Assembly (NCBI GenBank): GCA_964394435.1
Contig: CAYMXN010000003.1
Coordinates: 635 to 64,634, forward strand
Length of the DNA: 64,000 nt
Reading direction: 5' to 3'
Source of the DNA: an uncultured Candidatus Saccharibacteria bacterium
Lineage (GTDB): Bacteria; Patescibacteriota; Minisyncoccia; UBA6257; 1-14-0-10-44-23
Shown: positions 1-64,000 of the stretch, piece after piece
How the letters are laid out: every line of letters starts with the position of its first letter
How positions within the stretch are numbered: position 1 is the stretch's first letter
The notes under the pieces: generated by a model
The model's input: the letters and a program-made list of their open reading frames with translations, nothing else
Database searches by the model: none
What the model was told of the DNA's origin: nothing
Program-made: the position numbers and the translations under genes

Positions 1-768
1 ATATTCCCATACACCACCTGCAAGCCCGGAGCGACTCGTGCGTGTTTCCATTATCAAATCGGTTTGTGTCCGGGGGTGTGTATCGGCCAGGCGGATAAAA
101 AGGAGTATGCGGAGCTGATTCGTAATCTCATTCTGTTTTTCCGCGGAGACAAGAAGCGCTTGTTGGCGCGGCTCAAAAAGCAAAACCCTGAAGCGATCCG
201 GTCGTTGCAGCACGTTTCTGATGTCTCGCTGCTTTCGGGTTCTGATAACTTTATGAAGCAGGGCGGTCAGTTTGCGGTTGGCCGCATCGAGGGCTATGAC
301 ATCTCGCACTTGTCTGGCAAGGAAGCGGTTGGCTCGATGGTGGTCTTTGAAAACGGTGAAAAAGATACGAGTCAGTATCGGCTATTTAAGATTAAGGGTG
401 AGGCGCGTGATGACTTGGGGATGTTGCGTGAGGTGCTCGAGCGGCGCATGGCGCATAAAGAGTGGCCAATGCCCGACGTCTTTTTTATCGACGGTGGTTT
501 GCTGCAGGTGAAAACAGCGCGGGACACGATTGCGCGGCATCAGATTTTTGTTCCGGTGGTGGGGCTGAATAAGAGTGGCAAGCACGCGGCATCAGCAGCG
601 GGGGAGGATAAACTCGTAGCCCTGAATGCGAAGAAGACCGGGAAGGAGTTGCTGCTTGGGTCTAAAAAACTCTTTCAAGAGGTTAGAAACGAAGCTCATC
701 GATTTGCGATCCAGTTCAGCCGCAGGCAGATACGCAAGGGAAGTTTTGGTTGGCGCCACTCGTTATAA
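1..768 (+). CDS. uvrC: Excinuclease ABC subunit C (UvrC), partial. The 5' end lies upstream of the window. The protein ends after the EndoV-like domain and no C-terminal (HhH)2 is encoded.
   Basis: Frame 1 is open from nt 1. The Cys-rich segment CKPGATRACFHYQIGLCPGVC is followed by the UvrC catalytic signature RIEGYDISHLSG...VVFENGE...YRLFKIK and a late ...EAHRFAIQFSRRQ motif. The stop at 766-768 is followed by an intergenic region. Confidence 0.8.
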   Translation: MFPYTTCKPGATRACFHYQIGLCPGVCIGQADKKEYAELIRNLILFFRGDKKRLLARLKKQNPEAIRSLQHVSDVSLLSGSDNFMKQGGQFAVGRIEGYDISHLSGKEAVGSMVVFENGEKDTSQYRLFKIKGEARDDLGMLREVLERRMAHKEWPMPDVFFIDGGLLQVKTARDTIARHQIFVPVVGLNKSGKHAASAAGEDKLVALNAKKTGKELLLGSKKLFQEVRNEAHRFAIQFSRRQIRKGSFGWRHSL

Positions 769-824
769 AGAAGATACGCATCTTGACTAAAAGTCAGTAA
801 AATTGTTAAAATAGCTTCTAGAGT

Positions 825-1658
825 ATGAAGCCACAGAGTAAAAAGCCGTTTCCAGCACACACCCCAAAATCACTAGATAAAAAGCCAATGGGCGAGAATA
901 AATCCAAGCTCAAAACCGGCTGGGGCAATGTTGCCGACTGGTATCACGACGTTGTCGAAGAAAAAGGGAGTTATCAAAAAGACTTAATTCTACCAAACCT
1001 ACTCCGATTGATGGATGTTAAAAAAGGTGAGATGATTCTCGATCTCGCTTGCGGAGAGGGGTTTTTTAGTCGTCGCCTCGCACGATTAGGCGCACGGGTT
1101 ATTGGGATCGATATCTCGCGTGAACTTATCGAAATCGCCAAAAATGATCCAGAAGGAGTTGATGTGCGATACGAAGTCGCTCCAGCCGACAGTATTCCAT
1201 CGGTCAAAAACGAAACAGTTGATAAGGCGACAATTATTCTCGCATTACAGAATATCGAAAACGCACACGGCACGCTCGCCGAGTGCAGCCGGGTACTGAA
1301 GAAAAATGGTAAGTTGTATATCGTACTCAATCATCCAGCATTTCGTATTCCAAAACAAAGCAGTTGGGGATATGACGAAAAAACTAATACGCAGTATCGT
1401 CGCGTTGACCGCTACCTTTCTGAACTGCGTGAGAAAATCCAGATGCACCCAGGCGAGCGCCCAGATGAGATGACCATCTCATTTCATCGACCGTTTCAGT
1501 TTTATTTCAAAGCATTCAAGAAAGCCGGTCTTGCTGTGGTGAATATGGAAGAGTGGAGCTCGGGGAAAAAGAGTCAGCCTGGTCCACGCGCAGAAGCAGA
1601 GAACCGCTCACGCGCCGAGTTTCCGATGTTTATGGTGTTCGAGTTGATTAAGCTCTAA
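825..1658 (+). CDS. Class I SAM-dependent methyltransferase
   Basis: Motif I ILDLACGEGFFS is followed by an acidic residue after beta2 (VIGIDIS) and a later LKKNGKLYI motif, typical of Methyltransf_11/25. Confidence 0.7.
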   Translation: MKPQSKKPFPAHTPKSLDKKPMGENKSKLKTGWGNVADWYHDVVEEKGSYQKDLILPNLLRLMDVKKGEMILDLACGEGFFSRRLARLGARVIGIDISRELIEIAKNDPEGVDVRYEVAPADSIPSVKNETVDKATIILALQNIENAHGTLAECSRVLKKNGKLYIVLNHPAFRIPKQSSWGYDEKTNTQYRRVDRYLSELREKIQMHPGERPDEMTISFHRPFQFYFKAFKKAGLAVVNMEEWSSGKKSQPGPRAEAENRSRAEFPMFMVFELIKL

Positions 1659-1704
1659 AAAATAAAAGAGCTCGGACCGTCAGCAAAGTGCTGCGATACG
1701 AGCT

Positions 1705-1905
1705 CTAGGGGGCAGGGAAGTCCTCTGCGATGATGCGCAGTGCTTTTTTCTTAGTGATGTAATTGAACGCGAAGCACTCACAATCTTCTTCTTCTCCTTC
1801 TTCTTCGCAATCACACTCGAGCAAAGACCACCATTCGACATACCTATGTCCGAGCCTGGGAAGTGTTCGGCAGATGTGTGGGCCGCTATGGCCAATGACT
1901 CGCAA
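1705..1905 (-). CDS. Hypothetical small protein with an acidic Cys-rich C-terminal cluster (ECDCEEEGEEEDCEC). The start is uncertain; the frame stays open upstream to about 2020 and has a TTG start.
   Basis: ORF from the six-frame track. A GHSGPH...EWW segment precedes the Cys/Glu cluster. An AAGGAGG sequence lies in frame upstream. A second frame (1680..1925) also overlaps, so the gene model is ambiguous. Confidence 0.25.
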   Translation of the reverse strand: MRVIGHSGPHICRTLPRLGHRYVEWWSLLECDCEEEGEEEDCECFAFNYITKKKALRIIAEDFPAP

Positions 1906-2062
1906 ACATTCGCGATGTGAGCCATCTCCGTCCCCAGGGAGTCCCGTGTAGAACTCGAAGTCGTAGTCCGGAATCAGATACTCGCATCGCTCTTTGGAAT
2001 GAGGGATACGCGCCTCCTTTCGTAGATGTAGAGTATAACTTAACTGCTATAGCGTCAAATAT

Positions 2063-2089
2063 AAAACCACCCCTCTGCGGGGTGGTTTT
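2063..2089 (-). terminator. Rho-independent terminator (potentially bidirectional)
   Basis: AAAA-CCACCCC-tctgc-GGGGTGG-TTTT, a perfect 7-bp GC stem flanked by A and T runs, immediately 3' of the minus-strand gene 2098..2559. Confidence 0.6.
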
Positions 2090-2097
2090 GAGTAAGA

Positions 2098-2559
2098 CTA
2101 TCCTTTCGAACTTTCTCCCTTAACCACTCCTTTGACCATAAAGCGGACCATGACCGCGTCTCCGTTTGGATTGTTCGCAGCCACATCAGTCGAAGCATTA
2201 AATACGCCGTTTCCATCATCGGTATGTAGCATCGCCCAGTAATACTTCCCCGGGGTAAGGGTGACGATGACATTCATATTGTAACGAATCCCGGCTGGAA
2301 TTAGGGTGCTCGAACCAACAATCGCGCCAGGTGCGCCATTTACATCTTCGTGAATTACAACAAATCCTGGGGTGACAAGACTAACCGAGTCGACGAGAAC
2401 GCCGAGGTTGTTAGGATTCTGATCAGCAACGATGAGTGCGTTCGCATCTCCCGGTAAGATAGCTTGCGGAGTGTTTACGGCACTTTTACGCATAGCGAGG
2501 AAGTAAATGCCAAGAATAACGAGGACGATAACAATGATCCAGATAATAATTTTTTTCAT
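2098..2559 (-). CDS. Secreted/anchored hypothetical protein (N-terminal TM anchor MKKIIIWIIVIVLVILGIYFL)
   Basis: Strong N-terminal hydrophobic anchor followed by a Gly/Asn/Val-rich beta-type soluble domain. Same architecture as the 5024 and 6692 genes. Confidence 0.55.
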   Translation of the reverse strand: MKKIIIWIIVIVLVILGIYFLAMRKSAVNTPQAILPGDANALIVADQNPNNLGVLVDSVSLVTPGFVVIHEDVNGAPGAIVGSSTLIPAGIRYNMNVIVTLTPGKYYWAMLHTDDGNGVFNASTDVAANNPNGDAVMVRFMVKGVVKGESSKG

Positions 2560-2574
2560 AATAGGTTAGGTTAA

Positions 2575-3588
2575 TTATACATACGCTTCTTCTGGCACGA
2601 CCTTGCCAGTAATTCGTTCAATGACATGCATAACCGCATCATCGTTCATCTCTTTAATAGTTGCTCCTTGCTTTCGCTTGATATCTCGAACATAGGCGAT
2701 AACACCCTTGATGGCTTCTAAATCTTTTTTCCTCACAGTTGGACTAGTTGCTGCAGGGGAGTCGATGAGTGAGAGGTAACGAGTTAACTGGAGCTCAATC
2801 TCTTTTAAAAAGATCATTTGAGCCGGATGTTCCTTCATACGATTCTTGGCTTCGGAGTGCTTTTGTCCAAGTAGAGAACTTGATTTCGCGCTCCGCTCGA
2901 GTTCGCGCAGTTGAGCGAGTTGCTTGATGAGTTTAAAACAATCAGCGCTATCAACGCCGACAACAACCGGTACAACGCCTTCGAGCTTACCCTTAGTATG
3001 TGGATCGGCTTTTGAGTGGAAGTACTTAACTACCGCCGGTCCATCAACTTGAGCATCTTTGCGTCCGAGTACGCGCTTGGTACTGTAATGGATTTTTTTC
3101 TCAATCGCCTGGGTCTTGCGATTAAGCGAAGCATCAACTGCTAAGGCGACGCGGTGAATTCCACCTTTTTGTGTCTTAACTGAAAATTCGAGCACGCCAT
3201 CGATGCCTTTATAGTCGTCATACTTAGCCGTACGAACATAGTGAGCCGTTACCGAGCCGGCCGAGAACCAGCCAAACTCTTCAACACCTTGCTCAAGTAT
3301 TGCTTCAAGTGCCTCACCAATTTGCTCCGCGCGCGCTTCAGTCTCGGTTGTTCGCAAGGACTGATGTTCAAGGCGCTTTTCATGCACCCAGGTTTCATCA
3401 TCTAAAATTTCTTGTTCAGGATACACACCTAAAAACGTATGCGGGTCGATACGATTGCCAATTTGCTTTCCGTGTTCATTAGTTCTGTTTTTGCCATAAT
3501 TAATAACCGTTTCGATTTCGCGACGCGGCCACGCTGGCTCATTTGGTTCTGCAATATGTGGGCGTTCAAATGCTCGGCCTTCAAACAT
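2575..3588 (-). CDS. Hypothetical protein, 337 aa, no recognisable motif
   Basis: Long clean ORF on the minus strand, ending just before the 2098..2559 gene and starting right after the 3619-3655 terminator. No known signature was identified by eye. Confidence 0.5.
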   Translation of the reverse strand: MFEGRAFERPHIAEPNEPAWPRREIETVINYGKNRTNEHGKQIGNRIDPHTFLGVYPEQEILDDETWVHEKRLEHQSLRTTETEARAEQIGEALEAILEQGVEEFGWFSAGSVTAHYVRTAKYDDYKGIDGVLEFSVKTQKGGIHRVALAVDASLNRKTQAIEKKIHYSTKRVLGRKDAQVDGPAVVKYFHSKADPHTKGKLEGVVPVVVGVDSADCFKLIKQLAQLRELERSAKSSSLLGQKHSEAKNRMKEHPAQMIFLKEIELQLTRYLSLIDSPAATSPTVRKKDLEAIKGVIAYVRDIKRKQGATIKEMNDDAVMHVIERITGKVVPEEAYV

Positions 3589-3618
3589 ACCTATATTCTA
3601 TCACGCGCTTTTGAGAAT

Positions 3619-3655
3619 AAAAAAAACGGCGGGCTCCCCAGGGAACTCCCGCCGT
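3619..3655 (-). terminator. Rho-independent terminator downstream of the GC-rich gene 3685..3993
   Basis: A-run (3619-3626) then stem CGGCGGG...CCCGCCG. On the minus strand the hairpin is followed by a U-run. Confidence 0.5.
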
Positions 3656-3684
3656 AGAATCTGACCGTTCGTCCGCGTAGCGAA

Positions 3685-3993
3685 CTACAGGTCAGCGACC
3701 GACTCGTCTCGTCGCGCCCGCTCGGGCGTGGGGAAGGGACCCTTCCCATAACCTTCGAGCAATCGCTGACCAAGACTCGGCTTACGCGTCGTGCGCTGCG
3801 TGGTCTTGCGACCAGGGGCGCGCCGTCGCGTCTTCGGCCGACTACCGAGGTTGCTGGCGACGTCTCGCAGGACGTCCGCCCGCACATCGGGATCGGTGAT
3901 GCCGCGCGCGTCGAGCTCGGCGTAGATGAACGGGCGCATGCCCTTGGGCTTGCCCGCCGCCCTCCACCGCTTCACTACCGCATCGGCAACCAT
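3685..3993 (-). CDS. Hypothetical GC-rich small protein with an Arg/Lys/Thr-rich C-terminal tail (...VADAVVKRWRAAGKPKGMRPFIYAELDARGITDPDVRADVLRDVASNLG-SRPKTRRRAPGRKTTQRTTRKPS...)
   Basis: ATG at 3993. Codons end almost exclusively in G/C, unlike the neighbouring genes. Hairpins flank both ends. Several overlapping ORFs in other frames are typical of high-GC DNA and were discounted. Confidence 0.45.
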   Translation of the reverse strand: MVADAVVKRWRAAGKPKGMRPFIYAELDARGITDPDVRADVLRDVASNLGSRPKTRRRAPGRKTTQRTTRKPSLGQRLLEGYGKGPFPTPERARRDESVADL

Positions 3994-4153
3994 CTGAACC
4001 TGAACCGTGGGACGACTGATAGAACACCTCCTTGAATGCGTGGTTTCTGACCGTCTGGTTCGTCAGTATTATAGCACACTTTAAGGTATTTTTCAAGAGC
4101 TCGAAAAGCCTGTAAAACAGGGCAAAAATGAGTAAATCTGCTACACTCATCAT

Positions 4154-5014
4154 ATGAGTAAACCACGTATAGGCGCTCACGTTTCTGTTGCGGGCGGCTT
4201 ATATAAAGGAATAGAAAATGGCACCGCCATCGGCGCGGAGTGTATTCAGATTTTTGGTGCGAGTCCGCGACAGTGGGGAGCGAGTCTGCCAAGTGCCGTT
4301 GAGGTGCAGAAGTTTAAAGACGCGTGGAAAGCGAGCAGTATTCAGTCTGTATTGTTGCACGCACCATATCTGAATAATCTCGCAAGTCCGGAAGCAGCGA
4401 CGATTGCTAAAACAATTAAAAATATGACTGCGCATATGACGATCGCCAAGATGATTGGGGCGACGGGCGTAGTGTTTCACACCGGCTCGGGTAAGGTGGA
4501 GGGCGTTCCTGCGCGAGAGGCGTCGCTGAAAAAAGCAGTAGAGGTGATGAAGCAGATTTTAAAAAATACTCCGGGCGATACAAAGCTGATTATTGAAAAC
4601 GTCGCCGGTGGGGGTGCGCGCCTAGCGGCTACGCCAAAAGAAATCGGGCAGATGGTTGATATGTGCGCGGATGACCGTGTCGCAGTTTGCTATGACACTG
4701 CGCACGGGTTTGAGGCGGGATTAATTCATGAGCACACCCCGGCAACAGTTAAGAAATTATTTGATGAGTTTGAGAAATATGTCGGGTGCGAGCGGATTAT
4801 CGCCGTACACGCCAACGACAGTAAGACTGAATTCGACTCGCATCACGATCGTCATGAGAATATTGGCCAGGGGTTCATCGGCAAAGATGCGTTTACCTAT
4901 CTTGCAGCTGAAAAGCGACTCGCACACACGCACTGGTTCCTCGAGGTGCCTGGGTATGACGGCCTCGGTCCGGACAAGAAAAACGTTGACATCTTAAAAG
5001 CTTGCCTCTCATAA
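4154..5014 (+). CDS. nfo: Endonuclease IV (AP endonuclease family 2)
   Basis: Full-length match to the Nfo fold signature: GAHVS...LLHAPYLNNLASP...VVFHTGS...IIENVAGGG...CYDTAHGFEAG...VHANDSK...HENIGQGFIG. Confidence 0.9.
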   Translation: MSKPRIGAHVSVAGGLYKGIENGTAIGAECIQIFGASPRQWGASLPSAVEVQKFKDAWKASSIQSVLLHAPYLNNLASPEAATIAKTIKNMTAHMTIAKMIGATGVVFHTGSGKVEGVPAREASLKKAVEVMKQILKNTPGDTKLIIENVAGGGARLAATPKEIGQMVDMCADDRVAVCYDTAHGFEAGLIHEHTPATVKKLFDEFEKYVGCERIIAVHANDSKTEFDSHHDRHENIGQGFIGKDAFTYLAAEKRLAHTHWFLEVPGYDGLGPDKKNVDILKACLS

Positions 5015-5023
5015 TATCTATAT

Positions 5024-5434
5024 ATGAAAAAAACACTTATTGTCCTTGCTGTCGTAGTAATCGCTGGTGCGCTCGCATATGCACGGTGGCGTCCGGTTTC
5101 TGCGCCAACGCCTATTAGTACAGAGAGCGCTAATATTAAAGTACTCGCTCCGGCTCCGTACGCAGAAATTACTTCGCCACTTATTGTAAGTGGTGAGGCG
5201 CGAACATTCGAACAGTCGTACGCGTATCGTCTCGTTGATGAAAATGGAGATATGCTCGTCGAAGGGTTTGGTACGGCAAATGCGACTGATATTGGCATCT
5301 TTGGACCGTTTGAATCGACGATTACATTTGCAAAGCCCCAATCGGCAAAGCGAGGAGTGCTTGAGGTATTTCAGTACTCGGCCAACGATGGGTCGGAAAT
5401 TGATAAGGTGAGCATTCCAGTGGTATTTAAATAG
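5024..5434 (+). CDS. Secreted Ig-like (Gmad2/GerMN-like) domain protein
   Basis: N-terminal anchor MKKTLIVLAVVVIAGALAYA then a roughly 110-aa beta-rich domain (...ITSPLIVSGEARTFEQSYAYRLVDENGDMLVEG...) resembling Gmad2 immunoglobulin-like domains. Confidence 0.5.
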   Translation: MKKTLIVLAVVVIAGALAYARWRPVSAPTPISTESANIKVLAPAPYAEITSPLIVSGEARTFEQSYAYRLVDENGDMLVEGFGTANATDIGIFGPFESTITFAKPQSAKRGVLEVFQYSANDGSEIDKVSIPVVFK

Positions 5435-5435
5435 T

Positions 5436-5621
5436 ATGAACAAGAAAATAGTTATTCTGATTATCCTAATACTGGCAGCGCTGCTGATTGGTCTACGCGT
5501 GAGTAAGCGAGAGGCTCCCGAACAGGTATTTTGTACGCAAGAAGCTAAGCAGTGTCCAGACGGAAGTTATGTCGGCCGAACTGGGCCGAAGTGTGAGTTC
5601 GCGCCGTGCCCAGTGCAGTAG
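5436..5621 (+). CDS. Small membrane-anchored Cys-containing protein (61 aa)
   Basis: MNKKIVILIILILAALLIGL anchor then C..QC.DG...C.FAPC. It starts 2 nt after the preceding gene. Confidence 0.4.
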   Translation: MNKKIVILIILILAALLIGLRVSKREAPEQVFCTQEAKQCPDGSYVGRTGPKCEFAPCPVQ

Positions 5622-5705
5622 GAGTGTCGTCACGGTTTAGGGAAGGCATTCGTTAAGCTATACTAGAAGTACGTTATTACCATTAAAAGCATTTGTATCA
5701 CCTAT

Positions 5706-6665
5706 ATGATGAAGTCGTTCATAGTATCATTAACCGTTCTCTCGTTGGTTACGCCAACTGCAGCAGTATTTGCCGAGGACGGAGTGAGTGGATCAGCAAG
5801 TGGCAATGGAAGTATTGAGATTGATAGCAGCGCCTCTGACGCTGCTAAAATCGAAGCGGCGAAGTGCGCGCAGAATTGCGCAGTTAGAATGAATCCGCTT
5901 GATATCAAGGTGTGTCTTGAAAAGTGCGCCGCTCCAATTTTAAAGCGCGCAGGTATTAATGAAGCAGCTCGCGAAGCAGTCAAAGAGGCTCGTGGTGAGT
6001 TCAAAGACTCTCGCAAAGACGCAATCGAGGATTTACAAGATGACCGCAAGAGTGGCTTAGATGATTTAAAGGAGGTTCGCCAGTCAGGAGATCGCGATGC
6101 GTTTGTCAAAGCTCGTGCCGAGTTCGAGCTTAAGATGAAAGCAAGCCGCGAAGAGTTAAAGACAAAGCTCGAGGACAACCGCAAAGCGTTAGTTGAGAAA
6201 TTGAAGGGTATTAAAGATGAGCGTAAGAAAGAAACGACCGAGCGTATTTACACGAACTTGAACGAGGTAAACAAAAAGACGACCACCGAGATGACAGAAA
6301 ACCTTGGAAAGATTTCAGAGTTCTTGGTGAAGTTGTCTGATCGCGCAAAGACTGCCGCGACCAACGGAAAGGACGTCGCTTCAGCTCAAGCGCAAATTAC
6401 TGCAGCGCAAGCTGCCGTAGCAACCGCCCAGGCCGCAGTTACGGTTCAAGCCGGTAAGACGTATAGCGTAAACGTAACCACCGAGGCGAATCTTCAGGCC
6501 GCAGCAAAGACTGTCCGCGATCAGCTCTTTGCCGATCTTAAGGCGACTCGTGAACAGGTTAAGTCAGCGCGCGATGCTGCGCAAAAAGCAGCGACAACGC
6601 TCGCGCAGTCTCTCGGTGCTCAAGCAACAGTCAGCGCCTCAACTAGCGCTGCAGTTGGTCAATAA
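5706..6665 (+). CDS. Secreted coiled-coil protein (signal peptide, Cys pair, long charged helical repeats, Ala/Gln/Thr-rich C-terminus)
   Basis: Signal-like MMKSFIVSLTVLSLVTPTAAVFA, then highly charged KD/RE heptad-like repeats and an AQAQITAAQAAVATAQAAV low-complexity tail. Confidence 0.55.
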   Translation: MMKSFIVSLTVLSLVTPTAAVFAEDGVSGSASGNGSIEIDSSASDAAKIEAAKCAQNCAVRMNPLDIKVCLEKCAAPILKRAGINEAAREAVKEARGEFKDSRKDAIEDLQDDRKSGLDDLKEVRQSGDRDAFVKARAEFELKMKASREELKTKLEDNRKALVEKLKGIKDERKKETTERIYTNLNEVNKKTTTEMTENLGKISEFLVKLSDRAKTAATNGKDVASAQAQITAAQAAVATAQAAVTVQAGKTYSVNVTTEANLQAAAKTVRDQLFADLKATREQVKSARDAAQKAATTLAQSLGAQATVSASTSAAVGQ

Positions 6666-6691
6666 GGTATAATCAAAGTAATCTCATACGT

Positions 6692-6910
6692 ATGAAAAAA
6701 CTAATTTGGTTGATCGTTATCGTCGCGGTGGTTGCGGGAGCCTGGTACTTGATGTCTGGGAAAGCTCCAGTAAACACTGATACTGCCACCCAGCAAGATG
6801 CACAACAGATTACCGCTGAAGCTTCGGCAATTAGTAATCTCCCAGGTCTCGACGACGCTTCGCTCAATGCCGAGTTCAAGCAAATCGACGCAGACAGCAA
6901 GAGTCTCTAG
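6692..6910 (+). CDS. Small membrane-anchored protein (72 aa)
   Basis: MKKLIWLIVIVAVVAGAWYLM anchor and a short acidic tail, followed by a terminator. Confidence 0.4.
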   Translation: MKKLIWLIVIVAVVAGAWYLMSGKAPVNTDTATQQDAQQITAEASAISNLPGLDDASLNAEFKQIDADSKSL

Positions 6911-6920
6911 TGAATAATTC

Positions 6921-6946
6921 AAAAACAGCCCTCCGGGGCTGTTTTT
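6921..6946 (+). terminator. Rho-independent terminator
   Basis: AAAAA-CAGCCC-tccg-GGGCTG-TTTTT. Confidence 0.6.
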
Positions 6947-6962
6947 GTTGTATGCTTACTAT

Positions 6963-8108
6963 ATGAAGCGTTTAGGCAGTTTCGCGATCTCAATGGTTTT
7001 ACTCTGGCTTTTAATAACGCCAGCTTTTGCGCAGACCGCGAAACGGTTTGGATTTATCGAGGGCAATATTTGGTACTCCAAAGATCCGTTTTTTGACGGA
7101 GATAAAATTCGTATTTATTCAGGCGTTATAAATAGTACCGGTCAGGATATCACCGGCAGTGTTGAGTTTTATGATGGCACGGAGCTCATTGGGAAAGTGG
7201 ATTTTTCCGCCGTGGGTAACGGTACGCTTCAGCAAGTATGGACAGATTGGACTGCGACTAAAGGAACGCATAAAATCTCCGCAAAAATTATCCAGGCGAA
7301 TATTGCTAAAGTAGGGGGAGGCGCCGAGCCGGTTGCGCTGGCAAACAGCAGCTCGGGAGAGGATAACCGATTTGTTGATTTTGATACTGATGCTGATGGG
7401 ATCGGGAACCTTAATGATACTGATGACGATGGCGACGGACTAACTGACGCGCAGGAGATAGCGAGCCATACCGATCCACTAAAAAAAGATACGGATGGCG
7501 ATGGGATTGCTGACAAAGAAGATGCGCACCCCCTAGTTGCCGATGTGCAGACCGCCACCTCAACAATCGCGGACATTATTCAGAGCGCCGGACCGGTTGT
7601 AAATCAAGTTGCCTCGACTACCGCTGCAGTAGCTACGAACATAGTGCAGGCGATTAATAATCTCGCCGACGCTGGTGCTGTGAAACTTGATACGAAAGCC
7701 GATGAGTTGAAAAAAGAGATTGCTGAATTAAAAAAAGAGGAGGAGGCGGCAAAGCAAGGGGATGCACAAATTGAGCAGCTCAAGCAGAGTACTTCTACCA
7801 TAGCGGCTACGGGTGGTAAGCCGGATGTTGCGGGAACTGCTACCTCAAAAGGAACATCCACCGCTTCAACCACGTCCGAGAAAGCAACGAACTGGTCATT
7901 TACCAAAAATACCGGACCAGTTGAGACGGCAAAGCCTAAAGTGAGTTCGTCTAAGCGGCTGATGAAGGAGTTTTATCTCGTGGTAATTTCGACGACCTCG
8001 TTTATCCTCAAACACAAGCTTTTATTGTATTTCGTAGTCCTTGTGGTAGCCTACAACATGCTGAAGTTTATCCTGCGCAGGCTTTTTAGGCGCAAGGAGG
8101 CTTACTAG
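6963..8108 (+). CDS. Secreted calcium-binding repeat protein (thrombospondin type-3-like DxDxDG repeats) with a C-terminal TM anchor
   Basis: Signal peptide MKRLGSFAISMVLLWLLITPAFAQ. Repeats DTDADGIGNLNDTDDDGDGLTDAQE...DTDGDGIADKED. C-terminal hydrophobic helix LLLYFVVLVVAYNMLKFIL followed by RRLFRRK. The track start at 6945 is a TTG; the ATG at 6963 is the more likely start. Confidence 0.6.
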   Translation: MKRLGSFAISMVLLWLLITPAFAQTAKRFGFIEGNIWYSKDPFFDGDKIRIYSGVINSTGQDITGSVEFYDGTELIGKVDFSAVGNGTLQQVWTDWTATKGTHKISAKIIQANIAKVGGGAEPVALANSSSGEDNRFVDFDTDADGIGNLNDTDDDGDGLTDAQEIASHTDPLKKDTDGDGIADKEDAHPLVADVQTATSTIADIIQSAGPVVNQVASTTAAVATNIVQAINNLADAGAVKLDTKADELKKEIAELKKEEEAAKQGDAQIEQLKQSTSTIAATGGKPDVAGTATSKGTSTASTTSEKATNWSFTKNTGPVETAKPKVSSSKRLMKEFYLVVISTTSFILKHKLLLYFVVLVVAYNMLKFILRRLFRRKEAY

Positions 8109-8115
8109 CAATACT

Positions 8116-9102
8116 ATGGAGTCAGGGTTTTGGAAAAAATTAAAACCACCAATTTTTGCGTTAGCGCCGATGGCCAATGTTACCGACGCGGCTTTTCGCC
8201 GCATCATCGCAAAATATGGCGCCCCCGATGTATTCTGGACCGAGTTTGTTTCGGTCGAGGGGCTGCTCTCGCGCGGGCGGGAAAAGCTCTTGGTAGATTT
8301 TTGGTATACCGAAGAAGAGCGTCCGATTGTCGCGCAGATTTTTGGTGGCAAACCCGAGCAATTCGCTGAAGTGGCCAAACTGTGCCGTGAGCTCAAGTTT
8401 GATGGCATCGATATTAATATGGGGTGTCCGGATAGTGGCGTAGAGAAGTCGGGTGGGGGTGCGGCGCTGATAAAAAATCCAAAACTCGCGCAGGAGATTA
8501 TTAAGGCGACGATGACTGCTGGATTGCCGGTTTCAGTAAAAACCCGTATCGGTTATAACAAAGAAGAGATTGATTCGTGGATCCCGGCGATTCTTGAGAC
8601 TAAGCCGGCGGCACTTACTGTGCATATGCGTACGCGCAAAGAGATGAGCGCAGTCCCTGCGCATTGGGAGTTAATGCCACGCGTAAAAGCCCTGCGAGAC
8701 AAACATAGTCCAGAGACGGTACTCTTGGGTAATGGCGATGTGTATACGCTTGCCGATGGGCGAGTTAAAACAAAGGAGTATGGTATCGATGGCGTGATGA
8801 TCGGCCGGGGAATATTCGGTAATCCGTGGTTGTTTCGTAGCGAAGAAGGGCAACCATACCTTCCAGCCATCGAAGAGAAGCTCGCCGTCTGTCTCGAACA
8901 CACAAAATTATTTGAAAAATTATACGGCGAAGGTACGGGCGCAGATGGTGGTCGCCTCAAACCTTTTGACGTGATGAAAAAGCACTACAAGGCGTATATC
9001 AACGGGTTTCCCGCCCGCGCAGGTAGGGATGGTGCGAAGGAGTTGCGAGCTAAGTTGATGGAGGCGAAAGATGTTAGCGAGGTTGAGAAGCTTTTGAAGT
9101 AA
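8116..9102 (+). CDS. dus: tRNA-dihydrouridine synthase
   Basis: LAPMANVTDAAFRRI...IDINMGCP...VKTRIG...GNGDV...GVMIGRGIFGNPWLF, the canonical Dus TIM-barrel signature. Confidence 0.9.
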   Translation: MESGFWKKLKPPIFALAPMANVTDAAFRRIIAKYGAPDVFWTEFVSVEGLLSRGREKLLVDFWYTEEERPIVAQIFGGKPEQFAEVAKLCRELKFDGIDINMGCPDSGVEKSGGGAALIKNPKLAQEIIKATMTAGLPVSVKTRIGYNKEEIDSWIPAILETKPAALTVHMRTRKEMSAVPAHWELMPRVKALRDKHSPETVLLGNGDVYTLADGRVKTKEYGIDGVMIGRGIFGNPWLFRSEEGQPYLPAIEEKLAVCLEHTKLFEKLYGEGTGADGGRLKPFDVMKKHYKAYINGFPARAGRDGAKELRAKLMEAKDVSEVEKLLK

Positions 9103-9239
9103 GGGGTAGATAAACGAGAGTTTTTATCCCCATCTTTAGAAGGGCTCTGTTTCGCGCGAGCATCGGATGTGGTACCCTAAGAGAGGTTTCAAAAAATCCT
9201 CCCACCTGGTCCTTAACAACCAACGCGGAGGATTTTTTG

Positions 9240-9590
9240 ATGAATACGGTAGAACCCGATGGTGATGTGGAGGTGTGGGTGCGGCGGCTGATGTCTGGGG
9301 AGATGAAGTTTCGATCGCCTCGAGGCTGGCGTGCTGTCGATGGTAGGCTTTGGAAGCTTAAGCCGTACGCTTGGCTAAGGGGAGTGTTGGCGCGCATAAG
9401 TGCTCGACTCGCTGTGCTACCGATCCCGAAGCCATACGCCATATACCACAACGCGATGGGTTTCCTGCTCTGTCTCTGGGAGGGTGATAGTGGATACGTG
9501 TGCACCAACATCATGATTCCCGGGACAAAGATCGAGCTTCTTCTGCATATGCACGACAATCGAGTAGTCGGCATTAAAGTGTGGGAGTAG
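9240..9590 (+). CDS. Hypothetical protein (116 aa)
   Basis: GGAGGA lies 8 nt upstream of the ATG at 9240. The gene is followed by the hairpin+T-run terminator at 9606-9645. No recognisable motif. Confidence 0.4.
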   Translation: MNTVEPDGDVEVWVRRLMSGEMKFRSPRGWRAVDGRLWKLKPYAWLRGVLARISARLAVLPIPKPYAIYHNAMGFLLCLWEGDSGYVCTNIMIPGTKIELLLHMHDNRVVGIKVWE

Positions 9591-9605
9591 TCTCGCACTC
9601 GTTTT

Positions 9606-9645
9606 GCGGCGATCGTCTAACGGTCGCCGCATTTTCATTTTCTTT
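9606..9645 (+). terminator. Rho-independent terminator (convergent pair, plus side)
   Basis: GCGGCGATCG-tctaa-CGGTCGCCGC followed by ATTTTCATTTTCTTT. Confidence 0.55.
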
Positions 9646-9655
9646 ATAAGTAAAT

Positions 9656-9691
9656 AAAAAATCGCCGATGCACGCAGGGTGCGCATCGGCG
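9656..9691 (-). terminator. Rho-independent terminator (convergent pair, minus side)
   Basis: AAAAA then CGCCGATGC-11 nt-GCATCGGCG. On the minus strand the hairpin is followed by a U-run. It sits 3' of gene 9700..9900. Confidence 0.55.
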
Positions 9692-9699
9692 GAAACAGA

Positions 9700-9900
9700 C
9701 TACGGGTTCGGGAAGAGCTCCGGGTGGTCGGTCAGGCACGTGTAGTGCCGCTGACCTTCGAAGGGGGAGCGGAGAACCACGCGCGTCGGAGCGGCGCCGC
9801 GGGGTTCGGTCTTGAAGAGGACTTCCGCTCCCGCCCGGGCCATGTCGATGCCGCTACCCTCGGTGATGGTGATCGGGTGTTCACGCGAACCGTCTTCCAT
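9700..9900 (-). CDS. Hypothetical small protein (66 aa)
   Basis: GGAGG lies 6 nt upstream of the ATG at 9900. The gene ends at the terminator. Sequence: MEDGSREHPITITEGSGIDMARAGAEVLFKTEPRGAAPTRVVLRSPFEGQRHYTCLTDHPELFPNP. Confidence 0.4.
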   Translation of the reverse strand: MEDGSREHPITITEGSGIDMARAGAEVLFKTEPRGAAPTRVVLRSPFEGQRHYTCLTDHPELFPNP

Positions 9901-9989
9901 AGGAATCCTCCAGGAGAAAAGGACCTCAACGAGTGTAAGCCAAATGTGCCAAAAAGAAAAGTGCCCAGCGCCACCTTGGTGGCGCTGGG

Positions 9990-10238
9990 CTAATCGTCTC
10001 GAGAACTGGAGTTCGGGAGACGAAGAATCGGAGCGGGAGGCTGCTTGGGCGGGTATCGCTCATCGGGGTGGGGAAAGTTCCGATCGCAATCCATACAGTA
10101 CGTTCGCCAACCCCAGAAGCGATTTCCCTCGATCGTGTAGCAGTGCGTGCACTCCGGTTCGTTGTTCGTAATGAAGATCCGTCGGAAGAAGATCGCGTAC
10201 AACCTCCTTCCCCAAACGCGGAAAAAGAATCTCATCAA
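9990..10238 (-). CDS. Small zinc-ribbon-like protein (ECTHC...14 aa...YCMDCD), Trp/Arg/Phe-rich N-terminus
   Basis: A CxxC-x14-CxxC pair. GGAGG lies 8 nt upstream of the ATG. Moderately GC-rich. Confidence 0.4.
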   Translation of the reverse strand: MMRFFFRVWGRRLYAIFFRRIFITNNEPECTHCYTIEGNRFWGWRTYCMDCDRNFPHPDERYPPKQPPAPILRLPNSSSRDD

Positions 10239-10340
10239 GTATCCTCCGGGAACTTATAATAATCTATCTGTGCACATCTGTCGATATAAAAACACCCAAG
10301 GCGCTCGTGGTGAGCATCTTGGGTGCGGAGTTTTCGTAAG

Positions 10341-10661
10341 CTATCGCTTTTGCCAGGTAATTTCCTGAATGAAATATTTGGCGTTGTCAGGAATAAAGCT
10401 CCAGACAATCAGCGGCATCTCTCCTTGGTGTTGTAGGTTGAGCAGGGCTTCGCGCCACTCTCTATCGCGCATCCGCTTTCCTTCAAGCAAGCCAGCTTGG
10501 AGTCCTTCTTCATAGCCGTTCGCTTGGCCACGAGCTTCAGCCTCTCGCTCTTTCGTAGTGAGCTCCCAATAGGTGTACTGTTTGCTGTAATCTTTGTGCT
10601 CGCAGGCATAGGAGCTGAAGAGCATACCCCAGAAAAACGCCACAATCGTCGCTACGCGCAT
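10341..10661 (-). CDS. Small secreted protein (signal peptide then charged helical region)
   Basis: MRVATIVAFFWGMLFSSYACEH... signal-like N-terminus, then an EREAEARGQANGYEEGLQAGLLEGKRMRDREWREALL helical segment. Confidence 0.4.
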   Translation of the reverse strand: MRVATIVAFFWGMLFSSYACEHKDYSKQYTYWELTTKEREAEARGQANGYEEGLQAGLLEGKRMRDREWREALLNLQHQGEMPLIVWSFIPDNAKYFIQEITWQKR

Positions 10662-10754
10662 AGGTGTCTCCAGAAAGTTCTATCCCCAACCTAGCAAAAG
10701 CTCAATATTTCCGCAAATAAAAATCCCGCTGAAATCATTTGATCGCAGCGGGTA

Positions 10755-10967
10755 CTAATCGGTACTTCCGTCAGACGCTTCGCAGTCGCAGAATTGGCCT
10801 TGCGTGAACATGTTGCAGCACGCTTGGTGCCAACTGGGCGGACCATATGGCCAGCGCTCGGGTGGTAGGTTTGGCTTCAGCTGTGATCCTCCAGGGATTT
10901 GATAGTCGTCGTCGCGCGGACCAGTCCAGCGCAACGGATTACCACTCCCAGCTGTCGAATTTTGCAT
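10755..10967 (-). CDS. Small Gly/Pro/Trp-rich protein with a C-terminal Cys cluster (ACCNMFTQGQFCDCEASDGSTD)
   Basis: ORF on the same strand as its neighbours, with no signal peptide. Coding status uncertain. Confidence 0.25.
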   Translation of the reverse strand: MQNSTAGSGNPLRWTGPRDDDYQIPGGSQLKPNLPPERWPYGPPSWHQACCNMFTQGQFCDCEASDGSTD

Positions 10968-11066
10968 TAAGCACCTCCAGCCTCAACATATCAAACGAGT
11001 ACTAAAATGTAAAACCCGCCCAAACCATTCGGTCGGGGCGGGCGCGCGAAGGATGGTGTGTCGGAG

Positions 11067-11501
11067 CTAGTCCGTGCACTCCATCTTGAAGAAGGAGAAT
11101 ATTACCCATGTGGTCAGGATGGTTGTCGCGGTAATCGTGATCCATGTGGGTGGCGACCAGAAGCCAACTCCGGCAACGAATCCAATACAACCAACGATCA
11201 TTAAGGCGATCCCCGCAAGGCCGTGGATTACATGGACGAAACGGTTGGTTTCTGCGTGATTTCGATCATTGGAATTGTGATCTTTCAGCTCGCCTCGACT
11301 CCATTTTAGCAAGTAATAACCACCGATCATGCTGGCTGCGCTCACGAGAAGGCAGAGCAGGTCGAGCCCGATCTGAGCAGGCCTCGAGGTGGCCGGTATC
11401 ACTTTATGGATGATGGGAATGAGCGGCGTCCCCATGACGATAATGACGTAGAGTGCGAAGAATACTGCGGTTCGCAGAGAATCAACCTTAGCCTTGGTCA
11501 C
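11067..11501 (-). CDS. Integral membrane protein (about 4 TM), hypothetical
   Basis: Four hydrophobic helices (FFALYVIIVMGTPLIPII, LLCLLVSAASMIGGYYLL, IHGLAGIALMIVGCIGFVAGVGFW, ITATTILTTWVIFSFF). Confidence 0.5.
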   Translation of the reverse strand: MTKAKVDSLRTAVFFALYVIIVMGTPLIPIIHKVIPATSRPAQIGLDLLCLLVSAASMIGGYYLLKWSRGELKDHNSNDRNHAETNRFVHVIHGLAGIALMIVGCIGFVAGVGFWSPPTWITITATTILTTWVIFSFFKMECTD

Positions 11502-11580
11502 GTGTTTTCTCCAGAGAAGGGTCAGCCCTCAACCTAGCAAATCCCTTTCTTTTCGGCAATCTTCGGGCGATAATAGGCGT

Positions 11581-14500
11581 ATGAGTTTCGAGCAGCAGCT
11601 CAAAAAACTAAACAAAGCCCAGCGGGAAGCGGTCGATACGATCGAGGGCCCGGTAATGGTGGTTGCGGGCCCGGGTACGGGTAAAACCCAGGTGCTGACT
11701 TTGCGTATCGCGAATATCATCAAGCAAACTGATACGCCTCCTGAAAGTATTTTAGCGTTGACATTTACCGAGTCCGCGGTGGCGGCGATGCGCAAACGAT
11801 TAGTGGAGGTGATGAGTGTTTCGACTCGAAGCACTACACAGCGTGATGCAGGCGGAGAGGCGTATCGCGTTTCGATCAAAACCATTCACGGGTTTTGTAA
11901 CGATATTATCCAAGACTATCCGGAAGAGTTTGCCGCAATCGCCGGAGCGACCAATATCACCGAGGTCGAACAGATTGATCTGATGCGCGAACTGCTTGAT
12001 GCCGGCGAATACGAACTCCTCCGTCCATTTGGCGACCCATACCGCAATATCAGAGATATCCTTGGTGCGATTGGCGACTTAAAACAAGAGGGCGTGCTGC
12101 CGGAAGATTTTGAGAAAATAGTGAAGGCCGAACAAAAACAATTCGACCTGATCGAAGATTTGTACAATGAGAGCGGGGCGTATAAAGGAAAGATGAAGGG
12201 TAAGTATCAGACCTTACAAAAACAAATCGCTAAGCACGCTGAAATCGCGCGCGTGTATACGGCGTATCAAAAAGAGCTCCGCAAACGGAAAAGCTATGAC
12301 TACGACGATATGGTGGTCGAGGTCGCTAAGGAGCTCGAGACAAACGAATCGCTTCTTTTGACCCTCCAAGAAAAGTACTTGTACGTATTAGTCGACGAGC
12401 ATCAAGATACCAACTCGAGTCAAAATAAAGTCATCGAACTTCTCGCAAGCTACGACGAACATCCAAACTTATTTGTCGTAGGTGATGAAAAGCAGGCGAT
12501 TTATCGTTTTCAGGGTGCGAGCGTAGAAAACTTTACCTACTTCCAAACGAAATTTAAAAAAGCCAAAATAATCGCGCTCACTGAAAACTATCGTTCACAC
12601 CAAACAATTCTTGATGCCGCCGTCGATGTCGCGCTCGGCAAAGGTCCGCTCAATGCAAACGTAAGTCATACGACTAAACCAATCCAGTTAGTCGCGCTTA
12701 GCCAGCCCGATGGCGAGCAGTACTTTATCGCGAGCGATATCAAAGAAAAAATAGAAAAGGGAGTAGCCCTCGAAGAAATCGCTGTGCTGTATCGAACTAA
12801 TAGCGATGCGGCTCCAATCGCCCGTATCTTAGAAAAGATGGGTGTTCCATTTGCCGTACAGTCTGATGAAGATGTGCTTGAGGATGATGATATGAAAAAG
12901 GCGCTGTGTCTGCTCGAGGCGGTGCGCGATTTTGGCCATGACTACGCTCTCGTCCCAGCTCTCTATATCGACTTCCTCGCCATCGCTCCGCTTGATGTCG
13001 CGCTCTTGCTCGAAGCCGCGCGCATGCAACGTTCAAAGATATTCCCGCTTGTTCGCGATCCAAAGATTCTCGAGCGCATTATCCCGCACTCTGGACGGAA
13101 AGTATTTGAGCTGTATCAAAAGCTCTCCCTCTGGAAGGCGATGAGTAAAAACCGCAACCCCGTTGAAGTCTTTGAGGCGATCGTGCGCGACAGTGGCTTA
13201 GTAAGTCATCTGCTCAAACTTCCAAACGCACAAGAAAAGCTGGCTAAGCTCCACGCACTATTTGATGAGCTCAAGAGTCTCGTGCGCAGTAAGCACAAGA
13301 CCACGCTCGAAGATTTTTTAAACCACCTTGAGATTATCCGTGAGCACCGCATTCGCATAAAAGCAAAAATCGCTGGTGCAAAACCATCCGCCGTTTCATT
13401 AATGACCGCTCACCGAGCGAAAGGGCTCGAGTTTGAGTACGTCTATATTACGGGTGCGACGCTCGGCCACTGGGGGAGTCGGCGCAACCGTGATTTTGTA
13501 AAATTGCCCGAAGCGATTTACTTCCGCTCGGGGATGGCTAAAGTAGAAGCGTCTACAGAAACCTCGAGCGAGCAAGGCGAAGAGGACGAGCGCAACTTAT
13601 TCTATGTCGCCCTTACTCGTGCGAAAAAAGAGGCGTATATAAGCTACGCAAAGAAAAATATCGATGGTAAAGATGAGCTCGTGAGTGAGTTTGTTTCAAG
13701 TATCCGCCCCGAGCTTATCGAGCAGGTAAAAACCGAAAAGATTGAAGCAGCGTTTGCTGCGCATCGCGACATCGAGTTTGTCGCCACGCCACAGCCGGAA
13801 AAGAGTACGACTGACGCCGCGTATCAAGAGTTTCTACAAAAGCGTTTTAAGGAAAAGGGGCTTTCAGTTTCTGCACTTAATACCTATCTCCGCTGTCCGC
13901 AGCAGTTTTTGCTCGTACATCTCGTTGGTATCCCCGAGGCGCCGAGTAAGTTTCTGCAATATGGAAACGCGGTCCACGCCGCACTGAAGTTTTTAAGCGA
14001 CAAACGAAAAGAGGGCGTCACCAAGGCGCAGGTAAGCAAGGTATTTCAAAACGCACTGAAGCGCGAGCCAATCAACGAGCGCGACTTAATAGACTTATTA
14101 AAGAAAGGCGAAAAAGCCCTCGGCAGTTATTACGACCGCAACTATAAAGCCTGGCCAGTTAACTCACTCGCCGAACAGTCAGTCTATGGCGTGCAAGTGG
14201 GTGATGTAGAACTCAAAGGTAAAATCGACCGCATTGATATTAATGAAGACGGCACCGCAACGGTTATCGACTATAAGACGGGCAAGGTAAAGAGCAGAAA
14301 TGAAATCGCAGGGACAACGAAAGATGCTGACGGCGATTACTATCGTCAGCTCGTGTTCTATAAGTTATTACTCGAGAAGAGCGGTAAATATCAGGTGAAG
14401 GAGGGGGCGATCGACTTTGTCGAGGCCGACGCGAAGGGGAAGTTCCACAGAGAAATCTTCGCCCCGTCCGACAAGGAGGTTGCCGACCTTGAGGAGCTGA

Positions 14501-14586
14501 TTAAAGAAGTCGCTCAAAAAATCCTCGCTGGGGAGTTTGAGGGGTGCGGCGAAAAAGATTGTAAATATTGCGAGCTCGCTTTATAA
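11581..14586 (+). CDS. UvrD/PcrA-family SF1 helicase fused to a C-terminal Cas4/AddB-like PD-(D/E)xK nuclease with an Fe-S Cys cluster
   Basis: Walker A AGPGTGKTQV, motif II LVDEHQDTN, FVVGDEKQAIYRFQGA, helicase motif VI-like ...LFYVALTRAK. C-terminal nuclease: CPQQF...GKIDRIDINEDGTATVIDYKTGK...YYRQLVFYKLLL...EGCGEKDCKYCEL. The ATG at 11581 (MSFEQQLKKLNKAQREAVD) is preferred over the track's TTG at 11494. Confidence 0.85.
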   Translation: MSFEQQLKKLNKAQREAVDTIEGPVMVVAGPGTGKTQVLTLRIANIIKQTDTPPESILALTFTESAVAAMRKRLVEVMSVSTRSTTQRDAGGEAYRVSIKTIHGFCNDIIQDYPEEFAAIAGATNITEVEQIDLMRELLDAGEYELLRPFGDPYRNIRDILGAIGDLKQEGVLPEDFEKIVKAEQKQFDLIEDLYNESGAYKGKMKGKYQTLQKQIAKHAEIARVYTAYQKELRKRKSYDYDDMVVEVAKELETNESLLLTLQEKYLYVLVDEHQDTNSSQNKVIELLASYDEHPNLFVVGDEKQAIYRFQGASVENFTYFQTKFKKAKIIALTENYRSHQTILDAAVDVALGKGPLNANVSHTTKPIQLVALSQPDGEQYFIASDIKEKIEKGVALEEIAVLYRTNSDAAPIARILEKMGVPFAVQSDEDVLEDDDMKKALCLLEAVRDFGHDYALVPALYIDFLAIAPLDVALLLEAARMQRSKIFPLVRDPKILERIIPHSGRKVFELYQKLSLWKAMSKNRNPVEVFEAIVRDSGLVSHLLKLPNAQEKLAKLHALFDELKSLVRSKHKTTLEDFLNHLEIIREHRIRIKAKIAGAKPSAVSLMTAHRAKGLEFEYVYITGATLGHWGSRRNRDFVKLPEAIYFRSGMAKVEASTETSSEQGEEDERNLFYVALTRAKKEAYISYAKKNIDGKDELVSEFVSSIRPELIEQVKTEKIEAAFAAHRDIEFVATPQPEKSTTDAAYQEFLQKRFKEKGLSVSALNTYLRCPQQFLLVHLVGIPEAPSKFLQYGNAVHAALKFLSDKRKEGVTKAQVSKVFQNALKREPINERDLIDLLKKGEKALGSYYDRNYKAWPVNSLAEQSVYGVQVGDVELKGKIDRIDINEDGTATVIDYKTGKVKSRNEIAGTTKDADGDYYRQLVFYKLLLEKSGKYQVKEGAIDFVEADAKGKFHREIFAPSDKEVADLEELIKEVAQKILAGEFEGCGEKDCKYCELAL

Positions 14587-14722
14587 CGTGCTTCGCAATT
14601 CGGTATAAAAAACGGCGCGCTAGGTGCGTAAGATGTGAGGATACTTTACAAAAATCAGTATTTGTATTATATTATGTGGACTTCTCGCGGGGTAGTCTCG
14701 TGAGATGTGGAGCGTCTAAACG

Positions 14723-15211
14723 ATGCGAAAGTTCCTGACGGTGTTCTGTTTGCTCGCGGTTGTCGTGGGTGTGGCCTACGCCGCTGGCGGGTTCGACCAG
14801 TGGGGCTACAACGACCAGGCTCGGGTCTTCAATGGCCCGGCCGACGGCGTGGACCGCAACAACGACGGGCTGATGTGGGGCGATCCCACGTACGCCAACG
14901 ACAAGCTGAACATGAAGTGGTCCGAGGACTGGATCCGCGGCAACGACGAGGGCTGGACCAACCCGCCCTACGCCGACGCCTGGACGTCCAACCACTGGAA
15001 CGGCAAGGTCAAGAACGGCTCCGGCGAGACCTGGCAGTACAAGATCGTCTGGGTCGGCCCGGAGCTCTCGGCGAGCACGTACTGGCGTCCGGGTGGCTAC
15101 GCCATCTGGGGGCAGTTCGAGGTGATCATGAGCCACGGCACGGTGGCCAACGAGCACTTCTGGGACGCGCACGCGCGGCCCACCGGCTACGGCTGGAACG
15201 GCGGCAACTAG
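14723..15211 (+). CDS. Secreted Trp/Asn/Gly-rich hypothetical protein encoded by a very GC-rich, GC3-biased gene
   Basis: Signal peptide MRKFLTVFCLLAVVVGVAYAAGG. Nearly every codon ends in C or G (GGC/GAC/AAC/TAC/CTG), unlike the flanking genes. ORFs open in all frames and on both strands over this patch are the usual high-GC artefact. Confidence 0.55.
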   Translation: MRKFLTVFCLLAVVVGVAYAAGGFDQWGYNDQARVFNGPADGVDRNNDGLMWGDPTYANDKLNMKWSEDWIRGNDEGWTNPPYADAWTSNHWNGKVKNGSGETWQYKIVWVGPELSASTYWRPGGYAIWGQFEVIMSHGTVANEHFWDAHARPTGYGWNGGN

Positions 15212-15396
15212 GCAGCACTCGGCGTGTAAAGCGCTTCAGCGAAAGGGGCAACCCTTTATGGCTGGATCCTTCGGGGTCCAGTCATTTTTAATTTACAGCA
15301 CCAACTCTGGAAAATATTGCGGTGTTTTGGGTGGGGATAATTTAAGCAGGGGCGAGGGGTATACTTAAAGCATATCTGTCGGAGAAAACTTTCGGT

Positions 15397-18135
15397 ATGA
15401 CCATTTCACAACTGGTTAGACGCCGCCGGTTATTCACCTTCGTCTTCACGATCGCCAGTTTTATATTGTCCTTATCGGTAGTTCGAGGAGCTACTACAAT
15501 GTATGAAATTACCAATGCCGGCGTTGCCGGCAATATTTTTGGCGGAAATTCAGGAACGGTAAGTGATATTATCTCGCAAAAATATGTCGCACCAGAAAAT
15601 CAAACACTGTGCACGGTATATCTAAAGGTGTATCGCATTAGCGCCGGCATCACAAAGCCAAGTTTGGTCTTAAGAGTTCGTCAGGGTGGTGGTCCGATAG
15701 ATGGGGAGCAAATCAGTATGGTTTCTGTGCCAGCCACTTCGCTCCCAACCAGCCTAGGTGCGTATGTTCCTTTTGTACTTCCAAGTTGTGTTTCACTAAC
15801 TGCCGGCACTACGTATTGGTTTACCTTTGAAAATTTTGAGCAGCCATATGTGACATCGTTTGGATATTATGTCGCCGGGTATCGTAATAGTGATCAGTAT
15901 AGCTACTCCTCGCAATGGCTAAGAACGTGTTCGGCGTGTGTCCCAGGGTACGCGCTCGTTGAAAATACAAATCGCGAGTGGGGGCTCAAGTTTGAGGGCC
16001 CCGACCCACTCCCGACAGTTTCAGATTTAAAGCAATCAAGACTTGATGGCACGACCGCTCTCGCCGAAGATGAAAAGCTTGATCAAGGCGAGCTAGTCTT
16101 AAGTGCAAAAATAAGTAGTCCATTTAATAAAAAGCTGAAGCTCGAAGTCTCAATCGAAGAAGCGTCGAGCGCGCCAGCCATATATAGTAGCGAACTGATT
16201 GACTCGGGTGGCGTCGCAAGTATCACGCTTCACAACTTCCCCGACGGGGATTATCTCTGGCGCGCCCGAACAGTTGATATAGATGGCGCCACTTCCTCGT
16301 GGACTTCATTTGGTGCGCCGGAGGTGCAAGACTTTCGTATTCACCGCACGCCGATTATCATCGTCCCGGGTATTTTAGGCACATATCTCGGCCAAGGAGA
16401 TGATTTACTTTGGGCGAACCTCGCGCGAATGCTTCTTGATGTCAATGACGAGTTTTTAAGTACCGGCCTGGCGATGGATAGCGAAGGCAACTCGGTCAAC
16501 AACATCACGGTGGGAGAGGCAATAACGGTAGTTTTAAATCATGTTCCTGGATTCGAAGTAAATACCTTTTTGGATCTTAAGGAGTCATTTAACAATATCC
16601 AATATATTCAAGATAAAAATCTCTTCTTTTTTCCATACGACTGGCGCGTCGACCTCAACATAACCAAAGACTTACTCAAGCAGAAAATCGACGAGGTAAA
16701 ACAAAAAACTGGCGCTACAAAGGTAGATATTATTGCGCACAGTATGGGCGGCTTGCTGACTAAAAACTATCTTAATCTGTACGGTAAAGAGAGTATTGAT
16801 AAGCTCATCTTTGTTGGTACGCCCCACTTAGGCGCACCCAAGGCGGCGAAAACGCTCTTAGTTGGCGAGCGCTTTGATATTCCGATGCTCGCCGACTCGG
16901 CGATGCGGTCTCTCGCTCTTAACGCTCCAGCGGTATACGAGCTCTTGCCGGGCCAAACCTATTTCAATCAGGCCCAAGGATATATCAAAACAAAAGGCTC
17001 AACTGATGTGCTTGGTTATTCTGCCACTAAAGATTTCCTAGTGAGTGGCGGAGTAAATTGGAATATTTTAGATAAGACGCAAAACTTTTTTGGTAAAAGC
17101 CTGGAGGAGATGAGCCTCGACGGGATAGACGCGTATAACATCGCCGGCTGTCGGAGCGCGACTCAAGCAGGGTATGAGTTCGGAGCTGACAAGACCGATA
17201 TCGTAGCACTCCGTGAATCTTCGGGCGATGGTACCGTCCCACTCGAGAGCGCTGACTACGTTAACGTTCCGAATAATCACAAGTTTTATTTTAAAGACGC
17301 GACTCACTCAAAGCTTCCAAGCGCTGAATCAGTGCGCAATATAATTTTGAATATTATCAAAGGTGAACAGGTGACACTTCCGAGCGATTTGGCGCAAGGC
17401 GATAGCTCGTTTTGTGATTTTAAAGGTAAAGAGCTCCTCTGGCACAGTCCAGTCGAGGTGCACGTCTATGACGAGCTGGGTAATCACACCGGGCCAACAG
17501 AAAACAATGTAATCGAGTACAATATCCCGGGAGTGGAGTACCAGATTGTCGGGCACAACAAGTTCATCTTCTTGCCAACCGACACGGGCCACGTATATCG
17601 TATCGTCTCGCACGGTACTGATGCGGGCACCTTTGATTTATTTGTGCGAGAAAATAACAATGGCGAGATCGCGTCGACCAAGCTCTATAACGACATCCCA
17701 ATAACTACGAGTAGCAATATGGAGTTTAGTCTCTCGAGTGAGAGCGTGGATAACGAAATAACTATTAGCGATGGCGAAGAAGCGACGCGGGTAATCACCG
17801 CCGTGGCCGCACAGGGGATGGCTGATGGTGACGTGGTAATCACAACAACGCCGACCCCAACCGAGTCAGCAGCGAGTACGACCGAAGAGGTTTTGTCAGA
17901 GCCAGCGGCGCCAGCACCACAAACGAATACCATAACAGGTGGGGGCGGAGGTGGCGGTACATATTATTACGCCTCACCAGCTCCAGAGGGGCAGGTGTTA
18001 GGAGCTTCGATTGGATTTGCCGATAGCGCAGAGCTTAAGCGCAAAGCGCTCCTTGAGCAGATCGTAGTCATTCTTCAGCAGATTATCAGTCTACTTAGGC
18101 AACAGCTCCAAATTAAAACCAATATAGTATACTAA
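15397..18135 (+). CDS. Large secreted alpha/beta-hydrolase (LCAT/PGAP1-like lipase/acyltransferase domain) with an unknown roughly 300-aa N-terminal domain, a Gly7 linker and a C-terminal helical tail
   Basis: N-terminal anchor LFTFVFTIASFILSLSVVRG. Lipase core IIIVPGILGTYLG...FFFPYDWRVDL...KVDIIAHSMGGLLTKNYL...FVGTPHLGAPKAAK (GxSxG nucleophile elbow, LCAT-like PYDWR). The run TITGGGGGGGTYYY lies near the C-terminus. Confidence 0.55.
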   Translation: MTISQLVRRRRLFTFVFTIASFILSLSVVRGATTMYEITNAGVAGNIFGGNSGTVSDIISQKYVAPENQTLCTVYLKVYRISAGITKPSLVLRVRQGGGPIDGEQISMVSVPATSLPTSLGAYVPFVLPSCVSLTAGTTYWFTFENFEQPYVTSFGYYVAGYRNSDQYSYSSQWLRTCSACVPGYALVENTNREWGLKFEGPDPLPTVSDLKQSRLDGTTALAEDEKLDQGELVLSAKISSPFNKKLKLEVSIEEASSAPAIYSSELIDSGGVASITLHNFPDGDYLWRARTVDIDGATSSWTSFGAPEVQDFRIHRTPIIIVPGILGTYLGQGDDLLWANLARMLLDVNDEFLSTGLAMDSEGNSVNNITVGEAITVVLNHVPGFEVNTFLDLKESFNNIQYIQDKNLFFFPYDWRVDLNITKDLLKQKIDEVKQKTGATKVDIIAHSMGGLLTKNYLNLYGKESIDKLIFVGTPHLGAPKAAKTLLVGERFDIPMLADSAMRSLALNAPAVYELLPGQTYFNQAQGYIKTKGSTDVLGYSATKDFLVSGGVNWNILDKTQNFFGKSLEEMSLDGIDAYNIAGCRSATQAGYEFGADKTDIVALRESSGDGTVPLESADYVNVPNNHKFYFKDATHSKLPSAESVRNIILNIIKGEQVTLPSDLAQGDSSFCDFKGKELLWHSPVEVHVYDELGNHTGPTENNVIEYNIPGVEYQIVGHNKFIFLPTDTGHVYRIVSHGTDAGTFDLFVRENNNGEIASTKLYNDIPITTSSNMEFSLSSESVDNEITISDGEEATRVITAVAAQGMADGDVVITTTPTPTESAASTTEEVLSEPAAPAPQTNTITGGGGGGGTYYYASPAPEGQVLGASIGFADSAELKRKALLEQIVVILQQIISLLRQQLQIKTNIVY

Positions 18136-18139
18136 CCAT

Positions 18140-18424
18140 ATGAGCCTCAAAAAAATATTTATTTGGTTTTCAGTAATTCCAGTCCTTTTAAGTTTTCTTA
18201 ATAAGGAAATTACTTCTATTAATTTCTTACCATTAGCCCATAAATATCTTAATGAGATAACATTTACGGCCCTCGCCATCGCTGGGCTAAACTGCCTCTA
18301 CATTCTCTATCGTAACTATAAGACAGAGAAAAGCTTCGGCTGGTATGTTTTCGCCACCTTTATGGCGATTATCTTCTTTGGCTACCTTTGGTTCGGCTAC
18401 CAACTCTCCCACGCCGGGTTCTAG
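18140..18424 (+). CDS. Small integral membrane protein (3 TM)
   Basis: Hydrophobic helices IFIWFSVIPVLLSF, FTALAIAGLNCLYILY, YVFATFMAIIFFGYLWFGY. Starts 5 nt after the lipase stop. Confidence 0.4.
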   Translation: MSLKKIFIWFSVIPVLLSFLNKEITSINFLPLAHKYLNEITFTALAIAGLNCLYILYRNYKTEKSFGWYVFATFMAIIFFGYLWFGYQLSHAGF

Positions 18425-18436
18425 ATATAAACTAAA

Positions 18437-18733
18437 ATGGATTTTTGTATTCCATATAGCTTTCTCGTTACGCTCGCCATAATTGGATGGCCTGGTGTTT
18501 TATATGACGCACTATTTGGATCAACCTTAAGTTCTCTTGGTAATACTTTATTAGGAATTGTTGTGAATGTGGCAATTTTTTCAAGCTGCGGGCTACTACT
18601 TGATCATCGGCGAAAGGTTTCTAAAATTCGATTTTGGAAGCGCGCAGCATTTTACTATCCAGCCGCCTTACTCAGTATCGCTCTTCTTGGGTATATAGGT
18701 GGAATTATTGAAGCATATTTTACCTGCTCATAA
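18437..18733 (+). CDS. Small integral membrane protein (3 TM)
   Basis: Helices FLVTLAIIGWPGVLY, LLGIVVNVAIFSSCGLLL, YYPAALLSIALLGYIGGII. Confidence 0.4.
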   Translation: MDFCIPYSFLVTLAIIGWPGVLYDALFGSTLSSLGNTLLGIVVNVAIFSSCGLLLDHRRKVSKIRFWKRAAFYYPAALLSIALLGYIGGIIEAYFTCS

Positions 18734-18735
18734 AT

Positions 18736-19398
18736 ATGAAAATTAAGGATCTTCCGAAAGTAGATCAGCCGCGGGAAAAATTGGCTAAATATGGGCCGGA
18801 GAAGTTGAATAACTCCGAGCTTCTGGCGATTTTACTGCGCACGGGTATGAAAGGGACGAACGTTGTCGAACTCGCTCGGCAGATTTTACAGCAGATTGGC
18901 GGGAAGAATCTCGCGAGTGTTACGCTGACAGATTTAAAAAAGATTAAAGGGCTTGGGCCGACGAAGGCCGGGCAGATTATTGTTTCACTCGAACTCGGGA
19001 AGCGGTTTCTGAAAGACAAGAAGTCCGTGCTTCATCTTTCACCTGCGGACGTGTATGAGCAACTCAAAGATATTCGGGATTTAAAGAAAGAGCATTTTGT
19101 CGTGCTCTTTCTTGATTCCCGCAGTCAGGAGATTAAACGAGAGACGGTTTCAGTAGGTATACTTAATGCGAGCCTAGTACATCCACGGGAAGTTTTTGAG
19201 CCAGCCATCAAGTGTAATGCTGCGCAAGTGATTGTTGCGCACAATCATCCGTCGGGGGGCGCGGAGCCGTCAGAAGAGGACATTCAAATTACAAAACGCC
19301 TCGTCGAAGCAGGAAAGTTGCTCGGGATAGAGCTATTAGATCATGTGATTGTGGCGATAAAGGGCTTTACGAGTCTGAAAGTCCAGGGGTTGTTTTAG
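18736..19398 (+). CDS. radC: RadC-family JAB/MPN domain protein (UPF0758)
   Basis: N-terminal HhH-like ELLAILLRTG...GLGPTKAGQII. JAMM motif ...VIVAHNHPSGGAEPSEEDIQITKRL. Confidence 0.85.
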   Translation: MKIKDLPKVDQPREKLAKYGPEKLNNSELLAILLRTGMKGTNVVELARQILQQIGGKNLASVTLTDLKKIKGLGPTKAGQIIVSLELGKRFLKDKKSVLHLSPADVYEQLKDIRDLKKEHFVVLFLDSRSQEIKRETVSVGILNASLVHPREVFEPAIKCNAAQVIVAHNHPSGGAEPSEEDIQITKRLVEAGKLLGIELLDHVIVAIKGFTSLKVQGLF

Positions 19399-19415
19399 GT
19401 ATTCACAGGTACATA

Positions 19416-19456
19416 TTGACGCAATCTTACATGTACGTTATTATGTACATGTAAAT
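19416..19456 (+). promoter_or_regulatory. Sigma70-like promoter with an overlapping palindromic operator upstream of the toxin-antitoxin pair
   Basis: TTGACG (19416-19421), about 17-18 nt, TATTAT. A perfect 9-bp inverted repeat TACATGTAC-8 nt-GTACATGTA spans the -10 region. Confidence 0.5.
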
Positions 19457-19470
19457 AATGATACAAAAAT

Positions 19471-19806
19471 ATGGATAACAACAAAACGATGTCAATCTCG
19501 GAGGGGCGCAAGCGGATTTTTGAAATTTTAGAAGAGGTACAAAAGCCCGGAGTCCACTACACCTTTACCGAAAAAGGAAAATCAAAAGGCGTATTAATGT
19601 CAGCCGAAGAGTTTGATTCACTTCAGGAAACCCTTGAGATATTAAGCGATCCTATGATCGCAAAGAAAATCGAGCTTGCTGAAGCGGAGTATCAGCGCGG
19701 TAACTATGTTACCTGGAGTGAGTTTAAAAAAGAATTGCATGCGAAGGATCGGGCAAATATTGTTGCGGATAAGAGCAGTAAAAAGTATCGAGCCGGTAAA
19801 AAATAA
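19471..19806 (+). CDS. Phd/YefM-family type II antitoxin
   Basis: MSISEGRKRIFEILEEV...YTFTEKGKSKGVLMSAEEFDSLQETLEILSDPMIAKKIELAE matches the YefM/Phd pattern. It sits immediately upstream of a RelE-like ORF. An alternative ATG is at 19489. Confidence 0.7.
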   Translation: MDNNKTMSISEGRKRIFEILEEVQKPGVHYTFTEKGKSKGVLMSAEEFDSLQETLEILSDPMIAKKIELAEAEYQRGNYVTWSEFKKELHAKDRANIVADKSSKKYRAGKK

Positions 19807-19811
19807 GGTAT

Positions 19812-20063
19812 ATGGCTTTCATCGTCCACGTTCCGGATCCGGTCAGGAAAGATATCCTTCAAGTTCCTTTGCCTTGGCGAAATCGAATTGTGATCGCAAT
19901 CGATCACCTAGAGAGTGATCCGTGGTATGGAGATAAGATGCTGGGGAAGTACAAAGATCAGTATAAAATACGCATCTGGCCATATCGGATCTTGTATCGT
20001 GTAGATAAGAAGAAAAAAGTAGTGGTGATCAACGAAGTCGGTCAACGCGGCGGGATGTATTAG
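19812..20063 (+). CDS. RelE/ParE-family type II toxin
   Basis: 83 aa; ...KYKDQYKIRIWPYRILYRVDKKKKVVVINEVGQRGGMY, the typical RelE/ParE C-terminal signature. Starts 5 nt after the antitoxin. Confidence 0.7.
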   Translation: MAFIVHVPDPVRKDILQVPLPWRNRIVIAIDHLESDPWYGDKMLGKYKDQYKIRIWPYRILYRVDKKKKVVVINEVGQRGGMY

Positions 20064-20083
20064 GTTGTCCACTGGTAGGGTAT

Positions 20084-20111
20084 TGACTTTATAGATTATC
20101 AGCAGTAATGT
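20084..20111 (+). promoter_or_regulatory. Candidate promoter of the type I RM operon
   Basis: TTGACT-16 nt-TAATGT ending 7 nt before the hsdS' start codon. Confidence 0.4.
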
Positions 20112-20117
20112 AGTCTC

Positions 20118-20702
20118 ATGTATAAGGAATTACATGAGATCGCCACAGTTATAGCCGGATATACCTTCCGGGGGGCTATTACGCCTGATGCGAATGGGGA
20201 TCTTTATGTATTCCAAGCAAAGGATCTTGTGCGGAATGAGACTGTCCAAGATGTTAATGCTTTAACGAAGATCAGCTCAAATATTCCGGGGTATGCCGGG
20301 CATCTTGAGCGAAACGACGTGTTGCTTGTCGCTCGCGGCATGAAAGCCGGAGCGTTTCGGGCGACAGTTTTTGAAGCCGAAGACAAGAATGTCATCGCGT
20401 CTTCTTCTATCCATGTTATTCGCGTCACAAAGGAAGGCGTTCTCCCTGAGTACGTTTCTCATTATTTAAACTCAAGGCAGGGGCAGGAGGCGCTCGCTGA
20501 GATTGTTACCGGCTCATATATCGGGGCGCTGCCGCGTAAGGCGCTTGAGAAGCTGAAAATTCCTATACCTCATTTCAAAAAACAGCAGATGCTGATAGAT
20601 CTTTATCAAAATATACGAGAACAGCAAAAGATCATCAGTCAGCAAAACGAGATCAAACAGAGGATTGTCAGCGAAACACTTAAAAACCTAACCAACGCCT
20701 AA
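20118..20702 (+). CDS. hsdS: Type I restriction-modification specificity subunit, half-size (single target-recognition domain plus conserved coiled-coil)
   Basis: TRD-like N-terminal region then the conserved HsdS central/C-terminal helix ...LPRKALEKLKIPIPHFKKQQMLIDLYQNIREQQKIISQQNEIKQ. 194 aa against 419 aa for the downstream full hsdS. Confidence 0.65.
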   Translation: MYKELHEIATVIAGYTFRGAITPDANGDLYVFQAKDLVRNETVQDVNALTKISSNIPGYAGHLERNDVLLVARGMKAGAFRATVFEAEDKNVIASSSIHVIRVTKEGVLPEYVSHYLNSRQGQEALAEIVTGSYIGALPRKALEKLKIPIPHFKKQQMLIDLYQNIREQQKIISQQNEIKQRIVSETLKNLTNA

Positions 20703-20705
20703 CCT

Positions 20706-22220
20706 ATGACTGCTATCAAAAAATATTCACAAGAGGAACTAAACAAAACGCTTTGGGCGGCCGCGGACTCTTCGCGTAGTAGCGTGGATGGGGGAGTGTA
20801 TAAGGACTATGCGCTGACGATGCTCTTCTTTAAGTACTTGAGCGATTTAAATAAAAAGCGACACGCCGAGTACAAGGCGCGGTTTGGTGCTGATGAGAAA
20901 CGTATTGAGGAGAAGATGAAGCTCGACCGGTTCTATCTCCCACCGAAGTCGTCTTTTGATTATATCTACAGCAAGATCGAAGAGGATAATATCGGTGAAG
21001 AAGTGAATAAGGTGCTTCACCGCATTGAAGACGCGAATAAAGAGAAGCTCGAGGGTGTTTTTAGTGTGGACTTCAACTCTGAGTCAGTACTCGGCAAACT
21101 TGAGCAACGGAATAAGATGCTGCGCCACCTGATTCAGGATTTTGCGAAAATCGATTTGTCTGACGCGGGTGAAGATGTAATCGGTGGAGCATATATGTAC
21201 ATGATCGAGCGCTTTGGTGCTGACGCGGGCAAAAAAGCGGGGGAATTTTTTACGGTTAGAAACGTAGCGAAGCTTGTGGCGATGCTGGCTGGGCCGAAAG
21301 AAGGTGATCGTATTTGTGACCCGGCGATGGGATCGGGAGGTTTGCTTTTGCTCGCCGGGGAAGAAGTTGAAAAGCAGGGCTCAAAAAACTACGCGCTCTA
21401 TGGGCAGGAGTCGACGGGTTCAACGTATCAACTTGCGCGGATGAATATGTTTTTGCACGGAAAGGATTCGGCTCGAATTGAGTGGGGAGACACGCTTAAC
21501 AATCCGCTTCTCGTGGAGAACGACCAGCTGATGCACTTCGATGTTGTCGTCGCCAACCCGCCGTTTTCGCTTAAGAAGTGGGGCGCGGAGCACGCTGAGA
21601 GCGATAAGTATAAGCGGTTCTGGCGCGGTGTGCCGCCGAAGGACAAGGGTGATTATGCTTTTGTGACGCACATGATCGAGACGGCGAAGCCGAAAACGGG
21701 GCGTGTGGCGGTGATCGTACCGCACGGCGTGCTTTTCCGCGGCGGTGCCGAGGGAAAGATCCGCGAGCAGCTTTTGAAAGAAAACATTATCGACGCGGTG
21801 ATCGGTCTTCCCGCCGGGCTCTTTCAGACAACGGGTATCCCGGTGGCGGTTTTGATTATTGACCGGTCGCGCGAGAAGGGCGGAGCGAACGAGAAAAAGA
21901 AAGACGTGCTGTTCATTGAGGCGTCAAAAGAGTTTAAGGCGAACAAGGCGCAGAACATTCTGACCGACGAGAACATCGCCAAGATTTTCGACACCTATAA
22001 GAAGCGTAAAGACGTTGAGAAGTTTTCGCGCAAGGTGAGCTTTAAAGAGATCGAGGAGAACGACTTCAACCTCAATATCACGCGCTACGTGGATACCTTT
22101 GTTGAGGAAGCGCCGGTGGATATCAAGGCGAACTTGAAAGAACTAGCTGAGCTCGAGCCGCAACTGCAAAAGCTCGAGAAGCAAATGGTCGAGTATTTAA
22201 AGGAGCTGGGGATTAAATAG
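20706..22220 (+). CDS. hsdM: Type I restriction-modification N6-adenine DNA methyltransferase subunit
   Basis: HsdM_N-like N-terminus. Motif I ICDPAMGSGGLLL. Motif IV FDVVVANPPFSLKKW. Confidence 0.9.
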   Translation: MTAIKKYSQEELNKTLWAAADSSRSSVDGGVYKDYALTMLFFKYLSDLNKKRHAEYKARFGADEKRIEEKMKLDRFYLPPKSSFDYIYSKIEEDNIGEEVNKVLHRIEDANKEKLEGVFSVDFNSESVLGKLEQRNKMLRHLIQDFAKIDLSDAGEDVIGGAYMYMIERFGADAGKKAGEFFTVRNVAKLVAMLAGPKEGDRICDPAMGSGGLLLLAGEEVEKQGSKNYALYGQESTGSTYQLARMNMFLHGKDSARIEWGDTLNNPLLVENDQLMHFDVVVANPPFSLKKWGAEHAESDKYKRFWRGVPPKDKGDYAFVTHMIETAKPKTGRVAVIVPHGVLFRGGAEGKIREQLLKENIIDAVIGLPAGLFQTTGIPVAVLIIDRSREKGGANEKKKDVLFIEASKEFKANKAQNILTDENIAKIFDTYKKRKDVEKFSRKVSFKEIEENDFNLNITRYVDTFVEEAPVDIKANLKELAELEPQLQKLEKQMVEYLKELGIK

Positions 22221-22223
22221 TCT

Positions 22224-23285
22224 ATGAAAGTGCTTGCCACTAGGTCGACATCTAATGAGACGATGGACATATCGGTCGTCGTTCTCAGAGAAAATAGCAA
22301 AACGCGGCTCGTTTTCTGTCCGAGTTGGGTTACTCCGTCAAGTAACCCATTGCGCGGAGGCTTTCGTTTTCAGCGGAAAGGACCAAAAGATCTTTGGGTT
22401 AATGTTGACCATAAGCCGCTTTCGACCCTTAAAAAAGATGAGGGTTATGAGCTCAATCTTGATGGAGCGGAAATGGCGAAGTTATTTGATGAACTCGGAG
22501 ACATCAGGGAGGTGCTTGCAAAGTATGGGCATTCCTCTGGCACAAGGACTTTAATTTTAAGTGAGAAAAATGCTGGTGGTATTTTTCTTCAGATCGGTGA
22601 GCTGGAAAATCGCGATTGGGTTATTAAACAACTTAAAACGCTGGAAAATGAAAATTTTGAAAACCTTGGATCGGCAATTGGCCGGGCGAGACTAGAGGCA
22701 GCGATTGAGAAGTTTGGAAAGAATTTGGCGAATACAGATGAGAAATTCTGGGAGGATTTTTTCGAAAGTAGTCCATGGATACTTCAGCAGGTCTTCGCAT
22801 TTCCTGTTATATATCTCAATGGCGAGACATATCTCGGCGGTAAAAATTCAAAAGGGCGTCAAGGTTCGGGTGGTTCAGCAACTGATTTCCTTTTTAAGCA
22901 TGGTTCGAATGGCAGTTTTGCCGTCGTCGAAATTAAAACACCTGGCTGTGGCCTCGTCGGCGGGAAGTATCGAGGCGACAAAGATTCTGACGAAAAGAAT
23001 GAACTTTACGGTATTCATGGCGAATTGAGTGGGGGCGTGGTGCAGATGGAGAACCAGATTAATATTGCGATAGAGCATTTTAAGACGACGATCGGAGAGG
23101 ACTATGAAGGCTTGAATCATTTAAACCCAGCAGGTGTTTTAATCGCCGGGGATTATTCTAAATTGAAGCCGGCAGAACGAAAGTCTTTTGATTTATTCCG
23201 GAAGTCGTTAGGTAAAAATCAAATTTATACTTTCGACGAAGTGCTTGCTAAGTTGAAGCTCTTAAAAGTTGTCTATGAAAGCTAA
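22224..23285 (+). CDS. DUF4263/Shedu-like PD-(D/E)xK nuclease-family protein embedded in the type I RM operon
   Basis: The C-terminal roughly 170 aa fits the DUF4263 layout: ...PWILQQVF...ATDFLFKHGSNGSFAVVEIKTPG (D...E-x-K core), ...VVQMENQINIAIEHF (Q-helix), ...PAGVLIAGDYSKL...NQIYTFDEVLAKLK (characteristic C-terminal iiTyDeLl). The N-terminal roughly 180 aa have no recognisable motif. The start is 3 nt after the hsdM stop and the stop overlaps the hsdS start. Confidence 0.55.
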   Translation: MKVLATRSTSNETMDISVVVLRENSKTRLVFCPSWVTPSSNPLRGGFRFQRKGPKDLWVNVDHKPLSTLKKDEGYELNLDGAEMAKLFDELGDIREVLAKYGHSSGTRTLILSEKNAGGIFLQIGELENRDWVIKQLKTLENENFENLGSAIGRARLEAAIEKFGKNLANTDEKFWEDFFESSPWILQQVFAFPVIYLNGETYLGGKNSKGRQGSGGSATDFLFKHGSNGSFAVVEIKTPGCGLVGGKYRGDKDSDEKNELYGIHGELSGGVVQMENQINIAIEHFKTTIGEDYEGLNHLNPAGVLIAGDYSKLKPAERKSFDLFRKSLGKNQIYTFDEVLAKLKLLKVVYES

Positions 23286-24528
23286 CTCAGCTCAAAAAAA
23301 TATTCCTGATGGGTGGAGAAGCGTTCGAATAAGGGATGTGGCTTTCTTGAACAAAAAAAGCCTTGGTAACGAAACCCCAGAAAATTTTAAGTTTAAATAT
23401 ATTGACCTATCGTCTGTTGATAATGGTGTAATTAAATTGCCGTTGGAATATGTCCGGTATGGAGAGTCGCCATCACGAGCGAGGAGAGTATTCAAAAAAG
23501 GCGATATATTAATGGCAACTGTAAGGCCAAATCTGCTCGGGCACTGCATAGTTAATTTTGATGCACATGAATACATTGGCTCCACTGGTTTTGCGGTAAT
23601 CGAAAATAAAAAAGATCAGTTGAATAACTATTTTCTATTCTCTTATTTGTTTTCAAAAAAATTACGGGATCATTTGAATAACATGCTAGTTGGGTCGAGC
23701 TACCCAGCCATTAATTCATTAGAAGTCGCGAATCTCAAAGTTGATCTTCCTCCTCTTCCCGAGCAGAACCGCATCGTGGCGGTGCTGGAGACTTGGGATA
23801 GGGCTATCGAGAAGCTGGCTCGGAAAATTGAGGTTAAAAAGAATATTAAAATGGGCTTGATGCAGGAGCTCCTTACCGGCAAAACCCGTCTACCGGGATT
23901 TAAGGGAGTGTGGGAGAAGGTTGAGCTAGAAAAAGTTATGCTAAGTTTTACTACAGGCTTAAATCCAAGAGATAATTTCTTGCTCGGAACAGGAAACAAT
24001 TTTTATGTAACGATAAAAAATATCTCACAAGGTCGGTTAGATTTCTCGAGTTGCGAACGCATCGATGATCGTGCGTTAGGGCTCATTAACAAAAGATCAG
24101 GCCTAAACGTGGGCGATATTATAATGGCTAGCATTGGCAATGTAGGTGATGCTTTTCTCGTAGGGGATAAACCAAAGAATTGGGATATAAACGAGTCAGT
24201 TTTTTGCTTAAAGCCAAATCCCAAAATTGTCTACTCTCAATTCGTATATTACATCATCACAAGCCAGGCGGCTCAAAAGTATTTCAGCAATAATATCACC
24301 GGGAGCTCCTTTAGGAGTATTAAAATGAAAGAGCTCAGGGCTATGCCCATTAATTTAATACCCTTAGATGAACAAAGGAAGATTGTTGATATTTTACTAA
24401 CTATAGATCGCGAGCTGAGCATTCTAGAGAGAAAATTGGGGAATTTCCAGGACCAGAAAAAGTATCTACTCAATAACTTGATCACCGGCGCGATTCGAAC
24501 GCCGGAGAAGATGAAAATTCACTCATAA
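23269..24528 (+). CDS. hsdS: Type I restriction-modification specificity subunit, full length (two target-recognition domains)
   Basis: Two TRD-like halves separated by the conserved central helix ...PLPPLPEQNRIVAVLETWDRAIEKLARKIEVKKNIKMGLMQELLTGKTRLPGF, and a C-terminal conserved helix ...LIPLDEQRKIVDILLTIDRELSILERKL. Confidence 0.85.
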   Translation: MSMKANSAQKNIPDGWRSVRIRDVAFLNKKSLGNETPENFKFKYIDLSSVDNGVIKLPLEYVRYGESPSRARRVFKKGDILMATVRPNLLGHCIVNFDAHEYIGSTGFAVIENKKDQLNNYFLFSYLFSKKLRDHLNNMLVGSSYPAINSLEVANLKVDLPPLPEQNRIVAVLETWDRAIEKLARKIEVKKNIKMGLMQELLTGKTRLPGFKGVWEKVELEKVMLSFTTGLNPRDNFLLGTGNNFYVTIKNISQGRLDFSSCERIDDRALGLINKRSGLNVGDIIMASIGNVGDAFLVGDKPKNWDINESVFCLKPNPKIVYSQFVYYIITSQAAQKYFSNNITGSSFRSIKMKELRAMPINLIPLDEQRKIVDILLTIDRELSILERKLGNFQDQKKYLLNNLITGAIRTPEKMKIHS

Positions 24529-24532
24529 TCAT

Positions 24533-27500
24533 ATGCTCGAAAAAGTAAATTTTGATGAAGCGAAGCAGTCACAACTCCCAGCGCTAGAGCTTCTTTTGGC
24601 TATGGGATACAAGTACATCTCAGCCGAAGAGGCGTTGCGCCAGCGGGGCGGGGATACCTCGAACTTCATCTTAACTGATATTGCGGCCGAAAAGCTGATG
24701 GAGATTAATGGCTATGAGGTTGATGGCGCTAATCACAAGTTTAGCGGGAAAGACGTTCGCGACGCGATTGATGAACTTGAGCATCTGCCATATGAAGGCC
24801 TCATCGACACCGCGCAAGAGGTTTATAACATTGTGATGCCGACCAGTGGTGGTAAGACGATTAAAGTAAGCCACGCGGGCAAGACGATGTCGCAGAATTT
24901 CCGCTTTATTGATTTTAAGAATCCAGAAAATAACGCGTTTCATGTAACCGCGGAGTTTGTGGTGAGCGGCAAGCAAAACATCCGGCCGGATATCGTTTGC
25001 TTTGTAAACGGCATCCCGTTTGCGGTGATCGAGAATAAGAAGGGCAGCGTCGGCGTTGTTGAGGCGATCAACCAGATGAATCGCAATCAAGGACCAGAGT
25101 TTTGCCCGAAGTTTTTTGCGTATACTCAGCTTTTGGTCGCGACGAACGGGAAGGAGTTACAATATGGCACCACAGGCACACCGAATAAGTTTTATGCGGT
25201 TTGGAAAGAAAAGGGGGCAGAGAAAGAGATTGAGGCGAAGGCGGTGAAGCTGATTAAAAAGCCGGTGAGCGCTTTAACGTATGCGCAGGTTTTGGCTGAT
25301 TTAAACGGATATACTGATGGCCACAAGCAAAAGCTGGACCGATTACCGACAGAACAGGATCGGGGAATTGTTGCGCTTTTTGAGCCAGCGCGACTTTTAG
25401 ACCTTACGAAGAATTATGTTTTGTTTGATGCGGGAGTAAAGAAGCTCTCGCGGTATCAGCAGTATTTTGCGATCGAGAAGATGTTGACTCGGGTGGCAGA
25501 GATTGAGCAGGGACCAAAAGGTGAGCGCCGACGCGGTGGTTTGATTTGGCACACGCAAGGCTCGGGAAAGTCCTTAACAATGGTCATGTTCGTGAAGGCG
25601 TTGATCGAGAATCCGCATATTAGCAATCCACGAGTGATTATCGTGACCGATCGAAAAGACCTCGATCGCCAGATTAGGGACACGTTCAAGAACTGTAATT
25701 TAAAGAAAGAAGTTATCCAGGCGAATACCGGTCAGCAGTTAGTTAATCTAATCAAGGAGAGAAATCTTTCAGTAGTGACTACCACGGTCCACAAGTTTGA
25801 ACCAGGGAGGAAAAAGAATGCTGGTTTTGTTGATACTGATAAAAACATCTTTGTTCTAGTTGACGAAGCGCATCGCACTCAAAATGGTGTTGCGAATTTA
25901 GAGATGAATCAACTTATCCCGAACGCCTGCTATATCGGCTTTACGGGTACGCCCCTAATGACTGGCGAAAAAGAAAGCTGGAAAAAGTTCGGTGGCTATA
26001 TCGATAGATATACTATTGATGATGCGCTTACTGATAAAATAATTTTGCCGCTTATTTACGAAGGACGGTATGCCCCCCAAGGGCAGAATGCAGAGCAGAT
26101 CGACCGGCAAGTTGACCGCGTATCTGAAAATTTAAGTAGAAAATATAAAGTTGAGCTTCAAAAGTTTGTTAGTACGGAGATTATCAGAGATAATCCTCAG
26201 CGCATTACTGAGATTTCGTATGACATCGAGAAGCATTTTCTCACACACTTTAAAGATACCGGCTTAAAGGCGCAGATTGTTGCTCCGTCTAAGTATTCGG
26301 CGATTCTATTTCAGAATCTGTTTGAGTCGCGTGGTAAGATTCGCACCGCGGTGATTATTTCTGACGAGCATGAGGACGGCGATGAGTCGAACACGCACCG
26401 AAAGGAGGTGGTGAAGTATTTAGATGGTATTCGGGCGAAATACAGCAGCGTCGGCAAGTATGAGAAGGATATGGTTGAGAGCTTTAAGAATTATGAGGAG
26501 GGTATCGAGGTGATTATCGTCGTTGATAAGCTTTTAACCGGATTTGATGCGCCTCGCAATACGGTTTTGTATTTAGCAAAAGATCTTAAGGATCATAACT
26601 TGCTGCAGGCGATTGCGCGCGTAAATCGTTTGCACGAGAACAAGAAGCTCCCAAAAACGGCAGGCTATATTATCGACTACTCAGAAAACGCTAAGAACAT
26701 TGATACGGCAATGAGGCTGTTTGGTAACTACGATGAGAACGATGTGAAGGGGACGCTGATCGACGTGAGCGAGAAGATTCAAGAGCTTGAGCAGAGCTAC
26801 GCCTTAGTGCACGACTTGTTTAATGAAGCGAAGGGATCGTCTGATGATGAGGTATATTTGCAGTTACTTAAGGATGAGCCGAAGCGCGAGACGTTCTATA
26901 AGGCGCTCAATGCGTTTATTAAGAACTTCAACGAGTGTTTTGTGTTGCAAGACTTCGTGCACGAGTTTGGCGGGAAGCTGAATGTGTATCGTAAAGAGCT
27001 GAAGAAGTTTATGGAGCTTCGTAAGACAGCGAGTTTGCAATATGCGGATCGTATCGATCTTTCTGAATATAAGCAGGCGCTCATTAACATCCTCGACAAA
27101 TATGTTGATGCGGGTGAAGTTGAGTTACTGACTAAGCAAATTAATATCACTGATCGCAAACAATTTGAGGAGGCGGTTGCTACGCTCGGTTCTGACAAGT
27201 CGAAGGCTGAAGCGATTGCAGCTCAGACGCAAAAGACGATTCATGAAAGGCTTGAGTCTGACCCTGAGTTCTATGAGCGATTTTCGAAGAAGATTTCTGA
27301 GATCCTAGAGAAGATGAGGCAGGGGAAGCTTGCTGATATCGCGGCGCTTAAGCAACTGAAGCTTATCGAAGACGATGTGATTCAGAAAAAAGACGTGGCG
27401 CTGCCAGGGGCGATTATCGCGCAGCCGGGATCCGATATCTTATATCGTAATCTTCAAGAGGTATTTAAGAATCACAAAGTGAGCGAAGATGATTTTATCG

Positions 27501-27721
27501 CCATCGTTGTTGATATCTTTGCGCTCGTAAAAAAAGAAGCGATTGTTGATTGGTATAAGAATATCGATGTGAAGCGACGGATGAAAAACGTCATTGACGA
27601 CTATGTGTATGACGTTATTAGGGGTGAGCGAGGTATAGAGATTACGGATGATGAGACGGTTAAGATTATAGAACGAGTAATGCAATTAGCTGAGAACAAC
27701 TATGAAATCTTCGGAGCGTAA
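24533..27721 (+). CDS. hsdR: Type I restriction enzyme R subunit (SF2 helicase/endonuclease)
   Basis: N-terminal PD-(D/E)xK-like region (..VNGIPFAVIENKK..), Walker A HTQGSGKSLT, DEAH box FVLVDEAHRTQ, motif VI-like LLQAIARVNR. 1062 aa. Confidence 0.9.
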   Translation: MLEKVNFDEAKQSQLPALELLLAMGYKYISAEEALRQRGGDTSNFILTDIAAEKLMEINGYEVDGANHKFSGKDVRDAIDELEHLPYEGLIDTAQEVYNIVMPTSGGKTIKVSHAGKTMSQNFRFIDFKNPENNAFHVTAEFVVSGKQNIRPDIVCFVNGIPFAVIENKKGSVGVVEAINQMNRNQGPEFCPKFFAYTQLLVATNGKELQYGTTGTPNKFYAVWKEKGAEKEIEAKAVKLIKKPVSALTYAQVLADLNGYTDGHKQKLDRLPTEQDRGIVALFEPARLLDLTKNYVLFDAGVKKLSRYQQYFAIEKMLTRVAEIEQGPKGERRRGGLIWHTQGSGKSLTMVMFVKALIENPHISNPRVIIVTDRKDLDRQIRDTFKNCNLKKEVIQANTGQQLVNLIKERNLSVVTTTVHKFEPGRKKNAGFVDTDKNIFVLVDEAHRTQNGVANLEMNQLIPNACYIGFTGTPLMTGEKESWKKFGGYIDRYTIDDALTDKIILPLIYEGRYAPQGQNAEQIDRQVDRVSENLSRKYKVELQKFVSTEIIRDNPQRITEISYDIEKHFLTHFKDTGLKAQIVAPSKYSAILFQNLFESRGKIRTAVIISDEHEDGDESNTHRKEVVKYLDGIRAKYSSVGKYEKDMVESFKNYEEGIEVIIVVDKLLTGFDAPRNTVLYLAKDLKDHNLLQAIARVNRLHENKKLPKTAGYIIDYSENAKNIDTAMRLFGNYDENDVKGTLIDVSEKIQELEQSYALVHDLFNEAKGSSDDEVYLQLLKDEPKRETFYKALNAFIKNFNECFVLQDFVHEFGGKLNVYRKELKKFMELRKTASLQYADRIDLSEYKQALINILDKYVDAGEVELLTKQINITDRKQFEEAVATLGSDKSKAEAIAAQTQKTIHERLESDPEFYERFSKKISEILEKMRQGKLADIAALKQLKLIEDDVIQKKDVALPGAIIAQPGSDILYRNLQEVFKNHKVSEDDFIAIVVDIFALVKKEAIVDWYKNIDVKRRMKNVIDDYVYDVIRGERGIEITDDETVKIIERVMQLAENNYEIFGA

Positions 27722-28421
27722 GCCAGCGAAGTTTACATTTGGCTCTTTTGTGTATCATTACGATCTGGTTCGAGAGGAGCGTAAGACGCTCGGCCTAACC
27801 GTGATGCCCAATTTGAGTATTTACTTAAAATCTCCGCATGAAGCTAGCGCGGAGCGAATCGATTTATTTTTGAAGCGGAAGTGGTTTTGGCTCGAGAAGC
27901 AACTCAACTTCTTCAGAAAGCATCAACGAAAGATGTATACAAAGGAGTACATTTCTGGTGAGAGTTTTCTATACCTCGGGAGGCAGTATGAGCTTTTGGT
28001 TCGATCAGCCGTAAAGCCCAAAGTCGTGCTATCGAAAAAGAGTCTGGCACTTTATACAGATAGAGGTTTATCTGATGGCGCGAGAAACAAGAGGATTCTC
28101 GACGCCTGGTATGCAAAAAGGATCGGCGTAGTTTTTGCTGAGCGGCTTGCTCACGCCGTGAAGAAGTTTGGTTACCAGGCCGTACCTGAATTGATTATTC
28201 GCGAGATGCCTCGTCGATGGGGGAGTTTTCTGAGTACGGAGAAAATCATCTTGAATCCACGTCTTATTTTTACCTCAAAAGAGTGCATTGATTACGTCAT
28301 CACCCACGAGCTCTGTCACTGGAAGTTTAAAAATCATAATAGGAAGTTTTTCGCTTTGCTTGAGAAGCAATATCCGAAATGGAAAAAGGTCAAAGAAAAG
28401 TTAGAGATGTATGGGATATAA
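27702..28421 (+). CDS. YgjP/DUF45-family (M48/SprT-like) zinc metallopeptidase, translationally coupled to hsdR
   Basis: HExxH in VITHELCHWKFKNHNRKF, with a DUF45-typical N-terminus (..YHYDLVREERKTLGLTV...IYLKSP..). The start overlaps the hsdR stop by 20 nt. Confidence 0.7.
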   Translation: MKSSERKPAKFTFGSFVYHYDLVREERKTLGLTVMPNLSIYLKSPHEASAERIDLFLKRKWFWLEKQLNFFRKHQRKMYTKEYISGESFLYLGRQYELLVRSAVKPKVVLSKKSLALYTDRGLSDGARNKRILDAWYAKRIGVVFAERLAHAVKKFGYQAVPELIIREMPRRWGSFLSTEKIILNPRLIFTSKECIDYVITHELCHWKFKNHNRKFFALLEKQYPKWKKVKEKLEMYGI

Positions 28422-28638
28422 ACATTATCGGAGGAAGAATCGAGAGAATGATCTGAAGAAATGGATTCCCGCTATGGTTATTTTCGCGATCGTCTTCGTA
28501 GGAGTTTTTATATATAGATTTTTTTCAAATTGCATTTTTGAATGGCCGATTCGTTGGGATGTTAAGACTTGTTGGAATGAGCAAATTGCTCCGGCAAAAC
28601 AAAAAGCCGCAGAGCAAGCAGCTGATTTTGCGCCATGA
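28411..28638 (+). CDS. Small membrane protein (1 TM), hypothetical
   Basis: WIPAMVIFAIVFVGVFIYRFF helix. Weak gene model. Confidence 0.3.
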   Translation: MGYKHYRRKNRENDLKKWIPAMVIFAIVFVGVFIYRFFSNCIFEWPIRWDVKTCWNEQIAPAKQKAAEQAADFAP

Positions 28639-28701
28639 TGTTAATCTACCCCCACACCCAAATCTGATACCGGTAAGTACGAATGGTGCTAGAATGATGA
28701 T

Positions 28702-29334
28702 ATGAAACTCATTATTATTTTGGCAGTCATATTTGTGCTCTGGTCAGTTTGGGGATTTATTGGTTCTCGTGTTGAACAAGCGGACTATAAGGTGGTGAAG
28801 CAGATGGATGGATATGAGATCAGGGAGTATCCGGCGCATATCGTAGCGCAGACTACCGTAAAGGGCTCCTATGGAGAGTCGATGGGCCAAGGTTTTAGCA
28901 TTGTGGCGGGATATATTTTTGGTGGGAATGCGAAAAAAGAAAGCATCGCCATGACCGCTCCGGTGGTTGCACAGCAGGGAGGGGGTGAAAAAATATCAGA
29001 ACGTATCGCTATGACCGCTCCCGTAGTAGCCACGGCAGAGGGTGATTCGCAGACTATCTCGTTTGGTATGCCTCGCTCGTATACGCTCGAGACACTACCG
29101 ACACCAGATGACTCACGGGTGAAAATCGTGATGATTCCTACCAAGAAATACGCAGTACTACAGTTTTCGTGGTATCGCACCGATGCGCGCATTAAGCAGA
29201 TGCAGGAAAAGCTGCGTGCCGCGCTAACTCGTGACGGAGTGGTCGCGCAGGGAGGTGTCGCGTACGCCGGGTACAACGCGCCGTGGACTCCGCCTTGGAT
29301 GAGTCGGAACGAGGTATTAATTGAAGTTCAATAA
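28702..29334 (+). CDS. SOUL/HBP heme-binding-family protein with an N-terminal anchor
   Basis: YEIREYPAHIVAQTTVKGSYGESMGQGFSIVAGYIFGGNAKKESIAMTAPVV...IAMTAPVV...YAVLQFSWY matches the SOUL domain pattern (duplicated MTAPV motifs). Confidence 0.65.
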   Translation: MKLIIILAVIFVLWSVWGFIGSRVEQADYKVVKQMDGYEIREYPAHIVAQTTVKGSYGESMGQGFSIVAGYIFGGNAKKESIAMTAPVVAQQGGGEKISERIAMTAPVVATAEGDSQTISFGMPRSYTLETLPTPDDSRVKIVMIPTKKYAVLQFSWYRTDARIKQMQEKLRAALTRDGVVAQGGVAYAGYNAPWTPPWMSRNEVLIEVQ

Positions 29335-29367
29335 CGATAGTTATCTCAATATAAAAAATAGTATTCT

Positions 29368-29820
29368 ATGTCGAATCTAGACTTTTGGGGATTGTTCGTG
29401 ATGCTCGCCGGATTTATTATCGGCCTTGGTGCGGTGACTGTGATTGATATTCACGGCTTTTTAGGTAGAAAGTCTTCGTACTGGACAGAAGCTACTATTC
29501 GTACGCACAAGGTGACTAAGCCGCTCATCTGGGTTGGCATCGCGTTGGCTATCGTTGGCGGCGCTCTTCTGTATCGCGGCGAATCACTCTCGGGTATTCC
29601 GCTGTATCACGCTTTGATCGCCGGGACATTAATTCTTAACGGATTATTTTTGTCATTTCAGGTGAGCCCGTTTTTAGTGAAGCGGGAGAGCGAGGGGAGG
29701 CAAGCGGAGCTTTTGCCAGCTTCACTACAGAACAAGATTGTTGTCAGTCTTCTCGTTTCTGATATCGGTTGGTGGGGCGGGCTCGTTTTGCTCGTGTGTC
29801 ATCTCGTCTCGAGATCGTAA
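29368..29820 (+). CDS. Integral membrane protein (4 TM), hypothetical
   Basis: Helices FWGLFVMLAGFIIGLGAVTVI, LIWVGIALAIVGGALLY, YHALIAGTLILNGLFLSF, IVVSLLVSDIGWWGGLVLLVCHLV. Confidence 0.45.
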   Translation: MSNLDFWGLFVMLAGFIIGLGAVTVIDIHGFLGRKSSYWTEATIRTHKVTKPLIWVGIALAIVGGALLYRGESLSGIPLYHALIAGTLILNGLFLSFQVSPFLVKRESEGRQAELLPASLQNKIVVSLLVSDIGWWGGLVLLVCHLVSRS

Positions 29821-29833
29821 TCACGCTTAGTTC

Positions 29834-29906
29834 GCCCTTGTAGCTCAATGGATTGAGCAAGCCGCTTCTATCGGCGAGGTTGTAGGTTCAAATCCTGCCA
29901 AGGGCA
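29834..29906 (+). tRNA. tRNA-Arg (anticodon TCT)
   Basis: Cloverleaf folded by hand. Acceptor GCCCTTG/CAAGGGC plus discriminator A. D-arm GCTC-AATGGATT-GAGC. Anticodon arm AGCCG-CTTCTAT-CGGCG (one 27:43 mismatch; loop has U33 and A37). Variable loop AGGTT. T-arm GTAGG-TTCAAAT-CCTGC. No encoded CCA. Confidence 0.8.
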
Positions 29907-30000
29907 CGAGTTGTGATATTCTAAATTAATGACTTTGTATCAAAAGTTTCAGGCGAAGCTACTAAGAAAGTGGAGTAGGGAGTAGGAAGACCCGCAGATT

Positions 30001-30549
30001 GTGGCCTTTAAAAAGGCGGCATTTGCGCACCTAGCCGGAACGGTTGTTGAGATTGGTCCGGGCGCGGGTACCAACCTCAAATACTATCCCAAGGATATCG
30101 CTTGGACGGGCATCGAGCCAAACTCCGCAGTTAATACGTCACTACTCGCAGAAGCTGAAAAATGTGGGTTAAAAACCTATGCGATTCAAAACAGCGCGGG
30201 CGAAAAGCTGCCACTTGCTGATAATAGTTGTGACGCAGTGATCGCTACGTATGTGCTGTGTTCAGTTAAAGACCAGGCGCAGGTACTAAGTGAAATCAAG
30301 CGCGTGCTGAAGCCGGGCGGAGAGTATATTTTTCTCGAACATGTTGCCGCACCGCGCGGGAGCATGTTTCGTATATTTCAAAATCTCACTACCTTTTTTC
30401 ATCGCCTGATCGCCGGAAACTGTCATGTAAATCGGGAGACAGAAGACGCGCTCCAGTCCGCCGGATTTGAGCATATCGAGAGCCATACCCAGGGAATCAA
30501 ATTTGCCATGCTTAGCTGGCCGCACATCTGGGGTAGCGCGATAAAATAA
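30001..30549 (+). CDS. Class I SAM-dependent methyltransferase (Methyltransf_11-like)
   Basis: Motif I VVEIGPGAGTN. Post-I acidic residue. LKPGGEYIFLEH. GTG start at 30001, as the in-frame upstream sequence hits a stop. Confidence 0.65.
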   Translation: MAFKKAAFAHLAGTVVEIGPGAGTNLKYYPKDIAWTGIEPNSAVNTSLLAEAEKCGLKTYAIQNSAGEKLPLADNSCDAVIATYVLCSVKDQAQVLSEIKRVLKPGGEYIFLEHVAAPRGSMFRIFQNLTTFFHRLIAGNCHVNRETEDALQSAGFEHIESHTQGIKFAMLSWPHIWGSAIK

Positions 30550-30554
30550 AAGTC

Positions 30555-30911
30555 ATGAACCTATCCATTAAAACCGTTGATGAGTATCTCGCCCAGTTTT
30601 CTGGCGACGTATTAAAGCGGCTCAAGACGATGCGAGCGCTCGTCGAAAAATGTGCGCCCAAAGCCGAGGAGATGATTCGCTACGGTATGCCGGCGTATAA
30701 AATCAATAATCAGCCCGTGGTGTATTTTGCGGCGATGAAAAAGCATATCGGTTTATATCCGACGCCAAGTGCAATTAACGCGTTTAAAGCAAAGCTGAAA
30801 GACTATGCGTGTTCGAAAGGAGCGATTCAACTGCCACTAGACAAACCGCTACCTACTCCGCTCATTGCCACAATTGTTAAGTTTAGGTTGAAAGAGGTCG
30901 CGGGAAAGTGA
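30555..30911 (+). CDS. DUF1801 (YdhG-like) domain protein
   Basis: ...VDEYLAQFSGDVLKRLKTMRALVEKCAPKAEEMIRYGMPAYKINNQPVVYFAAMKKHIGLYP... matches the DUF1801 pattern. Confidence 0.55.
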   Translation: MNLSIKTVDEYLAQFSGDVLKRLKTMRALVEKCAPKAEEMIRYGMPAYKINNQPVVYFAAMKKHIGLYPTPSAINAFKAKLKDYACSKGAIQLPLDKPLPTPLIATIVKFRLKEVAGK

Positions 30912-30924
30912 TATACACATATAT

Positions 30925-31170
30925 ATGCAAAAACAAAATTGTAACGCGTGCCAGAGTTGCTTGATGCCATTTTCAAAAGATACGGGGGTACGGGAGAACC
31001 CACTCTATTGCAGTCTGTGTTTTTCAGGCGGGAAGCTCTGCTATGAAGGGAGTGATTTGAAAGAGTTTCAGAAGGTGTGTTATGAGAGTATGCGTAAGCA
31101 TGGCATGGGGATGCTAAAGGCGAAGTTTTTTACGTTTATGATTCGATTCGCTCCGCGTTGGAAAAAATAA
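30925..31170 (+). CDS. Zinc-ribbon domain protein (CNAC..C...YCSLC)
   Basis: CxxC-x(n)-CxxC near the N-terminus. 81 aa. Confidence 0.4.
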   Translation: MQKQNCNACQSCLMPFSKDTGVRENPLYCSLCFSGGKLCYEGSDLKEFQKVCYESMRKHGMGMLKAKFFTFMIRFAPRWKK

Positions 31171-31460
31171 TGAATCTTTCGTTTAAAGCCAATGTCTGGC
31201 TGTATCCGGGGCACGCCGGGTGGCATTTTGTTTCATTACCAAAAGACGTAGCGGCGAAGGTGAGTACGCATCAAGAGGGAAAGCCGCGGCGTGGTTGGGG
31301 TGCGGTGGCGGCTACGGTACACGTTGGTTCGAGTGTCTGGAAAACGTCTATATTTCCAGATAAAAAAACTGGGACATACTTACTCGCGCTGAAGGCCGAG
31401 GTGCGTAAAAAGGAGGGGATTTTTGCAAATGATAGTATCAAGATTAAGATTGAGATATAA
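31158..31460 (+). CDS. DUF1905 domain protein
   Basis: ...VWLYPGHAGWHFVSLPKDVAAKV....GWGAVAATVHVGSSVWKTSIFPDKKTGTYLLALKAEVRKKEG matches DUF1905. Confidence 0.6.
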   Translation: MEKIMNLSFKANVWLYPGHAGWHFVSLPKDVAAKVSTHQEGKPRRGWGAVAATVHVGSSVWKTSIFPDKKTGTYLLALKAEVRKKEGIFANDSIKIKIEI

Positions 31461-31467
31461 TAACCAC

Positions 31468-32085
31468 ATGAAAAACAATAGGAACAAAGGATTTGCGCCA
31501 ATATTTATCATCTTAATTGTTGTCGCCGTAGGCGCGATTACCTATGCGGTTGTGCCAAAAACTGTATTAAAAGATTTTTTTGAAAAAGGAGATAAGCCTA
31601 CCCAACAGCAATTTTCGGATACGATTGATTCAGCGTTGAACCTGCAGGATGATGGTATTTCGACAGCAAAAAAGGAGTATAGCCCAACAAAAGAGTACGC
31701 GGTGGGTGATACGGCTGTAAAAAATCAACCGATTTATCAGGCGAAGGTGCTTACACAAGCCGAGACAGAGTTTAAGCTTGACGCTGATCAAGCAGTGACG
31801 TTTAAGTGGACGCCGATTGTGTCAAAACCTCAAGAGCCAACTACCTATCGCTTGAAAGTGTGGCAGTTGATGCAGGGGCAGAGTGGTTCGCAGGCGATGA
31901 AAGCAAATCAGCCAATAGCTACCAAAGAGGTTGTTGATGGTACCGAGGCGACGCTAAGTGGTATTTACACCGGTCCATGCCGTCCGCCATATCTATGTGA
32001 CTTTATTTGGAGTGTTGAAGTTGTCGCGAAGGCCGAATCAACAACCGGGACCAGTGGATCAGCTGGAGCACCAGCTCATGAATAA
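31468..32085 (+). CDS. Membrane-anchored/secreted hypothetical protein
   Basis: ATG at 31468 (MKNNRNKGFAPIFIILIVVAVGAITYAVV anchor). Thr/Gln-rich soluble part with a PCRPPYLC pair. Confidence 0.45.
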   Translation: MKNNRNKGFAPIFIILIVVAVGAITYAVVPKTVLKDFFEKGDKPTQQQFSDTIDSALNLQDDGISTAKKEYSPTKEYAVGDTAVKNQPIYQAKVLTQAETEFKLDADQAVTFKWTPIVSKPQEPTTYRLKVWQLMQGQSGSQAMKANQPIATKEVVDGTEATLSGIYTGPCRPPYLCDFIWSVEVVAKAESTTGTSGSAGAPAHE

Positions 32086-32395
32086 AAATCCATATATCAA
32101 CGCACTGCTCGCCGCACTCTACATCGCACTGCTCGTGTTTGGTGTGTCGACATTTGTCGATCAGCCAGACAAGCAGGCATCGCTCCTCGCTCCGATTGCT
32201 ATGCTTTCACTGCTAACACTATCAGCTGCAGTGATGGGCTACCTATTTGTCGGTACGCCACTCATGCTCTATATCGATGGTCACAAAAAAGAAGCAGTAA
32301 GGTTTTTCTTAAAAACAGTCGGTGGCTTCGCCTTACTAACAATCATCTTTTTAGTCTTACTTAGCAGTCAGATAAGCGGGCAAAAGTTTTTGTAG
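32078..32395 (+). CDS. Small membrane protein (3 TM), hypothetical
   Basis: ATG at 32078 (MNKNPYINALLAALYIALLVFGVSTFV...), overlapping the previous stop. Confidence 0.4.
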   Translation: MNKNPYINALLAALYIALLVFGVSTFVDQPDKQASLLAPIAMLSLLTLSAAVMGYLFVGTPLMLYIDGHKKEAVRFFLKTVGGFALLTIIFLVLLSSQISGQKFL

Positions 32396-32412
32396 GCGAG
32401 TACTTGGTATAG

Positions 32413-32727
32413 TTGCAAAAAGAGCACGCTCTCGATATAGTCATCGCAGTTCTCAAAGGGGTATTCATCATGAAGAAGCGACCGGAACCGCTCTCGTACT
32501 CGTTCCAAAGCAGAAAGGAGAGTCGGAGGTTCTTCTGGCAGATCCTGGCGAGTGGCATTTGGCACTTACTGAAAGTTGCCGCGATCATGCTGACGAGCCT
32601 AATGGTTGCCCAGGGAGACTCCAGGTTCGCGTTAACAAACGGCCAATGGTCGTTGTTGATGAGTATTTGTATCATCGGAGCGTGCATAACGCATCGCGAC
32701 AATGATTCACGGTTCAAGGGTGTATAG
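32413..32727 (+). CDS. Small membrane protein, hypothetical (weak)
   Basis: Hydrophobic helices WHLLKVAAIMLTSLMVA and WSLLMSICIIGACI. Start uncertain. Confidence 0.3.
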   Translation: MQKEHALDIVIAVLKGVFIMKKRPEPLSYSFQSRKESRRFFWQILASGIWHLLKVAAIMLTSLMVAQGDSRFALTNGQWSLLMSICIIGACITHRDNDSRFKGV

Positions 32728-32844
32728 GAGAGTGAGCTGTCTGGCGTGTGTCTGCCCCCGGTCCGAAAAGGGTCGGGGGTTTTACTTTTGATAAGAACCC
32801 AGGGTTTTGTTAATCGACTCTAAGCTGGTATATGATTAGTCTAT

Positions 32845-33396
32845 ATGAATAATCAAAATGGTATCTCTAAAATCTTTATCATCATTAGTATCGCGCTTAT
32901 TATCGGCATCGCTGCATGGTTAGGAGTTTTCTCAAAGAAAGCATTTGAAGTCCCGGCAAGCTGGAAAACGTTTGATGGTCCAGGATTTACGATGCGCTAT
33001 CCGGAAACAATCGGTACAAAATATATTACCGCCACCGAGTGGCCGCCTAAAACACAATTATTTGCAGGGAACCCGGTTTGTAATGCGAGCGGATCAGAGA
33101 CTGATGCTGCGGGCATAACCGAGAAAAAGGAAATTAATGGGAGGGTGTACTGCACCGCGAAAAAATCAGAAGGTGCCGCAGGCAGCACATACACGCAATA
33201 TGTATATGCGCTTTCAAAGGGAGAAAATAAGGCGATTGTCGTTTCATTTAATCTTCGCTTGGTACAGTGCGGTAATTTTGATGATCCAGAAAAGACGGAG
33301 TGCGAGCAAGAGCGAAAAACATTTGATATTGATGAGCTCGTAGATCAAATTGCGCAGACCATTATTACGACAGCGAGTAGTACGACCGCGAAATAG
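32845..33396 (+). CDS. Secreted hypothetical protein (N-terminal anchor)
   Basis: ISKIFIIISIALIIGIAAWLGVF anchor. Soluble domain with four Cys. No recognisable motif. Confidence 0.45.
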   Translation: MNNQNGISKIFIIISIALIIGIAAWLGVFSKKAFEVPASWKTFDGPGFTMRYPETIGTKYITATEWPPKTQLFAGNPVCNASGSETDAAGITEKKEINGRVYCTAKKSEGAAGSTYTQYVYALSKGENKAIVVSFNLRLVQCGNFDDPEKTECEQERKTFDIDELVDQIAQTIITTASSTTAK

Positions 33397-33399
33397 AAA

Positions 33400-33618
33400 A
33401 TGGAGAAAATAAAGAGATATATGCAGTATCACGCAGATGGGAGTGTCTGGGCGAAGGGCTATTTAGCTGGTAAACAGATGGAGGGAGGGTGGACTTGGTT
33501 TCGTAAGGATGGTACCAAAATGCGTTCGGGGAGTTTTAAAAGCGGGAAGCAATACGGCGAGTGGATTACTTATGATAAAAAAGGTAAGGTAGTTAAGAAA
33601 ACAATAATAAAAAAATAA
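33400..33618 (+). CDS. YwqK/MORN-repeat-like small protein
   Basis: ...YHADGSVWAKGYLAGKQMEGGWTWFRKDGTKMRSGSFKSGKQYGEWITYDKKGKVVKK resembles MORN-variant repeats of the YwqK antitoxin family. Confidence 0.45.
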   Translation: MEKIKRYMQYHADGSVWAKGYLAGKQMEGGWTWFRKDGTKMRSGSFKSGKQYGEWITYDKKGKVVKKTIIKK

Positions 33619-33619
33619 T

Positions 33620-34012
33620 ATGAGTTATGTAGATGGATTTGTGATAGTAGTAAAGAAGTCAAAATTAGAAGAGTATAAAAAGATGGCCGAGGTCGGCAAG
33701 GCGGTATGGCTTAAGCATGGCGCCTTAGATTATAAAGAGTGTGTAGGTGAGGACCTGACTCCGGTGATGCCGGATATGCCTGGGATGGAGAATATGCCGA
33801 AACAGAAGACATTTGTTGAGCTTGCCGGCGCGCAGCCGGATGAGGCAGTTATTTTTTCGTATATTGTTTTTAAAGATCGAATGCACCGAGATGAGGTGAA
33901 CGCGAAAGTGATGAGCGACCCGTCTATGACTCCAGAGGCCATGAAAGATCAGCCGATGCCGTTTGAGATGAACAAGATGACATACGGCGGTTTTCAGGCG
34001 ATCGTTGAATAA
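33620..34012 (+). CDS. DUF1428 family protein
   Basis: MSYVDGFVIVVKKSKLEEYKKMAEVGKAVWLKHGALDYKECVGEDL...FSYIVFKDRMHRDEVNAKVMSDP...YGGFQAIVE is the typical DUF1428 pattern. Confidence 0.6.
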   Translation: MSYVDGFVIVVKKSKLEEYKKMAEVGKAVWLKHGALDYKECVGEDLTPVMPDMPGMENMPKQKTFVELAGAQPDEAVIFSYIVFKDRMHRDEVNAKVMSDPSMTPEAMKDQPMPFEMNKMTYGGFQAIVE

Positions 34013-34032
34013 AATTAATAAGCAATAATACT

Positions 34033-34467
34033 ATGGATCCAGTAGTACATTTTGAGATGGGGTATAACGATCGGGAGCGGATGAAGAAGTTTTATACATC
34101 TACGTTTGGATGGAAAACGCAGCAGCTCGGGCCAGAAATGGGCGAGTATGTCGTGGCACAAACCACCGAGACTGACGCAGATGGCATGATTAAGACGCCT
34201 GGCAATATTAATGGAGGATTTTACGCAAAGACCGCGAGCCCTGACTCGCACGCTCCTTCGGTAGTAATCGCGGTCAAAGATATGAAAAAAGCCATACAGG
34301 ACGTGGTAGCAAACGGCGGCAAAATAAAAGGCGCGATGGGGCAAGACGGCAAGGTGAGTATGGAGCCGCAAATGATTCCAGGGGTCGGACTCTGGATCTC
34401 AATCGAGGATACCGAGGGTAATCGAGTGAGTATGCTGCAGCCCGAACCTATGGCGGGAAATAAATAA
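34033..34467 (+). CDS. VOC (glyoxalase/bleomycin-resistance fold) family protein
   Basis: HFEMGYNDRERMKKFYTSTFGWKTQQLGPEMGEYVV...GGFY...VVIAVKDMKKAIQDVVANGGKI...IEDTEGNRVSM. Confidence 0.6.
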   Translation: MDPVVHFEMGYNDRERMKKFYTSTFGWKTQQLGPEMGEYVVAQTTETDADGMIKTPGNINGGFYAKTASPDSHAPSVVIAVKDMKKAIQDVVANGGKIKGAMGQDGKVSMEPQMIPGVGLWISIEDTEGNRVSMLQPEPMAGNK

Positions 34468-34468
34468 T

Positions 34469-34960
34469 ATGAAGCAAAACATAACTCCATTTTTGTGGTT
34501 TGATAAACAAGCTGAAGAGGCGATGCAGTTTTATACTTCAATTTTTCCGAACTCAAAAATCGTAAGTATAAAAAAATATCCAGACAGTGGGTTGCAGGGT
34601 CCGATGGCGGGCATGGAAGGCAAGGTTCTGACGGGCGTATTTGAGTTAATGGGGCAGACGTTTATGTGCTTAGATGGCGGACCTTACTTTAAGCCATCTG
34701 GAGCAGTTTCATTTTATGTAGAGTGCGAGGATCAAAAAGAAGTGGACGCGTACTGGGATAAGTTGATCGAGGGTGGCGATCCGCAGGCGCAACAGTGTGG
34801 CTGGCTTAAGGATAAATACGGGTTTAGCTGGCAGATTATTCCAAAGGCCCTGCCGGAACTGTTAGGCAGAGACTCATCTGGAAAAGTGATGCAAGCGATG
34901 CTCGGAATGAAAAAGATTGAGGTTGCCGAACTACAAAAGGCCGCAGAGGGGAAGCAGTAA
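34469..34960 (+). CDS. VOC family protein (PhnB/3-demethylubiquinone-9 methyltransferase-domain-like)
   Basis: ITPFLWFDKQAEEAMQFYTSIFPNSKI...GKVLTGVFELMGQTFMCLDGGPYFKPSGAVSFYVECEDQKEVDAYWDKLIEGG...CGWLKDKYGFSWQI. Confidence 0.6.
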   Translation: MKQNITPFLWFDKQAEEAMQFYTSIFPNSKIVSIKKYPDSGLQGPMAGMEGKVLTGVFELMGQTFMCLDGGPYFKPSGAVSFYVECEDQKEVDAYWDKLIEGGDPQAQQCGWLKDKYGFSWQIIPKALPELLGRDSSGKVMQAMLGMKKIEVAELQKAAEGKQ

Positions 34961-35534
34961 TCATAGAGTGGAAGAAATCAACATTCATAGTATTATCCGC
35001 TCGCGCCGGCGGAGTATCTCGCTCGTCGTTACGCCCGAGGCGAAACTGATTATTCGCGCTCCGCATCGGGTGCCAGAGCGATACTTGCAGCACTTAGTTG
35101 TGCGCAAGGCTGCTTGGATTACGAAAAAAATCACACAGGCAAAAAGGTATGGGGCGGTATCGATGCCGACAAAAGCACAGGAGCGTGTACAATTTTTAAC
35201 GTATCAAAACCAAGCGCAAAAACTAATCACATCTCGCGTCGAGCACTACTCCCAGCAAACGGGTTGGCGATATGCGGAGGTCAAAATAACTAATACCCGC
35301 AGTCGCTGGGCGTCGTGTAGTCCGACGGGAGTGTTACGATTTTCGTGGCGACTTGTGCACGCACCTCTTGATGTTATTGACTATGTGGTCGTGCACGAGC
35401 TTGCGCATATTAAGCATAAAAATCATTCGCGAGTATTTTGGAGCGCAGTTGCGGAAATTATTCCGGACTATGCGCAAAAACGAAAATGGTTACGGGAGAA
35501 TAAAATATTTTGGAATAGACAAAATCATTTCTAA
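34917..35534 (+). CDS. YgjP/DUF45-family (SprT-like) zinc metallopeptidase, second copy
   Basis: ...ISLVVTPEAKLIIRAPHRVPERYLQHLVVRKAAWI... and HExxH in VVVHELAHIKHKNHSRVF. Start codon uncertain; the track ORF starts inside the previous gene. Confidence 0.6.
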   Translation: MRLPNYKRPQRGSSNHRVEEINIHSIIRSRRRSISLVVTPEAKLIIRAPHRVPERYLQHLVVRKAAWITKKITQAKRYGAVSMPTKAQERVQFLTYQNQAQKLITSRVEHYSQQTGWRYAEVKITNTRSRWASCSPTGVLRFSWRLVHAPLDVIDYVVVHELAHIKHKNHSRVFWSAVAEIIPDYAQKRKWLRENKIFWNRQNHF

Positions 35535-35683
35535 AAAGTTATCCACCAAGTCTTCAAAAAAGTATTGTAATACAACCACGTGCTGTCATACTAATAAGTA
35601 AGTAATAACTATTTTTAGGGCACGATAAGCGTGCAGGGTCGAAAAAATGAGTGTCTCAAAAGATATACGTATCAGAACGAACT

Positions 35684-35782
35684 ATGAAAAAGAAAAAAGC
35701 TGCGAAGCGCTCAAAGGCGAAAAAGACTACAAAGAGAAAGACCGCCAAAAGAAAAACGGCAAAGAAGTCTCGTCGCCGTTAA
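35684..35782 (+). CDS. Tiny highly basic ORF (32 aa: MKKKKAAKRSKAKKTTKRKTAKRKTAKKSRRR)
   Basis: The ATG-to-TAA ORF was read by hand. It ends 5 nt before a strong intrinsic terminator. It is not in the six-frame track because it is under 60 aa. Coding status unproven. Confidence 0.3.
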   Translation: MKKKKAAKRSKAKKTTKRKTAKRKTAKKSRRR

Positions 35783-35786
35783 GCAT

Positions 35787-35819
35787 AAAAAAACCCGTCA
35801 CGGAAGTGGCGGGTTTTTT
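35787..35819 (+). terminator. Rho-independent terminator
   Basis: AAAAAAA-CCCGTCAC-ggaa-GTGGCGGG-TTTTTTATTT. Confidence 0.6.
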
Positions 35820-35849
35820 ATTTGTAGGCGGCAAGAGGGGGAGTCGTGT

Positions 35850-37517
35850 ATGATAGACGGTATGACTCAACAAGAGGCGCTACATATTCTCAAAACAGGT
35901 GCGAACGTTTTTCTCACCGGTGCGGCCGGGAGTGGCAAGACGTTTGTGTTGCGCGAATATATCCGCTACCTCGAAGAGCACGGGGTGACGGTTGGTATTA
36001 CCGCTTCAACAGGCATCGCCGCAACGCATATGGGTGGGATGACGATTCACTCGTGGGCCGGTATTGGCATTGCCGATGTTTTTAGTCAGCGCGAGATTGA
36101 AGAGCTCGCTGAACAGCCGCGTCTTCGCCGCCGCTTTGAGGCAACTGGTGTGCTGATTATTGACGAGATTTCGATGTTGCACGATTTTCGCTTGGATTTA
36201 GTTGATAGCGTCCTGCGCGGTTTACGGGGTAATAATGAGCCATTTGGTGGGATTCAGGTTGTTTTATGCGGCGACTTTTTTCAGCTTCCGCCAGTCTCCC
36301 GTCCGGGTGAGCGCGAAACAAAGTTTGCGTATCACGCACAGTCTTGGCGCGATGCGAACCTACAGATTTGCTATCTCCATGAACAACACCGACAAAGCGA
36401 TAGTCAGTACACTGGACTGCTTAACGCGATTCGCTCAAACGAAGTAAGTGAGGGTGAGTACGAGCTGCTCCGTTCACGGCATAAAAAAGCAATCGCTCAC
36501 GGCGAGGTGGTGACTAAGTTGCACGCCCATAACAACAATGTCGATACAGAAAATGAGAAAGAGCTCGCAAAGCTACCAGGTAAGGCGGTTTCGTATGAGA
36601 TGATGAGTTCGGGTGCGCGCCCGCTCGTAATGGCACTGCAAAAAAACTGTTTAGCCCCAGAAGTATTGACGCTCAAGGTTGGTGCCCGCGTAATGTTTGT
36701 GAAAAACAATCATGATCAGGGGTATGTAAATGGCACGCTGGGAACTGTTAAACGCTGCGAAGAAAACCTGATTGTAGTTGAGACTATTAGCGGCAAGCTT
36801 ATTGTTGTTGAGCCGGAGAGTTGGAAGATTGACGAGGATGGAAAAACTAAAGCAGAAATTAAGCAGTACCCATTGCGTCTCGCGTGGGCGATCACCGTAC
36901 ACAAAAGTCAGGGAATGAGTTTAGACGCGGCCGTAGTCGACCTTGGCCGGTCATTTGCGCCGGGCATGGGATACGTTGCGCTGTCGCGTGTGCGCTCGCT
37001 CGAAGGTCTTTCGCTGATTGGTATGAATGATATGGCTCTTCGCATTAACCCGGAGGTACTTGAGATCGACGAACGGTTTCGTGAGCAGTCTGCGCAGCAC
37101 GTCGCTGCACTGCAGACGATTTCTCCAAAGGAAATTCAGCGCCAACAAGAAGAGTTTTTGGAAAAAGTAGCTCCATTCGGTGGCGTAAAGCAGAAAAAAA
37201 GTGAGCGCGGGGATACGGTAGCGCAAACACGAGAATTAGTAGTTCAAAAAATCCCGTTAGCCGATATGGCCGCCGCGCGCGGAGTTAAAACTGAAACAAT
37301 TCTTTCGCATCTTGAGCAGCTTAGGGCAGATGACGCGACGATCGATATTGAGTATCTGCGTGAGCGGATGCCAACAACCCGATTTAATAAAATACGCGAA
37401 ATGTTTCAGCGCGTGGGTAAAAACGAAGCCGGGCAATACTCACTCTCACCAGTCAGGCAGCGCCTAGGGGATGAGTACTCATACGAAGAGCTCCGTATCG
37501 TGCGATTATTCCTTTAA
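35850..37517 (+). CDS. Pif1/RecD-like SF1 DNA helicase with a C-terminal helix-turn-helix extension
   Basis: Walker A LTGAAGSGKTFVL. Walker B VLIIDEISML. Motifs GGIQVVLCGDFFQLPPV and C-terminal ...AITVHKSQGMSLD....GYVALSRVRSLEGL. Confidence 0.8.
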   Translation: MIDGMTQQEALHILKTGANVFLTGAAGSGKTFVLREYIRYLEEHGVTVGITASTGIAATHMGGMTIHSWAGIGIADVFSQREIEELAEQPRLRRRFEATGVLIIDEISMLHDFRLDLVDSVLRGLRGNNEPFGGIQVVLCGDFFQLPPVSRPGERETKFAYHAQSWRDANLQICYLHEQHRQSDSQYTGLLNAIRSNEVSEGEYELLRSRHKKAIAHGEVVTKLHAHNNNVDTENEKELAKLPGKAVSYEMMSSGARPLVMALQKNCLAPEVLTLKVGARVMFVKNNHDQGYVNGTLGTVKRCEENLIVVETISGKLIVVEPESWKIDEDGKTKAEIKQYPLRLAWAITVHKSQGMSLDAAVVDLGRSFAPGMGYVALSRVRSLEGLSLIGMNDMALRINPEVLEIDERFREQSAQHVAALQTISPKEIQRQQEEFLEKVAPFGGVKQKKSERGDTVAQTRELVVQKIPLADMAAARGVKTETILSHLEQLRADDATIDIEYLRERMPTTRFNKIREMFQRVGKNEAGQYSLSPVRQRLGDEYSYEELRIVRLFL

Positions 37518-37631
37518 GCCACGCGTGGCGCGGGTAATTAGCGTGCTCTAGACAAAATTAATAAATAATGTTATTTTGATTTATCGAGAAAGTAGTCTTT
37601 GTCTCTTTAATTAATCACTCGATATACAAAT

Positions 37632-38180
37632 ATGGGAGAGTTTAAGCGTCAGGGTGGGTTTGGAGGTGGTAATCGAGGTGGTTTTAATAAAGGAGGCGGC
37701 CGTCCAAATTTTGGCGGAAAGCCAAGTTTTAATCGTGGCGGTGGATTTGGTGGCGATCGTGGAGGTGAGCGCGAAATGTTTACGACTACTTGCGCAACGT
37801 GCAGCAAGTCGTGCCAAGTTCCATTTCGTCCATCAGGCGAGCGTCCAGTATACTGCAGCGATTGTTTCCGCAATACGCGCGAAGGTGCTCCGAAAGACTT
37901 TAGCTCTGCGCCAAAGCGTGATTTTGCTCCGGCAAATAATACACAACACGTCGCTCCAGTCGCGGACAAGCGTATTGACGAGTTGAAACGCGATGTACAA
38001 ATGATCAGCGCTAAGCTTGATACGATCATGAAGCTGATCGGTGGTCAGGTAGCTCCAGTCGCTCCAGCATCAAAGCCAGTCGAGAAGAAAGTTGAAGCCA
38101 CTCCGGTTAAGCCAGTAGTAGTTGCAAAGAAAGCTGAAAAGAAAGTAGTTGCCAAAAAGAAAGCTGCGGCGAAGAAATAA
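37632..38180 (+). CDS. Gly/Arg-rich (RGG-like) protein with a central CxxC...CxxC zinc ribbon and a Lys/Ala/Val-rich histone-H1-like tail
   Basis: N-terminal GGFGGGNRGGFNKGGGRPNFGG... Zinc ribbon CATCSKSCQVPF...VYCSDCF. C-terminal PVKPVVVAKKAEKKVVAKKKAAAKK. Confidence 0.55.
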   Translation: MGEFKRQGGFGGGNRGGFNKGGGRPNFGGKPSFNRGGGFGGDRGGEREMFTTTCATCSKSCQVPFRPSGERPVYCSDCFRNTREGAPKDFSSAPKRDFAPANNTQHVAPVADKRIDELKRDVQMISAKLDTIMKLIGGQVAPVAPASKPVEKKVEATPVKPVVVAKKAEKKVVAKKKAAAKK

Positions 38181-38200
38181 TCACTAACCGGATATCGGCT

Positions 38201-38770
38201 ATGCATATTACCTCTGCCGAGTTTATTAAAGGGGTGCGAGGGACTGATCCGATTTTAAGTGATGGCGTACCTCAATTTGCTTTCGTCGGGCGCTCGAACG
38301 TAGGGAAGTCGAGCGTAATTAACGCACTAATGAATCGGCGCGACCTAGTTAAGGTGAGTGATCGTCCGGGTAAGACAAAAGAGATTAACTTTTTCAGCGT
38401 CAACAAAAAGTTTTATTTTGTTGACTTGCCGGGATATGGGTACGCCCGACTTGGTCCCGATGAGCGGGAAAAACTACGCAAGCTAATTTTGTGGTACTTA
38501 ATGGCCTCAGGAGCGCGACCATATTATGTCGTATTGATCCTTGATGTTAAAGCAGGATGTACCGAGTTTGATAAGGAGATGATCGGGGTGCTGCGCGAGT
38601 ATGGGCATCCATATATCATTGTCGCGAACAAGGTTGATAAGGTGAATCAAAAAGAGCTCGCGCAACAACTTGCTCAAATTCGTTCAGAGTCCGGAGAAGA
38701 GGAGATCGTACTCTGTTCGACCGTTGTCAAAAACGGAACCGGAGATCTCGAGGAGAAAATGTTCGCCTAA
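38201..38770 (+). CDS. engB: Ribosome-biogenesis GTPase YihA/EngB
   Basis: G1 GRSNVGKSS. G3 DLPGYG. G4 NKVDK. Overall EngB layout. Confidence 0.9.
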   Translation: MHITSAEFIKGVRGTDPILSDGVPQFAFVGRSNVGKSSVINALMNRRDLVKVSDRPGKTKEINFFSVNKKFYFVDLPGYGYARLGPDEREKLRKLILWYLMASGARPYYVVLILDVKAGCTEFDKEMIGVLREYGHPYIIVANKVDKVNQKELAQQLAQIRSESGEEEIVLCSTVVKNGTGDLEEKMFA

Positions 38771-38866
38771 AAGGCAGTATAAACACCCGAATTGCTTCGG
38801 GTGTTTATATTTCCTGGGCGGGTGTATGCTGTAGGTAAAGGCCGCTTATCATTAATCAATAAATAT

Positions 38867-39265
38867 ATGAAAAAAGGATTTGTCGGCAATATCGAAAAAT
38901 TAAGCGAAGAGAATGAGGACTTTCGCAGAGTGCTCTATACCGCCAAGCATGAGCAGCTCGTACTGATGAGTCTGCGTCCAGGCGAGGATATCGGTGAAGA
39001 GGTGCACGAGCTCGACCAGTTTTTGCGCATCGAGCACGGAGAAGGAGCGGTTATTTTAAATGACATGCGTCATGAACTTTCTGCCGGGTTTGCGATTATC
39101 GTACCGGCAGGAGTGAAACATAACATCATTAATACGTCACAGACTGACGCAATGAAACTGTATACCGTCTATGGTCCGCCGGAGCACAAGGATAAAGTAG
39201 TACGCAAAACGAAAGTAGATGCGGAGTTAAAAGAAGAGCATTTTGACGGTAAGACAACCGAGTAG
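38867..39265 (+). CDS. Cupin-domain protein
   Basis: ATG at 38867. ...LRPGEDIGEEVHELDQFLRIEHGEGAVILNDMRHELSAGFAIIVPAGVKHNIIN is the cupin two-motif pattern. Confidence 0.6.
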   Translation: MKKGFVGNIEKLSEENEDFRRVLYTAKHEQLVLMSLRPGEDIGEEVHELDQFLRIEHGEGAVILNDMRHELSAGFAIIVPAGVKHNIINTSQTDAMKLYTVYGPPEHKDKVVRKTKVDAELKEEHFDGKTTE

Positions 39266-39276
39266 ATAAAAAAATG

Positions 39277-39309
39277 AGCCGGTGCGTGAGAGCGACCGGC
39301 TACTTTTTT
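39277..39309 (+). terminator. Rho-independent terminator (bidirectional)
   Basis: AAAA..AGCCGGT-gcgtgagagcg-ACCGGCT-ac-TTTTTT, with an A-run on the other side. Confidence 0.6.
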
Positions 39310-39442
39310 ACTTGGCACGAGGGCCGTGTTTTTTATGTTTTTGCCCGAAGGCTTTTATGTTTTTGCGCTGTGCGCTTTTTTTATTTCGTCTACGCTGACG
39401 ACCTGCGGTGGCTACTAACCCGCGCCACTCGGGTGCGAACGC

Positions 39443-39683
39443 TTAGTACGCTTGCGAAGGCATCTCTGCCGCTCCGCAAACGTTACAGATGTACCAGCCG
39501 GAATGGGGGTCGCGAGCACATTCACGGCTGTCGATATGTGCACCACACTGCCAGCAGTGGTTGCTGTACCACTGCCAGTTGCAGGCTGTGCACACACGAA
39601 GAGACGGACGACTGCCAATGATGGCCTCTTGGCCACAGATGCAGAACTCGCCCGTTTGGATGTTGGGGTATCCCAGGTTTCAT
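39443..39683 (-). pseudogene. Multi-CxxC zinc-ribbon ORF (+1 frame) out of frame with its RBS-ATG (possible frameshift or sequencing error)
   Basis: GGAGGTG-ATG at 39683 opens frame A (MKPGIPQHPNGRV...). The +1 frame carries ...EFCICGQEAIIGSRPSLRVCTACNWQWYSNHCWQCGAHIDSRECARDPHSGWYICNVCGAAEMPSQAY with four CxxC/CxC pairs and no start codon of its own (a TGA immediately precedes it). Confidence 0.3.
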
Positions 39684-39788
39684 CACCTCCCTTGGGGTAA
39701 AAGGAACTAAATATAAGATATCGTCAAGTTGAGAATTTGGCAAGTAGGCGGAGGACAATAGGAGGCGGTAGGTATAAGATAGAAGTAT

Positions 39789-40178
39789 ATGAAAAAATTA
39801 CTCATTCTCATTGCCGTAGTTGTTATTGGGTATGGAGTGTACGGGTTAGTTGCTAAGCGGGTGACCGATAACCAGCCGTTAGGCAAGATGTCGATGATGC
39901 AGGCGGTGAGCTCGGGCGAAGTCGCACTATTAGATGTGCGAACAGATAACGAGTGGGCGACTGGGTATGCGAAAGGAGCGATGCATTTTGATTTAGCCAG
40001 ACTGCAGGCTGGCGAACTCCCAGGTATCGCTAAAGATAAGCCAATCTATGTATATTGTGCGGCTGGTGCACGCGCTGAAAAAGCTCGGGTGATTTTAGAA
40101 AGTGCTGGATACACAAATGTAATTAATATCGGTGGACTAGGAGATTGGCAGGACGCGGGTGGCGAAGTGGTCCAGTAA
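39789..40178 (+). CDS. Rhodanese-like domain protein with an N-terminal membrane anchor
   Basis: Anchor LLILIAVVVIGYGVYGLV. Rhodanese fold signature ...LLDVRTDNEWATGY..GAMHFDLARL....KDKPIYVYCAAGARAEKA..L.S.GYTNVINIGGL. Confidence 0.7.
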   Translation: MKKLLILIAVVVIGYGVYGLVAKRVTDNQPLGKMSMMQAVSSGEVALLDVRTDNEWATGYAKGAMHFDLARLQAGELPGIAKDKPIYVYCAAGARAEKARVILESAGYTNVINIGGLGDWQDAGGEVVQ

Positions 40179-40219
40179 TAAATAAGCGCCCGACAACCGA
40201 AGTTGTGGGCGCGCAGAAA

Positions 40220-40561
40220 CTAGTAGTGCAAGACCGTACGAAGGGCTGGCGTGAGCTCGCCTTTTTCAGCGAGCAGCTTTCGCGCGGCAACCGTCAATGG
40301 CCCTTCGCTTAGTCCATCCGGAAGCTGTTTCCAGATGTCGTAGGGGATGATGCGGTCGCGAAACGCATCCCATCCATAGCTCCACCAGCCGTAGGTGCTT
40401 AAGCTATCCGCGCAGGTGTTTGGATTATTGAAATGCGGATTGCTTGATCGAGGCTTGCCCTCTGCGGCGGCGAGGAAGCCGGCGGCAAGTGCTCGGTCAT
40501 TTGCCCGCGGATGAGTGACTGCCTGAAGCGTACATCCTTCGCACATCACAGTACCCTCCAA
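40220..40561 (-). CDS. Hypothetical protein (113 aa), Trp-rich
   Basis: The only ORF on the minus strand in this gap. No recognisable motif (..YGWWSYGWDAFRDRIIPYDIW..). Confidence 0.3.
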   Translation of the reverse strand: MEGTVMCEGCTLQAVTHPRANDRALAAGFLAAAEGKPRSSNPHFNNPNTCADSLSTYGWWSYGWDAFRDRIIPYDIWKQLPDGLSEGPLTVAARKLLAEKGELTPALRTVLHY

Positions 40562-40649
40562 TGAACTTTTGAAACTATAACACAGGCGAGATTTTTGTAT
40601 ATAAGAAAATTGGTTTGATTTCTGGCTCCTACGGGAATAGAGTATAGCT

Positions 40650-41021
40650 ATGAGTAAGCGACTGGTCGGAATATTTATCGTAGGTACATTTATCGCGGCG
40701 GCAATATTTGGATTTGCCGTTTCATTTTCATCTGATGAGATGGGGGATATGAATCACTGTCCATTTATGGATGGTGCGGCGACTATTTGTCCGATGTCAG
40801 TTTTTGAGCACATTAACGCGTGGCAAGCGTTATTTAGTGCGACCATTCCACTGCTTGTTTTAGCCTTCATTCAAATCACGGGGAGCTCGAACGCATTAGC
40901 TCGCACGAAAGAGAATGATAGCTCTCCGCCTCATAGGCGAACGAGCTCATTGAGTTTATTTATGCCGACGCTTACCGAAGCGTTTTCGAGCGGGACACTG
41001 CATTCTAAAATCTACGCTTAA
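40650..41021 (+). CDS. Small membrane protein with an HCPFMDG...CPM motif, upstream of the copper operon
   Basis: TM helices LVGIFIVGTFIAAAIFGFAV and LFSATIPLLVLAFIQI with Cys/His/Met residues between them. Function unknown, possibly metal-related by context. Confidence 0.4.
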   Translation: MSKRLVGIFIVGTFIAAAIFGFAVSFSSDEMGDMNHCPFMDGAATICPMSVFEHINAWQALFSATIPLLVLAFIQITGSSNALARTKENDSSPPHRRTSSLSLFMPTLTEAFSSGTLHSKIYA

Positions 41022-41068
41022 ATAGCCGGTAGTTTGTTTGTATCGGTTATTATTAATCTAAGCGTATT

Positions 41069-42415
41069 ATGGAACAAAAAAATCAAAACATTCGTATCTC
41101 TATTTCTGGCATGCACTGTCGGAGTTGTGAATTATTACTCGAAGAGGCGATCGGTGAAGTTCGCGGGGTCAGTAAAGTGGAAGTGAGTGAGAAAAAAGGT
41201 GAGGCGCAGGTCTGGTATACGGCGGAGCGACCGAACCAGGATGAGCTTCATCAGGCGATTCAGAAAACTGGATATGCGGTTGGAGTTTCCAGAAAACGAC
41301 CATGGATATCGCGTAACCCGGCGGAGTATCTTGAACTGTTTATCGCAGCCGGTAGCGTATTTATTATCTACGCACTCTTGAGAGTGGCGGGGTTATTAAA
41401 TAAGGCGGTCGCATTTAATGATACGCCGACATACGGCGTAGTTATGCTGATTGGTCTGGTTGCGGGAGTTTCGACGTGTATGGCTCTGATTGGCGGGCTC
41501 GTATTAGCCGCCAGTGGTGCACACGCGAAGAAGCATCCCGAGGCGACACGTATGCAAAAGTTTCGCCCGCATCTTTTCTTCAATCTTGGGCGTGTACTTG
41601 GCTTTGCGTTGCTGGGCGGACTGATCGGGTTAGCCGGTTCAGTTTTGCGTATTTCGGGAGGGGCGCTAAGCATTCTTGTATTCATGGTTGGCGTGGTGAT
41701 GCTTTTCCTTGGAGTAAAACTCATTGGAATATTTCCGAGAATCGAAGGAGCGACAATTTCGCTGCCTAAGAGTATCAGTCGATTGCTCGGCATCAGAGCG
41801 GAGGCGAAAGAGTACAGTAATCGTGGCGTACTCATTACCGGAGCGCTGACATTTTTCTTGCCCTGTGGCTTTACGCAGGCGATGCAGATTTACGCGATCA
41901 GCACAGGAAGCTTTGTTAGTGGTGCGCTCATAATGGGATTATTCGCACTAGGCACCGCCCCTGGCTTACTTGGCATCGGAGGAATCTCTGCGGTCGCTAA
42001 AGGATCATGGGGCAGAGTATTTTTTAAATTCGCTGGCGTACTGGTGATTGTGTTTGGACTTCTTAATGTGCGGAGTGGATGGAATTTAAGTGGAATTACC
42101 AGTGGCTTGCGGCAACCGGAAGAGGTCGTCAGTGCTCCGATTGAGGACGGATTTCAGGTGATTCGTATGACGCAAAAAGTAAACGGATACAGTCCTCGCC
42201 AGTTTACGATCAAAAAGGGAGTACCTGTACGCTGGATTGTAAATTCAGAAAACGCCTATACGTGCGCCGCCTTTCTAACTATTCCTGAGTACGATATGTT
42301 TACGCCGCTTAAAGATGGTGAAAATATCATCGAGTTTACGCCGCAATCAACCGGACCATTACGGTTTTCGTGCAGTATGGGCATGTATTCCGGAGTATTT
42401 AACGTTGTTGAATAA
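41069..42415 (+). CDS. Heavy-metal-associated (HMA) domain, polytopic membrane domain (TauE/DsbD_2-like) and C-terminal cupredoxin-like domain fusion protein
   Basis: N-terminal HMA with GMHCRSC. About 6-8 hydrophobic helices. C-terminal beta domain ...FQVIRMTQKVNGYSPRQFTIKKGVPVRWIVNSENAYTCAAF...FSCSMGMYSGVFNVVE. Adjacent to copA. Confidence 0.6.
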   Translation: MEQKNQNIRISISGMHCRSCELLLEEAIGEVRGVSKVEVSEKKGEAQVWYTAERPNQDELHQAIQKTGYAVGVSRKRPWISRNPAEYLELFIAAGSVFIIYALLRVAGLLNKAVAFNDTPTYGVVMLIGLVAGVSTCMALIGGLVLAASGAHAKKHPEATRMQKFRPHLFFNLGRVLGFALLGGLIGLAGSVLRISGGALSILVFMVGVVMLFLGVKLIGIFPRIEGATISLPKSISRLLGIRAEAKEYSNRGVLITGALTFFLPCGFTQAMQIYAISTGSFVSGALIMGLFALGTAPGLLGIGGISAVAKGSWGRVFFKFAGVLVIVFGLLNVRSGWNLSGITSGLRQPEEVVSAPIEDGFQVIRMTQKVNGYSPRQFTIKKGVPVRWIVNSENAYTCAAFLTIPEYDMFTPLKDGENIIEFTPQSTGPLRFSCSMGMYSGVFNVVE

Positions 42416-42515
42416 GTAATGACAATACTATAAATCCCGTGAGAGACGAGCGATGTTCTCAACGGGAAAATGAAAAATATGCAAGTAAATAATAAAAGTC
42501 TAGTAATTAATTATA

Positions 42516-44741
42516 ATGACAGGCGTGCTTGCGCACCTTGTCTCTAACGGGATGAAAAAAATACACGTACAGATTGCCGGCATGCATTGCGCGAGCTGTG
42601 TAGTGCGCAACGAAAAAAGTCTGAAAAAAATCGAAGGAGTACAAAACGCAAGCGTTAACTTGGCGATGCACGACGCGATGGTGGAGTTTGATGAGCAAAA
42701 GGTGGCTGAAGAGCAGATGCATGTGCATATCGAACATGCGATCACGGGAAACGGATATAGCGTAGTACATGCGCAGAAAGAACAGGGCGGGCATGAGCAT
42801 GGCAATATCGGGGCGAGCGAGACAAAGCAGGCAAAAAAGCGTTCGCTTCTTGCTTTAGTGCTCGCGCTTCCCGTCGCGATACTCGCAATGGCGGGGATTA
42901 CATTCGGTTTAGTTATCGGCGGATTTGATGTGAGTGTCTGGGTTCAAGCTGTTCTTTCAGCGATCGTGGTGCTGGTTGTGGGAAGTGAGTTTCATATCTC
43001 CGCCTTCAAACAACTGCGCCGCGCTACGGCCGATATGAATACGCTCATCTCAATTGGAACGCTGACCGCACTCGCGTATAGCGTGTACGGGATGATTGCT
43101 GGTATTGCCGAGTTTTATTTTGAAACGGGTGCGATTATCGCCGCCCTGATTTTACTCGGTCGGTTCTTTGAGGCGAAGAGTAGGGGTCAGGCAAGCTCTG
43201 CAATTGAAAAACTGATGCAGTTGGGGGTAAAAACTGCACATTTAGTTGAGGCACACGGAACCAGGGATATCTCAATCGAAGCGGTGCGCGTAGGCGATGT
43301 ACTACTTGTTAAGCCGGGAGAAAAGGCGCCGACAGATGGCGTGATTATTAAAGGACATTCGAATATTGATGAGTCAATGTTAACGGGTGAGAGTTTACCG
43401 GTCTCAAAAAATGAAAGTGACATCGTCTATGGTGCGACGCTGAATATGAGCGGTGCGTTTGAGATGCGCGCAACTAAAGTTGGTTCAGGTACGATGCTTG
43501 CACAAATCGTGCAGCTCGTCGCGGATGCACAAGCCAATAAGGCGCCAATTCAGAAGTTGGCCGACAGAATCTCGGCAGTATTTGTGCCTATCGTTATCGC
43601 GCTCGCCCTCGGAACGGCGATCGTCTGGTATCTGAAGACTGGAAGCTGGGAGCTTAGTCTACTACCCGCAGTCGCGGTTATTGTTATCGCGTGTCCGTGC
43701 GCGTTGGGATTAGCGACACCGACCGCGATTATGGTTGGCACCGGATTAGGAGCACGCCGAGGTATCTTAATTAAAAATGGAGATGCACTTGAGCGAGGCA
43801 AAAAGATTAAGACTGTTGTGTTTGATAAAACTGGAACGCTGACTGAAGGTAAGCCAAAAGTTACCGACATCTTACCGCAGGCGGGAGTGAGTGCTGGCGA
43901 GGTGCTCGCATATGCCGCGAGCATCGAAGCCTTGTCCGAACACCCATTAGCCCAGGCAGTTGTAAGTGCGGCCAAAGAGAAGGGGTTGAAGCTGTTTGAG
44001 GTGCAACATTTTGAGAGTATCGCTGGCAAGGGAGTTGTAGGCAAGATACATAATCAGCAGATTGTCGTGGGAAATCTTCGTTATATTGAGTCGCTAGGAG
44101 TTAACTTCGCTACTACTAAGGCGCAGATTGAGCAACTCGAAGCAGATGCAAAGACAGTTGTTGGTTTGATTCGCGACAGTGTGCTACTTGGTTTTATCGC
44201 GATTGCCGATGCGGAGAAGGCGACGAGTAAATCAGCGGTCGAACAGTTGGTGCGCGGTGGAGTTGAGGTGGTGATGCTCACCGGAGATAATGAGCGAACA
44301 GCACGCGCGATCGCGAAAAAAATCGGTATTTCAAATGTATTCAGTCAGGTGCTGCCGGGAGAGAAGGCTGACGTGGTAAAAAAACTTCAGGAAAATGGCA
44401 ATAAAGTTGCATTTATTGGGGACGGTATTAATGATGCACCGGCTCTTGTACAGGCGGATCTGGGTATTGCGATTGGCACAGGAACTGATATCGCCATTGA
44501 AGCGGGAAGTATCGTGCTGGTAAAAGGTGACCCGGAAAAAGTAGTTGAGGCGCTCAAGCTTGGGAGTCGTACCTTACGAGCAATTTATCAAAATCTTTTC
44601 TGGGCGTTCTTCTATAACATCGCAGCGATTCCGCTGGCAATGATGGGGCTGCTCAACCCGATGATCGCCGCCGGTGCGATGGCATTTAGTAGTGTGAGCG
44701 TAGTGTTGAATAGTTTACGCATTAAGCGTCTACGTATGTAG
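42516..44741 (+). CDS. copA: Copper-translocating P1B-type ATPase
   Basis: HMA GMHCASC. TM CPC motif ACPCALGLATP. Phosphorylation site DKTGTLT. Hinge GDGINDAPAL. HP and SEHPLA motifs. Confidence 0.9.
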   Translation: MTGVLAHLVSNGMKKIHVQIAGMHCASCVVRNEKSLKKIEGVQNASVNLAMHDAMVEFDEQKVAEEQMHVHIEHAITGNGYSVVHAQKEQGGHEHGNIGASETKQAKKRSLLALVLALPVAILAMAGITFGLVIGGFDVSVWVQAVLSAIVVLVVGSEFHISAFKQLRRATADMNTLISIGTLTALAYSVYGMIAGIAEFYFETGAIIAALILLGRFFEAKSRGQASSAIEKLMQLGVKTAHLVEAHGTRDISIEAVRVGDVLLVKPGEKAPTDGVIIKGHSNIDESMLTGESLPVSKNESDIVYGATLNMSGAFEMRATKVGSGTMLAQIVQLVADAQANKAPIQKLADRISAVFVPIVIALALGTAIVWYLKTGSWELSLLPAVAVIVIACPCALGLATPTAIMVGTGLGARRGILIKNGDALERGKKIKTVVFDKTGTLTEGKPKVTDILPQAGVSAGEVLAYAASIEALSEHPLAQAVVSAAKEKGLKLFEVQHFESIAGKGVVGKIHNQQIVVGNLRYIESLGVNFATTKAQIEQLEADAKTVVGLIRDSVLLGFIAIADAEKATSKSAVEQLVRGGVEVVMLTGDNERTARAIAKKIGISNVFSQVLPGEKADVVKKLQENGNKVAFIGDGINDAPALVQADLGIAIGTGTDIAIEAGSIVLVKGDPEKVVEALKLGSRTLRAIYQNLFWAFFYNIAAIPLAMMGLLNPMIAAGAMAFSSVSVVLNSLRIKRLRM

Positions 44742-44753
44742 TATAGAGCGAGT

Positions 44754-44788
44754 AAAAATCTCCTTGCGAAGCACAAGGAGATTTTTTG
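44754..44788 (+). terminator. Rho-independent terminator after copA
   Basis: AAAA-ATCTCCTTG-cgaagca-CAAGGAGAT-TTTTTG. Confidence 0.65.
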
Positions 44789-44831
44789 CAGTAAAAGAGA
44801 TACCATAATAACAGAACCTGGAGGCGTATCT

Positions 44832-45170
44832 ATGAACTTTGATCGGCTAGCACGGACTGCTGATCTAGTTTGCTTTTTAAAAGTAGGATTAGTTGAAGAG
44901 GCTGGGAAGGCTGATGGGCTAGGATCGCTTCCGGTGCCTCGTAGTCGCATCGAGTTGCTTCGAGTTCTTCATGCGAGCGATGACGAGCTTGGCGCATACT
45001 ATGATGGGCTCAATTATCTAACTCGTCTTATTCCTAAGCGATTTCAGAGAAAGGTAGTTATTGCAGCAGATAACGAGGTGATGCTGGATACCTATCTTCG
45101 ATTGCTCGGTAGAGCGATCTTGCGGTACATCCGCCTGAAGCAGCGGAAGGAGAGAAGCACCCAGACATAA
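44832..45170 (+). CDS. Hypothetical protein (112 aa)
   Basis: Clean ORF with no recognisable motif. Confidence 0.35.
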   Translation: MNFDRLARTADLVCFLKVGLVEEAGKADGLGSLPVPRSRIELLRVLHASDDELGAYYDGLNYLTRLIPKRFQRKVVIAADNEVMLDTYLRLLGRAILRYIRLKQRKERSTQT

Positions 45171-45260
45171 GCCTTTTACAAGAAATAGTAAAAGGCTTTT
45201 CATTTTTTAACTATCCATCATACTTGAAGGAGTTCTTCAGAGAACATTTGGAGGTCTGCG

Positions 45261-46034
45261 ATGAAAACTCGGAATCGATGGATTGCTCTACTCGCTCTCG
45301 TTGGGTTGATCAGTTGGGCGAGTTCGAACGTCTACTCGTGCGCCGGGGTGGGTCAGCGGAACGAGTCAGCTGGTGCTCCGGCGCTGCTTGAGCGCACGGT
45401 AGTAATCGGCGCGAGCGCCTCATCGGGTGCTGGCCTGCCGATGACCAATCTTGCGCAAGTTATCGGAGAGGAGCTCGCGACCCCGCGTGGTCCGTTAGCA
45501 AGTCATGCCAACTCAGCAATGTGGACCTCGCCACGCAAGCTAGGCGCGAAGATGGTTGCGGAGGCGCTTGAAAATAAGCCGACGCTACTTATCGCGCCCG
45601 ACTTTTTGTTCTGGTACGTGTACGGCGATTACAAGGACGACGCTACCCGCTTGCTTTCACTTAGTGAAGGCTTGGGAATGCTCGAAAAGTTCGACTGCCA
45701 AGTCGTCGTAGGTACGATTCCCAATATGCTTGCGGCAGCCGGCGGCATCTTGCCAAAGGCGGCAGTACCAAGCGAAGCGTTTCTTGTCCATGCAAACGAA
45801 CACGTCCATAAGTGGGCGCAGGAGCATCGGGCAGTTGTAGTCCCGGTAGCAGAAGCCGTTGCGGCTTGGCACACACGCACGCCGCTTGTAATTGGAAATG
45901 TGAAGTACGAAACTGCCGGTTTGCTACAAAAGGACAACTTGCACCCAAACGAGAAGGGGTTGCGTATCCTAGCGCGACTCATCATTTACGAGCTTGTGAG
46001 TGCACAGAAGTTGCCGGCGAACTGTTTGAAGTAA
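45261..46034 (+). CDS. Lipoprotein-like SGNH/GDSL-family hydrolase, GC-rich gene
   Basis: Signal peptide with Cys (ALLALVGLISWASSNVYSCAG). Block I-like VVIGASASSGAG. Block V-like DNLHPNEKG. GC content is clearly above that of the flanking genes. Confidence 0.45.
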   Translation: MKTRNRWIALLALVGLISWASSNVYSCAGVGQRNESAGAPALLERTVVIGASASSGAGLPMTNLAQVIGEELATPRGPLASHANSAMWTSPRKLGAKMVAEALENKPTLLIAPDFLFWYVYGDYKDDATRLLSLSEGLGMLEKFDCQVVVGTIPNMLAAAGGILPKAAVPSEAFLVHANEHVHKWAQEHRAVVVPVAEAVAAWHTRTPLVIGNVKYETAGLLQKDNLHPNEKGLRILARLIIYELVSAQKLPANCLK

Positions 46035-46108
46035 GAGAAGACACTCTCCCTGACGACGAAGGTCGTCAGGGAGTTTTTATTTTTGAAAGAGGTATACTTA
46101 CAATTGTT

Positions 46109-46528
46109 ATGAAGAAACTATTGTTCGTGTGCATGCTCAATGCTGCCAGAAGTCAGGCTGCTGAAGCATTTTTTAAATATTACGTAAAAGGAACACCAAT
46201 TGAGAATGAGTGGCAGGTTGAAAGCGCCGGACAGCTTTCGAAAGAAAAGCTTAATGCGGATGTCGTAGAGATTTTAAACAAACGAGGCATCTCGACCGAA
46301 GGGCAATTTAGTAAGCAAATCGACTACGCTAAGCTTCGCACGTATGATCGTATTATTTCATTTGTGCCATTTGCTAAGGGCGGATTACGCGATGAAGATA
46401 AAGCGAAAATAAAAATGTGGGTCATCGCTGACCCACTCGGCCGGCCATTTATGAGTACGTTACATATCGTTGATATGATCGAAAAGAAGGTGCGAGAGCT
46501 TATCGCTGAATTGATTCAATCTCGCTAA
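46109..46528 (+). CDS. Low-molecular-weight protein-tyrosine-phosphatase/arsenate-reductase (LMWPc) family protein
   Basis: ATG at 46109. P-loop-like LLFVCMLNAARSQAAE (C-x5-R-S) at the N-terminus and the D...P motif (VIADPLG). 139 aa. Confidence 0.7.
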   Translation: MKKLLFVCMLNAARSQAAEAFFKYYVKGTPIENEWQVESAGQLSKEKLNADVVEILNKRGISTEGQFSKQIDYAKLRTYDRIISFVPFAKGGLRDEDKAKIKMWVIADPLGRPFMSTLHIVDMIEKKVRELIAELIQSR

Positions 46529-46531
46529 TCT

Positions 46532-46618
46532 ATGCGCATAGTTCTTCACATAGACATGCCCTTCGTTTCACTCAGGGTCTCCAGCTGCGCTTTCGAGATG
46601 CTTAATTTTCTTGTATGA
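46532..46618 (+). repeat. Decayed duplicate of the dinB 5' end, forming a 28-codon upstream ORF that overlaps the dinB start (ATGA)
   Basis: ATAGTTCTTCACATAGACATG (46538-46558) against ATAATTCTTCACATAGACATG (46624-46644), 20 of 21 nt identical. It encodes MRIVLHIDM..., against dinB MTRIILHIDMD.... The mini-ORF stop TGA (46616-46618) overlaps the dinB ATG (46615-46617). Confidence 0.6.
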
Positions 46619-47703
46619 CACGAATAATTCTTCACATAGACATGGATGCGTTCTTTGCGAGCGTCGAGGAGCGCGATAAGCCACGGCTTAAGGGGTTGCC
46701 GATCGTAGTTGGTTCTGACCCAGCAGATGGAAAAGGGCGCGGCGTAGTGAGTACGGCAAATTATGCGGCTCGGGCGTATGGCATTAAGTCAGCGATGCCG
46801 ATCAGTCGCGCGTGGGATAAAAGTCAGCAAGCTAAAAAAGCCGGTAAGCCAGAGGTGGTATTTATCGAGCCCAATATTAAGCACTATAGCGACGCCTCAA
46901 GAATCATCTTTGAATATATCGCGACCAAAGCAGATGCGTTTAAGCCGGCGAGTATTGACGAGTGTTATGCCGACGTCTCAAGCCTTGGAAGTTATGAAAA
47001 AGCCGAGGCGCTCGCGCAAGAGATCAAAGACTGGGTCAAAAAGAAACAAAAACTAACGTGCTCGATCGGAGTTGGGCCGAATAAACTCATTGCAAAAATC
47101 GCTGCGGGTAAGAGGAAGCCAGATGGGCTGATGGTGGTGCGCGATGAAGAAGTACAATCATTTCTTGATCCACTCTCGGTGCGCGAACTACTTGGTGTAG
47201 GACCGAAGACCGAAGCAGAGCTGAATAAGCTTGGTATTCAGACGATTGCCGATTTACGCAAACGTCCGCGGGTTGAGCTCGTAGAGCTATTCGGTAAGCA
47301 TGGGGAGGGAATGTTTCGCCAAGCCCAAGGGATTGATGACAGTCCAGTGAGTAGCGAGCACGAAACAAAATCAATTGGCGAACAAATAACATTTGATACA
47401 GATACGCTCGATGCGGGAATAATTCTTGCGACGTTTAAGCAGATGGCGCAGTCAGTCGCAAAGAGTTTAAAAAAAGAACAGAAGCGATTTCGGACGATCG
47501 CGATTATTGTGCGCTTTTCTGATTTCGAAACGCTTACGCGGTCGCATACGATTGCCAGGGCGAGCGATGATGCGAGCGTGCTCGAGAAAGAGTCGCTCCA
47601 ATTGCTTATGCCATTTTTAGATAAACGCGAAAATCCAAAGAAGAAAAAGATTCGACTCGTGGGAATCCGGGCAGAAAAGCTGGAAGATAAGGGATTATTT
47701 TAG
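46615..47703 (+). CDS. dinB: DNA polymerase IV (Y-family translesion polymerase)
   Basis: ILHIDMDAFFASVEERDKP...PIVVG. SIDECYADV. Little-finger and HhH regions. 362 aa. Confidence 0.9.
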   Translation: MTRIILHIDMDAFFASVEERDKPRLKGLPIVVGSDPADGKGRGVVSTANYAARAYGIKSAMPISRAWDKSQQAKKAGKPEVVFIEPNIKHYSDASRIIFEYIATKADAFKPASIDECYADVSSLGSYEKAEALAQEIKDWVKKKQKLTCSIGVGPNKLIAKIAAGKRKPDGLMVVRDEEVQSFLDPLSVRELLGVGPKTEAELNKLGIQTIADLRKRPRVELVELFGKHGEGMFRQAQGIDDSPVSSEHETKSIGEQITFDTDTLDAGIILATFKQMAQSVAKSLKKEQKRFRTIAIIVRFSDFETLTRSHTIARASDDASVLEKESLQLLMPFLDKRENPKKKKIRLVGIRAEKLEDKGLF

Positions 47704-47715
47704 CATACTGATATC

Positions 47716-48387
47716 ATGTCTATGCGTAATATAAAAGATATTCAAGCAATTATCTTTGATATGGACGGAGTTATCATCGACTCCGAGCATCTTCAGGTTG
47801 AGGCGGAAAAAATTGTTTGCGAAAATCATCACATCACCATTCCTGATGCTGAATGGAGTAATTTTAAAGGTAAGAAAAATATTGATATCTTTAGGTATAT
47901 TATCGAGAAGTTTAGCAGTGAAAAGCTCGACCCGCAGCAACTTGCCGATGAGAAGGGGCAGATATATCTCAAGATAGCTCCCGAGAGATTAAAGCTCATT
48001 CCCGGAGCAATGGAGTTTATTCATAAGGCAAAAAAGTATTTTCAGAAATTAGCAGTTGCCACTTCGAGTGGACCGCTCACGCAAAAGCTCGCATTTGATA
48101 TTTTTGATTTGCATCCACATTTTAGTGTACTGATTACTGGCAAAGATGTAGTTAATGGTAAGCCGCACCCTGAACCATATCTCAAGGCAGCAGAGAAGCT
48201 CGGTCTACCGCCAGAAGTATGTATGGTTATCGAAGATTCTGATAATGGAATCAGGTCTGCCAAAGCAGCCGGCTGCGTCGCGGTCGGTGTTACCACCTCA
48301 TTTCCAAGGCAGAAACTTTTAGAAGTCGGAGCGGACTATGTCGTTGACTCATTTAGTGAGCTGGCAATATTGCTAAGCATCTCGTAA
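47716..48387 (+). CDS. HAD-superfamily hydrolase (beta-phosphoglucomutase-like, subfamily IA)
   Basis: Motif I IIFDMDGVIIDSE. Motif II VATSS. Motif III/IV ..K...GKPHPEPY...VIEDSDNGIRSAKAAG. Confidence 0.8.
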   Translation: MSMRNIKDIQAIIFDMDGVIIDSEHLQVEAEKIVCENHHITIPDAEWSNFKGKKNIDIFRYIIEKFSSEKLDPQQLADEKGQIYLKIAPERLKLIPGAMEFIHKAKKYFQKLAVATSSGPLTQKLAFDIFDLHPHFSVLITGKDVVNGKPHPEPYLKAAEKLGLPPEVCMVIEDSDNGIRSAKAAGCVAVGVTTSFPRQKLLEVGADYVVDSFSELAILLSIS

Positions 48388-48411
48388 GGAGAGTAGAATA
48401 GGGGAACAAAC

Positions 48412-49245
48412 ATGTCTAAATTCTACAAATCAAACCGCCAATCAAACTATAACTATGGTGGTTCAAGCTGGACGCTCTCAAGATCGAAAATAGATTTATT
48501 CCTTGAGTGCCCGCGTTGTTTTTATTTAGATAACAAGCTCGGCGTAGCCCGTCCGCCAGGATTCCCATTTAATCTCAACTCGGCTGTTGATGCACTACTA
48601 AAGAAAGAGCTTGATACGCATCGCGCAAACGGTACACAGCATCCGCTCGCAAAAGCATACGGATTAGACGCAGTTCCACTTAGTCACGCGAAAATGGATG
48701 AGTGGCGCGACGCATTACGTAACGGCGTAAAAACAGTGCACCAGCCAACGGGCATTACAGTACGTGGTGGCGTTGATGATATTTGGATAAATAAAGAAGG
48801 TGAGCTCATCGTCATCGATTACAAAGCTACGAGCAAAGATGAAAAGATTGAGTCGCTCGATGAGGAGTGGCACCGAGGGTATAAGCGACAGATTGAGATT
48901 TATCAGTGGCTCTTGCGTCAAAACGGTTTTAAAGTTTCGAGCACCGGCTATTGGTTTTATGCTAACGCGACCAAAGATCGAGAGGCGTTTGATGGCAGGC
49001 TTGATTTCGAGCTCACCTTAGTACCATACACCGGCTCAACTGATTGGATTGATGGGGCGCTCATAAAACTAAAAGCCTGTCTTGATGGAGCTACCTTGCC
49101 GGCGGCCGGCGAAGACTGCGATTATTGCCGTTACCGGTCAGCAGCGGAGAAAGTTGAGCAGGGAATAAAGCCAACTGTCGAAGAATTTAAGCCCGTGAAG
49201 CTTCCCAAACTTCCCAAAGAGCCAAAGGCGGGAAGCCTCTTCTAG
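48412..49245 (+). CDS. Stand-alone Cas4/RecB-like PD-(D/E)xK nuclease with an Fe-S-type Cys cluster
   Basis: N-terminal CPRCFY. Nuclease motifs GGVDDIWINKEGELIVIDYKAT and QIEIYQWLL. C-terminal C...EDCDYCRY. Confidence 0.6.
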   Translation: MSKFYKSNRQSNYNYGGSSWTLSRSKIDLFLECPRCFYLDNKLGVARPPGFPFNLNSAVDALLKKELDTHRANGTQHPLAKAYGLDAVPLSHAKMDEWRDALRNGVKTVHQPTGITVRGGVDDIWINKEGELIVIDYKATSKDEKIESLDEEWHRGYKRQIEIYQWLLRQNGFKVSSTGYWFYANATKDREAFDGRLDFELTLVPYTGSTDWIDGALIKLKACLDGATLPAAGEDCDYCRYRSAAEKVEQGIKPTVEEFKPVKLPKLPKEPKAGSLF

Positions 49246-49403
49246 CTTGATTAAATAGGCTAAGAGGGGTTGGCTTGCAATTTTCGCTTATCTATGATAT
49301 AGTGTCGTTGAACGTTTGTAGGTATCCTTGCAGTTGTTTCAGCGTATCGCGCAGTGTAAGGAGGGTCTTCTACGACGTGATTAGTAATAAGCACATTTTT
49401 TAA

Positions 49404-49670
49404 ATGGCTAAGAAGTTATACGTAGGGAACCTTCCTTACTCGACGACTGGCGACGACCTCCGCAACTTGTTTGCAGCGGCCGGCGAAGTCTCCTCAGCAA
49501 CGGTTATCATCGACAAGATGAGCGGCCGCTCTAAGGGATTCGGGTTTGTAGAGTTTTCCGACGACTCGGCTGCCCAGAAAGCAATTGACATGTTCAATGG
49601 CAAAGATATGGGTGGTCGTCCGCTCACTGTCAACGAGGCTCGCCCGATGACTGAGCGACCGATGCGCTAA
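49404..49670 (+). CDS. RNA-binding protein, single RRM domain
   Basis: RNP-2 LYVGNL. RNP-1 KGFGFVEF. 88 aa, preceded by a 158-nt untranslated leader. Confidence 0.85.
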   Translation: MAKKLYVGNLPYSTTGDDLRNLFAAAGEVSSATVIIDKMSGRSKGFGFVEFSDDSAAQKAIDMFNGKDMGGRPLTVNEARPMTERPMR

Positions 49671-49767
49671 TAGCGCTTCCATCGTAAAATAAAACCAAAG
49701 ACACTCCGGATACGCGGAGTGTTTTTGTTTTGAAAAACAATGTGGTGTGATAAAATAAAGGAACAAT

Positions 49768-51402
49768 ATGCTATCCGAAGATTTAAAAAAGGTAGTGAAG
49801 GGTGAGGTGATTACTGACGCCGAAGTACTAAAGAAATTTAGTCATGACGCAAGTATTTTTGAGGTAAAGCCAGAGGTGATTGTTGCGCCGAAAGATGCTC
49901 AAGATATCCAAAACCTTGTAAAGTATGTAAACGAGCAGCGCGCAATTGATAAAAAAATCTCGCTAACTCCGCGTTCAGGTGGTACATGTATGTCGGGTGG
50001 ACCGCTCACTGAATCTATCAGTTTAGATATGACTGCGCACTTCAATCAGATTCTTGATGTTGGGTCAGATTCAGCCACGGTTCAGCCGGGAGTCTACTAT
50101 CGTGATTTTGACGTTCAAACTAAGCGACGTGATGTGTTTATGCCGAGCTACCCGGCGAGTCGTGAGCTATGCACCGTAGGAGGTATGGTCGCCAATAACT
50201 CGGGTGGCGAAAAAACGCTACAGTATGGCAAGACAGAAAAATATGTCCTTGAGTTAAAAATGGTACTCGCTGATGGTAATGAGTATACGTTTGCGCCGAT
50301 CTCGCGGAAAGATTTAGAGATTAAGATGAAGCTGCAAAACTTTGAAGGGCAGCTGTATAAAAAAATATACGACCTGTTTATTAAAAATCAGACGTTGCTC
50401 GCATCAGCAAAGCCAAACGTGAGTAAAAACTCGGCCGGATACTTTTTGTGGAACGTGTTTGACGGGGAGACATTTGATATGACCAGGCTGATCACGGGCA
50501 GTCAGGGAACGCTTGGTATTATCACGCAAATTAAGTTTCGCCTCGTGCCGGTAAAAAAGATTTCTAAGATGCTCGTTATGTTTATGAATGACTTGTCGAA
50601 GTTAGGTGATGTTATTGTCGAGCTTGGAAAACATCAACCAGAGGCGCTTGAAAGTTATGATGACAAAACGCTTAAGCTTGCGATGAAGTTTTTCCCGGGG
50701 ATGGTTAAGATTTTAAAACCAAAGCATATCCTGTCGATGATGTGGCACTTGCTGCCCGAGGCTGGCATGCTACTGACCGGCGGTATGCCTAAGCTTGTTA
50801 TTATGGCCGAGTTCACAGGTAATAACGAAGCAGAGCTTGATGAGCGCCTCCGTGCCGCAGAGAAAGCAGTAAAGCCATTCAATGAACGAACGCGTATTAC
50901 GAAAACCGAAGAAGAGGAGCGTGAGTTCTGGGTTATTCGGCGCGAGAGCTTTAATCTACTCCGCAATAAGGTAAAGGATAAGCGCACCGCTCCATTTATT
51001 GATGATTTTATCGTTCGCCCAGAGCGCCTTCCAGAGTTCTTGCCTCGCCTAAATGCGATCTTAGGAAAGTACGACATCATTTACACGATCGCCGGGCACC
51101 CGGGAGATGGGAACTTTCATATTATCCCGCTTATGAACCTCAATGATGATACGCAGCGTTCGATTATTCCAAAGCTCTCGGAGGAGGTATATAGCCTTAT
51201 CGCAGAATTCAAGGGTTCGATAACTGCCGAGCACAACGATGGGTTAATTCGCACTCCATATCTCAATAAGATGTATAGCCAAGAAGTGCTCGATATTTTT
51301 ACCGAAATCAAGAAGGCGTTTGATCCGCAGGGGATATTTAATCCGGGAAAAAAGGTAGGAGGATCGTTAGCATTTTCACTTTCCCATATTAAACGAGCAT
51401 GA
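49768..51402 (+). CDS. FAD-linked oxidase (FAD-binding PCMH type, GlcD/D-lactate dehydrogenase-like)
   Basis: FAD_binding_4 pattern: ...VVAPKDAQDIQNLVKY......PRSGGTCMSGGPL....ISLDMT...ILDV......VQPGVYYRDF....PASRELCTVGGMVANNSGG... then a C-terminal FAD-oxidase_C-like half. Confidence 0.8.
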   Translation: MLSEDLKKVVKGEVITDAEVLKKFSHDASIFEVKPEVIVAPKDAQDIQNLVKYVNEQRAIDKKISLTPRSGGTCMSGGPLTESISLDMTAHFNQILDVGSDSATVQPGVYYRDFDVQTKRRDVFMPSYPASRELCTVGGMVANNSGGEKTLQYGKTEKYVLELKMVLADGNEYTFAPISRKDLEIKMKLQNFEGQLYKKIYDLFIKNQTLLASAKPNVSKNSAGYFLWNVFDGETFDMTRLITGSQGTLGIITQIKFRLVPVKKISKMLVMFMNDLSKLGDVIVELGKHQPEALESYDDKTLKLAMKFFPGMVKILKPKHILSMMWHLLPEAGMLLTGGMPKLVIMAEFTGNNEAELDERLRAAEKAVKPFNERTRITKTEEEEREFWVIRRESFNLLRNKVKDKRTAPFIDDFIVRPERLPEFLPRLNAILGKYDIIYTIAGHPGDGNFHIIPLMNLNDDTQRSIIPKLSEEVYSLIAEFKGSITAEHNDGLIRTPYLNKMYSQEVLDIFTEIKKAFDPQGIFNPGKKVGGSLAFSLSHIKRA

Positions 51403-52400
51403 AGACAATCACAGAGCTCATTATCATTTTCGCCGCTTTTATTGGCTTTACGATTTCATTTTTCATCAGACACAAAAAGCGTACGAGCGAAAAGCTTGTT
51501 TGCTATCTCGGGTCTGATTGTAACGCGGTAGTTCATAGTGAGTTCGCTTTTTTCTTTGGTATTCCTGTGGAGATTATCGGGATGCTGTATTACGCCGCAA
51601 TTGCGATCGGTCACGGATTCGTACTCGGATTTCCCGCATTATTTCCGACGTGGTTTGATCTCGCACTCTTACTCGCATCTGCCGCAGGATTTCTATTCAG
51701 CTGCTATCTTATCTTCCTTCAGGCGTTTACGATCAAGCAGTGGTGTATGTGGTGTATCTTTTCCGCGGGAATGTGTACAGCGATTTTTATCTCGGGGGTG
51801 ACGGGCGCTGCCGGAACGATGCTCGACTTGCTCCGTAATAGCAAGGAGTTTATCGTGATCATTCACGCGTTTGCGATGGCGATCGGCCTTGGCACAGCGA
51901 CGATTACTGATGTCTTTTTCTTCAAGTTTCTTAAGAATTTCAAAATAACCGAAGACGAGGTTGAAACGTTTAGAACACTATCGCAAATTATCTGGGCCGC
52001 GCTCGCACTAGTTATTATCTCGGGCGTAGCGCTCTTTTTGCCAGCCACGCTCACGTATGTGGCGAGTGCAAAGTTTTTAGCAAAACTAATTATCGTACTG
52101 ATTATTATTGCTAACGGCGCGGTGCTTAACTTGTACGTCTCCCCGCATCTGACAAAAATCTCCTTCGGGCAAGCGCATAATCACGTCCCAGGCGAGCTCC
52201 ATACAATTCGGCGTATCGCGTTTGCGCTCGGAGGTATCTCACTAACTTCATGGTACAGCGCCTTTATCCTGGGTTCGGTCCGTTCGCTCCCATTTTCAGT
52301 TTCGCAAATACTGTTCGGATATCTAGCGATCGTAGTGGGCGCAATCATTATGAGTCAGCTTATGGAGCGAACCTTTTCTAAGCGTGCGCTTGAGTCATAA
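51399..52400 (+). CDS. Vitamin K epoxide reductase (VKOR)-family membrane protein with an extra C-terminal polytopic domain
   Basis: TM1, then a loop Cys pair (CYLGSDCNAVV), then TM with CxxC (QWCMWCIFSAG). Roughly 190 further aa of hydrophobic helices. Confidence 0.5.
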   Translation: MKTITELIIIFAAFIGFTISFFIRHKKRTSEKLVCYLGSDCNAVVHSEFAFFFGIPVEIIGMLYYAAIAIGHGFVLGFPALFPTWFDLALLLASAAGFLFSCYLIFLQAFTIKQWCMWCIFSAGMCTAIFISGVTGAAGTMLDLLRNSKEFIVIIHAFAMAIGLGTATITDVFFFKFLKNFKITEDEVETFRTLSQIIWAALALVIISGVALFLPATLTYVASAKFLAKLIIVLIIIANGAVLNLYVSPHLTKISFGQAHNHVPGELHTIRRIAFALGGISLTSWYSAFILGSVRSLPFSVSQILFGYLAIVVGAIIMSQLMERTFSKRALES

Positions 52401-52623
52401 TATGCGCATTGTTGTGCACGCCTCCCCGGGAGCAAAAGTCGCAGAGGTGATTCCGCTCACGCAACCAAACCACTTTCGGGTAAGAATCAACGCGCCAGCT
52501 AAAGAAAACAAGGCGAACATCCGATTATTAGAAATTATTGCCGAACATTTCAAGGTAAGTCAGAGTATGGTCAAATTTGTCTCCGGAGTGAGCAGTAAAG
52601 ACAAAATCCTCGAAGTAGGCTAG
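52384..52623 (+). CDS. DUF167/YggU (UPF0235) family protein
   Basis: ...IVVHASPGAKVAEV......FRVRINAPAKENKANIRLLEIIAEHFKVSQSMVKFVSGVSSKDKIL matches the YggU pattern. Confidence 0.6.
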   Translation: MRLSHNMRIVVHASPGAKVAEVIPLTQPNHFRVRINAPAKENKANIRLLEIIAEHFKVSQSMVKFVSGVSSKDKILEVG

Positions 52624-52639
52624 GATAGCACATACAGCT

Positions 52640-53608
52640 ATGCTTGTAGATGAAGTAACAATCCATATTAAAGCAGGGAAAGGCGGCGACGGTGCCGTTT
52701 CTTTTAGTAAGATTCCGCAGGTTCTTGGCCCAACAGGCGGCGACGGCGGCGACGGCGGGAGCGTGTACGTAGAGGGAGTTTCGAACCTTTCGGCTCTGCG
52801 TCAGTTTAGGTTTAAAAAAGATTTCTTTGCGCAAGATGGCGAAAACGGTAAGGTGCGTAATCAATCCGGCCGTGCGGGCGATGATTTGGTGCTTAAAATT
52901 CCAGTCGGAACGATTATTCACAATCTTGATAAAAAAGAGCGTATCGAAGTGCTCGAGGTAGGAAAGAGAATCTTAGTCGCCTATGGCGGCAAGGGGGGTA
53001 AGGGGAATAACTTTTTTAAGTCATCGACTAATACGAGCCCGATGCAATCAGAGGCGGGTCGCCCAGGCCAAGAGTTCGAGTGTTTGCTCGAGCTGCAGTT
53101 AATCGCTGATATCGGACTTATCGGACTACCAAATGCCGGCAAGTCGAGCTTGCTTAACGAGCTTACGCGTGCGGCTGCTAAGGTGGCAAACTATCCGTTT
53201 ACTACGCTCGAGCCAAACCTGGGCGTTTATTACGGACCAAATGATTCTACAATCGTACTCGCCGACATTCCGGGATTGATTGAGGGTGCTTCGAGTGGCA
53301 AGGGATTGGGTATTAAATTTTTGCGCCACATCGCTCGCACGAAACAACTTGTCCACTGCATCGCTTCCGATTCGCAGGATATGGTGCGCGATTATAAAAC
53401 GATTCGAGCAGAACTAAAAGCGTTCGATCCAGCACTTCTTAAAAAGAAAGAAATTATTTTGTTAACAAAAGTTGATTTAATCTCCGAAGACGAGGTAAAG
53501 GAGCGGCTCGCGCTGCTTAAGCAACTTAATCCAGACGCTTTTACGGTTTCGATTAAAGACAAAAAGAGTCTTGACGGTTTTAAAAAGTTTTTAACGACCG
53601 AAAAATAA
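52640..53608 (+). CDS. obg: GTPase Obg/CgtA
   Basis: Obg fold N-terminus VDEVTIHIKAGKGGDGAVSF...GGDGGDGGSV. G1 GLPNAGKSSL. G3 DIPGLIEGA. G4 TKVD. Confidence 0.9.
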   Translation: MLVDEVTIHIKAGKGGDGAVSFSKIPQVLGPTGGDGGDGGSVYVEGVSNLSALRQFRFKKDFFAQDGENGKVRNQSGRAGDDLVLKIPVGTIIHNLDKKERIEVLEVGKRILVAYGGKGGKGNNFFKSSTNTSPMQSEAGRPGQEFECLLELQLIADIGLIGLPNAGKSSLLNELTRAAAKVANYPFTTLEPNLGVYYGPNDSTIVLADIPGLIEGASSGKGLGIKFLRHIARTKQLVHCIASDSQDMVRDYKTIRAELKAFDPALLKKKEIILLTKVDLISEDEVKERLALLKQLNPDAFTVSIKDKKSLDGFKKFLTTEK

Positions 53609-53644
53609 AAAGAGCCCGTCGCACAGTGGTGCGAAGCGGGCTCG
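53601..53644 (-). terminator. Intrinsic terminator between obg (+) and the minus-strand GC-rich gene
   Basis: A-rich run then extended stem GAGCCCGTCGCAC-agtg-GTGCGA(a)GCGGGCTC. A U-run follows only on the minus strand. Confidence 0.55.
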
Positions 53645-53648
53645 GGAA

Positions 53649-54167
53649 CTACGCGGCCGGAGGCGGGTTGTCGCTCTCTTCGACGACTTGAAGTTGAGGG
53701 CTGTGTCCGGCGGAGCGCTTCTTTTTGTTCGCACGCCACCTTCGATTTGCTTCAGCGCGCCTCTTGAGATTTTCCTCGCGCGTAAGCCTGGGCGCTGGCG
53801 CCTCCCACTGGGAAACGTCTTCAGGGGTTGCTTCGATTACGCCGGCGATCCGGAGATCGCGCAAGTTGCGTTCGGCATCATACAGGAGTTCGGCGATGAT
53901 CATACGCCGGAGAAGTTGCGGATGACTTGCGATCTCGCGGCGCCATTCCGGATTGTTGCGAATCCGTCGAACGATTCTGCAAAACGGTTGACGTGGTTGA
54001 GTTGCCCCACTAAGAAAGTGAGCAATCGCCTTGGTGTTTGCGTGTGCGCATACAGCAAGAAGGCGAAGGCCATCGGCTCCCGTCGGGACAATTCTGTACT
54101 CAAAGAGAGATTCCAGGATGGCACGAGGAAGAAGTGTCGCGAGCGGGACAGAGGGCAGTATGGGCAT
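53649..54167 (-). CDS. Hypothetical GC-rich protein (172 aa) with a basic C-terminal region
   Basis: AAGGAG lies 7 nt upstream of the ATG at 54167 (MPILPSVPLATLLPRAIL...). The gene ends ...RREENLKRRAEANRRWRANKKKRSAGH... The antisense ORF 53688..54248 was discounted. GC is well above the local background. Confidence 0.45.
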   Translation of the reverse strand: MPILPSVPLATLLPRAILESLFEYRIVPTGADGLRLLAVCAHANTKAIAHFLSGATQPRQPFCRIVRRIRNNPEWRREIASHPQLLRRMIIAELLYDAERNLRDLRIAGVIEATPEDVSQWEAPAPRLTREENLKRRAEANRRWRANKKKRSAGHSPQLQVVEESDNPPPAA

Positions 54168-54275
54168 GTCGAAGCTCCTTTGTCGGGGGGAAGACAAAAA
54201 GAGCTTATACCTAACTATCAGAAAAAGAAAGATGTCTGGTTGCAATAAACTAATTATCAGGGTATTATATGTCTC

Positions 54276-54701
54276 ATGAAAAACGCCGTCATATTTTTAG
54301 TCATCGTCGTCATCGTGTTAGGTATCGCGTTTATCTATAAGCCAACTAATAATCAACCAACTATGCCAGCCAATAATGTAACTGGATTGCAAATTGAAGA
54401 CGTCAAAGTAGGTACGGGAGCTGCAGCTCAAAACGGAAATGTAGTTACCGTGCACTACACCGGTACGCTCGTAAACGGAACCAAGTTCGACAGTTCAGTC
54501 GACAGGGGTCAGCCATTTAGTTTTACGCTTGGCGCTGGTCAGGTTATTCAGGGTTGGGAGGAAGGTTTACTGGGTATGAAGGTTGGGGGTAAGCGAAAAT
54601 TGCGGATCCCTCCGGACATGGCCTACGGCGACCGTGCGCTCGGTCCTATTCCCGCCAACTCAACATTGATCTTCGAGGTTGAACTCCTCGGCGTAAAGTA
54701 A
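54276..54701 (+). CDS. FKBP-type peptidyl-prolyl cis-trans isomerase with an N-terminal anchor
   Basis: [62 protein letters not shown]....[16 protein letters not shown]. Confidence 0.85.
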
Positions 54702-54763
54702 AACCAATGTAAGAAGGAGCGGGCGACAGCCCGCTTTTTCAATTAATTTTAGACATAGCTTAT

Positions 54764-56557
54764 ATGCAAGAAATTCGTAACATCGCAATTATCGCTCACG
54801 TCGACCACGGCAAAACGACACTCGTTGACGCTTTATTAAAGCAGTCGGAAAATTTTAAAACCAAAGCTGACGAGGGAGCTGACTTGATCTTGGACAACAA
54901 CGCTCTTGAGCGCGAGCGCGGTATTACGATTCTAAGTAAAAACGTCGCCATTAACTACAAGGGCATTAAGGTTAATATCGTAGACACGCCGGGTCACGCT
55001 GACTTCGGTGGTGAGGTTGAGCGTATTATGCGTATGGTAGACGGCGTACTTTTGCTTGTTGATGCAAAAGAAGGCCCGATGCCGCAGACGAAGTTCGTAT
55101 TAAAGAAGGCAATCGAGGCCGGTCACCGCGCAATTGTCGTTATCAATAAAATCGATAAACCATCGGCACGAACTCGGTGGGTGCTCGATGAGACGTTTAA
55201 CTTATTTGTTGACCTTGGCGCGACCGATGAACAGGCAAACTTCCCGGTTATTTATGCTGCCGGACTCCAGGGTAAGGCCGGACTTGTTGATGATCTTTCA
55301 AAGATGACTGACATCGCCCCATTATTTGAGACGATTGTTAGCTACATTAAGCCACCAGAAGCTGACTTAGCTGCCCCAACACAGTTTCTTACCGTTAACC
55401 TTGCGCAAGACTCATATAAAGGAAAAATCGCTGTGGGTCGCTTGTACGCCGGTAGCTTGAAAGCCGGACAGCAAGTTATGCATATTAACCGTGAAGGTAA
55501 GATGAAAAAGGCCCAAATCACCTCACTGATGGTATTTAACGAGCTCCAGCGTAAAGAGGTTCCGGAAGTATTCGCAGGCGACATTGTCGCTATCGCCGGT
55601 ATTGAAGATATCTCGATCGGTGAAACGATCGCTGATGTTAATAATCCAAAGCAGCTCCCTCCAATCCATATCGACGAGCCAACCTTAAAGGCGGTGTTTT
55701 ATGTAAACAAGAGTCCGTTTGCTGGTAAAGAAGGAGAGTATGTAACGAGCCGCAATATCAAAGAGCGTTTATTTAAAGAAGTAGAAACCGATGTTGCGCT
55801 TAAAGTTGCTGAAACAACTGACGCCGACCGCTGGGTGGTTTCCGGGCGTGGCGAGTTGCACCTCTCGATTTTAATTGAGCGTATGCGGCGCGAAGGATAT
55901 GAGTTGGCGATCGGCCGTCCGCAAGTTATTTACAAAGAAGACGAAAAGGGTAATAAGCTCGAGCCTATTGAGCTCGCAGCTATTGAAGTACCAAACGAAT
56001 TTGTGGGAGCGATTATGCAGGATATGGGTAGCCGTCTCGGTAAGTTGCGTGAGATGCGTCCGGATGGAAATATTACGAAGCTCGAGTTTGTTATCCCGAC
56101 GCGTGGACTTATCGGATACCGTAGCGATTTTATGACTCGCACCAAAGGACAGGGTATTATGAACACGATTTTCTTTGGATATGAGCCGTACAAGGGCGAC
56201 CTCGTTTCATTGCCGCACGGTTCCTTGGTTGCGCACGAGACGGGCACTTCAACAAACTATGGTTTGATGGCTGCTCAAGAGCGCGGACATATGTTTATCG
56301 GGCCGGGTGTGCAGGTATATCAGGGTATGATTGTTGGTATTAACGCAAAAGATATGGACCTTGTGGTAAACGTTTGTCGTGAGAAACAGCTCTCAAACAT
56401 GCGCAGTAAAGGTGAGGGAGCGATGGAGTTCTTAGACGTTCCATTGCAGCTCACACTCGAAGATGCACTTGAGTATATCGCCGATGACGAGCTCGTTGAG
56501 GTAACGCCGAAGTCGATTAGAATGCGTAAAATTGATCTCAAAAAAGGAGCGAAGTAA
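54764..56557 (+). CDS. typA: Translational GTPase BipA/TypA
   Basis: IRNIAIIAHVDHGKTTLVDALL. DTPGHADFGGEVER. NKIDK. EF-G-like domains to 597 aa. Confidence 0.9.
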   Translation: MQEIRNIAIIAHVDHGKTTLVDALLKQSENFKTKADEGADLILDNNALERERGITILSKNVAINYKGIKVNIVDTPGHADFGGEVERIMRMVDGVLLLVDAKEGPMPQTKFVLKKAIEAGHRAIVVINKIDKPSARTRWVLDETFNLFVDLGATDEQANFPVIYAAGLQGKAGLVDDLSKMTDIAPLFETIVSYIKPPEADLAAPTQFLTVNLAQDSYKGKIAVGRLYAGSLKAGQQVMHINREGKMKKAQITSLMVFNELQRKEVPEVFAGDIVAIAGIEDISIGETIADVNNPKQLPPIHIDEPTLKAVFYVNKSPFAGKEGEYVTSRNIKERLFKEVETDVALKVAETTDADRWVVSGRGELHLSILIERMRREGYELAIGRPQVIYKEDEKGNKLEPIELAAIEVPNEFVGAIMQDMGSRLGKLREMRPDGNITKLEFVIPTRGLIGYRSDFMTRTKGQGIMNTIFFGYEPYKGDLVSLPHGSLVAHETGTSTNYGLMAAQERGHMFIGPGVQVYQGMIVGINAKDMDLVVNVCREKQLSNMRSKGEGAMEFLDVPLQLTLEDALEYIADDELVEVTPKSIRMRKIDLKKGAK

Positions 56558-56621
56558 AAAAATGAGCCCGAGGAGGGCTCGTTTTTTATCAAGAGCATAT
56601 CCTATGATATAGTTAACGCAT

Positions 56622-57680
56622 ATGACTACTCGAACAATTCAAGTATCTTTTTTCTTTGCGATGTTCGGGATTATCGCGGTATTGGCATTTTTTATCTTTA
56701 AGCCATACCTCAATATTCTCGTGCTCGCGGCAACTTTCGCGGTTGTCTTTTATCCGCTTTATCAAAAACTGCGGAAGTTTTTTGGCGAAAAAAACCCTGG
56801 CGTAGCCGCTTGTGCAACGATCGTAAGTGTAATGATTATTGTATTTGTTCCGCTGACTATTTTAGGTACGCAAGTGGTGTCAGAAACGCAGATGTTAGTA
56901 AGTAGAATTAATGATGCGAATGCGCACGAAGAAAATATTTTAGGAAATCTACCGCTTTCAGATAACTCGACCATTCGTAGTCTCCAGGAGCGCGCCCAGG
57001 GATTTTTAACTGAATCGACCGCCGACCTTGGCCGCTTCGCGCAAAATATCTTAAGCAAAGTGATAAATAATCTCGCTGCGCTGTTTCAGAGTATCGCTCA
57101 AGCGTTTCTTGCTGTATTTCTTTGGTTCCTCGCTTTTTATTACTTCTTGCGCGACGGGCATCACATCAAAAAAGTGATCGTCGGGCTTTCGCCGCTATCT
57201 GATAAGTACGATAACGAGATTTTGAGTAAGGTTTCAGTTTCAATGAAGTCGGTTATCGGCGGGACACTGATTGTCGCAATTATTCAGGGTGTGCTCGCTG
57301 GTGTTGGGTTTTGGATTTTTACTATTCCAAGCCCATCAATCTGGGGAGCGCTTACGGTTATTACCGCACTTATTCCGATGGTGGGTACCGCACTTATTTC
57401 GATTCCGGCTATTGGGTATCTCTTTGTAACCGGCAATACCATAATGGCGATCGGACTGTTTATTTGGAGTATGTTGCTTGTTGGTGGTGTAGATAATATT
57501 ATTCGCCCAAAGTTGATCCAGCGCGGCATCCAAGTGCACCCATTTATTATCTTATTGAGCGTATTAGGTGGAATTAGTGTGTTTGGACCGATCGGATTTT
57601 TAACCGGTCCGATTATCGTGACGCTTTTCTCTGAATTTTTAAGCATCTATCGACATCTCGTCTTACATAAGGAAGAATAG
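56622..57680 (+). CDS. AI-2E family transporter (UPF0118/PerM)
   Basis: 8-TM layout with conserved ...FLPLLIA... equivalents and the C-terminal GPIIVTLF motif region. 352 aa. Confidence 0.75.
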   Translation: MTTRTIQVSFFFAMFGIIAVLAFFIFKPYLNILVLAATFAVVFYPLYQKLRKFFGEKNPGVAACATIVSVMIIVFVPLTILGTQVVSETQMLVSRINDANAHEENILGNLPLSDNSTIRSLQERAQGFLTESTADLGRFAQNILSKVINNLAALFQSIAQAFLAVFLWFLAFYYFLRDGHHIKKVIVGLSPLSDKYDNEILSKVSVSMKSVIGGTLIVAIIQGVLAGVGFWIFTIPSPSIWGALTVITALIPMVGTALISIPAIGYLFVTGNTIMAIGLFIWSMLLVGGVDNIIRPKLIQRGIQVHPFIILLSVLGGISVFGPIGFLTGPIIVTLFSEFLSIYRHLVLHKEE

Positions 57681-57682
57681 GG

Positions 57683-58270
57683 TTGATGAAAAAGAGTCAG
57701 ATCGCCTCAATACTCAAAGAAGGTGGCGTAGCAATTATTCCAACCGACACACTGTACGGATTAGTTGCGCGCGCAGATAAACAGCAAGCAGTTGAGCGTA
57801 TCTATGCGATTAAGGGACGTACGCCAACTAAGCCGCTCATAATTTTGATTAGCTCGTTACAGGATATTGAACGATTCTCCGTCCAGTTAAATCACGACCA
57901 AAAGAAGATTTGTGAGAAACTCTGGCCAGGTAAGGTGAGTATTATTTTGCCATGTGCGCAAGAGCAGTTTGCGTATCTTCATCGCAAAACTAACTCGCTC
58001 GCGTTTCGTATGCCAAAGGCGAGCTGGTTGCGCAGGCTCATCGCGCAGACTGGTCCGTTGGTAGCTCCGAGCGCTAATCCGGAAGGGCTTGAGCCGGCAA
58101 AAACCATCAAAGAGGCGCGCGCTTATTTTAGCGATCAGGTTGATGGGTATTACTCTAGGCTGTTTCCGCGACTCGGCAAGCCTTCAACGTTGGTTGAGCT
58201 GCGAGGCGAGAAGGTGGTAGTCTTAAGGCAAGGAGCAGGTAGTATCCCAGAAGACTTAATCGCCAGCTAG
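57683..58270 (+). CDS. tsaC: L-threonylcarbamoyladenylate synthase (YrdC/Sua5 family)
   Basis: GGVAIIPTDTLYGLVARADKQQAVERIYAIKGRTPTKPLIILISS...RMP matches the YrdC domain. Confidence 0.8.
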   Translation: MMKKSQIASILKEGGVAIIPTDTLYGLVARADKQQAVERIYAIKGRTPTKPLIILISSLQDIERFSVQLNHDQKKICEKLWPGKVSIILPCAQEQFAYLHRKTNSLAFRMPKASWLRRLIAQTGPLVAPSANPEGLEPAKTIKEARAYFSDQVDGYYSRLFPRLGKPSTLVELRGEKVVVLRQGAGSIPEDLIAS

Positions 58271-58526
58271 GCGAGAGGAGGTGTGCAGTGGCGCGATCGC
58301 AAGTCAGGAAAATCAGATCGTCAACAACTGTGCGACTCGTGAGACAATTACTTGCTCATCCAGCAAAGACGCCAGGCGTCGACCCGTGGTGGTTGCTTCA
58401 GCAGAAGATTAATCGCATGTGCAATCGGCAAAGGCGAGCGACGGAGCGTGTTATGCAGAGCGGTACAAGATGGTAGTTTCCCGTGCGCCTACCTTTGTGG
58501 TAGGCGCACGGGACCAATATCTATAT

Positions 58527-59210
58527 ATGAAAAAGAAGTTAGCAATTTTTGACATCGACGGAACAATTTTCCGCAACTCACTCCTCATTGAGCTGCATTG
58601 GAAGCTTATTAAAGATGGCGTATTTCCAAAATCTGACTTAGCAAAAATCGATAGCTACTATTGGGCGTGGGTAAACCGTGAAGGAAGTTATCAAGAATAT
58701 TTGGATAAAGTAATTGAAAGTTTTGATAAGGGTATTAAGGGTAAGCGAGTTGACGTTATTCGTTCAGCTGCGCGCGAAGTAGTTGAGCGGCAGAATAAAA
58801 TCGTCTACCGATTTACGCGTGACCTAATCAAGAAGATTCGCAAAGAGTATTTTTTACTGGCTATTTCCGGTTCGCCGATCGAAACCGTCGAAGAGTTTAA
58901 TCGATTTTGGAAGTTTGATGCGATTACTGGTACGACGCACGAAGAGCGCTTTGGGCGGTACACAGGTAAGAAAATATTGGTGCCATCGGCAGATAAAAAG
59001 GGGGTAATTATCGATTTTTTACAGACGCATCCGAATATCTCAACTACCGGTTCGATCGGTATTGGCGACACCGAGTCTGATATCGGCATCTTTGATATGG
59101 TGCAGCGACCCATTTGCTTTAACCCGACCAAGAAGTTATTTGAGGTAGCAAAACGAAAGAAGTGGCCGATTGTGGTTGAGCGGAAAAATGTCGTATATAA
59201 AATCCAGTAA
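58527..59210 (+). CDS. HAD-superfamily hydrolase, subfamily IB (phosphoserine-phosphatase-like)
   Basis: ATG at 58527. Motif I LAIFDIDGTIF. Motif II LAISGSP. Motif IV GIGDTESDIGIFD. Confidence 0.65.
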   Translation: MKKKLAIFDIDGTIFRNSLLIELHWKLIKDGVFPKSDLAKIDSYYWAWVNREGSYQEYLDKVIESFDKGIKGKRVDVIRSAAREVVERQNKIVYRFTRDLIKKIRKEYFLLAISGSPIETVEEFNRFWKFDAITGTTHEERFGRYTGKKILVPSADKKGVIIDFLQTHPNISTTGSIGIGDTESDIGIFDMVQRPICFNPTKKLFEVAKRKKWPIVVERKNVVYKIQ

Positions 59211-59213
59211 ATC

Positions 59214-59240
59214 AAAAACCCGCGCGATGCGCGGGTTTTT
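59214..59240. terminator. Bidirectional Rho-independent terminator between convergent genes
   Basis: AAAAA-CCCGCGC-gat-GCGCGGG-TTTTT. Confidence 0.7.
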
Positions 59241-59249
59241 GATTTCAGA

Positions 59250-60869
59250 TTACTGCTCTTGGACGTTTGGCGTATTCACTTTGATCGTGATTGATTGAGT
59301 GACATTGCCGTAGGTGAGAGTGTACGTGGTGTCTGCAGTTGGAGAGACGACGCGTGTACCACTCTTACTTACGCTTCCCAGGCCAGAAATATTAGCAGTC
59401 GCACCACCATTGCTGCAGCTCCATGAGAGGGTTGAGGTATCAATCCCTTTGATGATCGTCAGCTTAGAGGCAGCGAAGGTACAAGTTGCTGGTTGTTCAG
59501 TTGTTCCAGTCCCGCCGTTAGTCCCGCCGTTATTCGTGCCGCCATTCGTACCCGGGTTAGTTCCAGGATCAGCTGTTGGGTTGTTTGGAGGTGGGATGAC
59601 TGGACAAGAAGGGTTAGTAGGAGGAGTGGTAACCGTTGAGTTAACGTCAAAACTATAGTTGAAGCCGATAGCGGAATTGTCATCAGGATTACGCTGTCCA
59701 ACCGTGAAGACGATCGTGTTAGTACCGGTGTTCATTACCGAAGCCGGTACGGTTACCGAAGTTGGGGCGGTAAAGAGGACCTGTCCGGCATTTTGATGAT
59801 CAAAGACCTGATTGCCATTAATCTTCACGTTCAAGAGATCGTCTGCCATTACGAGGAGTGTGCTTTCTTGGGGAACTCCCTCGATGACAAATGTCTTAGT
59901 GAAAGCGATTTGTGTGCCACCGGCAGGACCAGAGCCGTTCTGATTTGCAGTTGTCTTGTACGAAACCCAGGAGGTGTTTGTGATTGGGGCCGCCCACTTA
60001 CTACCCTTTGAGATTTTTACCGAAGTGCCGGTTGTTGGAGAGACATTTCCAGGGTTAGTGATGAATTGGAACGACTCGCCACCAGGAACAATCGTTATTT
60101 TTTTGCTCGTAATGGTTGGAGTGCAAGCGTCGCCTACGATCGGGTCTGGATTCTTTTCAAGTGCAAAATAAATTGCGTTTAAGTGACCACCAGCTTGATT
60201 TACGTTGGCATCTTGGAAGCCGAGATTGCTCCAGGCAGTTGAAACGATAGAGCCCTTAGTCCCATTTTCATTTTGAAGCTGCGTAGAGACGCGAAGCGTT
60301 CGCTCAACTTCGTCATTGGCTCCAAAAAAGCTGGCAGATTTAATACGGAAGCGCACCGCTCCAATCGTTCCGTTATTTGAGGTTGTAAGTTTTAAGAAGT
60401 TGCCGTTGGTAACCGAGATCGCATCGGAGCACGTTTCAGTGCCAATATTCTGAATCTTAGAGCTCTGCCCACCAAAGATAGACTGAAAGAAGCTCTTACT
60501 CGTTTTTATTTCAGCCGCCTGTCCGCAAAGTACAAAATCTTTTGTCGTCGTAATCGTTTGCGAAGGGAAGAGGTTTATTTTCAGACAGTTGACTTGCGAA
60601 CCATCGCGATTTGTCGCCCAATCGCCCCATCCGGTGCCGAAAAATCCAAGAGCGTTAGTGTCGTTGACCGACTTTGTGTAAATAACATCGCTACGCCAAT
60701 CATAATTGCCTTTAGCAACAGTAGTTGGGTTGGCTGGATTCCAACACGTGTGTCCACCGGTTTGATAGGTGATGTATACGTCAGGAACTTTTGCGTAGAG
60801 CACCGAAGTGCTTGTGGTTGCTACGACGACGAGCGTAGCAATAAAAGAGAACAGGCGAAATCGTTTCAT
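59250..60869 (-). CDS. Large secreted hypothetical protein (signal peptide, Asn/Thr/Gly-rich beta domains, Pro/Thr/Gly/Asn linker, C-terminal Ig-like domain)
   Basis: Signal MKRFRLFSFIATLVVVATTSTSVLYA. Linker PPTNPSCPVIPPPNNPTADPGTNPGTNGGTNNGGTNGGTGTT. Ends in a beta-rich roughly 90-aa domain. Confidence 0.55.
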   Translation of the reverse strand: MKRFRLFSFIATLVVVATTSTSVLYAKVPDVYITYQTGGHTCWNPANPTTVAKGNYDWRSDVIYTKSVNDTNALGFFGTGWGDWATNRDGSQVNCLKINLFPSQTITTTKDFVLCGQAAEIKTSKSFFQSIFGGQSSKIQNIGTETCSDAISVTNGNFLKLTTSNNGTIGAVRFRIKSASFFGANDEVERTLRVSTQLQNENGTKGSIVSTAWSNLGFQDANVNQAGGHLNAIYFALEKNPDPIVGDACTPTITSKKITIVPGGESFQFITNPGNVSPTTGTSVKISKGSKWAAPITNTSWVSYKTTANQNGSGPAGGTQIAFTKTFVIEGVPQESTLLVMADDLLNVKINGNQVFDHQNAGQVLFTAPTSVTVPASVMNTGTNTIVFTVGQRNPDDNSAIGFNYSFDVNSTVTTPPTNPSCPVIPPPNNPTADPGTNPGTNGGTNNGGTNGGTGTTEQPATCTFAASKLTIIKGIDTSTLSWSCSNGGATANISGLGSVSKSGTRVVSPTADTTYTLTYGNVTQSITIKVNTPNVQEQ

Positions 60870-60953
60870 ACGTTAATTTGTAAAATTACATTAAGGAGCG
60901 ACTTTGTACCTTTTATTTTAACAGACTTTAAAGCATAGTAGAATTAACACTGT

Positions 60954-61496
60954 ATGATCGCGGTATTTACTGGTAATGGAAAAGGAAAAACTACTTCGGC
61001 GCTCGGAGCCGCTTTGCGTGCGGTAGGGAGGGGGCAGCGCGTATTAATGGTTCAGTTTATTAAGGGACCGTGGAAGTCGGGCGAGGACACCTCGACGAGC
61101 TTTTTGAGCGATGAGATTGTGCAAAAAAAGCTGGGAACGGGTGGGCTGACATTTAAGAAGATGGGGTTGGGCTTTGTAGGCATCTTGGGTGACAGTCTTC
61201 CATTTACCGAACATGAGCAGGCAGCGCAGAAAGCATTGGCTTATATAGATGAACATATGAGTCAGTACGATATGGTGATTATGGACGAGGTAAACGTTGC
61301 GACGTCACTTAAACTTGTTTCTCCAGGAGAGGTGTTAGCCGTAGTGCGGAAGATGCCTGAAGAAAAACTGATCGTACTAACAGGTCGTGGAGCTCCGCAA
61401 GAGTTTATTGACGTCGCTGATTTAGCGACAGAGATGAAAGAGCTTAAGCATCCATACAATAATGGCAAGTTAGGTAAGATTAATGTAGAGTTTTAA
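60954..61496 (+). CDS. Cob(I)yrinic acid a,c-diamide/corrinoid adenosyltransferase (CobO/BtuR family)
   Basis: MIAVFTGNGKGKTTSALGAALRAVGRGQRVLMVQFIKG closely matches the BtuR/CobO N-terminus. ..MVIMDEVN.. and ..LTGRGAP...DVADL..E follow. Confidence 0.7.
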   Translation: MIAVFTGNGKGKTTSALGAALRAVGRGQRVLMVQFIKGPWKSGEDTSTSFLSDEIVQKKLGTGGLTFKKMGLGFVGILGDSLPFTEHEQAAQKALAYIDEHMSQYDMVIMDEVNVATSLKLVSPGEVLAVVRKMPEEKLIVLTGRGAPQEFIDVADLATEMKELKHPYNNGKLGKINVEF

Positions 61497-61497
61497 T

Positions 61498-62127
61498 ATG
61501 ATTGTTATTTTCCAGATTGTCGTTCTTATCTTCTCGGTCATTGTGCACGAAATCGCGCACGGATTTATCGCGCTCCGATTGGGTGATCGTACGGCAAAAG
61601 ATTTGGGCCGACTAACGCTTAACCCCGTCAAGCATATTGATTTGTTCGGCTCAATTTTATTTCCACTCGCATTAAGTATTTTTAAACTTCCGATAATTGG
61701 CTGGGCGAAGCCCGTGCCATTTGATCCACGTAATCTGAAAAATCCAAAACGAGACTCTGGATTGATCGCCGCCGCTGGTCCACTTACGAATATATTCGTC
61801 GCATTAGTTTTTGGTATGCTCGTCCGCTCGCTCTCGCTAGTCACAATTACGCCAACGGTCATCGCTCTCGCGTTGATGTTTAACTACATCTGTATTATCA
61901 ATATCAGCTTGGCGATTTTTAACCTCGTGCCAATTCCGCCACTGGATGGCTCGGGTATTTTATTCTCGCTTCTCCCGAGAAGCTTCCAACCATTTGAGGA
62001 CGCGTTCGTTAAATACGGCTTCTATATATTGATCGTTTTTATCGCATATGGGATTAATTTGATTAGCCCGGTTATTATGAAATTACACGTATTATTTACG
62101 GGGTCGGGAGGGTTTCTTGGAATCTAA
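61498..62127 (+). CDS. Site-2 protease (M50) family metallopeptidase
   Basis: HExxH in VIVHEIAHGFIA, in a TM helix. Second motif NLVPIPPLDGS. 209 aa polytopic. Confidence 0.7.
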   Translation: MIVIFQIVVLIFSVIVHEIAHGFIALRLGDRTAKDLGRLTLNPVKHIDLFGSILFPLALSIFKLPIIGWAKPVPFDPRNLKNPKRDSGLIAAAGPLTNIFVALVFGMLVRSLSLVTITPTVIALALMFNYICIINISLAIFNLVPIPPLDGSGILFSLLPRSFQPFEDAFVKYGFYILIVFIAYGINLISPVIMKLHVLFTGSGGFLGI

Positions 62128-62211
62128 AAGCTCTTTATTGACAGCCCCACGCTTGTTTTGCTATTATCTTCCTACGTTTCACCTGATGTGAAACCGTTAT
62201 TTTTTAAAGAA

Positions 62212-62640
62212 ATGCCAACAATCCGACAACTCGTAAAGAAGGGACGCAAGTCCTACGCCAGTAAAGCAAAGGCGCCAGCACTGCGCCGTTATTTCAATTC
62301 GATTCAAAACCGCCCAATGGTGGTCTTTTCGCCATTCAAGCGTGGAGTATGTGTAAAGGTAGCAACGATGACTCCAAAAAAGCCAAACTCTGCTATTCGT
62401 AAAATCGCTCGTGTTCGTTTAACCAACGGCATGGAAGTAACCGCGTATATTCCAGGTGAGGGTCACAACCTTCAAGAGCACTCGGTCGTAATCGTCCGTG
62501 GTGGTCGCGTAAAAGACTTGCCAGGTGTTCGCTATCACGTTGTTCGTGGTCGTCTCGACACCTCTGGCGTCGAAGCTCGCCGTCAGCAGCGTTCAGCATA
62601 CGGTGCGAAGAAACCAAAGGGAGGAGCAAAAGCAGAGTAA
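62212..62640 (+). CDS. rpsL: 30S ribosomal protein S12, with an internal insertion of about 12 aa and a C-terminal extension
   Basis: [69 protein letters not shown]. An extra [18 protein letters not shown] sits between PAL and KRGVC. Confidence 0.9.
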
Positions 62641-62655
62641 TACTAATATCGAACT

Positions 62656-63123
62656 ATGCGTAAGAAACGAAACTACAAACGAGATCACCAGCCAGATATG
62701 AAGTACCAAAGCATCGCTGTGGCTCGTTTTATCAACACATTGATGCACGACGGTAAGAAATCAATTGCCGAAAAGGTAATGTACGATGCGTTTGATGCGA
62801 TCAAAGAGCAGACCAAGCAGGAGCCACTCAAAGTATTTGAGCTCGCGCTTGAAAACGCTCAACCAGTAGTTGAGGTTGCGAGTAAGCGTGTCGGTGGTGC
62901 GAACTATCAGGTTCCACGCGAGGTACGCCCAGAGCGCAAGTTCATGCTCGCCACTCGTTGGATGATTTTAGCCGCTCGCGGAAAGACCGGAAAGCCGATG
63001 GCGCAGCGTCTTGCTGAAGAGATTATCTTGGCTTCGAAGAACGAAGGTTCTGCAATTAAAAAGAAACAAGATATTCACCGTATGGCAGAAGCGAACCGTG
63101 CCTTTGCCCACTTTAGCTGGTAA
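62656..63123 (+). CDS. rpsG: 30S ribosomal protein S7
   Basis: ...[22 protein letters not shown]...[26 protein letters not shown]...R....RW. Confidence 0.9.
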
Positions 63124-63202
63124 TTCAGTATGTCGTCATAGCCTCCCTTGGGAGGCTATCGGCATTTTTATCGCAAATATCATTAACCAATAATTACACA
63201 CG

Positions 63203-64000
63203 TATGTCCCGCCAGTACCCGCTCGAAAAAACTCGAAATTTCGGAATCGTTGCCCACATTGACGCCGGTAAGACGACCACGTCTGAACGCGTTCTTTTTT
63301 ATACTGGTGTTTCGCACAAGATTGGTGAAGTGCACACAGGAGATACGGTCATGGACTGGATGGTTCAGGAGCGTGAGCGTGGTATTACGATTACTTCGGC
63401 CGCAACAACTTGTTTTTGGACGCCAACATATAAAACGAAGGAAGAAATCGCAAAGAAACAGGATCACACCTACCGTTTCAACCTTATCGACACCCCGGGT
63501 CACATCGACTTTACCGTAGAGGTAAAGCGTTCACTCCGCGTACTCGATGGAGCAGTGGTTGTATTTGATGGTGTCTCTGGTGTAGAGCCACAGTCGGAGA
63601 CGAACTGGCGCTATGCTGATGAGTACAACGTTCCTCGTGTCTGTTTTGTAAACAAGCTCGACCGTATGGGTGCGAGTTTTGATTACTGTGTAAAGTCTAT
63701 TCGCGAGCGCTTAAACCCAAACGCTGTTCCAATTCAACTTCCAATCGGATCAGAGGCGGATTTTTCTGGAATTATCGACTTGATGCGCATGAAGGCGTAC
63801 AAGTTTGAAGGCGAAAAGGGAGTTGATATTATCGAAATTCCAATTCCAGCTGATATGGCTGATGCAGCTAAAAAAGCTCGTGCCGAATTAGTTGAGAAAA
63901 TTGTTGAGCAGGATGATCAGTTGATGTCAGCCTATCTCGAAGGAAAGGAGCCATCTCTCGAAGATTTAAAGAAGACGTTGCGTAAAGCAACCCTCGCGGT
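63203..64000 (+). CDS. fusA: Elongation factor G, N-terminal part (runs off the 3' edge of the window)
   Basis: ATG at 63203. [52 protein letters not shown]. Confidence 0.9.

Follow-up and report, generated by a model that had tools for sequence, protein, structure and literature searches.

We found that the DNA analysed here (hereafter the window, the whole stretch of 64 kb) very probably carries one recently imported gene, made up of an open reading frame (ORF) and a 3' hairpin, which sits in a variable slot, came from a high-GC donor and belongs to a family that moves stand-alone across phyla. We put the probability of this reading at about 0.85. Recent horizontal acquisition from a high-GC source had been proposed in the initial annotation; it is supported by an empty syntenic slot in a relative, by a second copy on another contig and by a scrambled cross-domain tree of the family.

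Base composition and extent of the islet

The ORF at 14723–15211 (plus strand) encodes a protein of 162 aa and has GC1/GC2/GC3 values of 0.56/0.47/0.94. Host genes, sampled as 566 sliding windows of 163 codons in 12 large genes, have a mean GC3 of 0.51 (sd 0.06, maximum 0.75), which places the ORF ~7 sd from the host mean. Positional GC was also computed frame-blind, taking the highest value in each 450-nt window of the whole 64 kb: the mean was 0.55 (sd 0.06), and values above 0.78 occurred solely at 14.6–15.3 kb. The composition of the islet lies far outside the host distribution, and this is the single such site in the 64 kb. The extreme GC3 claimed in the initial annotation is borne out (0.94 versus 0.51 ± 0.06), and so is the ordinary codon usage of the neighbours, since GC3 calculated per gene across the window is 0.55 for the helicase gene upstream and 0.50 for the lipase gene downstream, against 0.94 for the gene between them.

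The high-GC stretch extends from ~14720 to ~15290 and comprises the ORF and the 3' hairpin. GC content is 0.54 at 15212–15290 versus 0.43 at 15291–15396, and the GC jump at the islet is sharp, over ~550 bp. C- or G-ending codons dominate every codon family of the gene, and the Lys, Glu and Gln codons are G-ending 16 to 0 (50–60% G-ending in the host). Because of these two properties we take the codon usage to be the signature of a mutational bias and not of translational selection. The leader is less extreme in GC3: A- or T-ending codons make up 5/21 of the first codons versus 5/142 of the remainder (Fisher test, P-value = 0.004). Under host usage the codon log-likelihood of the gene is only modestly low (z = –2.1) because host usage is nearly flat, and GC3 is the informative statistic.

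The gene had also been described as open in all six frames. In fact, three of the six frames are stop-free over the gene, and the other three contain 3–6 stops. A matching antisense ORF recurs only in high-GC3 homologues (one cluster, 15 loci).

Layout of the locus

The features of the islet and its flanks are collected in Table 1. By blastn, DNA homology to other loci is confined to positions 14786–15211, with none in the leader part. The 5' intergenic region is probably host DNA rather than imported DNA, judging from its sequence, which is unalignable to the 5' flank of the second copy described below. We rejected the 10-nt repeat as a target-site signature: it is at chance level, with ~1 such pair expected per 1.4 kb by our estimate. 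No integrase, insertion sequence or other mobility gene is adjacent to the islet borders, and no tRNA lies nearer than 29.8 kb.

Table 1. Features of the islet and its flanks, in window coordinates
Feature	Position	Strand	Evidence or remark
UvrD-type helicase fused to PD-(D/E)XK nuclease, upstream flank	11494..14586	+	Pfam UvrD-helicase 7.8e-63, UvrD_C 6e-40, PDDEXK_1 1e-34; GC3 0.55
10-nt exact direct repeat AAATATTGCG bracketing the islet	14563..14572 and 15312..15321	+	probably chance
5' intergenic region	14587..14722	+	GC 0.44, host-like
Candidate promoter, sigma-70-like site TTTACA-17-TATATT	14645..14673	+	sequence motif
Antisense ORF, 166 aa	14672..15172	–	by-product of GC-rich third positions, not a gene
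GGAG Shine-Dalgarno-like motif	14709..14712	+	sequence motif
Sec-type signal peptide, residues 1–20, MRKFLTVFCLLAVVVGVAYA	14723..14782 (part upstream of 14783)	+	cleavage predicted AYA↓AGG, read from sequence
Mature domain of ~140 aa and stop codon	14783..15211	+	conserved core, GC3 ~0.96
Intrinsic-terminator-like hairpin (12-bp stem, 4-nt loop), then T tract	15258..15295	+	marks 3' end of GC-rich stretch
LCAT/alpha-beta-hydrolase lipase-like protein, 912 aa, downstream flank	15397..18135	+	Pfam LCAT 2.9e-26; GC3 0.50

Integrity of the assembly

A sharp GC jump over ~550 bp in a sequence that comes from a metagenome assembly could mean that a fragment of a high-GC organism was misjoined into a Parcubacteria contig. 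However, four contigs from four sequencing runs (SRR13076513, SRR14271353, SRR13076512 and SRR13076518; Logan assemblies) match the window at 100% identity. Two of them (L085 and L086) span both islet junctions, covering 11073–16596 and 13180–17742 of the window, and two more (L087 and L088) span the 3' junction only. Moreover, the islet has its own start, leader, stop and terminator and is fitted exactly between two host genes, and a second Parcubacteria-like contig shows the same pattern. The junctions being reproduced in independent assemblies, the gene is real and we give a chimeric origin practically no weight.

The host and the slot in its relatives

The best named matches of the TypA/BipA protein encoded in the window belong to Candidatus Harrisonbacteria, Paceibacterota, Parcubacteria and other Patescibacteria (64–70% identity), and further relatives reach 84–99% identity. 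Because of these matches we assign the host to the Parcubacteria group of CPR bacteria. Three metagenome contigs (L090–L092) keep the gene order Dus, helicase, lipase and g18140 found in the window, with identities of 66%, 67%, 51% and 77%, respectively; the lipase orthologue, at 51%, lies downstream of the same helicase in L092. In L092 the slot between helicase and lipase is occupied by a 304-aa ORF, an ArsR-type HTH protein and a DUF559/MTES_1575 nuclease-like protein. Neither in L092 nor in L090 does the helicase-lipase slot contain a homologue of the islet gene, L092 being a fairly distant relative by its helicase. An apparent helicase synteny with another locus, L006, proved a false lead (22% identity, not adjacent).

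A second copy in a different setting

The 90% cluster of the window protein includes P0468, a further copy encoded on L174, a 44-kb contig with a GC content of 0.49. Protein identity between the two copies is 90% and DNA identity 88%, and the GC3 of the L174 copy is 0.94. It sits between an AstE/AspA-like gene and a reverse-transcriptase gene, so its surroundings differ from those in the window. Both contigs encode the helicase (53% identity), a DUF1428 protein (92%) and a DUF1801 protein (75%). DNA homology between the copies ends at the edges of the mature-domain coding region (14795–15211); for the leader and both flanks we found no alignment beyond shuffled controls (P-value > 0.2), and a likeness of the two 5' UTRs was discarded as not significant against shuffles. 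L174 also carries another gene with a GC3 of 0.94, Band_7.

Atypical acquired genes and islets drift to host composition over time (amelioration sensu Lawrence and Ochman). In the two contigs, the synonymous sites of host genes are saturated (pS of 0.78 for UvrD and 0.75 for DUF1801), yet the copies keep a donor-like composition; both copies must consequently have entered their hosts after these had separated. Dating the transfer by dS was abandoned: a GC3 near 0.95 caps pS, and even the comparison of the window copy with a Planctomycetota copy (L005) gives a pS of only 0.39. For this reason the amelioration argument is the only one that we use for timing.

The copies in the window and on L174 could also go back to one import into a Parcubacteria lineage, instead of two from a high-GC donor, with later CPR-to-CPR exchange or a local rearrangement. 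Their 88% nucleotide identity, their position at most 2.5 kb downstream of a UvrD/PD-(D/E)XK gene in both contigs and the shared beginning MRK of the two proteins point this way, but the leader and both flanks cannot be aligned and the neighbouring genes differ. We consider such a history possible and rather doubtful. It would still need a recent high-GC origin and hence refines the recent import of the gene from a high-GC donor without replacing it.

Distribution and phylogeny of the family

The window protein has 716 homologues at E ≤ 0.01. The best 120 of the 716 are 55–72% identical to it and 121–209 aa long, have no precomputed Pfam domain and are named, if at all, hypothetical. A HMMER search against 1.84 billion cluster representatives returned 272 clusters at E ≤ 1e–3, a number small enough for us to call the family compact. 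A scan of one genome per GTDB species yielded 178 loci (49–69% identity) spread over more than 15 phyla of bacteria and several lineages of archaea, where the taxa of MAG loci are those given in the record titles. By these titles, the Patescibacteria loci come from Woese-, Levy-, Roizman-, Collier-, Kaiser- and Jorgensenbacteria, Saccharibacteria and Parcubacteria. Other bacterial loci come from Planctomycetota, Chloroflexota, Bacteroidota/Ignavibacteria, Actinomycetota, Gammaproteobacteria, Thermotogae, Gemmatimonadota, Acidobacteriota, Caldisericota, Atribacterota, Spirochaetota, Verrucomicrobiota and Nitrospirae, and archaeal loci from Woesearchaeota, Nanoarchaeota, Aenigmatarchaeota, Bathyarchaeia, Methanomethylicales and Methanosarcinales; one Hermodarchaeota match is found among the 716 homologues. 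Pfam searches on the neighbours of three loci that are archaeal by title (L075, L042 and L037) detected an XPD-type helicase in L042.

In a neighbour-joining (NJ) tree of 81 mature domains (median pairwise identity 66%) bacterial and archaeal phyla are thoroughly mixed, and the gene phylogeny is at odds with organismal taxonomy. The highest identity between an archaeal and a bacterial protein is 88% (Bathyarchaeia versus Ca. Solincola). The window protein pairs with a protein from a Planctomycetota MAG in 72 of 100 NJ bootstraps (74% aa identity over the mature domain and 68% over full length, 77.7% nt identity); the contig of this relative is 71% GC and its copy has a GC3 of 0.97. Apart from the two Parcubacteria-like contigs, no sequence closer than 74% aa turned up that could be the donor.

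The initial annotation had called the codon usage actinobacterial-like, with the speculation that the gene would be host-derived if the organism is an epibiont of high-GC Gram-positive bacteria; in our reading, the source would be an actinobacterial host of an epibiotic CPR cell. The organism is a member of the Patescibacteria, some of which live on Actinobacteria, its islet has a codon usage compatible with any genome of ~70% GC, and Band_7 on L174 hints at repeated imports from high-GC partners. However, the Actinomycetota homologues (L018, L027 and L038) are 53–60% identical to the window protein and stand elsewhere in the tree, the Planctomycetota MAG being nearest and grouping with it; the check for top matches in Actinobacteria came out negative, and homologues in more than 15 phyla leave no specific link. 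We know of no identified hosts for organisms of the Parcubacteria group. The Patescibacteria affiliation is confirmed, but nothing ties the gene to a host of the cell, and the epibiont scenario stays speculative; we judge it highly improbable.

In low-GC hosts (median GC3 < 0.55), a GC3 at least 0.2 above that of the host was seen in 6 of 32 family genes versus 2 of 260 control ORFs (Fisher test, P-value = 2.6e–5). The window copy is the most extreme (+0.43), and no copy is strongly GC3-poor relative to its host. Other copies are host-like, with gene versus host GC3 of 0.26 versus 0.24 on a complete Woesebacteria chromosome (L007), 0.23 versus 0.24 in L014 and 0.29 versus 0.29 in L083. As a separate observation, there is a lean towards positive GC3 differences over the whole family, and codon selection could account for part of it.

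Selection for translation efficiency or for mRNA stability or structure might have kept the GC3 of a native or anciently resident gene high. Asn, Asp, Tyr, Phe, His and Gly, for which highly expressed genes often prefer C-ending codons, are abundant in the protein; in low-GC hosts the members of the family average a GC3 of 0.08 over their neighbours, and the copies of two related hosts are both at 0.94. Native residence is difficult to reconcile with the many copies in low-GC hosts whose GC3 is fully host-like, with the 16 to 0 preference for G-ending Lys, Glu and Gln codons, which matches no host preference, and with the lack of any other gene near such bias in the 64 kb. The gene is also missing from the syntenic relative L092, and the two GC-rich copies share neither flanks nor leader. 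We regard native residence as improbable and retain recent import from a high-GC donor.

The gene appears to travel alone. An all-against-all BLAST of 921 ORFs from 81 loci returned no conserved neighbour, only the family itself and an antisense artefact, and among the 112 Pfam families detected on 138 immediate neighbours none occurs in more than two. No tblastn match to phage- or plasmid-borne homologues was found in 50,697 phage and 72,556 plasmid records; IMG/VR (2.9 million contigs) contains one weak partial match.

Secretion, conservation and predicted fold of the protein

The 162-aa product and all the motifs quoted for it in the initial annotation are present in the ORF. Its secretion, also claimed there, is supported by an n-h-c leader ending in AYA↓A (MRK-FLTVFCLLAVVVGV-AYA↓A, read from the sequence) and by hydrophobic leaders in 109 of 120 homologues. 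The leaders vary, and 21 of the 109 include a lipobox. In the AlphaFold2 (AF2) model the leader forms a helix at residues 5–21 with low pLDDT.

The mature domain is composed of 9% Trp, 15% Gly, 10% Asn and 8% Asp, and has no Cys. Close homologues share 33 invariant alignment columns. Across the superfamily Gly28, Tyr29, Asn30, Phe36, Gly38, Trp66, Trp70, Asn90 and Trp129 are invariant, and Asp25, Arg45, Lys65, Asp71, Trp87 and Lys107 nearly so. The ADGVDRxLDG loop is swapped for Cys...Cys loops in distant members, and some relatives have an insert of ~110 aa or extra N-terminal domains. AF2 predicts an alpha+beta domain with seven strands and two short helices (pLDDT 88.7, pTM 0.77; pLDDT ~97 over residues 21–150). 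This model was built from a 150-sequence alignment that includes a distant subfamily; an input of 40 close homologues gave a pLDDT of 52.7 and was discarded.

No family in Pfam, NCBIfam, PHROGs or PADLOC matched the window protein at E ≤ 1, and its distant or multidomain relatives had no match either. Against PDB sequences, profile searches gave nothing below E 0.1. With the AF2 model as the query, Foldseek found no significant match (best E of 1.2 and TM ≤ 0.31 in PDB, best E of 0.33 in BFVD). No likeness to a known CBM, lectin, LysM, SH3b or PG-binding family was found by sequence or fold, and our literature search found nothing relevant on the family. The idea that the product is a carbohydrate- or cell-wall-binding module, for which there is neither a Pfam match nor a PDB fold match, stays a guess based on composition.

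Proposed scenario

We suggest that an islet of ~550–570 bp was imported between the UvrD/PD-(D/E)XK helicase and lipase genes of a Parcubacteria-group genome from a donor that would have a GC3 of at least 0.94 and be unsampled in databases. The gene belongs to a compact and unannotated family whose members are secreted or lipid-anchored and ~140 aa long, and which moves among many bacterial and archaeal phyla; imports into low-GC genomes occur often enough for many copies not to have drifted to host composition yet. The gene would be transcribed from a host-like AT-rich promoter, and its product would be exported by Sec and cleaved after AYA. The mature alpha+beta domain may then act extracellularly as a self-sufficient binding domain or small enzyme with a widespread ligand, as suggested by its position outside the cytoplasm, by the invariance of Tyr, Asn, Asp and Trp residues and by the lack of partner genes; the ADGVDRxLDG loop would have a structural role. 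Since polar residues are so strongly conserved from phylum to phylum, an invariant ligand seems likelier than a range of protein targets. A glycan is our leading, tentative guess for this ligand; glycan binding by the mature domain is plausible, though without support from homology.

Significance

The islet itself is a new example of a well-known phenomenon, a clean but ordinary recent import into a reduced CPR genome. What gives it wider value is the family, whose small, secreted and strongly conserved domain is unannotated, has no detectable structural relative in the searched libraries and appears undescribed both there and in the searched literature. The family crosses bacterial and archaeal phyla without partner genes, often retaining the base composition of its donor. 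At somewhat less than even odds, we propose that this undescribed extracytoplasmic family of ~140 aa proteins, with a confidently predicted fold unmatched in PDB, is among the single genes most freely exchanged between bacteria, CPR among them, and archaea, DPANN among them, in anoxic or subsurface communities, and that it has a self-sufficient surface function fitting any type of cell envelope. A function useful on Gram-negative, CPR and archaeal surfaces alike would be worth identifying. If the proposal is true, unameliorated copies in CPR genomes could trace the DNA-exchange partners of those cells. The copies in the window and on L174, themselves unameliorated, offer a concrete handle for finding where Parcubacteria-group cells obtain DNA and perhaps which cells they physically associate with.

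Comparison with known systems

The top Foldseek rows (6hiu and 7ead) are of the cytochrome P460 or beta-sheet cytochrome c' fold. These proteins are, like the islet protein, small, secreted and dominated by beta-sheet, but the match is insignificant (E of 2–4, TM 0.22–0.31, probability ≤ 0.15) and the mature islet protein, which lacks Cys altogether, has no CxxCH haem motif. The likeness to small aromatic-rich CBMs and lectins is one of general character: the islet protein is secreted, ~140 aa long and rich in Trp, Asn, Asp and Gly, with Tyr29, Asn30, Asn90 and several Trp conserved. However, it has neither a Pfam match nor a Foldseek match in PDB.

The MliC/PliC lysozyme inhibitors are orphan periplasmic or lipoprotein inhibitor or immunity proteins. 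We detected no sequence or structure similarity between them and the islet protein, but they too are encoded by small stand-alone lipoprotein or periplasmic genes useful in any recipient, a property that would fit wide transfer without partners.

With acquired compositional islets the locus shares a sharp GC3 discontinuity, a patchy distribution, a conflict between phylogeny and taxonomy, and absence from the syntenic site of a relative. Unlike them, it consists of a single gene of ~0.55 kb and has no integrase, tRNA, insertion sequence or convincing direct repeats. It differs, too, in that the recipient is a reduced CPR genome and in that one and the same family is anomalous repeatedly, in different recipients.

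Variability of the helicase–lipase interval

In L092, the metagenome contig that is the closest syntenic relative, the slot between the helicase and lipase genes extends over 9136-11399. It holds other genes there (table), and GC content climbs to as much as 0.62 at 9500-9950. Hence, the helicase–lipase slot is a variable region in this lineage. On the far side of the lipase, the window carries a defence cluster, in which a YgjP-like gene comes after the type I restriction-modification operon.

Features of the helicase–lipase slot, the defence cluster and a domain-extended paralogue
Feature	Location	Strand	Remarks
304-aa ORF	L092, within 9136-11399	minus	
ArsR-type HTH gene	L092, within 9136-11399		
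DUF559/MTES_1575 endonuclease-like gene	L092, within 9136-11399		
RadC-like JAB-domain gene	window 18736-19398		close downstream of lipase, adjoins defence cluster
Phd/YefM antitoxin gene	window 19471-19806		close downstream of lipase, adjoins defence cluster
Type I restriction-modification operon	window 20118-28421		HsdS fragment, HsdM, HsdS, HsdR
Shedu SduA defence gene	window 22224-23285		inserted, hsdM on one side, hsdS on the other
Paralogue with extra beta-rich domain	L013 6581-7387	minus	

Other GC-rich sequences

On L174, the contig with a 90%-identical copy of the islet gene, a Band_7/SPFH gene (713-1714, minus strand) has a GC3 of 0.94 against a background GC of 0.49. With this gene, the genome holding that copy has probably taken up DNA of high-GC origin a second time. 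In the window, GC content reaches about 0.58-0.62 in two stretches of 550-750 nt (3590-4150 and 9600-10340), neither of which contains a convincing ORF. An Rfam search of 3590-4150 returned no match, and the sole match in 9600-10340 was COG3610-DE at 9656-9781, with a sub-threshold score (22.9 bits; gathering score 73.5). Both stretches may represent unannotated structured RNAs.

Islet-family paralogues and other genes

Some genomes encode an islet-family paralogue with an additional beta-rich domain of about 110 aa (P0127, P0135, P0158 and P0179). The domain sits as an insert between the WVGPE and W..GGY motifs, and in P0179 it takes an N-terminal position; as with the islet protein, a Pfam search with this domain gave no match. 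On L170 (10995-13719), a DUF305 gene and one for a heavy-metal P-type ATPase are located 2.5 kb from the gene for another homologue, P0005. A heavy-metal P-type ATPase is also encoded in the window (42516-44741), 27 kb from the islet gene. Across the loci compared, we found no consistent link of this kind. At 6945-8108, the window additionally encodes a protein of 387 aa that is probably another surface protein; it contains a calcium-binding repeat of the bacterial thrombospondin type-3 class (TSP3_bac).

What the first reader, a model, noticed from the sequence alone, without database searches (positions are those of the whole stretch)
20118..28421. Type I RM operon carrying an embedded DUF4263/Shedu-like nuclease, plus half-size and full hsdS genes and a coupled YgjP peptidase
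The operon order is hsdS'(half)-hsdM-ORF353-hsdS-hsdR-YgjP.

ORF353 (22224-23285) starts 3 nt after the hsdM stop, and its stop overlaps the hsdS start, so it is transcribed and probably translated as part of the RM operon. Its C-terminal half has the D...E-x-K core (DFLFKHGSNGSFAVVEIK), a Q-helix (VVQMENQINIAIEHF) and the characteristic C-terminal ...IYTFDEVLAKLK of DUF4263/Shedu-type PD-(D/E)xK nucleases. The N-terminal roughly 180 aa have no recognisable motif.

A second effector nuclease embedded between hsdM and hsdS/hsdR, in the position PrrC/RloC-type anticodon nucleases take, would be a layered RM-plus-abortive-infection/Shedu system. The N-terminal sensor domain may be new.

The co-existence of a half-size single-TRD hsdS upstream and a two-TRD hsdS downstream may allow alternative specificities or recombinational switching. 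The hsdR stop and YgjP start overlap by 20 nt.
Basis: partly seen in the sequence, partly recalled or inferred. Interest (0 to 1): 0.72.

Follow-up and report, generated by a model that had tools for sequence, protein, structure and literature searches.

The report
Shedu nuclease inside Type I restriction operon
A Type I restriction-modification operon, probably from a candidate-phyla-radiation (Patescibacteria) bacterium, carries a Bacillus-cereus-type Shedu anti-phage nuclease between its methylase and specificity genes; the description is accurate, but the arrangement is already published and ordinary, and the nuclease's N-terminal domain is a known one.

Summary
Six co-directional, tightly packed genes lie at 20118-28421: half-size hsdS, hsdM, ORF353, full hsdS, hsdR and a YgjP/SprT-like metalloprotease.

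ORF353 is a complete Type 1A Shedu (SduA). It hits Pfam SduA_C and also SduA_N, and aligns over its full length to Bacillus cereus Shedu (PDB 8TI8). Every residue shown to matter in that enzyme is kept. The N-terminal domain is therefore the known sPC4/Whirly-type domain, not a new sensor.

Shedu genes inside RM operons are published (Gu et al.: 602 of 5,499; Payne et al.: embedded defence genes in Type I RM). Among this protein's close relatives, most distinct loci are embedded in the same operon type and several are standalone.

Operons anchored on close HsdM homologues all keep the frame half-hsdS-hsdM-[slot]-hsdS-hsdR-ygjP. The slot cargo varies: another Shedu, ThsB-TIR, an OLD-like ATPase, Bro-N, RhuM, or unknown proteins. 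SduA is one interchangeable cargo.

Recombinational hsdS switching is not supported. The two genes share no repeats, are about 20% identical, and no recombinase is adjacent.

The half-size HsdS belongs to a dedicated family of about 190 aa whose role is untested. hsdR-YgjP coupling is widespread.

Verdict: new member of a known kind, low to moderate interest.

The parts
20118..20702 (+). Half-size, single-TRD HsdS-like specificity subunit (194 aa), 3 nt upstream of hsdM
   Evidence: Pfam Methylase_S covers aa 3-177 (5.8e-08) and PADLOC Specificity_I hits at 1e-17. It is homologous to either half of the full HsdS at about 20% identity. It belongs to a dedicated family: the top 120 homologues are all 180-221 aa at 48-70% identity. 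It is present upstream of hsdM in every syntenic operon examined.
20706..22220 (+). hsdM, the Type I N6-adenine DNA methyltransferase
   Evidence: Pfam HsdM_N plus N6_Mtase (1.4e-100) and TIGR00497 hsdM above its cut-off. DPAMGSGG lies at aa 205-212 and NPPF at aa 284-287. More than 6,900 homologues have E<1e-150, and the top ones are 84-91% identical and labelled Patescibacteria.
22224..23285 (+). sduA (ORF353), a Type 1A Shedu nuclease. N-terminal sPC4/Whirly-type domain at aa ~8-106 (nt 22245-22541), helical linker at aa ~107-170, DUF4263 PD-(D/E)xK nuclease at aa 171-341 (nt 22734-23246).
23275..24528 (+). hsdS, the full two-TRD specificity subunit (417 aa from the ATG at 23275). It overlaps the sduA stop by 11 nt.
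   Evidence: Pfam Methylase_S in two stretches (3.2e-34) and PADLOC Specificity_I 1.5e-57. The public gene call gives 417 aa. It is hypervariable between sister operons, at 22-38% identity.
24533..27721 (+). hsdR, the Type I restriction/translocase subunit
   Evidence: Pfam HSDR_N, SWI2_SNF2 and T1R_D3-like; TIGR00348 at 8.4e-144. The nuclease motif D153...E167-x-K169, Walker A GSGKS and DEAH are all present.
27702..28421 (+). YgjP/SprT-like zinc metalloprotease, overlapping the hsdR stop by 20 nt
   Evidence: Pfam YgjP-like 1.4e-48, with weaker WLM and SprT-like hits. HELCH lies at aa 202-206. It follows hsdR in all syntenic loci and in Sulfitobacter, Zymomonas and Klebsiella plasmids.
18736..20063 (+). 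Upstream island genes: RadC-like JAB protein (18736-19398) and a Phd/ParE toxin-antitoxin pair (19471-19806, 19812-20063)
   Evidence: Pfam RadC 5.5e-43, PhdYeFM_antitox 6.3e-13 and ParE_toxin 7.2e-06. RadC also precedes the chassis in L107 and L109.

Best explanation
The region is a Type I restriction-modification operon of a type widespread in Patescibacteria (CPR). It has a fixed frame, half-size hsdS - hsdM - [variable slot] - hsdS - hsdR - ygjP, and here the slot between hsdM and hsdS holds one interchangeable defence cargo: a Type 1A Shedu nuclease.

Shown here:
- Domain identity and conservation of all functionally tested residues of SduA.
- The co-directional, overlapping gene layout.
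- Conservation of the frame together with variability of the slot.

Inferred from B. cereus Shedu (Gu et al.): SduA rests as an auto-inhibited homotetramer in which the motif II loop (around D221) is held away from the active site. Its sPC4/Whirly-type N-terminal domains sense a nucleic-acid cue from infection, probably a single-stranded or overhanging DNA end. This releases inhibition, tetramers pair into octamers, and DNA is cut without killing the host.

Inferred for the RM part: the enzyme methylates and restricts as usual, and the two systems act as independent, complementary layers expressed from one transcript.

Inferred from precedent only: the half-size HsdS most likely homodimerises with HsdM to give a second, palindromic specificity. 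The YgjP/SprT-like protease is a general companion of this HsdR family, possibly removing or controlling HsdR on DNA. That last idea is speculative.
For: SduA identity:
- Pfam SduA_N and SduA_C, PADLOC SduA 1e-62, and a full-length alignment to B. cereus Shedu 8TI8.
- AF2 model: N-domain beta-beta-beta-beta-alpha, with a low-confidence loop at aa 200-220 that corresponds to the mobile motif II loop.
- Residues tested in BcShedu map to R28, E173, K207/K210 (the GGK motif), D221, E236/K238, Q274 and F286, which are invariant or at least 90% conserved in 45 homologues.

Co-expression: gaps of 3-4 nt or overlaps of 11 and 20 nt, and no excess of promoter- or terminator-like sites over shuffled sequence.

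Cargo status:
- Among about 15 distinct loci with SduA at 46% identity or more, about 9-10 are embedded between hsdM and hsdS, and 4 are standalone with no RM genes nearby, at 48-71% identity. Two more (L015, L028) lie beside only a weak methyltransferase-like match.
- Embedded and standalone forms interleave in an SduA tree.
- Five of five operons anchored on HsdM at 87-91% identity keep the frame but carry other cargo.
- DNA homology to these operons stops at the hsdM stop codon and resumes at the hsdR start.

Published precedent: Gu et al. report 602 of 5,499 Shedu genes within RM systems, Type I included. Payne et al. report embedded genes in Type I RM. TgvAB sits inside the Vibrio cholerae Type I RM.

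Half-size HsdS: homodimers giving palindromic sites are documented (Loenen et al. 2013).

hsdR-YgjP pairing: seen in three unrelated plasmids.
Against: - No experiment or expression data exist for this locus.
- Full-length BcShedu could not be activated in vitro by its authors, so the sensed cue is unknown even for the prototype.
- Y315 of BcShedu, at the octamer interface, is F286 here. That is conservative but untested.
- SduA and HsdM distances correlate among six syntenic loci (Spearman 0.66). Some co-inheritance, and hence some functional coupling, cannot be excluded.
- None of the examined operons has an empty slot, which could mean the slot product contributes to RM function.
- The even conservation of the half-size HsdS (50-65% where the full HsdS is about 30%) is unlike a typical diversifying specificity subunit. 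The 'second specificity' reading may therefore be wrong.
- The organism is inferred only from the labels of related loci.
Confidence: 0.8

Rival explanations
1. Functional relay, or PrrC-like guardianship. In one version SduA is coupled to the Type I enzyme because HsdR cleavage and translocation of unmethylated DNA create the free or single-stranded ends that the Whirly-type domain senses. In the other, the Hsd complex holds SduA latent until a phage anti-restriction protein disables it.
For: - Tight translational coupling inside the operon.
- About 9-10 of about 15 distinct close-relative loci are embedded at the same position.
- SduA distances track HsdM distances among syntenic loci (rho 0.66).
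- Gu et al. suggest Shedu may complement RM or BREX.
- In V. cholerae, tgvAB alone protected 10- to 100-fold less against several phages than the whole cluster; that paper went on to test an HsdR contribution, a result I did not read.
- PrrC is a precedent for an RM guardian.
Against: - Relatives at 62-71% identity are standalone with no RM genes nearby (L003, L006, L010), and they interleave with embedded ones in the tree.
- One 70%-identical relative sits in an unrelated Type I system whose HsdM is only 40% identical (L008).
- B. cereus and E. coli Shedu protect as single genes.
- The same slot holds many unrelated cargoes.
Confidence: 0.15
2. The two hsdS genes form a specificity-switching system. 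The upstream half-size hsdS would be a spare TRD cassette that recombines with the full hsdS to change target specificity.
For: Two hsdS-type genes lie in one operon. Shufflon-type hsdS switching exists in other bacteria (hsdS invertons, listing).
Against: - No direct or inverted repeats longer than chance-sized 14-21-mers link the two genes.
- Protein identity is about 20%.
- Both genes have the same orientation, so recombination between them would delete hsdM and sduA.
- No recombinase is adjacent in the window.
- The half-size gene is a full-length member of a conserved family of about 190 aa with its own start codon, coupled to hsdM.
Confidence: 0.03
3. The half-size HsdS is not a second DNA-specificity subunit. 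Instead it is a constant structural or regulatory partner of HsdM, for example an assembly factor or a decoy controlling methylase versus restriction activity.
For: - It is much better conserved (50-65%) than the full HsdS (22-38%) in operons whose HsdM is about 90% identical, and the conservation is even along its length rather than confined to the helix.
- Family members have a uniform length.
- It was absent from three proteobacterial operons of the same hsdR-YgjP type, so the basic enzyme does not need it.
Against: It keeps a full Methylase_S TRD-plus-helix unit, and single-TRD subunits are known to work as homodimeric specificity subunits. A conserved TRD could simply mean a conserved palindromic target.
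Confidence: 0.25

Closest known systems
Bacillus cereus B4264 Shedu (SduA), Type 1A; PDB 8TI8/8TI9 (Gu et al., bioRxiv 10.1101/2023.08.10.552793)
   Same: - Same three-part architecture: sPC4/Whirly-type N-domain (Pfam SduA_N), helical linker, and DUF4263 PD-(D/E)xK nuclease.
- All mutationally tested residues are conserved: R29, E204, K238/K241, D249, E264/K266 and Q295. Y315 is Phe here.
   Different: - Only about 25-30% identical.
- 353 aa against about 380 aa.
- Apparently from a Patescibacteria genome.
- Encoded inside a Type I RM operon rather than tested as a lone gene.
- Octamer-interface Tyr is replaced by Phe.
- Activity and trigger are untested.
Escherichia coli SduA (PDB 8PS4/8PS5; Loeff et al., bioRxiv 10.1101/2023.08.10.552762)
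   Different: The N-terminal domain differs. EcSduA has a clamp that binds blunt dsDNA ends and nicks about 13-14 nt from the 5' end. ORF353's N-domain is the B. cereus type, so that end-clamp mechanism cannot simply be transferred.
Defence genes embedded in Type I RM operons: PrrC in EcoprrI, rlo genes in Campylobacter, TgvAB in Vibrio cholerae VPI-2, and the 'guilt-by-embedding' sets of Payne et al. 2024
   Same: An unrelated defence gene is inserted between hsd genes and co-oriented with them, and the slot content varies between related operons. Cargo in sister operons hits PADLOC's embedded-candidate families PDC-S13 and PDC-M50A.
   Different: PrrC depends physically on its RM partner, and nothing here suggests that for SduA. 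The slot here lies between hsdM and hsdS. TgvAB lies between hsdR and hsdS like RloF, PrrC lies between hsdS and hsdR (from my own knowledge), and the cargo in the plasmid examples also lies between hsdS and hsdR.
Homodimeric half-size HsdS subunits (truncated EcoR124I and EcoDXXI, natural NgoAV; Loenen et al. 2013)
   Same: A single TRD plus one coiled-coil helix of about 190 aa. Such proteins can pair to form a symmetric specificity subunit.
   Different: Here the half-size gene coexists with a full two-TRD hsdS in the same operon, and it is a conserved, dedicated family rather than a truncation product. Its activity is untested.

Membership tests
Shedu / SduA (DUF4263 nuclease family) | C-terminal DUF4263 domain (Pfam PF14082) above the curated threshold | tested here: met
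   PF14082 scores 64.5 bits against a cut-off of 27, E 1.7e-17, over aa 171-341 and covering 2-159 of 159 profile positions. PADLOC SduA PDLC00399 hits at 1.1e-62.
Shedu / SduA (DUF4263 nuclease family) | PD-(D/E)xK motifs I-IV (BcShedu E204, D249, E264-x-K266, Q295) | tested here: met
   E173, D221, E236-x-K238 and Q274 align to these residues (PDB chain numbering is paper numbering plus 2). E173, D221, K238 and Q274 are invariant and E236 is at least 90% conserved in 45 homologues.
Shedu / SduA (DUF4263 nuclease family) | Nuclease-domain fold matching solved Shedu structures | tested here: met
Shedu / SduA (DUF4263 nuclease family) | Confers anti-phage protection that depends on the nuclease active site | not testable with these tools
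   This needs plaque assays with wild type against D221A or K238A mutants.
Type 1A Shedu (sPC4/Whirly N-terminal domain, B. cereus class) | N-terminal domain of the SduA_N (PF21407) family with a beta-beta-beta-beta-alpha sPC4/Whirly repeat | tested here: met
Type 1A Shedu (sPC4/Whirly N-terminal domain, B. cereus class) | Conserved arginine on the putative nucleic-acid-binding face (BcShedu R29, needed for immunity) | tested here: met
   R28 aligns to Bc R29 and is at least 90% conserved in alignment A1.
Type 1A Shedu (sPC4/Whirly N-terminal domain, B. cereus class) | Motif II loop GGK lysines (K238/K241) and octamer-interface aromatic residue (Y315) | tested here: met
   K207 (in LGGK, invariant) and K210 align to K238 and K241. 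F286 (invariant) aligns to Y315, a conservative Tyr-to-Phe change.
Type 1A Shedu (sPC4/Whirly N-terminal domain, B. cereus class) | [quoted passage not shown] | not testable with these tools
Type I restriction-modification system | hsdM, hsdS and hsdR all present with intact catalytic motifs | tested here: met
   TIGR00497 hsdM and TIGR00348 hsdR score above their cut-offs, and Methylase_S matches twice in hsdS. NPPF, DPAMGSGG, D...ExK, GSGKS and DEAH are all present.
Type I restriction-modification system | Sequence-specific m6A methylation and ATP-dependent restriction | not testable with these tools
   This needs a methylome or a restriction assay.
PrrC/RloC-type RM-guardian anticodon nuclease | ABC-ATPase-like N-domain plus a C-terminal anticodon nuclease domain | tested here: not met
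   ORF353 has only the SduA_N and SduA_C domains. It is a DNA nuclease family, not an anticodon nuclease.
PrrC/RloC-type RM-guardian anticodon nuclease | [quoted passage not shown] | tested here: not met
   Four of about 15 distinct close-relative loci are standalone (L003, L006, L010, L014), and most distant relatives are standalone.
Phase-variable hsdS shufflon/inverton | Repeats shared by hsdS copies plus an associated recombinase | tested here: not met
   No shared repeats beyond 14-21-mers, same orientation, and no recombinase among the neighbouring genes.

The most novel reading that the evidence does not exclude
This Patescibacteria Type I RM frame may be a dual-specificity enzyme. A conserved half-size HsdS homodimer would give a constant palindromic site, and a hypervariable full HsdS a second site. 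The cassette slot between hsdM and hsdS would then be functionally wired to the enzyme: HsdR cleavage or translocation produces the single-stranded or overhanging ends that the Whirly-type domain of the embedded Shedu senses. RM and Shedu would act as a relay rather than as two independent layers, with the coupled SprT-like protease clearing stalled HsdR.
Probability: 0.12. Interest if true: 0.6.

Novelty: new member of a known kind. Interest (0 to 1): 0.27.

Why it matters
The locus is a clean natural example of a Shedu nuclease co-expressed with a Type I RM system, from candidate-phyla-radiation bacteria whose defence systems are little studied. Its wider value lies in the operon frame rather than the Shedu gene. 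The slot between hsdM and hsdS in this very common Patescibacteria operon carries a changing set of defence genes, several with no known family, so it could be mined for new systems by the published 'guilt-by-embedding' logic. The conserved half-size HsdS and the ubiquitous HsdR-coupled SprT/YgjP protease are both functionally unexplained parts of a widespread Type I RM family, and both are easy to test.

Tried and rejected
- I first read PDB 8TI8 as E. coli SduA and tried to map the E. coli residues (Trp25, Glu226 and others) onto ORF353. The numbering did not fit. Foldseek descriptions showed that 8TI8/8TI9 is B. cereus Shedu and that E. coli SduA is 8PS4/8PS5. I dropped the E. coli end-clamp mechanism as the model for this protein.
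- The single-sequence scan of genome contigs found no relatives. The alignment-based scan was needed.
- tblastn of ORF353 against the phage collection found nothing. Plasmid hits were only distant Shedu proteins.
- Literature searches for YgjP, DUF45 or COG1451 with restriction-modification gave nothing usable. The Makarova 2011 defence-islands paper is not held. I therefore tested the hsdR-YgjP linkage directly on loci and plasmids.
- Promoter and terminator scans gave counts equal to shuffled sequence, so no internal signals can be claimed.
- Recombinational hsdS switching was rejected.
- A novel N-terminal sensor was rejected.

Full report
OBSERVATION.
They are a half-size hsdS (20118-20702, 194 aa), hsdM (20706-22220), ORF353 (22224-23285), hsdS, hsdR (24533-27721) and a YgjP-like gene (27702-28421). 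Pfam, PADLOC and NCBIfam assign every one with strong scores.

Spacings are 3, 3 and 4 nt, with overlaps of 11 nt (ORF353/hsdS) and 20 nt (hsdR/YgjP). The hsdS start is better placed at the ATG at 23275, as in the public gene call. Promoter- and terminator-like sites are no more frequent than in shuffled sequence, so nothing argues against a single transcript.

The RM genes look intact. HsdM has DPAMGSGG and NPPF. HsdR has D...ExK, GSGKS and DEAH. YgjP has HELCH.

WHAT ORF353 IS.
It matches Pfam SduA_C (PF14082, aa 171-341, E 1.7e-17) and also SduA_N (PF21407, aa 8-106, E 4.9e-15). The best PADLOC SduA model scores 1.1e-62.

Against solved structures it aligns over its full length to chain 8TI8_A (E 1.1e-37), with the N-domain at aa 9-107 and the linker plus nuclease at aa 92-347. 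I first took 8TI8 for E. coli SduA. The fold search showed that 8TI8/8TI9 is Bacillus cereus Shedu and that E. coli SduA is 8PS4/8PS5.

With PDB chain numbering equal to paper numbering plus 2, every residue mutated in BcShedu has a conserved counterpart:
- R29 maps to R28.
- E204 maps to E173.
- The GGK-motif K238 maps to K207, and K241 to K210.
- D249 maps to D221.
- E264 and K266 map to E236 and K238.
- Q295 maps to Q274.
- Y315 maps to F286.

These positions are invariant or at least 90% conserved in the 45 homologues. ORF353 is therefore a Type 1A Shedu, the largest class in Gu et al. (1,684 of 7,687 proteins). The N-terminal domain is not new.

CONTEXT IN RELATIVES.
The protein has 289 database relatives at E below 1e-5, and nearly all the top ones carry both Pfam domains. 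I fetched loci through exact-protein look-ups and alignment-based scans of genomes and metagenomes. I then located the window's Hsd proteins in those loci by tblastn.

Among about 15 distinct loci whose SduA is at least 46% identical, all from Patescibacteria-type MAGs or unlabelled metagenomes, the contexts are:
- Eight (L005, L009, L011, L012, L016, L027, L029, L030) have SduA between hsdM and hsdS of a syntenic operon.
- One (L008) is embedded in an unrelated Type I system whose HsdM is 40% identical.
- Four (L003 at 71%, L006 at 62%, L010 at 66%, L014 at 48%) have no RM genes nearby.
- Two (L015, L028) lie beside only a weak methyltransferase-like match.

More distant relatives (below 40% identity) are mostly standalone.

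Embedded and standalone proteins interleave in a neighbour-joining tree. The tree has no bootstrap support, so this is indicative only. Among six syntenic loci, SduA distances correlate moderately with HsdM distances (rho 0.66). The refutation criterion 'homologues never found inside RM loci' is clearly not met, but SduA is not tied to RM either.

THE OPERON FRAME.
HsdM has more than 6,900 relatives at E below 1e-150. The top 120 are 84-91% identical and are labelled Nomurabacteria, Moranbacteria or Patescibacteria, far more than there are close SduA relatives.
- An unknown 282-aa protein (L106).
- A different Shedu plus an unknown protein (L107).
- An OLD/GajA-like AAA_15/21 ATPase (L108).
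- A Bro-N protein (PADLOC PDC-S13), two ThsB-TIR proteins and an 8xMP protein (L109).
- PDC-M50A, ThsB-TIR and an unknown protein (L110).

SduA-bearing loci can also hold Bro-N, RhuM, Mrr-cat or NYN genes.

DNA similarity between the window and the non-SduA operons ends at the hsdM stop codon (about 22219-22229). It resumes at the hsdS 3' end or the hsdR start (about 24451-24533), with a short island at the hsdS central conserved region. The variable block is thus the cargo plus the hsdS TRDs. SduA is one interchangeable cargo of a defence-gene slot.

The pattern is published. Gu et al. found 602 of 5,499 Shedu genes within RM systems, Type I included. Payne et al. describe frequent embedded genes in Type I RM, BREX and DISARM. 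TgvAB in Vibrio cholerae and RloF in Campylobacter and PrrC are specific cases.

THE TWO hsdS GENES.
The half-size protein is one TRD plus one helix. It is homologous to either half of the full HsdS at about 20% identity. No repeat longer than chance-sized 14-21-mers links the two genes. They have the same orientation, and no recombinase is adjacent in the window. Switching by recombination is therefore not supported.

The half-size gene is not a remnant. Its top 120 homologues are all 180-221 aa at 48-70% identity, and it precedes hsdM in every syntenic operon. It is clearly better conserved (50-65%) than the full HsdS (22-38%) in operons whose HsdM is about 90% identical, and the conservation is even along its length.

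Single-TRD subunits can homodimerise to recognise interrupted palindromes (Loenen et al. 2013). A second, constant specificity is thus the most economical reading, but a structural or regulatory role is not excluded.

YgjP.
The SprT/WLM-like metalloprotease follows hsdR, overlapping it or nearly abutting it, in all syntenic loci where that end of the operon is held. The same holds in Type I operons on Sulfitobacter, Zymomonas and Klebsiella plasmids, none of which shows an annotated half-size hsdS next to hsdM. The coupling is therefore a general trait of this HsdR family and not a peculiarity of this locus. Its function is untested. A role in removing or controlling DNA-bound HsdR is my speculation, by analogy with SprT/Wss1 proteases and ClpXP-dependent restriction alleviation (both from my own knowledge).

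MECHANISM.
The most likely mechanism (confidence about 0.8) is two independent, co-expressed layers:
- The Type I enzyme restricts unmethylated DNA.
- SduA rests as an auto-inhibited tetramer. It is activated through its Whirly-type N-domains by an infection-associated nucleic-acid cue, and cuts DNA after octamer formation, as proposed for BcShedu.

Only the domain and residue conservation and the gene layout are shown here. The activation steps are inferred from the prototype, whose trigger is itself unknown.

A functional relay or guardian relationship with the RM enzyme remains possible, at about 0.15.

VERDICT.
The Shedu call and the embedding are right. The 'new N-terminal sensor', the PrrC-like reading and the recombinational switching are not supported. 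This is a new member of a known kind. The residual interest lies in the conserved half-size HsdS, the cargo slot with several unknown proteins, and the unexplained HsdR-coupled protease.

Noticed in passing
window 22215-22230 and 23266-23281: The string GTCTATGAAAG occurs at both the hsdM-stop/sduA-start junction and the sduA-end/hsdS-start junction (family D7). DNA homology to sister operons with other cargo runs through the hsdM stop into the first codons of whatever follows. This may be the footprint of a cassette junction.
   Followed up: partly
window 20118-20702; proteins P0243-P0361: The half-size HsdS is a dedicated family of about 190 aa. It is more conserved than the full HsdS of the same operons and was absent from three proteobacterial operons of the same hsdR-YgjP type. 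Its function is unknown.
   Followed up: partly
L106:10517-11365; L107:11662-12081; L109:9564-10064 and 11284-12135; L110:11620-12054: Slot genes in sister operons with no PADLOC match. All but L109:9564-10064, which carries Pfam 8xMP, also lack any Pfam hit. They are candidate unknown defence genes by the guilt-by-embedding logic.
   Followed up: no
window 18736-20063: A RadC-like JAB protein and a Phd/ParE toxin-antitoxin pair sit directly upstream of the operon. RadC also precedes the frame in L107 and L109, and a large serine recombinase precedes it in L108 and L110. This suggests the frame travels on mobile islands.
   Followed up: partly
window 29834-29907: tRNA-Arg(TCT) lies 1.4 kb downstream of ygjP and could be an island boundary. 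No integrase was seen nearby.
   Followed up: no
window 28411-28638: A 75-aa ORF with an apparent transmembrane segment (judged by eye) overlaps the ygjP end by 11 nt and is called as a gene in public data. It is not conserved at DNA level in sister loci.
   Followed up: partly
window 1-64000: Nearly all ORFs of at least 150 aa lie on the + strand. The window also encodes a 912-aa LCAT/PGAP1-like lipase with a Gly run (15397-18135). From my own knowledge this suits a small Patescibacteria genome, but the organism was not identified directly.
   Followed up: no
L107:10520-11611: A sister operon whose HsdM is 90% identical carries a different Shedu in the same slot: 363 aa, SduA_C only, about 25% identical to ORF353, best PADLOC model PDLC00385. 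Different Shedu classes have been recruited to this slot independently.
   Followed up: partly
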